DNA from: Myxococcales bacterium
GTDB lineage: Bacteria > Myxococcota_A > Polyangia > Haliangiales > Haliangiaceae
Length of the DNA: 33,504 nt
Direction: 5' to 3'
NCBI GenBank assembly: GCA_043752985.1
Contig: JAYUYE010000825.1
Span: forward strand, 1 to 33,504
Shown here: in pieces, positions 1 through 33,504 of the stretch
Position numbering within the stretch: position 1 is the stretch's first letter
Layout of the letters: the number at the start of each line of letters is the position of its first letter
The notes under the pieces: model-generated
Databases searched by the model: none
What the model saw: only the letters and a program-made list of their open reading frames with translations
What the model was told of the DNA's origin: nothing
Position numbers and translations under genes: made by a program

Positions 1-366
1 TCTCGCTACGTCGCCGAACGCAAGCAGTTCGGGAGGGCGATCGGCGAGTATGGACTCACCCGCTACCACCTCGGACGCATGGCCTCGAGACTCACGGCCG
101 CGCGGGCGATCACCTACGCCGCTGCCACGGCGATGGATGGCGACGAGCGCCGTGCGTCCCCGCTCGCCGCGATGGCCAAGCTGTTTGCCTGCGACGTCGC
201 GGTCGAGGTCACCCAGCTCGGACAATTGCTCCACGGCGGCTGGGGGTACGCCGAGGAGTATCCGATCAGCCGCTATGTGGCCGACGCGCAGGTCCTCCCG
301 ATCTTCGAAGGCGTGAAACCCATCCTCACGCTCAAGGTGATCGGTCGATCGCTCCTGGCTAGGTGA
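1..366 (+). CDS. Acyl-CoA dehydrogenase, C-terminal fragment (5' end outside the window)
   Basis: Frame 1 is open from base 1 (SRYVAERKQFGRAIGEYGLTRYHLGRMASRL...) to TGA 364-366. It carries ACAD C-terminal helical-domain signatures: R-x-QFG-x-x-I and AKLFA...Q..GG.GY..EYP..R...DA....I.EG. Confidence 0.85.
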   Translation, partial: SRYVAERKQFGRAIGEYGLTRYHLGRMASRLTAARAITYAAATAMDGDERRASPLAAMAKLFACDVAVEVTQLGQLLHGGWGYAEEYPISRYVADAQVLPIFEGVKPILTLKVIGRSLLAR

Positions 367-420
367 TCACCCGAGCCTGGAATGCAGGCCACAGCTACCC
401 CACGAGCATCCGCCCAGGAA

Positions 421-450
421 TTCCCATTAGCCTGGCAGCCCGTCTATGAT
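421..450 (+). promoter_or_regulatory. Putative sigma70-type promoter (TTCCCA-N18-TATGAT) upstream of the vWA/Cys-rich gene
   Basis: The gap after the ACAD stop contains a locally AT-richer island. TTCCCA at 421-426 is -35-like and TATGAT at 445-450 is -10-like (5/6 match to TATAAT). The -10 element ends 9 nt before ATG 460. This is a motif match only. Confidence 0.2.
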
Positions 451-459
451 GTCAGGCCT

Positions 460-3400
460 ATGAGAAATCTGTACGCGTGGCTAGGAGTGGCCATGCTGAT
501 GGTTGCGTTCGCTTGGACTCCGGCGCGCGCGCAGGCGAACGAACCGCTCAAGCCGTACGTCGTGTTCACGCTCGATACATCAGGATCGATGGTGAACACC
601 GGCGCGGGCGAAGGCAACCCGACCGGTGCAGGTCCGCCGAGCTGCGGCGGTGTCGACAACCGACTCAATCACGCGAAGTGCGCGATCAACAAGATCGTCA
701 ACTCGTACGGCGACATGGTGTTCGCACTGGGACGGTTCCGCGAGACTCCGGGCGGAACGTTCGCGACGACGTGCGACGCGAACGGTGACGGTCAAGGTGG
801 CGGAACCGATCAGTGCACGTCGGCTGGCGTGGCGTGCGGTGGCTGCGCATGCAACGGGACGGGCGCGTGCGGAAGCGGCTGCACGACGGATATGCGCGCG
901 GACCACCGGTTCGAGCTGCTGACCGGACTTGTCGACGGCAACAACGAGCTCGCGGGCTATTTGACCGACAGCGCGTGCGGCACGTGCGCGCTCCCTGCGG
1001 TGGGTACCGCGCCGACGCCGGTCAACGAGATCTGGGGCGCAGGTAGCTGGACGCCGCTCGGCGGCACGCTGCTCGGTGCCCACCGCTACTGGCAGGGTCT
1101 CCAGGCGAGCAACGGCACGGTGATCTGGCCGAGCTCGGCATCGCCGACGAGCGGCTTCGATCCGATCCGGTTCGACGTGAAGAAGACAAATTTCCTGCCG
1201 AACGGTTGCAACCCGAACCCGGCGGTCTGCGGAACTGCCGGCAACGCGCCCTGCTGTGCGTCGCAGTGTCGCCCGTACATCACCATTCTCCTCACCGACG
1301 GTGACGAGACATGCGGTGGCAACGCTCCGGCCGCTGCACTCGCTGCGAAGAACAACACGGTCATCGACGGTCGTCAGTACCGGATCGAGACGAAGGTGAT
1401 CGGCATGGGCATCGCGCCCGGCGACGCCGACATCGAAGCGATCGCCGTCGCCGGCAGCCTCAGCCCCGACCCGCTCGGCAACGATGGCTACTACGCGAAC
1501 GACGAGACGTCGCTGCAGCTCGCGATCTCGCAGATCCTCGACGACGCGATCCGGACCGAGGTCTGCAACACGCTCGACGACGATTGCGACTCGATCGCCG
1601 ACGAAGGCTTCGCCACGGGCGGCGCCTGCAACAACGGCCGGCTCGGTCAGTGCCGCGTCGTCGGCACCACGGGCTGCCGCGCGGATGGCGCCGGCACCCA
1701 GTGCAACGCGGGTCGCGAGCCCGAGTGCGACGGCGCCGCCGATGGCACGGCCTGCACGGTCGTCAATGCGACCAGTACGCCGCCTGCTCCGGGCGTCGCG
1801 GGTACCTGCATCTCGAACATCTGCTCGCCGACGGCGGTCGGCACGCCCGGAAACCCCTCCAACGAAGTCCCGCTCGGCTGCAACAACCTCGATGACGACT
1901 GCGACGGCTTGATCGACGAGAACGTCACCGGTTGCGTGTGCATCCCGATGACCGAGATCTGCGACGGCGATGACGACGACTGCGACGGCAACGTCGACGA
2001 GAACACCTCGGTTCCGTGCGCGAACGGCACCTGCACCGGCGTTCGTCCGTGCAACGGAGTCGCTGGTCTCGGCGCCTGCACCGCGGCGCAGCCCGGGCCC
2101 GCCGAGATCTGTAACGGCATCGACGACACCTGCGACGGCATCATCGATGGCTTCCAGGAGTCGTGCTCGAACATGACCTGCCCGGGTGGTGCGTGCACTG
2201 GCGGCGTCGCTGGCGAGCGCACGTGTGTTGGCGGCGCGCGCGCGAACCTGCGCTGCGACACGTTCCCCGCGTTCGACCCGCGCAACAACCCCGGTGGCAA
2301 CCCGACTTCCGCGTGTCAGATCGGCCCGAACGCCGCGGTCTGCGTGTGCAACCCCGGCAACCGGACGTGTCCGGGCAATCCTCCGGGCGTGTTCACCTCG
2401 TGCGTTCAGGAAGTCCAGCCCGGCATCGAGATCTGTAATCTCCTCGATGACGACTGCGACGGCCGCGTCGACGAGACCCCGCCGGTCTCGTGCACCACGG
2501 ATGCGCAGTGCGCGACCACACCGATGACCCCGGACTGCGATGCCGGCATGTGCCGTCCCGCGGACTGCTCGATCAACAGCTGCGGCGGAGAGCTGCTCTG
2601 CACCAACGGCGTGCAGGCTTGCACCGCGGTCAGCGGCGTCGATAACACGTGCAACGGTATCGACGAGGACTGCGACATGTCCGTCGACGAGGGCTGGCGC
2701 TGCACGGATCCGGACGGCGCGGACAACATCCCGAACAACGCGGACGACTGTCCGTGCACCGCGGGTGGTCAGTGCAACGCGCACGAGTCGTGCGAGAACG
2801 GCGGCGTCGTCTGCACCGGTGATCCGGTCGGTCAGGAGAGCTGCAACTGCCTCGACGACAACTGCAACGGCCAGGTCGATGAAGGCGCCTTGTGCGGCGC
2901 CGGCGCGACATGTACGAGCTGCCAGTGCGCGTTCCAGTGCATCCCCGGCGAGTTTGCGTGCCCGATGGGCAAGGCGTGCATCGGCGGCTTCTGCCTCGCG
3001 GACCCGTGCTTCAACTTCACGTGCCCGGTGGTCGCTGGCGACAAGCAGCTCTGCCGTCCGAAGGCCACGAACCCGAGTGACAAGGAGTGCGTCTCGGCGT
3101 GTGCGCCGGGCGTGCACAACTGCAACGCGCCGAACATCTGCTTCCTGCCGACCGGTGAGTGCAAGCCGGATGACTGCACGACGTTCCCGGATCGCTGCGC
3201 GGCCAACCAGAACTGCATCAACGGTACGTGCATCACCAACCCGTGCCAGGGCGTGACGTGCGCCGCGGGTCAGACCTGCGTCGGTGGTCAGTGCTTCGGT
3301 AGCTGCGCCGGCGTGATGTGCGGTGATGGTCAGCGTTGCCGCCTCGGCGTCTGCGAGACCAACCCGTGCAACCCGCCGTGCCCCGCGGGCAAGGTCTGTC

Positions 3401-3732
3401 AGGACGATGATGGCTCGTGCATCCCGAACCCGTGTGGCTTCGTGGTCTGTCCGCAGGGTCAGTACTGCAACGCGAACAACAACGGCATGTGCGAGGACGA
3501 TCCGTGCGAGATCTTCGACATCCAGTGCGCGACGGGGGAGGTCTGCGTCGGTGGCACGTGCTTCGACGAGGATGACTTCAAGCCCGACGCGGGCGAGACG
3601 GTGCTCGTCACCACGGGTGGCGGCGGCGGCTGCAGCACGAACGGGTCACAGACGCCGGGGGCAGGCTCGCTCCTCCTCGGCCTCGGGCTCGTGATGGTGC
3701 TACGCCGCCGGCGCGACGGAGGTGCTTCGTGA
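460..3732 (+). CDS. Secreted vWA (MIDAS) domain protein with Cys/Asp repeat array, Cys-knot stalk and MYXO-CTERM-type C-terminal sorting tail
   Basis: The ORF spans 382-3732. The preferred start ATG 460 gives a classical signal peptide, MRNLYAWLGVAMLMVAFAWTPARAQA. The vWA domain has a full MIDAS set: DTSGS at 574-588, Thr in SWTPLGG at 1051-1053, and TDGDET at 1294-1311. Seven E-[IV]-C-N-x-x-D-D-D-C-D-G-x-x-D-E repeats lie at 1564-2886. These are followed by NPC..C..G..C..G.C repeats and the tail GGGGGCS...SLLLGLGLVMVLRRRR. Confidence 0.85.
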   Translation: MRNLYAWLGVAMLMVAFAWTPARAQANEPLKPYVVFTLDTSGSMVNTGAGEGNPTGAGPPSCGGVDNRLNHAKCAINKIVNSYGDMVFALGRFRETPGGTFATTCDANGDGQGGGTDQCTSAGVACGGCACNGTGACGSGCTTDMRADHRFELLTGLVDGNNELAGYLTDSACGTCALPAVGTAPTPVNEIWGAGSWTPLGGTLLGAHRYWQGLQASNGTVIWPSSASPTSGFDPIRFDVKKTNFLPNGCNPNPAVCGTAGNAPCCASQCRPYITILLTDGDETCGGNAPAAALAAKNNTVIDGRQYRIETKVIGMGIAPGDADIEAIAVAGSLSPDPLGNDGYYANDETSLQLAISQILDDAIRTEVCNTLDDDCDSIADEGFATGGACNNGRLGQCRVVGTTGCRADGAGTQCNAGREPECDGAADGTACTVVNATSTPPAPGVAGTCISNICSPTAVGTPGNPSNEVPLGCNNLDDDCDGLIDENVTGCVCIPMTEICDGDDDDCDGNVDENTSVPCANGTCTGVRPCNGVAGLGACTAAQPGPAEICNGIDDTCDGIIDGFQESCSNMTCPGGACTGGVAGERTCVGGARANLRCDTFPAFDPRNNPGGNPTSACQIGPNAAVCVCNPGNRTCPGNPPGVFTSCVQEVQPGIEICNLLDDDCDGRVDETPPVSCTTDAQCATTPMTPDCDAGMCRPADCSINSCGGELLCTNGVQACTAVSGVDNTCNGIDEDCDMSVDEGWRCTDPDGADNIPNNADDCPCTAGGQCNAHESCENGGVVCTGDPVGQESCNCLDDNCNGQVDEGALCGAGATCTSCQCAFQCIPGEFACPMGKACIGGFCLADPCFNFTCPVVAGDKQLCRPKATNPSDKECVSACAPGVHNCNAPNICFLPTGECKPDDCTTFPDRCAANQNCINGTCITNPCQGVTCAAGQTCVGGQCFGSCAGVMCGDGQRCRLGVCETNPCNPPCPAGKVCQDDDGSCIPNPCGFVVCPQGQYCNANNNGMCEDDPCEIFDIQCATGEVCVGGTCFDEDDFKPDAGETVLVTTGGGGGCSTNGSQTPGAGSLLLGLGLVMVLRRRRDGGAS
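1564..2886 (+). repeat. Array of seven protein-level Cys/Asp repeats (MopE-like / LDL-receptor-A-like acidic cage motif)
   Basis: The seven units are CNTLDDDCDSIADEG, CNNLDDDCDGLIDEN, CDGDDDDCDGNVDEN, CNGIDDTCDGIIDG, CNLLDDDCDGRVDET, CNGIDEDCDMSVDEG and CNCLDDNCNGQVDEG. Cys-rich linkers of variable length separate them. Confidence 0.8.
3616..3729 (+). other. MYXO-CTERM-like sorting signal (Gly-Cys motif, hydrophobic helix, Arg cluster)
   Basis: The last 38 residues are GGGGGCSTNGSQTPGAGSLLLGLGLVMVLRRRRDGGAS. Confidence 0.7.
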
Positions 3733-6700
3733 AGACGGTCCCCCTGCGTGGCCTCGTCGTCGCCGCCTTCGCGGCGAGCGCGGCGACGTCGCTGTCCTGC
3801 GACGTCAACGAGTACTGCATCGGCTGCGCCGTCAACGACGACGGCGGTAACGGCGACGGGAACGATGGTGGCGACGGCGACGCGATCGATGCGCCGGACG
3901 GCGACGCCCCGGACGCATCGACGTGCGTGCCGACCGGCCCCGAGGTCTGCGACAACAAGGACAACGACTGCGACACCAAGACCGACGAAGGCAGCCTGCC
4001 GACGATCGGCGAGGCGTGCTCGACGGCCCCGGCCGTCAACTCCGGTCAGGGCGAGTGCGCGGGCGGCGTCAAGCAGTGCAGCACCGCCGGCACGATCGTG
4101 TGCAGCAAGCCGCCGGCACCGGAGCTGTGCGATCTCAAGGACAACAACTGCAACGGTCTCACCGACGAGGGAGACCCGGGTGGCGGCGCGCTGTGCGGCA
4201 CCAATACGGGTGAGTGCACGGCTGGCGTCAATCGCTGCATCACGGGTGCGATCAGCTGCGTGGGCTCGATCGGCACCGTCGGTGGTCAGCCAGAGGTCTG
4301 CAACAACCGCGATGACGACTGCGACGGCATGTTCGACGAGATGGTCGCGACCGGTGGCCCGTGCACCACGGGCACCAACACCGGCCTCTGTGATCGCGGC
4401 ACGCTGTCGTGCCTCGGTGGTGTCGAGACCTGCGTCGGCCAGATCGGCCCGACGTTCGAGCTGTGCGACGGCTTCGACCAGGACTGCGACGGCAACACCA
4501 CCAACGGCTACGACCTGCTGACGGACGTCCAGAACTGCGGCATGTGCGGCATGGCCTGCAACCTGCCGAACGCGTTCGAGGGCTGTGCCGCCGGCGCCTG
4601 CACGATCCTTGCGTGCGCACCGAACTTCTTCAACAACAACAACGTCGCTTTGGACGGCTGCGAGTTCAACTGCGGTCATCCGTTCCTCGGCGCCGAGATC
4701 TGCAACGGGATCGACGACGACTGCGACGGGCTCGTCGACGGCGCGGATCTGGACATGATCGCGCCGACCGGTCTGTGCGACGGCGATGGCGCGTGCTCGA
4801 CGCTGACCACGCTGTTCTGCGGTCCGCCGCCCAACATGCCGACCGGCACGATCACCTGGCGCTGCGACTACGCGAACCCGAATGTCTCCAAGGACGCGAG
4901 CGGCAACTTGATCCCCGAGACGCGCTGTGACAGCGACATCGTCGCCGGCGTCCAGGCCGATAATGACTGCGACGGCCGGATCGACGAGGCGCAGGAGCCG
5001 AACCTCGGCAACCTGTGCAGCAACGGCATGCAGGGCGTCTGTGGCACCACGGGAACCTTCGCGTGCAACACCACGAACCGCGACCTCGCGGCCGTCTGTA
5101 ACGCACCGGCCGGTGGAGCGATGGCGGCCGAGACCTGCGACGGTCTCAACAACAACTGCAACGGCATCATCGATGACGGTGCCACTCTCGGAAACCTGAC
5201 CGGTCAGGAGTGGGTGACCATTCCGCGCTCGACCGTCCAGATCATGAAGTACGAGGCGTCGCGCCCCGACGCGCTGGTGGCGAACCAGCTCCAGACGCAT
5301 GCGTGCTCGACCGCGGGCCGGTTGCCGTGGACCAACGTCACCTACGGTCAGGCGGAGACTGCCTGCACGTCGGTCAACGCGCGGCTCTGCACCGAAGCGG
5401 AGTGGCAGCAGATGTGTACGCCGTCGACGACGTACCCGCTCGCGGGACCGGCCACGGCGGGCCTCACCGACTTCGTGTTCATCGAGGCCGAGGACGCGTT
5501 CGCCAACACCACGATCGGTGGCAGCAATCAGGCGTGGACCAAGATCGCACCCGCCACGTTCAACGGCGTCACGGCGATGCAAGTGCCTGACAACGGCCTC
5601 GTCATCAGCGCGGCCAATGCCCTCGCGCAGTCGTCGCGACTCGACTACCAGCTCTCGTTGGCAGCGAGTACCAATTACCGGGTGTGGATGCGGATCCGGG
5701 CGCCGGGCGTCAACGCGGATCCGTATCGCGTGCACACGGCGCCGACCGCCACGCTGTCGTCGACCTCGAACGCGGCGACCCAGGTCGGCGATCTCGTGAT
5801 CGTCACCACGTGGACGCGCGGCACGGCCGGCATCCCGACCCACACGCTACAGGCGGGCTTCACGCAGATCCTCACCCAGTCGCTCGACGACGGAAACCTC
5901 GACGGTCGGCTCTCGGTGGCCTACCGGGTGGCGACCGTGGCGGGCGCGCAGCCGTACGCGGCCTACACCGCGACCGGCGGCACGAGCTACAGCGGGCTGA
6001 CCGTCCTCAAGGTCGGCAACTTCAGCGTCGCGACGATCCTGCAGGCGAGCACGAGCAACACCGGCACCGGCACTCCGAACCCGCCGACTGCGGGAACGGT
6101 CTCCGCGCCCTCGGTGGTCCTCGCGATCGGTGCGTGGCACCTCGGTGGCAACACCGTGAGCGTCACGCCGCCGACCGGCTACACCGAGCTCGGTGAGGTG
6201 GCGGGCTCCAACGTCGGCGAGCTCAGCGTCGCAACGCGGATCGTCGGGCTCGGTGGCACCGCAGATCCGGGTGCATTCGTCGACGACGTGACACCGAACG
6301 GCACTGCGGCGGCGACGATCTCGATCGCGCTCTCGGCAGGCGGCGCGAATAACTCGCTGTGGGTCGGCCTCAACGCGGGGACCACGGCGGGCGCTGCCAA
6401 TGCGGGCGATGTGGTCGTCAACAGCGTGGACCAGTGGGTGTGGGTCGTCAGCCCGCAGCTCACCAGCTCTGCCGCGGGCGGCACGCACACGTTCAGCATC
6501 TTCACGCGCGTCGACGGCGTGGTCGTCGATACTATCGCGGTGAGCGGGCAGGCCACGACGGGCCCGACGTTCGACAACTCGTGGGCGTATCAGAACAACC
6601 CGCGAACCGCGCAGCCGCAGGTCTGCAACGGTGATGATTACGACACCGACGGCAACGCGGCGAACGGCGATCAGGATGCGATCCTGACGACCGGCAATCC

Positions 6701-6920
6701 GCTACTCGGCATGTGCTTCGCGAACCAGGCGCTGACGAACGACGCGTTCGACATGAGTGGCAACGTCAAGGAGTGGACGCAGGCGCGCACCTCGGGCCAG
6801 AACCCGTTGCGCGGCGGTGCCTCCAACAACGAGGTGGCGGGTCTGACGTGCGGCTTGAATTTCACGCTCGCCGACGATCAGTTCTTCTTCCCGAACGCCG
6901 GCTTCCGTTGCTGTAGATAG
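3729..6920 (+). CDS. Cys/Asp-repeat lipoprotein with split SUMF1/FGE-sulfatase-type (C-type-lectin fold) domain carrying a CBM-like insert
   Basis: GTG 3729 overlaps the upstream TGA (GTGA, 3729-3732). The N-terminus MKTVPLRGLVVAAFAASAATSLSC is a signal peptide with a lipobox-like SLSC. Seven Cys/Asp repeats lie at 3948-5180. The FGE-type domain is in two halves: GQEWVTIPRSTVQIMKYEASRPDA...LPWTNVTYGQAETAC...RLCTEAEWQQMC (about 5202-5430) and DMSGNVKEWTQ...LRGGASNN...AGFRCCR (about 6600-6917). Confidence 0.8.
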   Translation: MKTVPLRGLVVAAFAASAATSLSCDVNEYCIGCAVNDDGGNGDGNDGGDGDAIDAPDGDAPDASTCVPTGPEVCDNKDNDCDTKTDEGSLPTIGEACSTAPAVNSGQGECAGGVKQCSTAGTIVCSKPPAPELCDLKDNNCNGLTDEGDPGGGALCGTNTGECTAGVNRCITGAISCVGSIGTVGGQPEVCNNRDDDCDGMFDEMVATGGPCTTGTNTGLCDRGTLSCLGGVETCVGQIGPTFELCDGFDQDCDGNTTNGYDLLTDVQNCGMCGMACNLPNAFEGCAAGACTILACAPNFFNNNNVALDGCEFNCGHPFLGAEICNGIDDDCDGLVDGADLDMIAPTGLCDGDGACSTLTTLFCGPPPNMPTGTITWRCDYANPNVSKDASGNLIPETRCDSDIVAGVQADNDCDGRIDEAQEPNLGNLCSNGMQGVCGTTGTFACNTTNRDLAAVCNAPAGGAMAAETCDGLNNNCNGIIDDGATLGNLTGQEWVTIPRSTVQIMKYEASRPDALVANQLQTHACSTAGRLPWTNVTYGQAETACTSVNARLCTEAEWQQMCTPSTTYPLAGPATAGLTDFVFIEAEDAFANTTIGGSNQAWTKIAPATFNGVTAMQVPDNGLVISAANALAQSSRLDYQLSLAASTNYRVWMRIRAPGVNADPYRVHTAPTATLSSTSNAATQVGDLVIVTTWTRGTAGIPTHTLQAGFTQILTQSLDDGNLDGRLSVAYRVATVAGAQPYAAYTATGGTSYSGLTVLKVGNFSVATILQASTSNTGTGTPNPPTAGTVSAPSVVLAIGAWHLGGNTVSVTPPTGYTELGEVAGSNVGELSVATRIVGLGGTADPGAFVDDVTPNGTAAATISIALSAGGANNSLWVGLNAGTTAGAANAGDVVVNSVDQWVWVVSPQLTSSAAGGTHTFSIFTRVDGVVVDTIAVSGQATTGPTFDNSWAYQNNPRTAQPQVCNGDDYDTDGNAANGDQDAILTTGNPLLGMCFANQALTNDAFDMSGNVKEWTQARTSGQNPLRGGASNNEVAGLTCGLNFTLADDQFFFPNAGFRCCR
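3948..5180 (+). repeat. Second array of seven Cys/Asp repeats (same family as 1564-2886)
   Basis: The units are CDNKDNDCDTKTDEG, CDLKDNNCNGLTDEG, CNNRDDDCDGMFDE, CDGFDQDCDGN, CNGIDDDCDGLVDG, an atypical DNDCDGRIDE, and CDGLNNNCNGIIDDG. Most are preceded by E-[IVL]. Confidence 0.75.
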
Positions 6921-6923
6921 CGC

Positions 6924-7490
6924 GTGGATCTCGGTCACGAGCGTTGCACCCGCTGCCTGTTCCAGCAGCGGGCGTGTCTGTGCGCGCAGATCCCGCGGAT
7001 CGAGACCGGCACCCGGATCGTCATTGTCCGCCACCATCTCGAGAAGTGGCGGTCGTCGAATTCGGGACGGCTCGCGCACCTCGCGCTCGTCAACAGCGAG
7101 CTCGTCGATCATGGTGCCCCGGGCGGACCGACCGTCCTGCCGCCTCTCGATGGCGCGTGGCTGGTGTTTCCCGAGGGCGAGCCGCGGCAGGTAGGCCCGG
7201 AGCCGCCGCCACGTCAGCTCGTGTTCCTCGATGCCACCTGGTCGCAGGCGCGACGAATGTTCCGCAAGATCTCGGCGCTGCGCGGGCTGCCGATCCTGCG
7301 GCTCCCTGACGTGCCGATGCGGGCGGCACGGTTCCGCGAATCGCCGGGCGAGGGTCGGGTATCGACGCTCGAGGCGATCGCGGGAGCGCTCCGCCTCATC
7401 GAGGGGGAGGCCCCAGCGGCCCCCCTGGAGAGCCTGTTCGAACTTGCGGTATCCCGGGCAGTTGCGACGGGCCGGTCGCTGGATTCCTGA
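6924..7490 (+). CDS. DTW-domain protein (tRNA-uridine aminocarboxypropyltransferase family, TapT/YfiP-like)
   Basis: The GTG start lies 3 nt after the upstream stop. The protein has an N-terminal C-x2-C...C-x-C cluster (CTRCLFQQRACLC), IVIVRHHLE, NSGRL, the diagnostic LDATW motif (FLDATWSQARRM) and VSTLEAIA. Confidence 0.75.
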   Translation: MDLGHERCTRCLFQQRACLCAQIPRIETGTRIVIVRHHLEKWRSSNSGRLAHLALVNSELVDHGAPGGPTVLPPLDGAWLVFPEGEPRQVGPEPPPRQLVFLDATWSQARRMFRKISALRGLPILRLPDVPMRAARFRESPGEGRVSTLEAIAGALRLIEGEAPAAPLESLFELAVSRAVATGRSLDS

Positions 7491-7517
7491 CGGCCATTCC
7501 ACTAACCTTCAGAGGCA

Positions 7518-9167
7518 GTGGGTGCGTCGCGTCAAGCTCGCACCGGGATCCCGATCTCGGTCAAGCTCATCCTTGCTACCTCGATCGTTGTCGCGGCAGC
7601 AGTGGGCACCGCCACGTGGTTTGCGCAGAAGTCGGTCAACGACTTGACCGAGACATCGATCGCCCATCGCCGCGAGACCGGCGAGCGCTCGATCGTTCGC
7701 GAGTCCGAGCTGGTGGTCAAGGCGGTTGCCACCGCCGTCGCCTTTCCGCTGTCGACCGGCACCCTCGCCGACATTCCGGCCCTCCTCGACAGCACGTTCC
7801 AGGAGGACAAGAAGACCGGTGAGAACCGGGTCAAGTGGCTCGTCGTCACGGATGCCCAGGGCGTGGTTGTTGGCTCGACCTCGGGCGCGCCGCCGAAGGA
7901 CAAGCTCGACGAGCTCGAGCGCAGGCTGGTCGACGGCATCAAGAACGGCGACGTCGTTCACGCTCGCGCCGGCGACGCGACGGACTGGGTCTATGGCGCG
8001 CCCGCGAAGCTCGCCACGGCTCAGGTCGGCTCCCTGCGAATCGGCGTGTCGACCTCTGGCCTCGACAAGGAGCTCCAGGCGTCGCTGTCGCAGGCCGAGG
8101 ATCGCGCGCGTGCGGCGCGCAACCGGATGCTGCTGGTCTCGCTCGTCGTGCTCGCGATCGGCGTCGTGCTCGCCGCGCTCCAGGGCGTCCGGCTCGCGCA
8201 CCCGATCAAGCAGCTGACCTACCAGGCGGAGCGGATTGCCGCCGGGGACCTCAAGGGTCGCGTCCCCGAGGATCGTGGCGATGAGCTCGGCGTGCTCGCG
8301 CGCGCGTTCAACAAGATGGCCGACGAGATTCGCCACCTGCTCGTCGAGCAGGTGCAGAAGGCATCGCTCGAGAAGGAGATGTCGCTCGCGCGCCAGGTCC
8401 AGCAGGCGATGCTGCCACCCGACACGCTCGACATGCACGGCAACCTCAAGGTCGTCGGCTACTGCATGCCGGCGTCGAGCTGCGGCGGCGACTGGTGGAC
8501 GTACATCAAGCTGTCGAACGGGCGGATGCTGCTCGTTGTCGGCGATGCGACAGGCCACGGCATCCACTCCGCGATGATCGCGGCGACCGCGCGGGGTGCC
8601 GTCGAGGCGCTGTCAGGGATCGACGAGCGGCTGCTGACGCCCGAGCAGGTGCTCAAGGCGATCGACTCCGCGATCCGTCAGGTTGGCGAGCACAACGTGC
8701 TGATGACCGCGTTCGCCGCGGTGTTCGACTCGACAAACGGCATCCTCCACTACGCGAACGCCGGGCAGAACTTCCCGTACGTGATGAAGCTCGGCGTGAC
8801 GCGGCTGCTCGAGGACGCGAGCATCATTGCAGCGAGCGGTAATCCGCTCGGCGACCGCAACATCGAGGTCGAGATCCGGCGCGGCTCGCTGCAGCTGCGG
8901 CCGGGCGATCTGTTCGTGTGCTTCACCGACGGCCTCGTCGAGCGTGCGAACCCGGTCGGCAAGCTGTTCGGCGATCGCCGCCTGCGCGGCGCGCTGACCG
9001 GGCAACCGCTGCCCGATGGTCCGGCGCTGGTCCAGCTGCGCGATCGCATCGTGGCCACGCTCGAGACCTACGCCGAGGGCGCTCAGGCCGAGGACGACAT
9101 CACGTTCGTGCTGTGTCAGTTCGATCCGCCGGCGCACCGGCAGAGCGTAGGTCTCGGAGCGGCATGA
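7518..9167 (+). CDS. Membrane sensor phosphatase: TM, periplasmic Cache-like domain, TM, HAMP, PP2C/SpoIIE (RsbU-like) phosphatase
   Basis: TM1 is VKLILATSIVVAAAVGTATWF. A periplasmic segment of roughly 165 aa follows, then TM2 (MLLVSLVVLAIGVVLAALQGV). The HAMP region reads HPIKQLTYQAERIAAGDLKGRVPEDRGDELGVLARAFNKMADEI. PP2C metal-ligand motifs are present: GGDWWTY, VVGDATGHGIHSAM, FTDGLVE and EDDITFV. Confidence 0.85.
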   Translation: MGASRQARTGIPISVKLILATSIVVAAAVGTATWFAQKSVNDLTETSIAHRRETGERSIVRESELVVKAVATAVAFPLSTGTLADIPALLDSTFQEDKKTGENRVKWLVVTDAQGVVVGSTSGAPPKDKLDELERRLVDGIKNGDVVHARAGDATDWVYGAPAKLATAQVGSLRIGVSTSGLDKELQASLSQAEDRARAARNRMLLVSLVVLAIGVVLAALQGVRLAHPIKQLTYQAERIAAGDLKGRVPEDRGDELGVLARAFNKMADEIRHLLVEQVQKASLEKEMSLARQVQQAMLPPDTLDMHGNLKVVGYCMPASSCGGDWWTYIKLSNGRMLLVVGDATGHGIHSAMIAATARGAVEALSGIDERLLTPEQVLKAIDSAIRQVGEHNVLMTAFAAVFDSTNGILHYANAGQNFPYVMKLGVTRLLEDASIIAASGNPLGDRNIEVEIRRGSLQLRPGDLFVCFTDGLVERANPVGKLFGDRRLRGALTGQPLPDGPALVQLRDRIVATLETYAEGAQAEDDITFVLCQFDPPAHRQSVGLGAA

Positions 9168-11248
9168 CGGCGAGGACCCGACGAGCGCAGGTGCTCGCGG
9201 TGGTGGTTGTGGCAACGCTTGGATCCGGTAGCGCGCAGGCGCAGGGGCCGAGCGTCGATGTTGCTGACCTCCCGCCGCTGCCCGCGACCGAGGATGAGGT
9301 CTCGAGCTCCGCCACGCTGCTCGCTGCGACCTCGGCCGAGGAAGATGTCGTGGTCGGCGCTGCGAAGCGCGAGCAGACGCTTGGCAACGTGGCCTCGGCA
9401 GTGACGGTCGTGTCGGCCGATCGGATCCGGCGGTTTGGCTACCGGACGGTCAGCGAGGCGATCGCCGGCGTCGCGGGCGTGTTCATCACGGACACGCGGC
9501 TGACCCAGCAGGTCGGAATTCGCGGCCTCCAGATCCCCGGCGGATTCAACAGCCGCATCCTGGTGCTCGTCGACGGCGCGACGCTCAACGAGGCGTGGGG
9601 CGCCTTCGCGGGGGTCGGGTACGATGGCCCCGTTTCGATCGACGACATCGCGCGCATCGAGGTGATCCGTGGTCCGGTCGGCGCGGTCTACGGGACCAAC
9701 GCGTTCTTCGCGATCATCAACATCGTCACCCGCGGTGCGGCCGAGGGTCAGCGCGCGTGGGGCAGGGTCGCGCTCAACTCGATCAACGGCGTGGTCACGA
9801 CCGCCGGATTCGCGGCCGGCGGTGTCAACCATCAGGTGCGTGGCTCGTTGCTCGTGATGGATCGATTCGGCGAGAGCTTGAACGTGAGCGAGATCAGCCC
9901 GGATCCGTTGACCTCCGACGGCGCACGCACGCTGATCGGCGCGGTCGTCGGCCAGTCCGGTGGCAGCTTCGCGCAGCTCCGGGTGTATCGGGCGCGGCGC
10001 GATTCGCCGTTCGCGGCGTACGACAGCGATCCGGCCCTCGATCCCGCGTACTCGCTCTACAACACGCAAGCACTGCTCGAAGGTGGACACACGCGGGAGG
10101 TGTCGAAGCGGTTGAGCATGTCCGTGCGCGGCTACGGCACGGCCTACCGGTACTACGACGAGATCAACTACGTGACCGACGACCAGTTTGTCGACTACGG
10201 CGATGCGCTCACCGTCGGTGCAGAAGTTCGCGGCCGCTACGAGCTCGTGCCCGAGAAGCTCGGCCTGACGGCAGGCGTCGAGGCGAACTACAACAAGACC
10301 GAGAGCCGTTCGTACGCGATCGGGAGCGAGGCGGACGGCGTCAAGATCCCACTCGACTTCGACACCGAGGGTGTCTACAGCGAGCTCGACGGCCAACCGC
10401 TGCCGTGGCTCGGCTTCACCGGCGGCGTGCGCTTCGATCGCAACTCCGTGCTCGAGAGCCGGCTGTCACCGCGCGCGGCATTGTTCATTGCCGATCCGGA
10501 GAACTACGGGCTCAAGCTCCTCTACGCCGAGGGCTTCCGCAGCCCGAGTGCATTCGAGTACAAGTTCGCCGACGGTGTCGACTTCTCGGCGAACCCGAAC
10601 ATCCGCGCCGAAACGATCCGCAGCTACGAGGCCGTCGTGTGGGCACGGCCGGCACCTGGGCTGTCGACGCGCGTCTCGGCGTTCTACTGGAATGCGCGCG
10701 ATGTCGTCGAGCAGCGGCCGGATCCAGGTGACACGACGCTTCTGCAGTTCGCGAATGTCGGCCGCTACATCACGCGCGGCGTCGAGGTCGAGGCGAGCTA
10801 CCGCACGGGCGAAGGCTGGTACGCTTTCGGTGGCGGCACGGTCGCGCAGGTCGGCAGCGGCGAGACCGGCACCGCGATCTCGTACGGCGATGTGGTCAAC
10901 GCACCAAAGGTCACGGCGACGGGCGGCGTTTCGACCCCGAAGCTCTATGGCTACGCGCACGTCTCCGCGGACGCGCAGTTCGTCAGCCTCCGGCGGACGC
11001 GGCCCGACGAGGACGGGAATGCATCGCCGAGCTCGCCGGCGTGGACCGGCATCAATGCAACGATCTACGTGCCGAACCTGCGCGGCTTCGATCTGACCGC
11101 CGGCGTGCGCAACATCCTCGGCACCCGCGACCTGCAACCCGCGCCCGGTGACTATGATCGCTTCCCCGCCATGCAGCCGACGGTGATCGTTCCGCGGATC
11201 CCCGCCGAAGGCAGGGAGGTCTATGTCAAGATTGGCTACACCTACTAG
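9164..11248 (+). CDS. TonB-dependent receptor (paralog 1)
   Basis: ATG 9164 overlaps the upstream TGA (ATGA, 9164-9167). The signal peptide is MTARTRRAQVLAVVVVATLGSGSAQAQ. A TonB-box-like EEDVVVGA is followed by plug motifs (IEVIRGPVGAVYGTNAFFAIINIVTR) and a long beta-barrel region. The protein ends in an aromatic OMP terminus, VYVKIGYTY. Confidence 0.9.
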   Translation: MTARTRRAQVLAVVVVATLGSGSAQAQGPSVDVADLPPLPATEDEVSSSATLLAATSAEEDVVVGAAKREQTLGNVASAVTVVSADRIRRFGYRTVSEAIAGVAGVFITDTRLTQQVGIRGLQIPGGFNSRILVLVDGATLNEAWGAFAGVGYDGPVSIDDIARIEVIRGPVGAVYGTNAFFAIINIVTRGAAEGQRAWGRVALNSINGVVTTAGFAAGGVNHQVRGSLLVMDRFGESLNVSEISPDPLTSDGARTLIGAVVGQSGGSFAQLRVYRARRDSPFAAYDSDPALDPAYSLYNTQALLEGGHTREVSKRLSMSVRGYGTAYRYYDEINYVTDDQFVDYGDALTVGAEVRGRYELVPEKLGLTAGVEANYNKTESRSYAIGSEADGVKIPLDFDTEGVYSELDGQPLPWLGFTGGVRFDRNSVLESRLSPRAALFIADPENYGLKLLYAEGFRSPSAFEYKFADGVDFSANPNIRAETIRSYEAVVWARPAPGLSTRVSAFYWNARDVVEQRPDPGDTTLLQFANVGRYITRGVEVEASYRTGEGWYAFGGGTVAQVGSGETGTAISYGDVVNAPKVTATGGVSTPKLYGYAHVSADAQFVSLRRTRPDEDGNASPSSPAWTGINATIYVPNLRGFDLTAGVRNILGTRDLQPAPGDYDRFPAMQPTVIVPRIPAEGREVYVKIGYTY

Positions 11249-13319
11249 GCTCGCGCTGCTCGGTCTGCTCGTCGCGGCACCGGTAGCAGCGGGGCCTGCG
11301 GTCGACGTCGCCGACCTGCCACCGCTGCCGACGGGCGGCGATGACATGTCGAGCTCTGCGACGGTGCTCGCTGCCTCCTCGGCCGAGGAAGACGTCGTCG
11401 TCGGTGCCGCGAAGCGCGAGCAGTCGCTCGGCAACGTGGCATCGGCGGTCACCGTGATCACGGCCGATCGGATCCGCCGGTTCGGCTACCGCACCGTGGG
11501 CGAAGCGGTCGCGGGCGTCGCGGGCGCATACCTCGTCGACAACCGGCTGAGCTACTCGATCGGCATCCGCGGGCTCCAGATCCCCGGCGACTTCAACTCG
11601 CGTCTGCTCGTGCTGATCGACGGCGCGAGCGTCAACGAGGGCTGGGGGGCGTTCGCCGGCCTCGGCTTCGACGCGCTCGTGGGGGTCGACGACATCGCAC
11701 GCATCGAGGTGATCCGCGGCCCGGTGTCGTCGGTGTACGGCACCAATGCGTTCTTCGGGATCATCAACATCGTCACCCGCGGTGCGTCCGAGCTGCCGCG
11801 GGCGTGGGCGCGTGCTGCGGTCAATTCGATCCAGGGACCGACGACTAGCGCCGGCTTCGCGAGTGGCGGGATCGATCGGCAGCTGCGCGGCTCGATTCAC
11901 TTCGTGAACCGGATCGGCGAGACGCTGAACGCCCCGATCCCGGATGGCGACGGGGTCGATGCCGATGCATCGCGCGCGTTCGGCGGTGGGATCGTCGGCG
12001 CGTGGGGCGGCAGCTTTGCGCAGGTCCGCGGCTCGAAGTGGAGCCGCGAGTCGCCGTTTGCGCCGTATGACGTCAATCCTACTCGCGCGCCGTACGAGCA
12101 GTTCGATACCCACCTGCTCGCCGAAGGCGGCCACACGCGAGATGTATCGAAGACGCTCACGCTCGCCGGGCGGGCGTACGTGAACATCTACAACTTCAGC
12201 GATCGGTCGCCGCCGTACGATCCGATCGACCAGCCCACGTCACTCGACACCACGGGTAGCGCGCGAACCTTCGGCTCGGAGCTTCGCGGCCGCCAGCAGC
12301 TCACACAGGAGGTCGGGGTCACCGCCGGCGTCGAAGCGAGCTACAACCGAACCGAGAGCACGGCGAAGTATCGCGGCGACGATCCCGCGAACACGATCGT
12401 CGTCCCCGCCAACTTTCTCCTCGCCGGCGTCTACGCCGAGGCCGAAGCGCAGCCGGTGCGCTGGCTCGGGTTCACCGGCGGCCTGCGCTTCGATCACTAC
12501 GACGAGCTCGTCGCTGCGGATCCGCAGTCGCGCTCGAGGTTGTCGCCGCGCGCCGCGCTGTTCGTGTCAGAGCCGCAGAAGTATGGCCTCAAGCTGCTCT
12601 ACGCCGAGGGGTTCCGCAACCCGAGTGCGTTCGAGGGCAAGTTCGAGGACGGCAACGACTTCAGCGCGAACCCGAACATCGAGGCCGAGACCATCCGCAG
12701 CTTCGAGGCCGTGGTGTGGGCAAAGCCCACCGCCGGAGTGTCGACGCGCCTGTCGGGGTGGTACTGGGACGCGCGCGGCATCGTCGAGCAGCAACCCGAT
12801 CCGCTCGACCCCGCGCTGCTCCAGTTCCAGAACGCGTCCCGCTATGTCTCGGCCGGCCTCGAAGCCGAGGCGTCGTACCGCACGAGCAAGGGCTGGTACG
12901 CATTCGGTGGCGCCGCGTACTCGCGCGTCGGTACCGAGGACGACGCGGGCCAGCTGGTCTATGGCGCGGTCCCCAACGCGCCCGCGATCACCGCGAGTGG
13001 TGGGCTATCGACGCCGCTGGTGTTCGGCTACGCGCACGTCTCGACCGACCTTTATGTGATTGGCACGCGTCCGACCCGGCCCGACGCGGCCGGCAATCCG
13101 TCGCCCGAGTCGCCGGCCTTCGTTGGCTGGAACTGGACGGTCTACGTCCCGAACCTGCGCGGCTTCGATCTCACCGCAGGTGTCCGCAACGTGATCGGCA
13201 AGCGGGAGCAAGTGCCCGCACCCGGCGACTACGACCGCAGTCTTCCCGATGTTCTCACCGTGCCCCGCGTGCCCGGCGAAGGGAGAGAGCTCTATGTCAA
13301 GCTCGGCTATTCCTACTAG
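11223..13319 (+). CDS. TonB-dependent receptor (paralog 2, tandem duplicate)
   Basis: ATG 11223 lies 26 nt inside paralog 1 and is preceded by GGGAGG (11214-11219). The signal peptide is MSRLATPTRLALLGLLVAAPVAAG. The plug is nearly identical to that of paralog 1, and the C-terminus is LYVKLGYSY. Confidence 0.9.
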   Translation: MSRLATPTRLALLGLLVAAPVAAGPAVDVADLPPLPTGGDDMSSSATVLAASSAEEDVVVGAAKREQSLGNVASAVTVITADRIRRFGYRTVGEAVAGVAGAYLVDNRLSYSIGIRGLQIPGDFNSRLLVLIDGASVNEGWGAFAGLGFDALVGVDDIARIEVIRGPVSSVYGTNAFFGIINIVTRGASELPRAWARAAVNSIQGPTTSAGFASGGIDRQLRGSIHFVNRIGETLNAPIPDGDGVDADASRAFGGGIVGAWGGSFAQVRGSKWSRESPFAPYDVNPTRAPYEQFDTHLLAEGGHTRDVSKTLTLAGRAYVNIYNFSDRSPPYDPIDQPTSLDTTGSARTFGSELRGRQQLTQEVGVTAGVEASYNRTESTAKYRGDDPANTIVVPANFLLAGVYAEAEAQPVRWLGFTGGLRFDHYDELVAADPQSRSRLSPRAALFVSEPQKYGLKLLYAEGFRNPSAFEGKFEDGNDFSANPNIEAETIRSFEAVVWAKPTAGVSTRLSGWYWDARGIVEQQPDPLDPALLQFQNASRYVSAGLEAEASYRTSKGWYAFGGAAYSRVGTEDDAGQLVYGAVPNAPAITASGGLSTPLVFGYAHVSTDLYVIGTRPTRPDAAGNPSPESPAFVGWNWTVYVPNLRGFDLTAGVRNVIGKREQVPAPGDYDRSLPDVLTVPRVPGEGRELYVKLGYSY

Positions 13320-15711
13320 GCGTACCACGGCGGTCATCATGCTCGCGCTGATCGTGAGCGCGGTGCCCGCGTTCGCACAGCGTCCCAATCAAGGCGAGGA
13401 CGAGAGCGCGGCGCTCGTGGCCGAGGGACGCGCAGCACTCAAGCAGAACAAGCTCGACCAGGCGGCCAACGCGCTCGACCAGGCGATCGCACTGAACCCG
13501 CGCCGCGTCGAGGCGTACGTCCTGCGCTCGGCAGTCCACGCCGCAAAGAAGCAGTACAAGGAAGGCATCGACCTGATGCGGCGCGCCCAGGCGCTGTCGC
13601 CCGGCGACGAAGAGGTCCTGACAGCGCTCGGTTCGCAGCTCGTCCTCTCGGGCGACGTCGCCGGCGGCATCCCGATTCTCCAGCAGGTCACCAAGAAGAA
13701 CCCCGTGCGCTACGATGCCCAGCTCCTCCTCGGTCATCACTGGCACACGACGGGGAAGTGGCCCGACGCGATCACCTCGTTCGAGGCGTACTTCAAGTAC
13801 CGGCCCGAGGTGCTCGCAAAAGAAGATGCACGGCATCGCGTCGATCTCGCGGACGCGTACCTGCGCTATCGCCAGCCAGCGAAGGCGCTGTCGTTGTTTC
13901 GGCAGGCGTCAGACGCACGCACGACCGATCTCCGCGCGCGGATCGGCGTTGCATGGGCGACCGCAGCCGTCGATTGCCGCAAGGCACGCCCGCTGCTCGA
14001 GGAGCTCGAACCGGTCGCCGACACGCACCCCGAGGTGTGGCTCGTCGACGGACTGTGCGCGCTCGCTCTCGGTGACTCCGGCGGTGCGCTCGCACTCGGT
14101 CGCAAGTATCTCGACAAAGCACCGCAGGCGAGTGCCGCCGGGCACGCGCTCGTCGGAGAAGCGCACGCCGCGCGTGGCAATCTGAGCGAGGCGCGCAAGG
14201 AGCTCGAGACCGCTCGGCAGCTCGAGCCGAATCGGCGGCGGTGGGCAGTGCGGTTCGCGGTGGTCCTGCGCCGCAGTGCCGATCCGAAGAGTGCGCTCGC
14301 GACGCTCGAATCAATCGGCCCTCCGGCCACGCCGAGCATCGATCCCGACTGGTGGAGCGAGCTGGGCGAGGCGCTGATCGCCGCGGGTGATCCGCAGGCT
14401 GCGGCAACGCGCCTGGTCGCGGTCCTTCCCGAGCTGCCGGGCGACGTCGCCGTGCGGACGGTCGCGGGTGCCGCGCAGCTCGCGACGGGGCAGGTGGAGG
14501 CGGCGATCAAGACGCTCGGCGAGGCCGAGGCGATCATCAGCCTGCCGCGCTCGCGCAAGCTCTTGAGCGTTGCGCTGACCGCCGTTGCCGTGAGCAAGCT
14601 GGCGGAGGGCGACGCTGCGACCGCCGAGCCCATGCTCACGCGCGCCGATCAGCTCGACGGCAATCCGCTGGTCTGGCGCAACCTCGGCATCGCGCGCCTC
14701 GCGCTCAACAAGTCCTCCGAGGCGGTCACCGTCCTTGACCGTGCGATCAAGGCTGAAGGCTCGGGCATCACGCTGATGCTCGCCGCGCGCGCGCACTCGG
14801 CGGCGGGTGATCTCACCGGTGCACGCACGCTGTACGAGCGAGCGATGGCAACCGAGAAGGACAACATCGTCGAGGTCGCGCTCGACTGGGCCGCGACCGA
14901 GGTAGGCAGCGGCGATCCGATGTTCGCGATCGCGGCGCTCGACAAGACCTCCGCTGCAGCGAAATCAGGACCGCTCGCGGGACGGCACAAGGCCGCACTC
15001 GCGATCGCGCGGCACGCCGCCGGGCTGATCGCGCTGCGCGCGGGCAACGGTGCGAAGGCCGTAGAGTACCTCACCGCGTCGGTCAAGGCGGCGCCCGAGC
15101 TGTCCACGAAGTGCGACCTCGCTCTCGCGGCCGTTGTCGTCGGAGATGCGGGGCCCGCGCTCGCAGCGCTGCGTGCGGTCAGCGGGCAGAGCTGCCCGTT
15201 CGCACCGCCCGCAGATACCCAGGCGGCGCCGATCTTGATCGCGTTCACCGAGGGTCGAACCGCCAAGCGCGCCGGCAAGGCGCTCGACAAGCTGACGTCG
15301 CTCGCGGGAAAGTCGAGTGGCCCGGCGGCGGTCCTTCTCAACACGGCGATCCGCGTCGTTGCCCTCGAGGCGGCGCAGGACGCCTATCGCGGTGGCCAAC
15401 TCGCGAGGGCTCGCAAGTACCTCAACTCCGCGAAGGCCGTGAATTCGCGAGTCGGTGTCGACGAGCTCGCGCACAACCTGGCGGCGCTCGACCTCGCCGA
15501 CGGCAACGTCGATGCCGCGATCAATGTGCTCGAGCGCGTCTCGAGCAAGTTGCCCGAGGCGCTCGTCAATCTCGGCATCGCCTACGAGCGCAAGGGCGAC
15601 CCGGTCAAGGCGCTCGACGCATGGCGGCGCGCGCGCAAGGCCGGTGCGCGGTTCCCACAGCTGACCGAGTGGATCGAATCAAAAGAGCGGATCTACGGAG
15701 GTGCGCAGTGA
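13294..15711 (+). CDS. Periplasmic tetratricopeptide-repeat (TPR) protein, about 805 aa
   Basis: ATG 13294 lies 26 nt inside paralog 2 and is preceded by GGGAGAG (13281-13287). The signal peptide is MSSSAIPTRRTTAVIMLALIVSAVPAFAQ. The protein is Ala/Leu-rich with repeated TPR-like helical pairs (for example AANALDQAIALNPRRVEAYVLRSAVHAAKKQYKEGIDLMRRAQALSPGD) and ends in a TPR, NLGIAYERKGDPVKALDAWRRARKAG. Confidence 0.8.
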   Translation: MSSSAIPTRRTTAVIMLALIVSAVPAFAQRPNQGEDESAALVAEGRAALKQNKLDQAANALDQAIALNPRRVEAYVLRSAVHAAKKQYKEGIDLMRRAQALSPGDEEVLTALGSQLVLSGDVAGGIPILQQVTKKNPVRYDAQLLLGHHWHTTGKWPDAITSFEAYFKYRPEVLAKEDARHRVDLADAYLRYRQPAKALSLFRQASDARTTDLRARIGVAWATAAVDCRKARPLLEELEPVADTHPEVWLVDGLCALALGDSGGALALGRKYLDKAPQASAAGHALVGEAHAARGNLSEARKELETARQLEPNRRRWAVRFAVVLRRSADPKSALATLESIGPPATPSIDPDWWSELGEALIAAGDPQAAATRLVAVLPELPGDVAVRTVAGAAQLATGQVEAAIKTLGEAEAIISLPRSRKLLSVALTAVAVSKLAEGDAATAEPMLTRADQLDGNPLVWRNLGIARLALNKSSEAVTVLDRAIKAEGSGITLMLAARAHSAAGDLTGARTLYERAMATEKDNIVEVALDWAATEVGSGDPMFAIAALDKTSAAAKSGPLAGRHKAALAIARHAAGLIALRAGNGAKAVEYLTASVKAAPELSTKCDLALAAVVVGDAGPALAALRAVSGQSCPFAPPADTQAAPILIAFTEGRTAKRAGKALDKLTSLAGKSSGPAAVLLNTAIRVVALEAAQDAYRGGQLARARKYLNSAKAVNSRVGVDELAHNLAALDLADGNVDAAINVLERVSSKLPEALVNLGIAYERKGDPVKALDAWRRARKAGARFPQLTEWIESKERIYGGAQ

Positions 15712-16589
15712 ATCGTCTGCTCGCAATCCTCATCGTGCTGATCGCAACGCGCGCGCACGCCGAGAACGTCACCGTCGGCCTGTTCGCACCGAGCGCTCCG
15801 TTCTCGTCGACCGCCGCGCGCGTCGAGCTTGCAAACCGCCTCGGTGAACACCTCGGCACGGCGCTCGGCGGCAAGGGTAGCGGCCGCAACTACGCGCGCG
15901 CGAGTGACTTCTCTGCCGCGGTGAAGAAGGGTGACGTCACGGTCGCGATCGTCGACGCGACGTACCTCGCCGGCGCGAGCGGCAACTACACGGTGATCGC
16001 AGCCGCGGTTCGTGGTGGCGAGACGAGCATTGCGTGGCAGCTCGTCGCGCGGGGCGCGGACAAGATCGGTCAGCTCAAGGGCAAGCGTGTGCTCGTCCCC
16101 AGCGTCGGTGGTCGCGAGACCGACTTCGTGCTCAACGTGCTCCTTGGCGGTGACATCGGTCGCGACTACTTCGCCAAGATCGAAGCGTCGCCGGATACCG
16201 CGTCGGCGCTCGCGGCGCTCGGCGTCGGCAAGGCGGACGCAGCCGTGGTGCCTGCCGGCGTTGATCTTCCGGCCGGGGTGTCCGCCGTGCTGTCACTACC
16301 GACGCTGCCCGGCCCGGTGCTCGTCGCGTACAACGCCACCCCTGCGCAGCGGCAGGCACTCGCGGCTGCAGCGGCGACGTTCAAGGGAGATGGGACGGTC
16401 GCCGGCTTCCGAGGCGGCGATGGCGACAACGTTCGCGCGATCTCGCGGAGGTTCAGTGTGCCGGTCAAGCGGGGGCCGCACGTCGTGCCGGCCGTTCGTC
16501 TGGTGGTCGGTGACCTCGTGGAGAGCCGGACCTTCACGATCGAGCGCACACCCGTCACCGCCTTCGCGATTGCCCCGGTGACACGGTAG
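15708..16589 (+). CDS. Secreted periplasmic solute-binding-protein-like protein (type-2 PBP fold, PhnD/phosphonate-bd-like), with no transporter partner in the window
   Basis: GTG 15708 overlaps the upstream TGA (GTGA, 15708-15711). The signal peptide is VNRLLAILIVLIATRAHA. The sequence has an alternating beta-alpha pattern: VTVGLFAPS...DFSAAVKKGDVTVAIVDATY...LKGKRVLVPS...ASALAALGVGKADAAVVPAG. The fold assignment is by pattern only. Confidence 0.55.
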   Translation: MNRLLAILIVLIATRAHAENVTVGLFAPSAPFSSTAARVELANRLGEHLGTALGGKGSGRNYARASDFSAAVKKGDVTVAIVDATYLAGASGNYTVIAAAVRGGETSIAWQLVARGADKIGQLKGKRVLVPSVGGRETDFVLNVLLGGDIGRDYFAKIEASPDTASALAALGVGKADAAVVPAGVDLPAGVSAVLSLPTLPGPVLVAYNATPAQRQALAAAAATFKGDGTVAGFRGGDGDNVRAISRRFSVPVKRGPHVVPAVRLVVGDLVESRTFTIERTPVTAFAIAPVTR

Positions 16590-16598
16590 GGTGAACCC

Positions 16599-17894
16599 GT
16601 GAGCTACGCTGCCACCTATCCCCAGCACCTCGCCTATCTCCAGCAGGGCTACGAGGCTGCGCTGGCCGCGCACGGTTACGACGCCGTGATCCTGTGCGGC
16701 GGCGCTGCCACGCCGAAGAGTCGGTTCGACGATCAATATTGGCCGTTGTGTCCGACGCCCGCCTACGCGCACTGGTGTCCGCTCGTCGAGGCCAATGCCT
16801 TCGTCATCGTTCGACCGGGCTCGCGGCCCACGCTGGTCCGCACCGTTGTCGACGACTTCTGGGAGACCACGCCGCCTCCGGAGAGCGACCACTTCTGGGC
16901 AGGCTTCGATGTCGTCGAGGTCAAGCCCGGGATGGCGGGCGATGCGCTGCCGGGTGGCCGGGTCGCCGTGATCACGCGTGACCAGGGCACATCGCCTCCG
17001 GGCAGCGTCAATCCGCCTGCGCTGATCGCGGCGCTCGATCTGTTGCGCACGAAGAAGACCGCGTACGAGATCGAGTGTCTCGCCGAGGCCAGTCGGCGCG
17101 CGGTCCGCGGTCATCGTCACGTCGCCGACCTGTTTCACGGTGGGACCCCATCCGAGCTCGATCTCCACCTCGCGTACCTCGGGATGTCCGAGCAGGACGA
17201 GGCGCGCGCGCCGTACCAGAACATCGTCGCGCTCGGTGCTCATACCGCGATCCTTCACTACGTCGCGTACACGCGCGAGCGGGTGACCGGCGACACGTCG
17301 TTTCTGATCGACGCAGGTGCCAAGGTGCTCGGCTACGGCAGCGACATCACGCGAACGTACGTTCGGGGTACCGACAGCAGCGCGACGCGATTCGGCGAGC
17401 TGCTCGCCCACGTCGAAGCGTGTCAGCAGGAGATCATCCGGCGGATCCGACCGGGGCTTCCCTACGAAGATCTCCACGACGACTCGCATCGCTTGCTGGC
17501 CGTCGCCTTACGCGAGCTCGGAATCGGTCGGGGCAGCGTCGACGAGCTGGTGAGCCGCGGCATCACGCGAGCGCTGTTCCCGCACGGGCTCGGTCACTCC
17601 CTCGGCATCACCGTGCACGACGCGGGCCTCAAGCCGCGGCCGCCGCGCGCCGAGAACAAGTTCCTGCGTAACACGTCGGTGATCGAGGCGGGACAGGTGT
17701 TCACGATCGAGCCGGGCATCTACGTGATCGACGGTCTGCTGAAGCCGCTGCAGGCCGATGACCGCCGCGAGCTCGTCGACTGGTCCGCGATCGCCGACCT
17801 TCGGCGCTACGGTGGCATCCGGATCGAGGACAACGTCCTCGTCGAGGACAGCGGGACGCGCAACCTCACGCGCGAAGCGTTCGCTGCGGCTTGA
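16599..17894 (+). CDS. pepQ: Xaa-Pro dipeptidase (prolidase), M24B family
   Basis: The N-terminus (YPQHLAYLQQGYEAALAAHGYDAVILCGG) resembles E. coli PepQ. Pita-bread metal-ligand motifs are present: FLIDAGA, GYGSDITRT, HGLGHSLGITVHD, FTIEPGIY and GGIRIEDNV. Confidence 0.9.
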   Translation: MSYAATYPQHLAYLQQGYEAALAAHGYDAVILCGGAATPKSRFDDQYWPLCPTPAYAHWCPLVEANAFVIVRPGSRPTLVRTVVDDFWETTPPPESDHFWAGFDVVEVKPGMAGDALPGGRVAVITRDQGTSPPGSVNPPALIAALDLLRTKKTAYEIECLAEASRRAVRGHRHVADLFHGGTPSELDLHLAYLGMSEQDEARAPYQNIVALGAHTAILHYVAYTRERVTGDTSFLIDAGAKVLGYGSDITRTYVRGTDSSATRFGELLAHVEACQQEIIRRIRPGLPYEDLHDDSHRLLAVALRELGIGRGSVDELVSRGITRALFPHGLGHSLGITVHDAGLKPRPPRAENKFLRNTSVIEAGQVFTIEPGIYVIDGLLKPLQADDRRELVDWSAIADLRRYGGIRIEDNVLVEDSGTRNLTREAFAAA

Positions 17895-18080
17895 GCTTGC
17901 GGGTCTCCCCGATCCTCGCCGTCCTTGAGCGGAGCTCCGAGCACGGCCCTGCGACAGGCGGCGAGGCAACCGGCGACCGACATCACGCTGCACGACCTCG
18001 CGGGTGACCAGGGACGCGACGGGCCGAATCCCGTGCTCCTCGTCGATATCCTCCGTCGCCTGTTCTGGACGCGCCGCCAG

Positions 18081-18109
18081 TCGACCCGGATCTGATCCGG
18101 CGCTATGTT
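18081..18109 (+). promoter_or_regulatory. Putative sigma70-type promoter (TCGACC-N17-TATGTT) with a perfect 7-1-7 palindrome in the spacer
   Basis: TCGACC at 18081-18086 is -35-like and TATGTT at 18104-18109 is -10-like. The palindrome CCGGATC-T-GATCCGG occupies 18086-18100. ATG 18118 lies 8 nt after the -10 hexamer ends. This is a motif match only. Confidence 0.2.
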
Positions 18110-18117
18110 GTGGGCGC

Positions 18118-19806
18118 ATGCGTGGTCTCTTTGTTGTTGCTGGGTTCCTGTTCACGACGGCTCTTGGATGTCAGCAGGCGAAGGAGAAGCCGAAGCCCGC
18201 GGCCACGACCGAGGCCGGGTCGAACGCGTCCGCTACCCCGGCGCGGGCGAAGTCGGAGCAAATCACGCCGCCCCTCGATCTCGCGAACCCGCCGATCGAT
18301 GCAGTGAGGACCTCGTCGGGTCTGATCTACAAGAAGCTGACGAACGTCCACGGTGGTAGCCCTGCGAAGCGCAACGACACCGTGATGATCACCTACACGG
18401 GCTGGCGGCAGGCGACGGGCGAGACGTTCTACACGAGCCGCGACAAGTCGGCGCCGATGCCGCTGCCGCTCGCGAACACCGCCCCCGGGTTCACCGAGGC
18501 AATGCAGCTCCTCAGGAAGGGCGAGAAGGCGATGCTTTGGCTGCCGCCGTCGATCGGCTACAAAGGTGGACCGCCGCCCGGCACCACGCCCGAAACGCTG
18601 GTCTATGAGGTCGAGGTCGTCGATATCGTGCCGGCGCCGGCGATTCCCCCGGACGTCGGGGTCCCGCCGGCGACCGCGCAGTCGCTGAAGTCGGGGATAA
18701 AGTACATCGTCGTTCAGCCCGGTACCGGCAGGGACAAGGCGCGCTACTTCGACACCGTCACGTTCAACTACTCGGCGTGGGATCACGAGGGCCGGATGTT
18801 CGACACGACCGAGCTGCGCAAGCGGCCCGCGACCGTGCCGCCATTCCGCCAGACCGCCGCGATGGAAGAGATCCTGACGTCGATGACCGCGGGGGAGCGC
18901 GCACGATTCTGGATGCCGTCGGAGCGTATGAACCAGGACGGCCGGCCGATGCCGGGAATGCCCGCCGGCCTCCTGACCTACGAGGTCGAGATCCTGACGA
19001 TCGAGAAGGGCAAGGAGCCTCCGCGCGTGCCCTCCGATGTCGCGGCGCCACCGGCAGGTGCGAGCAAGACCTCGAAGGGCGTGTTCTACAAGGTGCTCGC
19101 GAGCGGTAAGGGCGGAGCGAAGCCAGCTGGCAGCGACGTCGTGCGCGTCAACTACACCGGGTGGACCACCGACGGTCGGATGTTCGACTCGTCGGTGATC
19201 AAGGGCGAGCCGGCCGAGTTCTCGCTCGGCGCCGTGATCGTGGGCTGGACCGATGGCATCCCCGTGATGTCGGTCGGTGACAAGGTCCGGTTCTGGATCC
19301 CCGACGAGCTCGCGTACAAGGGATCGCCGGGCAAGCCGCAGGGCATGCTCGTGTTCGACGTCGAGCTCCTCGAGATCAAGCCGCCGCCACCCGTGGGGGC
19401 CGCGGACGGTCACGGTCACCATGGCGCCGACGAGAACCATCCGGCGCCGCCCGATGTCGCGGCACCGCCGGCCGATGCGAAGAAGAGCCCGCGCGGCGTC
19501 TCGTACAAGATCTTGAAGCCGGTCAAAGGTGCGGCCCACGCGGTCGCCTCGGACACCGTGAAGGTCCATTACACGGGGTGGTCGACCGATGGAAAGATGT
19601 TCGATACCTCGCGCAAGGGACCGCAGCAGCCGATCGAGTTCTCGCTCGGGCGCGTGATCGCCGGCTGGACCGATGGCATTCCGATGATCGGCGTCGGTGA
19701 GGCGGCGCGGTTGTGGATCCCGCAGGAGCTCGCATACCCGAATGGCGGTGGTCCGTCGGGCATGCTCGTGTTCGACGTCGAGCTGCTAGAGATCAAGAAG
19801 CAGTGA
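18118..19806 (+). CDS. Lipoprotein with four tandem FKBP-type peptidyl-prolyl isomerase domains
   Basis: ATG 18118 gives MRGLFVVAGFLFTTALGC (lipobox LGC). Four FKBP-like modules follow. Each is preceded by a P-x-DV-x-x-PP linker, and the modules end in VYEVEVVDI, TYEVEILTI, VFDVELLEIK and VFDVELLEIKKQ. Modules 3 and 4 are canonical (V.V.YTGW.TDG..FDSS, GW.DG...M.VG...R.WIP.ELAY). Confidence 0.85.
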   Translation: MRGLFVVAGFLFTTALGCQQAKEKPKPAATTEAGSNASATPARAKSEQITPPLDLANPPIDAVRTSSGLIYKKLTNVHGGSPAKRNDTVMITYTGWRQATGETFYTSRDKSAPMPLPLANTAPGFTEAMQLLRKGEKAMLWLPPSIGYKGGPPPGTTPETLVYEVEVVDIVPAPAIPPDVGVPPATAQSLKSGIKYIVVQPGTGRDKARYFDTVTFNYSAWDHEGRMFDTTELRKRPATVPPFRQTAAMEEILTSMTAGERARFWMPSERMNQDGRPMPGMPAGLLTYEVEILTIEKGKEPPRVPSDVAAPPAGASKTSKGVFYKVLASGKGGAKPAGSDVVRVNYTGWTTDGRMFDSSVIKGEPAEFSLGAVIVGWTDGIPVMSVGDKVRFWIPDELAYKGSPGKPQGMLVFDVELLEIKPPPPVGAADGHGHHGADENHPAPPDVAAPPADAKKSPRGVSYKILKPVKGAAHAVASDTVKVHYTGWSTDGKMFDTSRKGPQQPIEFSLGRVIAGWTDGIPMIGVGEAARLWIPQELAYPNGGGPSGMLVFDVELLEIKKQ

Positions 19807-20822
19807 GCGCTGCTCCGGCCGACGTGCTCGCGGCGTGGGGCTGGGACACGGCTGACGTCGCGCCGATCGACGGCGGTTTGATCAACGCGACGTTCGCGGT
19901 CCGCGTCGATGGTCACCCGCACGCGGTCCTCCAGCGGCTGCACCCGATCTTCGAGGCGAAGGTCAACCTCGACCTCGAGGCGGTCACCGCGCACCTTGCC
20001 GCGCACGACCTCATCACGCCGCGGTTACTCCACACGCGCGACGATCGCGCATGGGTCGAGCACGAGGGTCGCGTGTGGCGAGCACTGTCGTGGGTCCATG
20101 GAGCGACCGTGCATCGCGTGCCGGATCCGAGCTGGGCGGAAGCGGGCGGTGCGCTGGTCGGACGCTTTCATCGCGCCGTTGCAGACCTTCACCACGACTA
20201 CGCGTTCGCGCGCGCGGGCGTGCACGACACGGCGGCGCACCTCGCGCGACTCGCGGCACACGCCGGCGACCGCAGCGATCTCGAGGCAGCAGACCTCGCA
20301 GACGGGATTCTCGCCGCCGCCGCGCTGCTGCCAGCGATGCCCGATACGCCGCGCCGCCACTGCCACGGCGATCTCAAGATCTCGAATCTTCTGTTCGCAA
20401 CCGATCCGGTCCGCGCGGTATGCCTCGTCGATCTCGACACGCTCGGCCTCGGCTCGATGGCGTTCGAGCTCGGGGACGCGATGCGCTCGTGGTGCAACCC
20501 GCGTGGCGAGGACGCCGGTAGCGTGGTGTTCGACCTGCCGATCTTCGCGGCGGCGATCCGCGGCTTTCGTGCGGTCGCCGATGATCTGATCAGCGCAGAC
20601 GAGCGGAAAGCTGTCGTCGTGGGCCTCGAGACCGTGTGCATCGAGCTCGCGGCGCGGTTCGCAGTCGACGTTGTCCGCGACGAGTACTTCGGCTGGGACG
20701 CAGCCCGGTTTCCGTCGCGCCGTGCGCACAACCTCGTCCGCGCCCGCGGTCAGCTCGCTCTCGGCCTCGCGGTTCGCGCCGCCCGCGGCGACGTGCTCGA
20801 GATCGTTCACGGACGGGTCTGA
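19803..20822 (+). CDS. Aminoglycoside-phosphotransferase-fold (APH/choline-kinase/homoserine-kinase-II-like) small-molecule kinase
   Basis: GTG 19803 overlaps the FKBP gene's TGA (GTGA). The N-terminus has IDGGLINATFAV. Brenner catalytic motif HGDLKISNLLF and the metal-binding VDLDTLG are present. Confidence 0.75.
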   Translation: MSAAPADVLAAWGWDTADVAPIDGGLINATFAVRVDGHPHAVLQRLHPIFEAKVNLDLEAVTAHLAAHDLITPRLLHTRDDRAWVEHEGRVWRALSWVHGATVHRVPDPSWAEAGGALVGRFHRAVADLHHDYAFARAGVHDTAAHLARLAAHAGDRSDLEAADLADGILAAAALLPAMPDTPRRHCHGDLKISNLLFATDPVRAVCLVDLDTLGLGSMAFELGDAMRSWCNPRGEDAGSVVFDLPIFAAAIRGFRAVADDLISADERKAVVVGLETVCIELAARFAVDVVRDEYFGWDAARFPSRRAHNLVRARGQLALGLAVRAARGDVLEIVHGRV

Positions 20823-20846
20823 CGCACTACGACGGAGCGGTGCTAC

Positions 20847-20869
20847 CGGATCGAGGGGGCCTCGATCTG
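20847..20869 (+). terminator. GC-rich hairpin after the kinase gene (possible U-tract-less terminator)
   Basis: GATCGAGG (20849-20856), loop GGG, CCTCGATC (20860-20867). The stem can be extended by a G-U and a C-G pair. It lies 25 nt after stop 20822, and no T-tract follows. Confidence 0.3.
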
Positions 20870-20942
20870 AGGTCAGGGAGACTCGGATCGACGGTGCCGC
20901 GGTCAGCCTGAACCAGCGGAAACGCTTCGCCTTGCGCCAAGG

Positions 20943-23891
20943 ATGCGCTCTAATCACGGAATGCGTTCTCGTGGGTCGGCTGCGCTGGTCGGCAGCCTGT
21001 TTGTCGCCTCCGCCACCGCGCATGCGGTCGTGCCACCACACCACCTACGGCTCCCTGCCGAGACGCTGACCGCGCGCCCGGCAGCCGGGACCACGAAGCC
21101 GCTGCGGACGCACAGCGACGTGCGCTGGGGGGCCGTGAGCAGCGCCGGCTGGTCGAAGTTCACGGCGGCGGCCGGCGGAAAATGGAACGCCGCGCATGAT
21201 CGCGCGACCGGTGTCCCGTCCCGGATCTGGGGCTCGGGAATCTCGGTGCCGGGCGCCAACGCATCGGCGCCGATCTCCGAGCAGGCTGCCCGCCAGCTCC
21301 TCGCGGCGCACCTCGCGCTGCTCGCACCGGGCGCCGCCGCCACCGACTTCGAGCTCGTCTCCAACCGCGAGGATGCGGGCATCCGCACCGTCGGGTTTGT
21401 CCAGAAGCTCGGCGATCGGCGCGTCGTCGGCGGTCAGATCAGCTTCCGCTTCAAGTTCGACCGGATGATCGCGATCGGCAGCGAGGCGCTCCCCGACGTG
21501 ACGGTCAGCGTTCCGAAGTCACGATTGTCACGCGCCGCGGTGCGCGGTCGTGCGACCACCGAATTGCGCCGCGACCTCGCGCTCTTTACCGCACCGGTCA
21601 GCGAGCCCGGCGACGAGGTCGTGCTGCCCCTCGTCGGCGACGACGCGGTCCTCGGCTACCGCGTCGCGCGACCGATCACCATCGATGGTGGCGCGGAAGG
21701 GCGGTATCTCGCGTACGCCGATGTTGCCACCGGCGCGATCCTCGCCGTCCATCAGCTCAATGCGTTCGCGAGCGGCACCGTTCGCTACCGGACGGTGGAC
21801 CGTCATCCCGCGCGCGCGCGCCTCGACCGGCCGGCGTCGCGCACGCACGTCATGGTCCAGGGCACGCCGCAGACCACGCGAGCCGACGGCAGCGTCAGCT
21901 GGGGCGCGGATGTCAATCAGGCGGTCACGACGGCGGTGATCGGAGACCTCGTCAAGATCGTCAACAAGGCATCGTCAGACGGCCCCCTCGCGGTTGCCGA
22001 GATCGTGCTCGCCCCTGGCGGTGCAGCGGTGTGGGACGCGAGTGCGACGGCGCTCGATGACGCTCAGGTCAACGTGTTCATCAGCACGAACATCGTGAAG
22101 GAGTTCGTCGCTCGCGAGCTCGATCCGAACATGCCGAAGCTCGGCGAGCAGATGACGGCGAACGTCAACATCGGAAATGAGTGCAACGCGTTCTTCGACG
22201 GCAAGTCGGTCAACTTCTTCCAGTCCAGTGAGAAGTGCCAGAACACTGGCCTCCTCCAGGACGTGATCTTCCACGAGTTCGGCCACGCGCTGCACAGCGC
22301 GGAGATCATCGAAGGCGTCGGCAAGTTCGATGGCGCGATGAGCGAGGGCGCCTCTGACTTCCTCACCTCCCTCATCACGCGTGACTCGGGCATGGGCCGT
22401 GGCTTCTTCTACGGCGACACACCGCTGCGCGAGATCGATCCGCCGGACGAAGAGTACCGCTGGCCCGAGGACGTCAAGGAGATCCACCACACCGGCCTGA
22501 TCTACGCCGGTGCCATGTGGGATCTGCGCAAGGCATTGATCGCGCAGCACGGCGAGGCCGAAGGTATCCGGATCGTCCAGAAGCTCTACATCGGCACGCT
22601 ACGCCGCTCGATCGATATTCCGACCAGCCTCGTCGAGGCGCTCGTCGAGGACGACGACGACGGCAACCTCGAAAACGGCTCGCCAAACGAGTGCCTGATC
22701 CGCGAAGTGTACGGTCTGCACGGCGTGCGGACCGCGAGTGGCCAGGTCGCCGCGCCCGGCTCGATCGCCGAGAAGGCGGGTTCGACGCTCGTCCGCGTCA
22801 ACCTCACGGGGCTCACCACGCGGTGCACCAGTGACAAGGTCGACACCGTCACCGTCGAGTGGAAGCCGAGTGGCACCCCGATACCCACCGCGGGCTCGAC
22901 AGTCGCGAGCATCGGCGGCGACGGTGAGTACTACGCGCAGCTTCCGCTCGCGCGCGACGGCAAGGTTCTCTATCGCGCACGCGTGAAGTTCACGGATGGC
23001 TCCACGATGACGCTCGCCGACAACCTGGCGGATCCGTTCTACGAGCTCTATCAGGGCATCACGGTGCCGCTGTACTGCACGAGCTTCGAGACGGGCGACC
23101 CGTTCGCGGAGGGCTGGACCACCGGCACCACGAACGCGGCGGTCCCGTCACCGTGGGCGTGGGGTGAGGGCGCGGGCGGCACCACCGATCCACAGGTCGC
23201 GTACACCGGCACCAAGTTCCTCGCGCAGGAGCTCGGTGGTGACTACAAGCCGGGCATCGGCTCGTGGGTGAAGATGCCGCCGATCAACGTCGGCCGCTGG
23301 TCCGACGTCCACCTCCAGTACCGCCGCTGGCTTGCGACTGAAGACAGTCACTTCGATCAGGCGCGCGTCACGGTCAACGACAAGAAGGCGTGGATCAACA
23401 ACACCGCGAACACCGGTGACAGCAGCGCTCTGCACCACATCGATCGCGAGTGGCGCTTTCACGACGTGCCGCTGTCCGGCTACGTCGCCGGCAACGAGTT
23501 CACGGTCGGCTGGGACCTCCATGCCGACGACGGGCTCCACCTCGGCGGCTGGCAGCTCGACGACGTCTGCATCGTCGCGAACATCAACTCGGTCTGTGGC
23601 GACGGCGTTCGCACGCCGACCGAAGGCTGCGACGAAGGAGCCGCGAACGCCGACCGTCCCGATACGTGCCGGACCTACTGCCTCCGTCCGGCATGCGGTG
23701 ATCAGATTCTCGACACCGGGGAAGAGTGCGATCACGGCGATGCCGACGCGACCTGCTCTGCCGCGTGCAAGGAGCTCGAGCTCCCCACGCTCGGTGGTTG
23801 CTGCTCGACCGGTGGTGGTGGCGCGGGCTCGCTGGCGCTGGGAGCGCTCGTCGGTGGCCTGGTGCTGCGCCGTCGGCGCACGACGCGTTGA
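20943..23891 (+). CDS. Secreted thermolysin/fungalysin-like (M4/M36-type gluzincin) metalloprotease with MAM/InhA-like beta-sandwich, Myxococcus Cys-rich repeats and MYXO-CTERM tail
   Basis: The signal peptide is MRSRGSAALVGSLFVASATAHA; the start is ATG 20943 or ATG 20961. The zinc site is VIFHEFGHALH followed about 20 aa later by MSEGASDF. A DDDGNLENGSPNEC motif is present. The C-terminal beta-sandwich ends in GGWQLDDVCIV. Two CGDG....EGCD / CGD.....EECD repeats follow, then the tail LGGCCSTGGGGAGSLALGALVGGLVLRRRR. Confidence 0.8.
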   Translation: MRSNHGMRSRGSAALVGSLFVASATAHAVVPPHHLRLPAETLTARPAAGTTKPLRTHSDVRWGAVSSAGWSKFTAAAGGKWNAAHDRATGVPSRIWGSGISVPGANASAPISEQAARQLLAAHLALLAPGAAATDFELVSNREDAGIRTVGFVQKLGDRRVVGGQISFRFKFDRMIAIGSEALPDVTVSVPKSRLSRAAVRGRATTELRRDLALFTAPVSEPGDEVVLPLVGDDAVLGYRVARPITIDGGAEGRYLAYADVATGAILAVHQLNAFASGTVRYRTVDRHPARARLDRPASRTHVMVQGTPQTTRADGSVSWGADVNQAVTTAVIGDLVKIVNKASSDGPLAVAEIVLAPGGAAVWDASATALDDAQVNVFISTNIVKEFVARELDPNMPKLGEQMTANVNIGNECNAFFDGKSVNFFQSSEKCQNTGLLQDVIFHEFGHALHSAEIIEGVGKFDGAMSEGASDFLTSLITRDSGMGRGFFYGDTPLREIDPPDEEYRWPEDVKEIHHTGLIYAGAMWDLRKALIAQHGEAEGIRIVQKLYIGTLRRSIDIPTSLVEALVEDDDDGNLENGSPNECLIREVYGLHGVRTASGQVAAPGSIAEKAGSTLVRVNLTGLTTRCTSDKVDTVTVEWKPSGTPIPTAGSTVASIGGDGEYYAQLPLARDGKVLYRARVKFTDGSTMTLADNLADPFYELYQGITVPLYCTSFETGDPFAEGWTTGTTNAAVPSPWAWGEGAGGTTDPQVAYTGTKFLAQELGGDYKPGIGSWVKMPPINVGRWSDVHLQYRRWLATEDSHFDQARVTVNDKKAWINNTANTGDSSALHHIDREWRFHDVPLSGYVAGNEFTVGWDLHADDGLHLGGWQLDDVCIVANINSVCGDGVRTPTEGCDEGAANADRPDTCRTYCLRPACGDQILDTGEECDHGDADATCSAACKELELPTLGGCCSTGGGGAGSLALGALVGGLVLRRRRTTR
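23790..23888 (+). other. MYXO-CTERM-like sorting signal
   Basis: The last 33 residues are LGGCCSTGGGGAGSLALGALVGGLVLRRRRTTR: a Gly-Cys motif, a hydrophobic helix and an Arg cluster. Confidence 0.75.
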
Positions 23892-23897
23892 TCGCGC

Positions 23898-25472
23898 TCA
23901 GCTGCGCGTGGGGAGCCGCATCGTGAACGTCGAACCACGGTCAGGTTCGCTCACGATGGTGAGCGTCCCGCCATGCGCGACGACGAGCTGATTCGCGATG
24001 TACAAGCCCAGTCCGAACCCTCCGTAGTGCTTGCTCGGCACGGCCCGCTCGAAGCGACCCAGGATCCGATCGTGATCTTCCTTCGGTATACCGATGCCTC
24101 GATCGCGGACCGCCACCAGGGCGTCCCCCCCGTCGACCGACACCGCGAGCTCGATCGGTCGACGTTGCCCGTACTTGATCGCGTTCTCGATCAGGTTCGA
24201 AAGGACCTGGTCGATCCTGGAGCGGTCCATTTGCCCGATGATCGTTGCATCGCAGCCGGAGACCTCGAGCGTCGAGCCTGCCGAGGCGGCTAAAACTTCG
24301 TGACGCTCGACGACCTCACGGACCAGTGCGCCCAGGTCAACTCGTTCCACGTTGAGCTGCAGCCGGTCTGCCGCGTTCGCCTCGTCGAACGTGCCGACGA
24401 GGTCGATGAGCCGGTGCATCTGCTTGTACGCAACGGCCAGCTTCTTCGCCAGCCGGGGTTGCTCGGTGCCTTCGAGCTTGTCGACAGCGGCCATCGCCGC
24501 GTCCAGCTGGAGCCGCAGGGTCGTGAGGGGCGTGCGGAGCTCGTGAGACGCGATCAACAGAAACTCGTCTCGCATCGCGAGCGCTCGCGTCAATTCTGCG
24601 ACGAGCTTCTCGCGCTCCTCGGCGGCACGACGCCGGTCATTGATGTCTGTATTCGTGCCGATCCAGCGCAGGATCTTGCCGCGTGCGTCGCGCAAGGGGC
24701 GGACGCGCGTGAGGAACCATCGGAACTCACCGGATGCGCTGCGCAACGGGAACTCCATCTCGAACGGTTGCCCGCTCGCGAGGGAGTGGGCCCATCGGGC
24801 GGTCACTGCGTCGAGCATGCTCGGGTCGTGCACCGTGCGCCAACCCCAGCCCTGCATCTCCTCGAAGGCGGTGCCCGTGTACGCGTACCAGCTGCGGTTG
24901 TAGAAATCGATGGTGCCATCCTCACCAGCACTCCATGCGAGCTCGGGGAGGTTGTCTACCAGGTCACGGACCTGGCGTTCACTGTCCCGGATCGCAGCTT
25001 CCGTTGCTTGCTGCTCGGAGCGGATCTTGCGGACCGCGTCCTCGGTATCCACCCGGGCAGCGTGCAGCGCCTGCCGTGATTGCACGTGCTGGGTCACTTC
25101 GATGGCGGTCACGAAGACGCCCGTGATGCTGCCGCTGCTGTCACGAGTGGGCTGCCAGCTGAGCTGGAACCAGCAGTTGGTGAGTGTTCCTTCGCGCATC
25201 AGCTTGACCAGGGCCTCCCCGATCTCTTCGGGCTCGCCGGTGGTGTAGACGCGGTCGAGGGTGTGGATGACGGACTGTCCTGCAAGCTCCGGCATCGACT
25301 CGAGCATCGGTACGCCGATCTTCATCCGCCTGCTGGTCATCTGCTCGTGGTGCTCGTTGGAGAAGGCCACCACGTGGTCGGGCCCGTCGTAAATGACGAC
25401 GGCAAACGGCGCCGCCATCAGCATCCGTTCGAGGTGACTCTGATCGATGGTGGGTGTAGGCACGTGGGTCAC
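23898..25472 (-). CDS. Soluble sensor histidine kinase (PAS-PAS-HisKA-HATPase_c)
   Basis: GTG 25472-25470 overlaps the upstream gene's TGA (GTGA on the minus strand); ATG 25424 is an alternative start. No TM segment is present. There are two PAS-like modules (...WFQLSWQPTRDSSGSITGVFVTAIEVT; ...FRWFLTRVRPLRDARGKILRWIGTNTDIND). The H-box is LIASHELRTPLTTL, the N-box is NLIENAIKY, G1 is DRGIGIP and G2 is GGFGLGL. Confidence 0.85.
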   Translation of the reverse strand: MTHVPTPTIDQSHLERMLMAAPFAVVIYDGPDHVVAFSNEHHEQMTSRRMKIGVPMLESMPELAGQSVIHTLDRVYTTGEPEEIGEALVKLMREGTLTNCWFQLSWQPTRDSSGSITGVFVTAIEVTQHVQSRQALHAARVDTEDAVRKIRSEQQATEAAIRDSERQVRDLVDNLPELAWSAGEDGTIDFYNRSWYAYTGTAFEEMQGWGWRTVHDPSMLDAVTARWAHSLASGQPFEMEFPLRSASGEFRWFLTRVRPLRDARGKILRWIGTNTDINDRRRAAEEREKLVAELTRALAMRDEFLLIASHELRTPLTTLRLQLDAAMAAVDKLEGTEQPRLAKKLAVAYKQMHRLIDLVGTFDEANAADRLQLNVERVDLGALVREVVERHEVLAASAGSTLEVSGCDATIIGQMDRSRIDQVLSNLIENAIKYGQRRPIELAVSVDGGDALVAVRDRGIGIPKEDHDRILGRFERAVPSKHYGGFGLGLYIANQLVVAHGGTLTIVSEPDRGSTFTMRLPTRS

Positions 25473-27409
25473 GGACAGGGATCGGTGATCGCGCCGGGCG
25501 CGGGCACCGTGGGTACGCCATCGCGGAGGTAGCTCTCGAGAAAGCAGCCATACTGGTGTTTCACGCCGGGGCTCTGCCGATACAGATAGTGCGAGCTGAT
25601 AATGCCGTCGCCCGCGAACTGCACGACGACACGCGTCTTGCCGGCGCGGTTGCCCTTGACCGGGTACGGCAGCACGCCCTCGAGCCCGTCGATCGCGAGC
25701 GTGTCCTGCAGCGTGGGCCACACGGGCGTTCCGGCCTGCTCGTTGCCATACGCGAGCGCGCACGCGTCGTAGATCTCGTCAGGGAAGTTCTCGTCATCCT
25801 TGCCGACCGGCTCGTAGACGTGGCGTGCCGTCATTCCGGGCAGCGGGCGGCGGCCGACGCGGGCCATGTAGACGAGCGGATCGGCGATCTCCCAGCCGAG
25901 TGCGAGCGCGTCGAGTGCCGGATGGACGAACACCAGCGTCGCGTCATCGAGGCCGAGCGCGGTGCCGAGCAACGCGCGAGCACCGGGCACGAGGGAGGTC
26001 TGCAGGATCATCAGGTTCCAGAACCCGCCAGCGCCCGTCGGAACCAGCGCGCCGAACCGCGGCTCGACGGCGCCGACCATGTTCGTGTACATCCCTCCCA
26101 TCGACTGCCCGCCGAGCGTGAGTGCGGCCGGATCGAAGCGATGAACGTTGCCGGTCGGTGCGGGGACGCCGCAGCCGGCGAGCGTGGCGTGTGGGATCCG
26201 CAGTGCGAGGAGCGCGTCGAGGAACAGGCGCTGCTCGAACACACCCTGCTGGAACGTCGACGGGAACGCGGAGAGGTTGTTGATGTTGAGGTACGCGTAG
26301 TCGCTCGCGCCCGGCTGGCGTTCGGGGTTCACCGGCATCGCCGCCGAAGCTGCCGCGATCCCGTGCAGCGCGACGATGTAGCCGGGGCCCTTGCCGGGCT
26401 CGGGCATGTCAGCGGGCGTCGACGCGTAGCCGAGATCGACGAGACCGGTCGAGAGTCCGCCCGAGCCGTGAATGAACTGGTAGAGCGGCCAGCCCGCGGT
26501 CGGCATCGCGCGCTTCGGTAGCGTGATCGTCAGCGGGACGGTCAGCGTGCGCTGCATCTTGGGGACGTCGCTGCCGTCGAGCTCGAACCGCCCTTCGCTG
26601 TCGAACGGCGGCATGCCCTTCTGGAACTGCGGGAGCGTGATCGTGCCGCGGAGCTGACAGAACCCGTCGAGGGTTGCGCCACCTTCGAGCGTCAGCGCAT
26701 CGATCGTGGCCTCGAACGCGGCGCGGATGGCCTCGGACCGCGCGCGCGTGCGAGCGACCTCGTCGCTGGTCGTGAACACCGTCGCGGCGAGCACGTCGCT
26801 CTCGGCGATCCCGGCGGTGGCGAGTGCCGGCCACAGCGGCTCGTAGACCGCTGCTGCCCGGGAGCTTCGTACCGACCGGAACGACTCCGGTGGGGAGAAC
26901 TCCGGTGCGAATGCGGTGCGAATGACGTACGCGTACTGCGTGTTCGGCCGCAGCACGATGCCGGGGCGCGGCGCGAAGGCGACCAGGTCGCTCGTCACGT
27001 AGGGATCGGGCGGTAGTGTGGTCGCGACGATCGGGAACTGCGTTCCGAGCTCGGGCGACGCCGGATCGATATCGATCAGCATCGCGGCTGGATCGCCCAC
27101 GGGGATCAAATCCGTGATCGCCCGCTCGGGAACGGGCGCGGTGAATCGGAAGTAGGCGACGGGCATCACCGGCCAGCCCTTGCGGTCACCGACGGTCGTC
27201 AGCAGGGCATTGAGGATCGGCACATTGCGCGGGTTCGGGAACCCGGTCATGTCGGGCCCACCGGAGGCAGCGATCCGGAGGTCTGACGGAAACGGAAAGT
27301 TCCAGAACGTCGCCGACTCGGCGATCGAGCCCTCGAGGTCGAAGTAGACGGTGTGCGAGGGGGCGTCGTCGCCGCACGCGGAGAGTACGAGCGTGAGGGC
27401 GAGCAACAT
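25469..27409 (-). CDS. Predicted lipoprotein with alpha/beta-hydrolase (lipase/esterase-like) C-terminal domain
   Basis: The ORF spans 25469-27496. ATG 27409 gives MLLALTLVLSAC (lipobox LSAC), and the longer form adds an Arg-rich N-region. An oxyanion-type motif FIHGSGG and a nucleophile elbow GGQSMGG (G-x-S-x-G) are present. The N-terminal half has no motif I recognise. Confidence 0.6.
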   Translation of the reverse strand: MLLALTLVLSACGDDAPSHTVYFDLEGSIAESATFWNFPFPSDLRIAASGGPDMTGFPNPRNVPILNALLTTVGDRKGWPVMPVAYFRFTAPVPERAITDLIPVGDPAAMLIDIDPASPELGTQFPIVATTLPPDPYVTSDLVAFAPRPGIVLRPNTQYAYVIRTAFAPEFSPPESFRSVRSSRAAAVYEPLWPALATAGIAESDVLAATVFTTSDEVARTRARSEAIRAAFEATIDALTLEGGATLDGFCQLRGTITLPQFQKGMPPFDSEGRFELDGSDVPKMQRTLTVPLTITLPKRAMPTAGWPLYQFIHGSGGLSTGLVDLGYASTPADMPEPGKGPGYIVALHGIAAASAAMPVNPERQPGASDYAYLNINNLSAFPSTFQQGVFEQRLFLDALLALRIPHATLAGCGVPAPTGNVHRFDPAALTLGGQSMGGMYTNMVGAVEPRFGALVPTGAGGFWNLMILQTSLVPGARALLGTALGLDDATLVFVHPALDALALGWEIADPLVYMARVGRRPLPGMTARHVYEPVGKDDENFPDEIYDACALAYGNEQAGTPVWPTLQDTLAIDGLEGVLPYPVKGNRAGKTRVVVQFAGDGIISSHYLYRQSPGVKHQYGCFLESYLRDGVPTVPAPGAITDPCP

Positions 27410-27512
27410 CCGCCCACCGGGGTTCCCTCGCCGTGCGGTAGGTTTCGTTCTGGCAGCGCGGCGGACGAAACCTCGATCGGCGCGGCTCGGTCTCATTTCG
27501 CGGCAGTCTAGC

Positions 27513-28781
27513 TCAACCGGAGATGGTGCTGCGGGGTTTCCGTCGGCGCTGAGGTGTCGTGGCGCACGTCCGGACTCGGTCGAGGACGGTCAGCGCGAGC
27601 TGGGCGTCGTCGGGGACGAACTGGACACCGGAGGCGAACATCGACCGGTCCTTCGCGCTCACCGCACCGATCACGACGAGCTGCGCAGCATGCTCGACCT
27701 CGAGGCCGCGCGCATACATGCACAGCTCGAGTGCGTTCATCACGCCGCGCAACGACGCATCGATGAACACGAGGTCGGGATGATCGCGGTTGAGCTTGTG
27801 CGCGGCATCGGTGCCCTCGCTCGCGGTCTCGACCAGGGCCGCCGAGTACGCGCGCCGCGCGAGGCTCCACAGCCAGCGCGCCCGGGCCGTATCGTCGTCG
27901 ACGACGAGCACGCGGATCGAGCGCGAGTGCGTACCGACCCGCTCGATGATCGCGTCGACCTGGGACAGCACTTCCTTCGCGGATGGCGGCCGTGTGGTCG
28001 GTTGCTTCGCGAGCAGCCACTCGACGAGGTCCGAGAGATCGACCGGAAGATCGGTGCGAATGTCGGCGAGGCGGGGCGGCGGCTCGTGCGCGTGACCGCG
28101 CAGCTCGACCTCGCGATCATCGTCGGAGAACGGCGGTGTGCCGCGCGCGAGCTCGATCGCGATACAGCCGAGGCCGTACAGATCGATCGCCTCGGCACCC
28201 GCCGGATCGGTGGCTTCGACCTCACCGCGAACCACCTCGGGTGCACGGATCTGGCCGAGCGGGCCGAACGCGGGGACCTGGGACAGCGAGAGCCGCCCGA
28301 GGACCAGCCGGCCATCCGCGTCGGCCGAGATCGTGGCGCCGGAGATCTCGCCGATCGCGATCCCGCATTCGTGCGCACGAGTGACCGCAGCGATCAGCGT
28401 GCGCAGCGTCGCCAGGTACCTTTCGGCCGACATCGGAACGTCGAGCTGCGAGCGGAGGAGCGTCTGGGAGATCCGCTCGCCGACGATGTACTCGATGCCG
28501 AGGTGCTGCCCCATGCCGAAGATCTGGACCGCGCACGGATCGCGAACGGAAGCGCAGCGTCGCGCCTCGAGGATCATCGACGGCACTCCGGGATCGCGCC
28601 AGCCGAGCTTCAGCGCGACCAGGCGGTCGAGGATCATGTCGCGTGCTTCGAACACGATGCCAGTCTCGGTCCGCACGATCTCGTGGCGGACCGAGTACGT
28701 GCCCCCGACCACGTCACCGTGAGCGACCTCGGGGGTCGAGCTGTCCCGGTACCCCGGTGAGAGCTCCATCATCGCCTCCAT
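27513..28781 (-). CDS. Ser/Thr protein-kinase-like pseudokinase fused to a C-terminal receiver (REC) domain
   Basis: The ORF runs from TTG 28835; the likely start is ATG 28781, 28772 or 28769, and a GGAGG precedes the last two. The kinase fold retains VALK, the alphaC Glu, APE (IRAPEVVRG) and DLYGLGCIAIEL. The catalytic loop reads IAIGEISGATI instead of HRDLKPxNI, and DFG is replaced by GRL. The REC domain has VLVVDDD, DLVFIDASL and LVVIGAVS. Confidence 0.75.
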   Translation of the reverse strand: MEAMMELSPGYRDSSTPEVAHGDVVGGTYSVRHEIVRTETGIVFEARDMILDRLVALKLGWRDPGVPSMILEARRCASVRDPCAVQIFGMGQHLGIEYIVGERISQTLLRSQLDVPMSAERYLATLRTLIAAVTRAHECGIAIGEISGATISADADGRLVLGRLSLSQVPAFGPLGQIRAPEVVRGEVEATDPAGAEAIDLYGLGCIAIELARGTPPFSDDDREVELRGHAHEPPPRLADIRTDLPVDLSDLVEWLLAKQPTTRPPSAKEVLSQVDAIIERVGTHSRSIRVLVVDDDTARARWLWSLARRAYSAALVETASEGTDAAHKLNRDHPDLVFIDASLRGVMNALELCMYARGLEVEHAAQLVVIGAVSAKDRSMFASGVQFVPDDAQLALTVLDRVRTCATTPQRRRKPRSTISG

Positions 28782-28797
28782 CCTCTCACGCGCCGCC

Positions 28798-29400
28798 TCA
28801 CGATTCGAGCAGGCGCCACATGTACCAGGCAGCAACGCTGCGGAACGGCTGCCACGGTGCCGCGAGCTTGAGCATCCTGTCGGCCTCGGGAAGCGAGCGA
28901 AGCTTGAAATGGATCTGCATGCCCTTGCGCACGCCTAGATCACCGACCGGGAGCACGTCGGGGCGGGCGAGCGCGAACATCAGGAACATATCAACGGACC
29001 ACGGGCCGATGCCACGCACCGGCAACAGCATCTCGGAGACCTGGGCGTCGCTCAGCTCCGGAAGCTTCGCTGGCACGACCTTGGCCTCGACGACGTGACG
29101 CGCGAGATCCTTGATCGCCGCTGCCTTGGCGCCCGAGAGACCGGCGCCGCGCAGCGTGGTGTCAGGCGTCGCGAGGATCTCCGCCGGTTTCGGGAACCTG
29201 CGCTTCGGATAGAGATCGAGCACGCGACCCCAGATCGCATCGGCCGCCTTGGTCGACAGCTGCTGCCCGACGATCGCGCGCGCGAGCGACTGCACGGCGT
29301 CCTTCGTGGGCTTCATCGTTGGATGACCGTGTTTGTCGATCAGTGGCGCGAGGTGCACATCCGCCTTCGCGAGGTGCAGCACAGCGTCTGTCCAGTCCAT
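28798..29400 (-). CDS. HhH-GPD superfamily DNA glycosylase (DNA-3-methyladenine glycosylase II / AlkA-Mag-like)
   Basis: ATG 29400 is preceded by GAGGTG and lies 10 nt after the upstream stop. Motifs: IVGQQLSTKAADAIWGR, LRGAGLSGAKAAAIKDLA, the HhH motif LLPVRGIGPWSVDMFLMF, and the catalytic Asp context VLPVGDLGVRKG. Confidence 0.85.
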   Translation of the reverse strand: MDWTDAVLHLAKADVHLAPLIDKHGHPTMKPTKDAVQSLARAIVGQQLSTKAADAIWGRVLDLYPKRRFPKPAEILATPDTTLRGAGLSGAKAAAIKDLARHVVEAKVVPAKLPELSDAQVSEMLLPVRGIGPWSVDMFLMFALARPDVLPVGDLGVRKGMQIHFKLRSLPEADRMLKLAAPWQPFRSVAAWYMWRLLES

Positions 29401-29410
29401 CACCTCGACC

Positions 29411-30589
29411 CTAGCACCGCTCGATGATCGCGGCGCTGCCGAGGCCTGCCGCACCGCTGACGGCGATCGCCGCGTAGCGCGCACCGCGGCGCTCGAGCTC
29501 GTCGAGCGCATCGACCACGAGGACCGCGCCGGTCGCGCCGTACGCATGACCGAGTGCGATCGTTCCACCGTTCGGATTGAGGCGGTCGTGGTCGAGATCG
29601 AGGTCGCGCATGAGGCGGACGCACAGTGCAGCGAACGCCTCCGCGAACTCGATGATCGCAAGGTCGGCGGCGCGCAGCCCGGCCTTCGCGAGCGCGCGCT
29701 CGAGGGCGGTCTGCCCGGCGGTCAGCATCGTCACCGGATCTCCGGCGCAGGTCGCGGTCGCGAGGATCCGCGCGCGGGGCGCGAGGCCCGTGCGGTCGGC
29801 CGCCGCTCGATCACCGAGGACAACGAGCGCGGCAGCATCGGCGAGGCTCGGCGACGAGCCGCGGGTGTGGATGTGGCGGATCGCTGCGAGCTGCGGGTGG
29901 CGGGTGAGCGCGATCGAGTCCTGGCCGAGCTCGCCGAACAGCGGCGGCAGCACTGCGAGCTCGTTTGGGCTCGGCGCGTAGGCAACGTTCTCGTCGTGAT
30001 CGAGCACGATGCGATCACCGGCACGGTACGGGATGATCGAGCGCCGGCGCTGCTCGGCATGTGCGCGCCGCGCCTTGTCGCGAGTCGCAGCCGCGTAGCG
30101 ATCACACGCATCGCGATCGATGTGCTCGAGCGTGGCGACGAGATCGGCGGCGACGCCCATGTGGATGGTGCCGGCCGCGGCCATGACGTCAGGATCCGCA
30201 TACAGTGGGCCGTGATCGGAGAACGTCGGCACCCGCGATACGCTCTCCACGCCGCCCGCGATGATCAACGTTGCGTCCCCGGCGCGTACGCGCGCAGCGC
30301 CGAGATTGATCGCATCGAGGCCCGACGCGCAGAACCGATTGATCGTGACGCCCGGAATCGCGACATCCCAGCCCGCGAGCAGCGTCGCCGACCGCGCGAG
30401 GTTCGCACCTTGATCGCCGGTCTGTGTCGCACAGCCGAGGATCACGTCGTCGGGGAGTGCGCCCGCGAGTCGAGAACCGAGCACATCGAGCAAGCTGCCG
30501 ACGAGACGCACCGGCGGAACGGCGTGGAGCGCGCCCTTCGGTGAGCCTTTGCCGCGTGGCGTCCGGATACCCGCGAGGACGAACGTCAC
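29411..30589 (-). CDS. Thiolase (acetyl-CoA C-acyltransferase family) with atypical catalytic motifs
   Basis: GTG 30589-30587 overlaps the upstream TGA (GTGA); ATG 30604 is an alternative start. The N-terminus is VLAGIRTPRGKG. The nucleophile motif NRFCASGLDAI and the His motif NPNGGTIALGHAYGATG are present. NEAF is replaced by AEAF, and CIGGG is replaced by VSGAAG. Confidence 0.85.
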   Translation of the reverse strand: MTFVLAGIRTPRGKGSPKGALHAVPPVRLVGSLLDVLGSRLAGALPDDVILGCATQTGDQGANLARSATLLAGWDVAIPGVTINRFCASGLDAINLGAARVRAGDATLIIAGGVESVSRVPTFSDHGPLYADPDVMAAAGTIHMGVAADLVATLEHIDRDACDRYAAATRDKARRAHAEQRRRSIIPYRAGDRIVLDHDENVAYAPSPNELAVLPPLFGELGQDSIALTRHPQLAAIRHIHTRGSSPSLADAAALVVLGDRAAADRTGLAPRARILATATCAGDPVTMLTAGQTALERALAKAGLRAADLAIIEFAEAFAALCVRLMRDLDLDHDRLNPNGGTIALGHAYGATGAVLVVDALDELERRGARYAAIAVSGAAGLGSAAIIERC

Positions 30590-32037
30590 GCAGGCATCCA
30601 GCACGCGTGCGTGCCGCTCGCGATCCGCTCGGGCAGCGCGATCCGTGCGATCGGCCCGGCCGCGATGTCACGCGCATCGAACACGTGGCACTCGGAGACA
30701 TCGCGGCGAACGTCCGACACGAACGTGATCGCGTAGCCGTCGTCCTCGGCCCGCGCGCCGATCCGCGGTGCCATCGCGGTCTCGCTCGCGAACACGTCGG
30801 TCGGCCACTCGAACCGCTGGACGGTGCCGGTCTCCAGATCGAGGCGCCGCAGCCCAGTGAACAGGAACCAGCCCGGCTTCGCGGTCATCGTCCAGGCGTA
30901 GCGATGACGGCGACCACCGACGCGCCCGTTGATCGACGGGAACTCGCTGATCTCGTCGAACAGCCGCTCCTCGCGAACCTTGCCGGTCGCGAGGTCGAGC
31001 CGCCAGCGATGCGGGCGCGCTCCCATCGAAGCGACATCGACCAGCTTCTTGAGCCCGGCCCAGGGACCGTCCGCGGGGTCAGGGGCCGGCATCGGATCGG
31101 TCTGGAAGTAGCCGTCGACGACGATGATGTCGCCGTCTTCATAGGCGTTGATGAAGTGGAGCACGTAGGTGGGCGCGGCCTCGAACCAGCGCGGCGCACC
31201 ACCCTTGCGCGGCACCACGCCGAACCGCGTGGGTAGCTGGGGATACCAGCGCGGTCGATGGACGCCCTTCTCGAGCAGGTCGGGATCCCAGAACAGCGGG
31301 AAGTCGCCGATGATCGCGAAGTTCTCGGTGAACGCGATGTCGTGCGGTAACCGCGAACCAGGCAGCGCGACCGGCTGCTCGCGCACGAGCGCACCGCTTC
31401 GATCGAGGACGCCGAACGAGAAGTAAGGCGCCTTCGTGCCATACCCGAACACGAGCAGCTCGCCGGTGGTCTCGTCGAGCTTGGGATGTGCGGACACCCC
31501 GAACCCACCGAACCCGGCGGACCATGGGAGCGGGCCCGCGCCCTCGAGAGTCACCGGGTCGTGCGCGTAGAGCTCGCCGCACTGATAGAAGCTGGTCAGT
31601 GCGCGACCCGCGTGCACGGTGACGTCGGTCGATGATGCGTCCTTCATCCGGCCGCGAGCGCCCCAGCCGTCACGCACGGACTTCGCGGGCGCCTCGATGA
31701 TGCCGGCCCACAGCGGTGCGCCGGCCGCGAGCTCGTCGGCGAGGCCGCGAGTCTGGATCATGCGGTTGCGATACGACGCACGGCCGCCAGCAAACCGGAT
31801 CGCGTGCAACATGCCGTCGCCGTCGAACGGGTGATAGCGCCCGATCGCGGGGAGCAGCGGATTCTCGGTGTTGCGCAGGTAGCTGCCCGCGAGGTCGTCG
31901 GGGATCCGGCCCTCGATCACGTCGAGGTCGTCGGCGTCCCACTCCGTGAGCTGCGGCCGCCACGCGCCGGTGCGGTACGGATGATCGTCGTCGGCGGGCA
32001 GCTGATTCGCGTAGCTCTTGACGGTGCGGACGACCAT
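30586..32037 (-). CDS. Carotenoid/stilbene cleavage oxygenase family (RPE65/CCD-type non-heme iron dioxygenase)
   Basis: ATG 32037 gives MVVRTVKSYANQLP. Motifs YLRNTENP and HPFDGDGMLHA are present. All four iron-His contexts are present: SAHPKLD, LPHDIAFTENF, VLHFINAYE and GTHACW. Confidence 0.85.
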   Translation of the reverse strand: MVVRTVKSYANQLPADDDHPYRTGAWRPQLTEWDADDLDVIEGRIPDDLAGSYLRNTENPLLPAIGRYHPFDGDGMLHAIRFAGGRASYRNRMIQTRGLADELAAGAPLWAGIIEAPAKSVRDGWGARGRMKDASSTDVTVHAGRALTSFYQCGELYAHDPVTLEGAGPLPWSAGFGGFGVSAHPKLDETTGELLVFGYGTKAPYFSFGVLDRSGALVREQPVALPGSRLPHDIAFTENFAIIGDFPLFWDPDLLEKGVHRPRWYPQLPTRFGVVPRKGGAPRWFEAAPTYVLHFINAYEDGDIIVVDGYFQTDPMPAPDPADGPWAGLKKLVDVASMGARPHRWRLDLATGKVREERLFDEISEFPSINGRVGGRRHRYAWTMTAKPGWFLFTGLRRLDLETGTVQRFEWPTDVFASETAMAPRIGARAEDDGYAITFVSDVRRDVSECHVFDARDIAAGPIARIALPERIASGTHACWMPA

Positions 32038-32051
32038 GACGGAACGCTCGC

Positions 32052-33257
32052 TCACGCCGCCGCGACAATCAAGCAGGCCGCGGTCGTACCGCTGCCGCCG
32101 ATGTTGAGCATGCCAAACGTCGAAGCGCCGCCGACCTGCGTCGCGCCGGCCCGGTTCGTGACCTGCTGCGCACAGTCGACGAGCATCCGCACGCCGGTCG
32201 CGCCGACGGGATGACCTCCGCCGATCAGACCGCCGCTCGGATTGATCGGCAACGCTCCCGTGCGCTCGTGCGTTCCGGCCTCGATTGCCTGCCACGCCTG
32301 GCCCGGCGCCGTCAGGCCGAGGTGATCGATCGCGACGTACTCCGTGATCGTGAAGCAGTCGTGGACCTCGATGCCCGAGAACGCGCGTGCATCCGGCAGC
32401 TCCGCGCGGCGAAGCGCGTCGACGACGCTCTGCTTGAGATGAGGCAAGAGGTGCGTCGCGTTGTCGGTGTGGCGGGCGAGCTTCGCTTCGAGGCCAAGGC
32501 CGGCGGTGCGGTGTCCCCATCCCGTGATTCGCGCCTTCGGTCCATGGTGCGCGGCGGCGCCCTTCGCGGACGCCAGGATCACGGCGGCCGCACCGTCGGT
32601 GACCTGCGCGCAATCGAACCGGCGTAGCCGGCCCTCGACGATCGGGTTGCCGTCGTCGGGGGCGAAGCTCGTATCGCTCCACGTCCAGTCGCGGGTCTGC
32701 GCGTTCGGGTTCGTCCGCGCATTGCCGAAATTCTTCTTCGCGATCGCCGCGAGGTGCGCTCCATCGAGGCCCCAGCGTTCGGCGTAGGCATCACCGATCC
32801 GCGAGAACATGTGCGGCCACAGGTAGCGCGCGGTCTCGCCCTCGTGACCGACCCACGCGGCGGCCCCCATGTGACGCGCCGCGAGCTCGCCGGGCACATT
32901 GCGCTCCTGCTCGACCCCGATCACGAGCACGGTGTCGTAGCGGCCGGCCTCGATGTCGGCCATCGCCGCGAGGATTGCCATGCTGCCCGATGCGCACGCA
33001 GCCTCGTGTCGGCTCGCGGGTACGCCCCACAGATCGGAGCGCACGGTCGCCGGCATCGCGCCGAGGTGCGCCTGCCCGGTGAACAGCTCGCCGAAGGCGT
33101 TGCCGACGTGGATCGCCTCGATCGCGGACGCCGGGAGCCCTGCGGCGGCGAGCGCACCGTCGATCACCTCGCCGATCGCGGCGCCGATCTCGAGTCCTTC
33201 GCGGCCCAGATTGCGCGCGAAGTCGGTCTGGACACCACCGAGGACGAACACGCTCAT
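32052..33257 (-). CDS. SCP2/SCP-x-type thiolase-like protein (lipid-transfer-protein-type thiolase)
   Basis: ATG 33257 overlaps the upstream TGA (ATGA, 33254-33257). The N-terminus is MSVFVLGGVQTDFARN. Present are the nucleophile motif HEAACASGSMAI, the SCP2-thiolase HDCF motif (EVHDCFTITE) and NPSGGLIGGGHPVGATG. Confidence 0.8.
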   Translation of the reverse strand: MSVFVLGGVQTDFARNLGREGLEIGAAIGEVIDGALAAAGLPASAIEAIHVGNAFGELFTGQAHLGAMPATVRSDLWGVPASRHEAACASGSMAILAAMADIEAGRYDTVLVIGVEQERNVPGELAARHMGAAAWVGHEGETARYLWPHMFSRIGDAYAERWGLDGAHLAAIAKKNFGNARTNPNAQTRDWTWSDTSFAPDDGNPIVEGRLRRFDCAQVTDGAAAVILASAKGAAAHHGPKARITGWGHRTAGLGLEAKLARHTDNATHLLPHLKQSVVDALRRAELPDARAFSGIEVHDCFTITEYVAIDHLGLTAPGQAWQAIEAGTHERTGALPINPSGGLIGGGHPVGATGVRMLVDCAQQVTNRAGATQVGGASTFGMLNIGGSGTTAACLIVAAA

Positions 33258-33504
33258 GGCAGTGACATTAGCACTGCGCCCGCGGCGACGAACAACGCTC
33301 CGACGAGCTCGGCGTGACGCGGCCGTTCGCCGATCGTGAGCGCGAGCAGCGCGGCGAACAGCACGCTCGTGTTGCGCAGCGTCAGCACGTAGCCCGAGCC
33401 GCCGATCGCGAGCGCCTCCATCAGGATCAGGAACGAGCCGCCGCAGATGATGCCCATCAGCGCGACGCGGCTGATCCGGGTGCGCACGACGGTTGCGAGG
33501 ATCC
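33254..33504 (-). CDS. EamA/DMT-superfamily transporter, C-terminal fragment (5' end outside the window)
   Basis: The frame is open to the window edge. The fragment is hydrophobic, with two to three TM helices: ALMGIICGGSFLILMEALAIGGSGYVLTLRNTSVLFAALLALTIGERP..ELVGALFVAAGAVLMSL. This is typical of the second EamA repeat. Confidence 0.5.
   Translation of the reverse strand, partial: ILATVVRTRISRVALMGIICGGSFLILMEALAIGGSGYVLTLRNTSVLFAALLALTIGERPRHAELVGALFVAAGAVLMSLP

Follow-up and report, generated by a model that had tools for sequence, protein, structure and literature searches.

A coupled gene pair for stalked proteins with putatively exchangeable tips points to a cell-surface binding or recognition system in uncultured myxobacteria

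Results

Two long genes joined by a four-nucleotide overlap

The window analyzed here is a stretch of 33,504 nucleotides from a Myxococcales bacterium (contig JAYUYE010000825.1 of assembly GCA_043752985.1). It contains two long consecutive genes on the forward strand, whose features are listed in Table 1. The reading frame of gene 1 is open from position 382, and we set its start at the methionine at 460 (MRNLYAWLG...) by aligning homologues; it ends with the TGA at 3730-3732. Gene 2 starts with the GTG at 3729 and stops at 6918-6920. The start and stop codons overlap in the letters GTGA at 3729-3732, as read directly from the sequence and as the initial annotation had reported for two ORFs of 1090 and 1063 aa. 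A [G/A]TGA junction with the same 4-nt overlap is found at 67 of 69 loci, and at most loci GGAGG lies just 5' of it, inside the end of gene 1. Judged by these sequence features, the two genes are one translationally coupled unit. A promoter and terminator scan returned no signal above chance.

Table 1. Coordinates of the gene pair and of its observed or predicted features in the window
Feature	Position	Strand	Remarks
Gene 1	460..3732	+	1090-aa predicted secreted vWA / MopE-repeat / MYXO-CTERM protein, 10% Cys
Type I signal peptide, protein 1 (predicted)	460..537	+	aa 1-26, ...ARAQA|NE; sequence and alignment of homologue N-termini
vWA head (predicted)	547..1545	+	aa 30-362; AF2 model, Foldseek PDB matches, conservation
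Head cassette	601..1500	+	56-62% nt identity to close relative L012
MIDAS codons	D39 = 574-576, T198 = 1051-1053, D280 = 1297-1299	+	plus S41, S43
Cys-rich variable loops, vWA head	aa 101-140, 171-190, 221-230, 251-270	+	conservation over 56 heads
Protein 1 stalk	1555..2895	+	seven PF11617 MopE-type repeats, aa 366-812
Membrane-proximal Cys-rich region	2896..3618	+	aa 813-1053, short CxxGxxCxxGxC units
MYXO-CTERM sorting signal (predicted)	3619..3729	+	GGGGGC, hydrophobic helix, RRRR
Translational coupling signal (putative)	3718..3732	+	GGAGG 3718-3722 in last gene 1 codons, then GTGA
Gene 2	3729..6920	+	1063-aa lipoprotein-type MopE-repeat protein, split FGE-like head
Signal peptide and lipobox-like ...SLSC24	3729..3800	+	then family-wide motif C-(N/D)-V-N-(D/E)-Y-C-(L/I)-x-C
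Acidic Gly/Asp linker, protein 2	aa 36-70	+	precedes stalk
Protein 2 stalk	3939..5183	+	seven MopE-type repeats, aa 71-485
FGE/SUMF-like domain, N-terminal half	5184..5438	+	aa 486-570; PF03781
CBM-like beta-sandwich, first half	5439..5708	+	aa 571-660; PF17829 GH115_C matches in relatives
Innermost nested module	5709..6365	+	aa 661-879; phage/prophage tail-type similarity; some alleles only
CBM-like beta-sandwich, second half	6366..6680	+	aa 880-984
FGE/SUMF-like domain, C-terminal half	6681..6917	+	aa 985-1063, ending ...GFRCCR

The pair is kept together in about 70 Kofleriaceae/Haliangiales loci, and its carriers are uncultured Kofleriaceae myxobacteria only. In nearly all loci of sufficient length, a homologue of protein 2 lies about 4 kb 3' of the head, and the whole pair is duplicated in three loci (L015, L016 and L022). 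The pairing is retained even in the distant L061 and L062, where head identity is 32%. Gene-neighborhood conservation, which had been proposed as a check, was thus found, the pair being syntenic and coupled throughout the family, contrary to the refuting condition named for it; part of this synteny could reflect inheritance rather than selection, because most loci come from one family. A deletion remnant (P0016) indicates that at least one lineage can do without the pair. We also considered a vWA/PP2C-type signaling triad with the downstream DTW and HAMP-SpoIIE genes and set it aside, since the pair and its overlap persist without these neighbors at eight loci (L009, L019, L027, L041, L043, L046, L061 and L062). 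We found no description of this gene pair in the literature.

Protein 1 combines a vWA-type head with a Cys-rich stalk

The N-terminal vWA domain with an intact MIDAS that the initial annotation had proposed for protein 1 was recovered from fold and motif conservation, and not from profile searches. The Pfam VWA profile does not match the window head even at E<=10, and the head of one relative reaches 21.8 bits against a gathering score of 23.8. When the AlphaFold2 model of the head (pLDDT 70.5, pTM 0.76, with 82 residues below pLDDT 50) was compared with the PDB by Foldseek, the top 50 matches were all vWA domains. The best of them was BatB (E 2.4e-5); further matches were the I-domain of integrin alphaM, PitA and SpaC (adhesins of pilus tips), and C2a/factor B. 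Target-normalized TM scores of the matches were 0.6-0.7. The MIDAS residues (D39-x-S41-x-S43, T198 and D280) are conserved at 98-100% among the 56 heads from homologues, and variation and indels in these heads are concentrated in the Cys-rich loops. Searches of the head profile and of both proteins against PDB sequences returned nothing useful, and PHROGs gave no match for the head or for the insert of protein 2 described below. Taken together, the modeled fold and the conserved motif argue that the head of protein 1 is a vWA fold with a complete MIDAS. Integrin alpha I-domains, PitA and SpaC likewise bind ligands in a metal-dependent manner through a vWA domain with a MIDAS, placed at the tip of a long stalk, but their sequence relationship to protein 1 is undetectable (about 10-15% identity), and their anchoring and stalk chemistry are different.

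Among myxobacterial proteins, the comparison is with CglB, a Cys-rich vWA surface adhesin of M. xanthus with a functionally required MIDAS (PMC9946355). In both, the vWA domain is rich in Cys, has a complete MIDAS and bears disulfide-stapled loops. However, CglB has 416 aa, is N-terminally lipidated and has neither stalk, MYXO-CTERM nor coupled partner, whereas protein 1 has a predicted type I signal peptide and C-terminal anchor. The CglB family (NF033757, gliding_CglB) is the sole NCBIfam family repeatedly matched by the head family, with hits in 8 of 23 members (best E 1.2e-5) as well as in remote relatives. Scores within the head family are about 25-30 bits, against a cutoff of 200 bits, and the window head has no match to it at E<=1. 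By sequence, CglB therefore appears as a faint relative only. The CglB precedent and the NF033757 matches could nevertheless be read as signs of a gliding substratum adhesin, in which the vWA head would link a motility machine with the surface, protein 2 serving to mask or present this head. We consider this quite unlikely given the low scores, the silent window head and the different build of CglB; in addition, no glt-type genes lie within the window, and the cassette-wise replacement of the head reported below would be unexpected for a generic substratum adhesin.

The stalks of both proteins are built from the same repeat. PF11617 (MopE putative metal-binding motif, cutoff 27 bits) matches protein 1 with E 2.8e-14 and 53.5 bits, and protein 2 with E 1.9e-22 and 79.6 bits. 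A regular expression located seven repeat cores in protein 1 (at aa 369, 474, 501, 551, 659, 731 and 795) and six in protein 2, to which we added by eye one degenerate copy, ADNDCDGRIDE. The initial count of seven repeats per protein stands with this qualification. The stalks, which had been described as matching, do match in repeat number, but protein 1 has an extra Cys-rich segment of 240 aa between stalk and anchor. This membrane-proximal region is the best-conserved part of protein 1 among close relatives (90-95%). The PF11617 motif is similar to disulfide modules that bind Ca2+.

The predicted MYXO-CTERM tail of protein 1, also noted initially, scores 27 bits with TIGR03901 (cutoff 20) when the last 60 aa are searched alone, and 19.8 bits when the whole protein is searched. 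The same profile matches 23 of 31 orthologue tails, and the tripartite tail is present at 65 of 69 loci. The pathway behind MYXO-CTERM sorting is established (PMC11980579, PMC12288465), having been shown for TraA in Myxococcus.

Protein 2 carries an FGE-like domain split by a nested insert

The N-terminus of the window protein 2 (...ATSLSC24) fits a PROSITE-type lipobox pattern, which 44 of 67 orthologues fit strictly. Among the 23 that do not, L001 and L075 are spurious short junction ORFs, and in the remaining ones position -3 or -4 is polar; in real orthologues the residue before the lipobox Cys is always S, G or A. Protein 2 thus fits the pattern of a lipoprotein-type N-terminus, in agreement with its original description. 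Pfam and NCBIfam detect only MopE and FGE in this protein and no OmpA or beta-barrel domain, and the view that it is not an OmpA-type partner like TraB was correct.

The PF03781 match (cutoff 23.3) reaches 26 bits in the window protein, 29.7 when the insert is spliced out in silico, and 45.9 in an insert-free relative. The aligned profile positions, out of 255, are 84-122 in the window protein and 85-191 in the insert-free relative. PF03781, PF11617 and TIGR03901 (on the tail) therefore all score above cutoff in the profile searches that had been suggested, with the VWA profile unmatched and the vWA assignment coming from the fold search. The solved structure closest in sequence to the FGE-like domain is the inactive pFGE/SUMF2 (1y4j). 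Catalytic FGE was defined here by a Cys pair (CxxxxC) that follows RGGS and binds Cu(I); the candidate segment of protein 2 (...RGGASNNEVAGLTCGLNF...) has one Cys only, in a weak alignment and with low model confidence, and the C-terminal half of the domain is poorly modeled by structure prediction. The FGE-like domain is short and probably non-catalytic.

The Pfam names FGE-sulfatase and Cu-binding_MopE, and the presence of two TonB-dependent receptors downstream (9164-13319), would invite a different reading, with FGE acting as a formylglycine-generating or other oxidase, or with the MopE repeats capturing copper for the receptors. Such roles are very improbable, and we rejected both the catalytic and the copper-uptake readings, because the domain is truncated relative to the Pfam model, its nearest solved relative is inactive and the neighbors are not conserved. 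In particular, no catalytic Cys pair is visible, DTW and SpoIIE intervene between the gene pair and the receptors, several loci have no such neighbors, and the repeats resemble Ca2+-binding modules.

The FGE/SUMF1 head of the initial annotation stands, as does the arrangement of anchor, stalk and head in both proteins, but a nested insert of 414 aa (aa 571-984) that splits this domain had been overlooked. Pfam gives no match on the insert of the window protein; the CBM-like label of its outer part comes from PF17829 matches in relatives and from the consensus. Foldseek comparison of a three-domain model of protein 2 with the PDB gave low-probability jelly-roll matches only. The inner module of about 220 aa shares 42-50% identity with six proteins (P0094, P0097, P0100, P0106, P0111 and P0113) encoded in phage or prophage contexts, where the module is N-terminal. 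In a Foldseek search of a viral library (BFVD), its predicted fold matched modeled structures of minor tail proteins from mycobacteriophages. The module thus resembles phage minor tail proteins in sequence and predicted fold, but is here nested in a cellular lipoprotein. It is absent from several loci, including L063, L065, L066, L007 and L010.

Both pFGE/SUMF2 and PorK/GldK have an FGE (C-type-lectin-like) fold without the catalytic Cys pair, and PorK/GldK are also lipoproteins. The domain of protein 2 differs from them in being shortened, capping a MopE stalk and being split by the CBM-like/phage-tail-like insert. Since PorK/GldK are structural components of the type IX secretion ring and lipoproteins face the periplasm by default, the two proteins might form a periplasmic or envelope structural pair. 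As a lipoprotein in the inner leaflet of the outer membrane, protein 2 would then dock or chaperone protein 1 and have no binding role of its own. The corresponding similarities are very weak: the insert-free FGE domain of L061 matches PorK chains with a non-significant E of 1.9, and TIGR03525 (GldK) matches one of 23 members of the head-family alignment with E 0.15. A stalked protein of about 1000 aa with a variable tip that includes a phage-tail-type module fits poorly with a periplasmic scaffold, as such tips typify exposed binding surfaces. We therefore regard a purely structural pair as distinctly improbable.

The two tips differ in cassette-like fashion among close relatives

The window locus, L003 and L012 are closely related, with 87-93% identity in SpoIIE and 90-95% in the tail of protein 1. 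Outside the head cassette (Table 1), nt identity between the window and L012 is 85-90% over the flank upstream (nt 1-600) and 78-92% over the remainder of gene 1. At the protein level, the L012 head is 57% identical to the window head, and its nearest heads belong to distant lineages. A similar picture emerges for protein 2: the insert of L003 is 52% identical despite a near-identical backbone, and the inner module is absent from metagenome relatives with 85-89% tails. Both dN and dS are elevated in the cassettes, and head type and insert type assort independently. These data, which come from a few species-level comparisons of MAGs and metagenome contigs rather than from population samples, argue that the vWA head and the protein 2 insert are swapped independently for divergent cassettes among close relatives.

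The cassette-like replacement of both tips had gone unnoticed in the initial annotation. Together with the nested insert, it is the most informative feature of the locus.

Comparison with TraA/TraB

The initial annotation also likened protein 1 to TraA. What remains of this likeness is an analogy in layout: secretion, a variable head at the N-terminus followed by a Cys-rich stalk and MYXO-CTERM, a partner gene that overlaps the stop codon, and discrete head types with signs of horizontal exchange. The components themselves are different. The TraA head is PA14-like, whereas that of protein 1 is of vWA type and has no Pfam PA14 match. TraA repeats contain an invariant SCNCCP (PMC6372800), which is absent from the PF11617 repeats of protein 1, where the nearest string is SCNCLD. 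TraB combines an outer-membrane beta-barrel with an OmpA cell-wall-binding domain, whereas protein 2 is a stalked putative lipoprotein with an FGE-like head, and a second variable tip on the partner is present here, unlike in TraA/TraB. The pair is not TraAB.

The pair might still serve kin or self recognition as TraA/TraB do, with homotypic binding of identical heads on adjacent cells licensing adhesion or outer-membrane exchange and with cassettes defining recognition groups. The TraA-like layout from variable head to overlapping partner ORF (PMC6372800, PMC12288465), the discordance between the discrete head types and the phylogeny of neighboring genes, and the elevated dS, which is expected of old alleles, are all consistent with this function. 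We nevertheless find it unlikely, because the PA14-like head, SCNCCP, the TraA repeats and the OmpA/beta-barrel partner are all missing, the usual ligand of a MIDAS is a heterologous acidic one and not the MIDAS itself, and the polymorphism known here is between species-level genomes only. Moreover, genuine traAB may already exist in the group, as Haliangium ochraceum, a cultured member of a related family, is counted in the TraA survey (PMC6372800).

Discussion

We read the pair, with moderate confidence, as an adhesin or receptor made of two translationally coupled proteins that would be displayed at the surface and bear modular tips. We infer that both proteins are exposed at the surface and associate with each other, and that binding depends on a metal. 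According to this model, protein 1 would be exported by Sec, and its MYXO-CTERM helix would keep it in the inner membrane. Following the route of TraA, it would end up lipid-anchored at its C-terminus, with a disulfide-rich stalk that is probably stabilized by Ca2+ and a distal vWA head. The MIDAS metal would bind an acidic group of the ligand, and specificity would come from the variable Cys-bridged loops around it. Protein 2 would be synthesized in step with protein 1 via the 4-nt overlap and would consist of an N-terminal lipid anchor, a seven-repeat stalk and a non-catalytic FGE (C-type-lectin-like) end domain. This domain would present the nested beta-sandwich, joined in some alleles by a binding module of phage-tail type. 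Both tips would act as ligand-binding cassettes exchanged independently through recombination. Because of this independent exchange, the ligands are probably external, for instance surface glycans or surface proteins belonging to other cells, to prey or to the substratum, and the tips are probably not ligands of each other. The interpretation first given to this locus, a metal-dependent adhesion or recognition device, is partly supported. Three of its elements are hypothetical: that the FGE-like domain binds glycans, that protein 2 is exposed at the surface, and that the two proteins touch.

A bolder and rather doubtful extension is that the pair constitutes a polymorphic recognition system of Kofleriaceae, where two independently exchangeable tips, a MIDAS head and a lectin/phage-tail-type head, would jointly define the cells, prey or surfaces bound. 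If so, it would represent a second, mechanistically different answer to the task of TraA, partly built from a phage-traded receptor-binding module.

MYXO-CTERM proteins are thought to govern the contact of myxobacteria with kin, prey and surfaces. To our knowledge, TraA alone among them is mechanistically understood. All carriers of the pair are uncultured, and its practical value is therefore limited for now. The locus would nonetheless offer a second clearly delimited MYXO-CTERM case, in which the partner is coupled, the metal site is invariant and both tips are apparently swapped by recombination, and it points to a previously undescribed cell-surface binding or recognition system. Swapped tips on near-identical backbones lead to direct hypotheses on the determinants of specificity. 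Finally, a putative binding module that is about 50% identical between a cellular surface protein and phage tail-type proteins bears on the trade of receptor-binding parts between phages and hosts.

A conserved pair of overlapping genes

We identified two long open reading frames in a window with a G+C content of 65-71% throughout, which agrees with the initial annotation of products of about 1090 and 1063 aa joined by a GTGA start/stop overlap at 3729-3732 (the gene 1 TGA occupies 3730-3732). Since the N-termini of the homologues align to the methionine at 460 (MRNLYAWLG...), we placed the start of protein 1 there, with a length of 1090 aa.

Features in the window and in related loci
Feature	Sequence	Position	Strand	Remark
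3' end of acyl-CoA-dehydrogenase-like gene	window	1-366		upstream of the pair; identified by synteny with the called gene upstream of the L001 homologue
Gene 1 (ORF1)	window	382/460-3732	+	long ORF
GGAGG motif	window	3718-3722	+	within last codons of gene 1
Gene 2 (ORF2)	window	3729-6920	+	long ORF; GTG start at 3729
C-(N/D)-V-N-(D/E)-Y-C-(L/I)-x-C	window	3798-3830		family-wide, also in orthologues; starts at lipobox Cys
DTW-domain gene, then HAMP-SpoIIE (PP2C) phosphatase gene	window	6924-9167	+	DTW start 4 nt past gene 2 stop
Tandem TonB-dependent receptor genes, then 820-aa TPR protein	window	9164-13319 and 13249-15711	+	first receptor ORF overlaps end of HAMP-SpoIIE gene
982-aa protein	window	20943-23891	+	weak M36 (fungalysin) metallopeptidase, DUF4215 Cys-repeat and choice-of-anchor J matches
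698-aa protein	window	30589-32682	-	strong RPE65/carotenoid oxygenase domain (E 3.9e-112)
Seven MopE cores	protein 1	aa 369-810
Insert (414 aa)	protein 2	aa 571-984		splits FGE domain
Inner module (220 aa)	protein 2	aa 661-879		splits beta-sandwich of insert
P0094	L076	10001-12574		module-bearing
P0111	L078	10001-12118		module-bearing
Two copies of pair	L015	145-13114		divergent
Two copies of pair	L016	3787-15633		tandem
Two copies of pair	L022	1-6483		tandem
Locus with non-N-terminal vWA domain	L061	6983-12667		distant relative
Locus with non-N-terminal vWA domain	L062	8756-12715		distant relative
P0016 (373 aa)	L079; L080	6001-7122; 168-1289		one lineage, three contigs

The family of the protein 1 head is small, with 24 matches in 5.8 billion sequences and 117 clusters at 50% identity in 1.84 billion representatives. 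Almost all of its 60 species-level genomes bear the label Kofleriaceae, Haliangiales or unclassified Myxococcota/Deltaproteobacteria MAG; every carrier is uncultured, and none of the 10 clusters looked up has an isolate or functional name. Conservation of the gene neighbourhood, proposed earlier as a check, was clear for the pair itself: in practically all loci of sufficient length the head is followed some 4 kb downstream by a protein 2 homologue, the [G/A]TGA overlap recurs in 67 of 69 loci, and GGAGG is found just upstream of it in most. The DTW and HAMP-SpoIIE genes follow in the same order in most loci but not all, so their presence probably reflects inherited synteny and not membership in the device. 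Both are missing in L009, L019, L027, L041, L043, L046 and L061/L062, the last two being distant relatives (32% head identity), yet the pair and its overlap are kept. Pairing thus outlives local synteny.

In L061 and L062, the most distant relatives, the vWA domain is not N-terminal and is preceded by a different Cys-rich repeat array (C..AE.C.G....CPAD), longer than 900 aa in L061 and about 400 aa in the available part of L062. The partner FGE domain carries no insert, and the overlap still measures 4 nt. In L001 and L002/L013, two long-read MAG assemblies, the homologous genes are split into several short called ORFs, probably by frameshift error in high-GC repeats; protein databases therefore under-represent full-length members of both families.

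Stalks, anchors and heads

Both proteins had been described as carrying seven copies of one repeat, and we counted seven in each, with matches to the MopE putative metal-binding motif (PF11617) at E 2.8e-14 in protein 1 and 1.9e-22 in protein 2. Protein 1 has seven in most loci, and the pair shows seven and seven in 30 of 43 loci by regular expression. The Cys content of protein 1 is 10%, and a 240-aa Cys-rich region of short CxxGxxCxxGxC units separates its stalk from its C-terminal tag. This tag (GGGGGC, a hydrophobic helix and RRRR) bears out the proposed MYXO-CTERM tail, as TIGR03901 scored 27 bits (cutoff 20) when the tail was scanned alone and matched 23 of 31 orthologue tails; the tripartite arrangement is present in 65 of 69 loci.

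The N-terminal vWA domain with an intact MIDAS is supported by fold and residue conservation, but not by the Pfam VWA profile, which did not match protein 1 even when the head alone was scanned at E<=10. The AlphaFold2 model of the head, built on 23 homologues (pLDDT 70.5, pTM 0.76), matched only vWA domains in the PDB (best E 2.4e-5, TM 0.6-0.7 relative to target), including BatB, TFIIH p44/Ssl1, the integrin alphaM I-domain, the pilus tip adhesins PitA and SpaC, and complement C2a/factor B. Across 56 heads, D39, S41, S43, T198 and D280 are conserved at 98-100%, and substitutions and indels cluster in four Cys-rich loops, the regions that were also modelled with low confidence.

Protein 2 is a predicted lipoprotein, as first proposed: its N-terminus ends in ...SLSC24 and fits a PROSITE-type lipobox pattern that 44 of 67 orthologues also follow. 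Of the 23 non-fitting N-termini, two belong to spurious short junction ORFs (L001, L075), and the rest have a polar residue at -3 or -4. Past the conserved motif that begins at the lipobox Cys come an acidic linker and the repeats. This motif and the V-T-T-G-G-G-G-G-C ahead of the protein 1 anchor are among the most conserved residues of their respective proteins. The two membrane-proximal motifs may be the contact site of the pair, or sorting signals.

The assignment of the protein 2 head to the FGE/SUMF1 fold also stood, with an FGE-sulfatase score of 26 bits in place, 29.7 after in silico removal of the insert and 45.9 in a relative that lacks it (cutoff 23.3). The domain is shortened, covering profile positions 84-122 of 255 in the window protein and 85-191 in the insert-free relative, whose closest solved sequence is the inactive paralogue SUMF2. 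A single Cys follows RGG where FGE has its catalytic pair, as read from a weakly aligned segment of low model confidence.

Nested domains and replacement of the tips

The insert that splits the FGE domain has as its family consensus a beta-sandwich of about 150 aa, matched by PF17829 (GH115_C) in several relatives. The inner module in turn interrupts this sandwich in the window protein and is modelled by AlphaFold2 at pLDDT above 90. Proteins from other phyla carry N-terminal modules with 42-50% identity to it, and its model aligns over about 220 columns with structures predicted for minor tail proteins of mycobacteriophages (probability 1.0). Both module-bearing proteins looked up, P0094 and P0111, lie in phage or prophage context: the neighbours of one are an integrase, a cell-wall hydrolase and tail-like genes of very large size, and those of the other encode terminase, portal and capsid proteins. 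In each, long repetitive stretches of fibre-like character come after the N-terminal module.

The window, L003 and L012 are close relatives (SpoIIE identity 87-93%, protein 1 tail identity 90-95%). The L012 head is only 57% identical to that of the window and has its nearest relatives among heads of distant lineages; nucleotide identity falls to 56-62% over 601-1500, whereas the flank upstream (1-600) keeps 85-90% and the remainder of gene 1 keeps 78-92%. The protein 2 insert of L003 is 52% identical, with nucleotides at 55-64% over 6001-6600. Metagenome contigs with 85-89% identical tails have no inner module, and in another contig it is present at 71%. The types of head and of insert are combined independently of each other. 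Because both dS and dN are raised in the divergent segments (dS 1.0 versus 0.3-0.65 elsewhere; dN/dS 0.36-0.49 versus 0.10-0.24), these comparisons, few and between species-level assemblies, point to old or imported alleles and not only to faster protein evolution.

The whole pair occurs twice, with different tips, in L015, L016 and L022; in L016, for instance, the phage-type inner module is confined to the first copy. P0016, in the syntenic place between acyl-CoA dehydrogenase upstream and DTW downstream, combines the N-terminal half of the vWA head with the C-terminal end of the protein 2 CBM/FGE domain in a single ORF and looks like a deletion remnant of the pair.

Relation to known systems and proposed mechanism

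The layout had been likened to that of TraA, the outer-membrane-exchange receptor. The likeness extends to the stalked architecture and the overlapping genes of TraA/TraB, but the pair does not belong to that system, as it has no PA14 head, SCNCCP motif or OmpA partner and its repeats are of another type. CglB, a Cys-rich vWA gliding adhesin with a required MIDAS, is the sole curated family touched by head-family members (about 25-30 bits, cutoff 200), and the window head did not match it in the curated family profile scan. Literature searches returned no description of the pair, and databases name its proteins 'MopE-related' or hypothetical. Judged by its sequence, the pair is genuine and conserved, and it varies the myxobacterial theme of stalked surface receptors in a way not described before. 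What sets it apart is the coupling to a second protein with a stalk, the nesting of domains, and tips that are swapped independently, with one tip containing a module also present in phages.

The MYXO-CTERM pathway, shown for TraA in Myxococcus, would display the vWA head on the cell surface, at the distal tip of a disulfide-rich stalk. Protein 2 would mirror this topology, running from a lipid anchor at its N-terminus through a stalk to a head at its C-terminus, and the tight translational coupling suggests joint assembly. An invariant MIDAS amid variable loops, together with a lectin-fold head bearing exchangeable sandwich and phage-tail-type modules, points to two ligand-binding tips aimed at external targets. 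We lean slightly towards the pair being a two-protein surface adhesin or receptor, and infer that protein 2 is surface exposed and contacts protein 1, that metal is needed and that ligands are bound.

Elsewhere in the window, the N-terminal extension (about 240 aa) of the 698-aa RPE65 protein has no domain match, and the 982-aa protein may, from its domain matches, be a further myxosortase-dependent surface protease.

Follow-up and report, generated by a model that had tools for sequence, protein, structure and literature searches.

A gene on the minus strand of the window, the 33,504-nucleotide stretch of myxobacterial DNA analysed here, encodes a protein in which a Hanks-type kinase-like domain is followed by a CheY-like receiver domain. 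A whole clade of soil myxobacteria (Kofleriaceae) has lost its kinase motifs, along with some of the receiver switch residues, while remaining under purifying selection, and a large active family is available for comparison. What is unusual, on sequence grounds, is that kinase and receiver are degenerate together in one clade, while the two-domain layout itself is common. On balance, the protein is likely to descend from active kinase-receiver proteins and to serve, without catalysis, as a scaffold or allosteric partner, and it would probably signal by binding instead of phosphotransfer.

The coding sequence and the segments that lie outside the two domains are as follows:

27513..28781, minus strand: coding sequence of the predicted pseudokinase-receiver protein, with the stop codon at 27513-27515 (from the list of open reading frames and the orthologues).
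28740..28760, minus strand: N-terminal motif SPGYRDS, ahead of the kinase fold (family consensus PPG[FY]R[DE]S).
27915..27941, minus strand: inter-domain linker, residues 281-289, with lower pLDDT (68) and higher variability.
27516..27557, minus strand: basic C-terminal tail, TPQRRRKPRSTISG, conserved and predicted to be disordered.

The open reading frame encodes 422 amino acids from an ATG at 28781 and 418 amino acids from an ATG at 28769. The latter is probably the true start, because GGAGG-N5-ATG is found there and because orthologues, which start with MELSPGYRDS, have a stop in frame three codons before that start. Re-translation of the frame found each string that a preliminary description of this DNA had quoted, DLYGLGCIAIELARGTPPF among them, where that description had placed it. 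Residue counts given here and below refer to 170 aligned family members. The N-terminal motif is well kept in them (G10 in 159, R12 in 154, and S14 in 155), and residues 11-20 have a pLDDT of 88 in the AlphaFold2 (AF2) model. At the other end of the protein, the tail has the family consensus RRR[KR]PR[TS]T[IV]SG-COOH, with R414 in 164 members, R417 in 161, T419 in 163, S421 in 162 and G422 in all 170. In 117 of 120 members the protein ends in TISG or TVSG, and pLDDT falls below 50 at 414-419. A scan of 23500-33000 for promoters and terminators gave no hits.

The first of the two domains contains the following features:

27942..28715, minus strand: Hanks-type kinase-like (predicted pseudokinase) domain, residues 23-280, from phmmer against the PDB, Foldseek and Pfam.
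28653..28676, minus strand: Gly-rich loop remnant VRTETGIV, aligned to GxGGMGxV of active relatives.
28608..28610, minus strand: K58, the VAIK lysine, kept (within VALK), Lys in 169 of 170 members.
28566..28568, minus strand: E72, the αC glutamate, kept (within ILEARR), Glu in 170 of 170.
28332..28361, minus strand: altered catalytic loop IAIGEISGAT, from alignment to GIIHRDVKPANI of PknB and to active relatives.
28266..28310, minus strand: block RLVLGRLSLSQVPAF, which contains the DFG position and is among the most conserved segments.
28236..28244, minus strand: APE motif, kept, with E182 in 169 of 170.

Kinase homology is far beyond chance, and the Hanks-type fold named in the preliminary description is borne out by sequence and structure comparisons. 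In phmmer searches of the PDB, PknE (2h34, E=3.9e-14) and PknB (1mru, E=3.5e-11) match the protein over residues 16-274. Pfam Pkinase (PF00069) scores 33.9 bits against a cutoff of 31.7, with the match restricted to the C-lobe (179-273). The AF2 model of the whole protein has a pLDDT of 87.2 and a pTM of 0.82, and Foldseek matches it to Stk1, PknB, PknA and PknE at E values from 8e-17 to 5e-15 (about 1e-16 for PknB and Stk1), with target TM-scores of 0.64-0.82. The closest solved structures are thus PknB, PknE and PknA of M. tuberculosis and Stk1/StkP, which are alike in fold at about 25% identity. Unlike the window protein, these kinases are active, have all catalytic motifs and have no receiver domain. 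They are membrane-anchored and carry extracellular sensor domains, which in PknB, Stk1 and StkP are PASTA repeats.

The catalytic machinery within this fold is gone, as had been proposed. The Gly-rich loop reads VRTETG and does not conform to GxGxxG, with G41 as the single glycine kept and the second glycine replaced by threonine. In the phmmer alignment with PknB, GIAIGEISGATI sits under GIIHRDVKPANI, so that HRDxKxxN reads IGEISGAT: HRD becomes I-G-E, the lysine becomes S147 and the asparagine becomes T150. Of these loop positions, G144 and S147 are invariant (170/170) and T150 is found in 168 members, while position 145, that of the HRD aspartate, holds Asp in 131, Glu in 37 (including the window protein) and Val in 2. 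The loss of the DFG motif also stands, although its register needed correction: the motif aligns with R163-L164-S165 (within GRLS at 28287-28298) and not with G162-R163-L164, the GRL that had been read as its equivalent. G162, R163 and S165 each occur in 170 of 170 members. The αF Asp and the subdomain XI Arg are kept in the domain.

The preliminary description had allowed that intact HRD and DFG motifs might lie elsewhere in the sequence, but neither the PknB alignment nor a regular-expression scan of the whole protein located them. Neither a canonical catalytic loop nor a D[FLYMW]G or GxGxxG string turned up in the scan, and H-x-D strings are limited to HGD (residue 21) and HPD (residue 334), both outside the catalytic-loop position. 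Pseudokinases are defined by the absence of at least one of the VAIK lysine, the HRD aspartate and the DFG aspartate, and the DFG aspartate is missing here in 170 of 170 members. Since it has neither a usable Gly loop nor the DFG Asp, and has lost both Lys and Asn of the catalytic loop, the kinase domain is classed by its motifs as a pseudokinase, and it would be catalytically inactive.

These changes are a property of the family. A homologue search with the C-terminal 304 residues of the window protein matches at least 485 proteins at E<=1e-10, and all named ones come from Kofleriaceae/Haliangiales. Full-length intact orthologues, at 55-86% identity, are present in 54 species-level metagenome-assembled genomes (MAGs) of the same group. 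The changed motifs are near-invariant across the 170 members, and many columns are fully invariant. Mean entropy is 0.29 bit for residues 158-172 (the "DFG" block) and 0.68 for the catalytic loop, compared to 1.03 overall. The conserved cleft set comprises K58, E72, H137, G144, D/E145, S147, T150, R158, G162-R163-L164-S165 and S167. Median dN/dS (Nei-Gojobori) is 0.18 for the whole protein, with values of 0.17 in the kinase part and 0.18 in the receiver part. Both domains are under purifying selection, and this is not a gene in decay.

The preliminary description had also regarded the fusion of pseudokinase and receiver as unusual. This does not hold for the architecture, as a kinase-then-receiver layout of about 430 amino acids occurs in at least 787 Myxococcota proteins. 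The catalytic loop and DFG are intact in all 119 kinase-receiver relatives examined. Among 80 active two-domain representatives, the HRD aspartate is present in 79, the catalytic lysine in 77 and the asparagine in 79; in their receivers, the equivalents of CheY D57, S/T87 and K109 are kept in 74, 69 and 71, respectively. Motif states among relatives were re-scored by regular expressions and mafft, and some DFG losses in the hmmalign table proved to be alignment shifts (P0149, for example, has DYG). The 14 degenerate representatives form one clade adjoining the active ones in a rough neighbour-joining tree, midpoint-rooted and without support values. At the base of this clade, P0131 keeps HRD and has lost DFG. 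By its sequence, the window protein belongs to an older degenerate clade beside the large active family, and within that clade to the Kofleriaceae branch.

Active kinase-receivers such as P0156, P0382, P0309 and P0318 (from Polyangiales, Sandaracinaceae and Myxococcales MAGs) are alike in layout and size (about 410-460 amino acids). They are homologous to the window family over both domains, scoring 170-220 bits against the family profile over positions ~18-413, and they share the receiver α3 motif ELCMYxRG. Unlike the window family, they keep GxGxxG, HRDxKPxN, DFG and a canonical receiver, and they lack the basic tail ending in SG. The gene context of three active relatives is also different, with Asp/Glu racemase, TPR and FHA proteins and PAS histidine kinases. 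In-situ death of those three genes is unsupported, as the context differs.

The second domain of the window protein contains the following features:

27558..27914, minus strand: CheY-like receiver, (βα)5, residues 290-408, from DSSP of the model and PDB matches.
27891..27899, minus strand: D295-D296-D297, acidic residues at the end of β1 (VVDDD), kept in 151, 163 and 167 of 170 members.
27759..27761, minus strand: D341, phospho-acceptor position at the end of β3 (DLVFID), Asp in 143 of 170.
27666..27668, minus strand: G372, at the Thr/Ser position of CheY T87, Gly in 170 of 170.
27609..27611, minus strand: D391, at the Lys position of CheY K109 (FVPD), Asp or Glu in 165 of 170.

The fused C-terminal domain is CheY-like, as previously suggested, with a (βα)5 arrangement in the model and phmmer matches in the PDB to MtrA (E=1.4e-4), PleD (E=3e-4) and FrzS (E=1.2e-3). 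Pfam Response_reg (PF00072) scores 27.8 bits, under its cutoff of 30.2, and PF00072 is recorded for many family members. The alteration of the K-P motif to FVP had been recognised correctly; the lysine position itself is the next residue, D391, in a stretch that reads YVVK in CheY, FVPK in active relatives and FVPD in the window protein when they are aligned. In 27 of 170 members (16%), the D341 position holds R, K, S, N, A, G, H or E. Conservation is unevenly distributed over the domain: α1, α2 and α3 are its most conserved parts (0.2-0.5 bit), and variability within the whole protein peaks in α4-β5-α5, the usual output face (1.6-1.9 bits). The receiver is atypical, with an incomplete quintet. 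Because the switch Thr has become Gly and the switch Lys has become Asp, with the acidic pocket kept, we infer that it probably works independently of phosphorylation. The pTM of 0.82 suggests that the two domains adopt a defined arrangement in the model.

Three neighbouring genes lie on the same strand:

28798..29400, minus strand: HhH-GPD DNA glycosylase, upstream neighbour (Pfam HhH-GPD E=1.5e-15; start ATG 29400).
25469..27496, minus strand: lipoprotein, downstream neighbour (lipobox LSAC, GQSMG motif; likelier start 27409).
23898-25763, minus strand: PAS-HisKA-HATPase_c histidine kinase, two genes downstream of the target.

The glycosylase gene ends about 16-28 nucleotides ahead of the target start and is a same-strand neighbour in 23 of 52 assessable loci. 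The lipoprotein frame begins 16 nucleotides past the target stop and is adjacent in 23 of 47 assessable loci; searches of Pfam, PADLOC and the PDB found no match to the lipoprotein. Neighbour genes are thus kept in only about half of the loci. The PAS histidine kinase is missing from its position in the other 57 loci, and there is no syntenic histidine kinase. Matches to defence kinases (PADLOC PD-T4-6 at E=1e-30, mad6 and PglW; NCBIfam MAD6 and PglW) reflect generic kinase similarity and fall well short of cutoffs, with MAD6 scoring 49.5 bits against an NCBIfam cutoff of 460. A defence-system reading (PD-T4-6/MADS/BREX) is rejected because the catalytic residues are absent and there are no partner genes.

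Bacterial pseudokinases and pseudo-receivers are each known, though little studied outside a few models. M. tuberculosis MviN has a pseudokinase domain. In M. xanthus, 11 of 99 Ser/Thr kinases are reported as pseudokinases, according to a passage of PMC6791715 that cites Perez et al. 2008. For these bacterial Hanks-type pseudokinases (M. xanthus, MviN), compared by description only, no receiver fusion was found reported, and a full-text literature search found no description of a Hanks-type pseudokinase fused to a receiver. On the receiver side, FrzS of M. xanthus (PDB 2gkg, 2i6f) resembles the window protein in having a CheY fold with an incomplete quintet. FrzS has no phospho-acceptor Asp and is fused to a coiled coil, whereas the window family has for the most part retained the Asp, has lost the Thr and Lys, and carries a predicted pseudokinase as its partner domain. 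The eukaryotic pseudokinases STRADα and CASK have lost the DFG Asp and metal ligands, keep the Lys-Glu pair and act as allosteric partners or metal-independent kinases; they offer an analogy only, with no specific homology and a different domain context. A conceptual parallel is offered by DivL, which is a pseudokinase of the histidine-kinase type and senses the state of the response regulator DivK (bioRxiv 10.1101/812529). There, a dead kinase is coupled to a receiver, with signal flow reversed, but DivL has a histidine-kinase fold and not a Hanks fold, and its receiver is separate and phosphorylatable.

The clade is a natural test case for how phosphotransfer proteins may become binding or allosteric modules, and also for whether kinase and receiver activities are functionally coupled in the active family. 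In databases, its members carry the names "serine/threonine protein kinase", "CheY-like chemotaxis protein" or "response regulator", and the motif evidence speaks against a literal reading of such names.

In the reading favoured here, the window protein would be a cytoplasmic signalling protein that has lost both phosphotransfer chemistries and kept both folds. The invariant remodelled cleft would lock the kinase fold in one conformation, and the locked fold, together with the conserved α1-α2-α3 side of the receiver, would provide fixed binding surfaces. By way of these surfaces the protein may act as a scaffold for partners or modulate them allosterically; active Ser/Thr kinases, or the substrates of such kinases, are plausible candidates. 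A gene in decay or an annotation artefact without function could be suspected from the weak Pfam scores, with Pkinase barely over its cutoff and Response_reg barely under, but this is refuted by conservation and deserves next to no credence: the frame is intact in 54 species-level genomes and matched by at least 485 proteins, dN/dS is about 0.18, many columns are invariant, and the AF2 model is confident. A point against phosphorylation independence is that the window protein has an intact acidic pocket and D341, as do 84% of members. This leaves some room, albeit limited, for the phosphorylation-controlled pseudokinase of the preliminary description, in which the interactions of the kinase fold would be switched by phosphorylation of D341 from a histidine kinase such as the PAS kinase at 23898-25763. 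Such a switch would make use of D295, D296 and D341 and of the PAS-HisKA-HATPase_c kinase encoded two genes downstream on the same strand, and active relatives with canonical receivers sometimes neighbour PAS histidine kinases. The proposal is nevertheless weakened, and rather unlikely, on several counts: every member has Gly at the T87 position, and about 98% have Asp or Glu at the K109 position; 27 of 170 members, otherwise conserved, carry another residue, often Arg or Lys, in place of D341; no region is less conserved than the usual output face; and none of the other 57 loci has the PAS kinase at this position.

The cleft poses a different difficulty for a pure scaffold, which would not obviously need its high conservation, nor the retention of K58, of E72 and of an acidic side chain at position 145 (D in 77%, E in 22%). 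This conservation would fit ligand binding or unusual catalysis equally well. An atypical active enzyme is conceivable, in which the cleft would perform metal-independent phosphotransfer (as in CASK) or another chemistry (AMPylation as in SelO, glutamylation as in SidJ), or would bind a small ligand; repurposed kinase folds of this kind exist, going by the references of PMC10211241. In its favour, K58, E72 and the acidic residue are kept, and the cleft is among the most conserved parts of the protein (0.68 and 0.29 bit versus 1.03 overall). However, the second P-loop Gly is Thr, both metal ligands are lost, position 145 accepts D, E and V, and no extra catalytic residue is identifiable, which makes such an enzyme improbable. 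Moreover, conservation at the start of the activation segment would also be expected of a locked conformation or a protein-binding surface. A bolder version, for which the odds seem similarly long, holds that the invariant cleft may be a new site for ligand binding or non-kinase chemistry, and that with the atypical receiver and the basic tail it may form an undescribed Kofleriaceae-specific signalling module and not a passive scaffold. The non-catalytic scaffold or allosteric partner remains the likelier role.

Binding of DNA or another polyanion by the receiver was considered, as α1 (+4) and the tail (+5) are basic, but the entire receiver carries a charge of -3 and the kinase domain one of -12. 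The idea was set aside, since intramolecular packing accounts equally well for the basic α1 and tail.

The gene on the minus strand at 27513-28781 encodes a kinase-receiver fusion, conserved in Kofleriaceae, in which both domains are degenerate. Its 422-codon open reading frame runs from an ATG at 28781, and translation confirmed both the coordinates and every string quoted in the preliminary description. A longer version of the same ORF starts at a TTG at 28835 and runs into the last part of the upstream gene. The true start is probably the ATG at 28769, which gives a protein of 418 aa, because orthologues begin with M-E-L-S-P-G-Y-R-D-S or similar and often have an in-frame stop 3-14 codons upstream, and because a GGAGG-N5-ATG arrangement lies upstream of ATG 28769. 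The peptide PGTCGACSKR, which seems conserved upstream of this start region (28767-28781, minus strand), is the glycosylase gene's 3′ end read in a different frame. Residues are numbered as in the preliminary description, with M1 at 28781.

The N-terminal part has a kinase fold without the catalytic motifs, as had been proposed. In a phmmer search against PDB sequences, residues 16-274 match PknE (2h34, E=3.9e-14) and PknB (1mru, E=3.5e-11). The Pfam Pkinase match is marginal (33.9 bits against a cutoff of 31.7) and restricted to the C-lobe (179-273), since the N-lobe and catalytic core are degenerate. An AlphaFold2 model from a 44-sequence family alignment has a mean pLDDT of 87.2 and a pTM of 0.82, and Foldseek against the PDB retrieves Stk1, PknB, PknA and PknE (E 8e-17 to 5e-15, target TM-scores 0.64-0.82). 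In alignment, GIAIGEISGATI of the target lies under PknB GIIHRDVKPANI, and LGRLSLS lies under VMDFGIA. Alignments to PknB and to the active relatives agree that the catalytic-loop His, Arg, Asp, Lys and Asn are I143, G144, E145, S147 and T150, and that R163-L164-S165 occupies the D-F-G position. The Gly loop GxGGMGxV has become VRTETGIV; K58, E72, APE (180-182), D200 and R264 are retained. A regular-expression scan of the whole protein found no canonical catalytic loop, D[FLYMW]G or GxGxxG, and thus no intact HRD or DFG motif elsewhere in it.

The C-terminal part falls slightly under the Pfam Response_reg cutoff (27.8 bits against 30.2), and the segment alone matches MtrA (E=1.4e-4), PleD (E=3e-4) and the M. 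xanthus pseudo-receiver FrzS (E=1.2e-3). The model contains β1 290-294, α1 298-311, β2 316-320, α2 323-333, β3 337-341, α3 350-359, β4 367-371, α4 376-379, β5 387-389 and α5 395-408. The acidic-pair positions are D295 and D296, and D341 occupies the phospho-acceptor position (CheY D57). G372 aligns with CheY T87, which is S or T in active relatives, and D391 aligns with CheY K109, where active relatives have FVPK. The receiver Lys reported as missing is indeed absent, its equivalent being the Asp of FVPD. The high pTM (0.82) suggests that the two modelled domains may form one rigid unit.

A single scan of GTDB species genomes found 58 loci with full-length or partial orthologues (55-86% identity), almost all labelled Kofleriaceae, Haliangiales, Myxococcales or Deltaproteobacteria MAGs. 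A protein search gave at least 485 proteins at E≤1e-10; those that carry a name are listed as "serine/threonine protein kinase", "CheY-like chemotaxis protein", "response regulator" and "hypothetical protein".

Residue conservation among 170 non-identical family members
Kinase domain, 170/170 each: E72, H137, G144, S147, G162, R163, S165, D200, R264
Kinase domain, 169/170 each: K58, E182
Kinase domain, 168/170: T150
Kinase domain, position 145: D 131, E 37, V 2
Receiver, D295: 151/170
Receiver, D296: 163/170
Receiver, D341: 143/170 (rest R 9, S 5, N 3, K 3, A 3, G 2, H 1, E 1)
Receiver, G372: 170/170
Receiver, position 391: D or E in 165/170

Entropy is lowest in receiver α3 (0.21 bit) and in the stretch that surrounds the lost DFG (residues 158-172, 0.29 bit), followed by APE (0.32), αF (0.40), receiver β1-α1 (0.46) and receiver β2-α2 (0.49 bit). 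It is highest in the hinge (2.0 bits) and in receiver β4, α4-β5 and α5 (1.6-1.9 bits), with an overall mean of 1.03 bits. Median dN/dS is 0.18 overall, 0.17 in the kinase part and 0.18 in the receiver part (Nei-Gojobori, 47 pairs, 78-97% identity). Purifying selection thus acts on both domains, and constraint extends to the altered "active-site" residues.

Two terminal segments are also conserved:
28740-28760, minus strand: N-terminal motif PPG[FY]R[DE]S ahead of the kinase fold, conserved family-wide and found as APSGYRDS in P0131, a degenerate relative at the base of the clade
27516-27557, minus strand: basic C-terminal tail, predicted disordered, RRR[KR]PR[TS]T[IV]SG-COOH, with the terminal Gly in 170/170 and Thr419 and Ser421 nearly invariant
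The tail is absent from active relatives; it may serve for docking, or as a substrate or pseudosubstrate.

Of 1.84 billion representative proteins searched with a profile, 747 matched at E≤1e-30. The closest representatives (P0121-P0131, P0139, P0142, P0144, P0154) likewise lack catalytic motifs. Matches under about 220 bits are about 410-460 aa long, align over both domains and have intact GxGxxG, VAIK, HRDxKPxN, DFG and APE. When 80 active two-domain representatives and 14 degenerate ones were re-scored with mafft, the active set retained HRD-Asp in 79/80, catalytic Lys in 77/80, catalytic-loop Asn in 79/80, and receiver D57, S/T87 and K109 in 74/80, 69/80 and 71/80. The degenerate set has catalytic Lys in 0/14, D57 in 7/14 and S or T at the T87 position in 4/14; its K109 position holds K in 1, R in 9 and D or E in 2. 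A neighbour-joining tree, rooted at the midpoint and without support values, places all 14 in a single clade; at the base of this clade is P0131, which keeps HRDLRPEN and has lost DFG and the receiver Asp.

A further search, with an active member as its seed, gave at least 787 proteins with Pkinase and Response_reg, of which the named ones are from Polyangiales, Sandaracinaceae, Myxococcales and "Myxococcota" MAGs. The catalytic loop and DFG are intact in 119/119 examined, and the FxxK Lys in 116/119. The kinase-then-receiver layout is therefore common in Myxococcota, and what sets the target's clade apart is the joint degeneration of both domains.

The target is probably a non-catalytic signalling protein made of a pseudokinase, with the fold and Lys-Glu pair kept, and an atypical receiver, whose phospho-switch Thr and Lys are gone and whose Asp would be dispensable in one sixth of members. 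The remodelled cleft and receiver α1-α3 are nearly invariant and the canonical α4-β5-α5 output face is free to vary, a pattern that favours fixed binding surfaces over a phospho-switch. The preliminary description was right about a kinase-dead fold fused to a receiver. Its further proposal, that Asp phosphorylation of the receiver switches the pseudokinase, is unlikely: D341 is present in 143/170 members, but it is replaced in the remaining sixth, Thr and Lys are lost, and the canonical output face is variable. A repurposed catalytic or ligand-binding cleft is more doubtful still, and a non-functional gene is highly improbable given the purifying selection on both domains.

By fold and homology, this candidate non-catalytic protein lies within the Hanks kinase and CheY superfamilies, but it does not have the catalytic features by which either is defined. 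It is most closely related to the active, uncharacterised kinase-receiver proteins of Myxococcota, and the closest solved structures are PknB, PknE, PknA and Stk1. Neighbours in concept are bacterial pseudokinases, including those of M. xanthus, pseudo-receivers such as FrzS, and the DivL-DivK pair (bioRxiv 10.1101/812529). Pseudokinases are given as 11 of 99 M. xanthus STPKs in PMC6791715. In a full-text literature search, no paper described a fusion between a Hanks-type pseudokinase and a receiver, though an earlier mention may exist.

The gene lies in a same-strand run, with very short gaps, of RPE65-like oxygenase, thiolase, glycosylase, target, lipoprotein and histidine kinase genes:
28798-29400, minus strand: HhH-GPD glycosylase, upstream of the target
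25469-27496, minus strand: lipoprotein, downstream of the target
23898-25763, minus strand: PAS histidine kinase (PAS-PAS-HisKA-HATPase_c), between the lipoprotein and an M36-like gene
A scan found no terminator-like or sigma-70-like sites, which carries little weight at 68% G+C. The immediate upstream neighbour is the glycosylase in 23/52 assessable loci; downstream it is the lipoprotein in 23/47 and instead an M36-like protease gene in 14/47. The PAS kinase was found at this position in the window only, and not at other loci. Gene context gives no clear functional lead. The lipoprotein (about 650 aa; lipobox LSAC, nucleophile-elbow-like GQSMG) has no match by sequence in Pfam, PADLOC or PDB, and may be an unclassified secreted hydrolase.

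Three active relatives (L063 5150-7317, L065 4991-7236, L066 5004-7278; Polyangiales, Myxococcales, Sandaracinaceae MAGs) have a different context, beside Asp/Glu racemase, TPR and FHA proteins or PAS kinases. An Asp/Glu racemase gene adjoins the active relative in 3/3, and TPR and double-FHA proteins then follow in 2/3, which suggests a conserved module of the active family.

Other features of the window are:
18004-23891, plus strand: cluster of multi-FKBP isomerase, APH-type phosphotransferase and 982-aa M36-like/DUF4215 protein, also kept close to the target in many Kofleriaceae loci, where it mostly lies on the other strand
7518-9167, plus strand: gene for a Ser/Thr phosphatase of HAMP-SpoIIE (PP2C-type) make-up, at a distance of about 20 kb from the target
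382-6920, plus strand: two adjacent large ORFs (1116 and 1063 aa) with MopE-type metal-binding repeats, the second with an additional weak FGE-sulfatase match
8918-13319: two TonB-dependent receptor genes, after the MopE-type ORFs
30586-32682, minus strand: RPE65-family carotenoid oxygenase ORF, flanked by thiolase genes at 29411-30604 and 32052-33257
At its N-terminus the RPE65-family ORF seems to extend about 240 aa beyond its Pfam match, which may only reflect an over-long ORF call.
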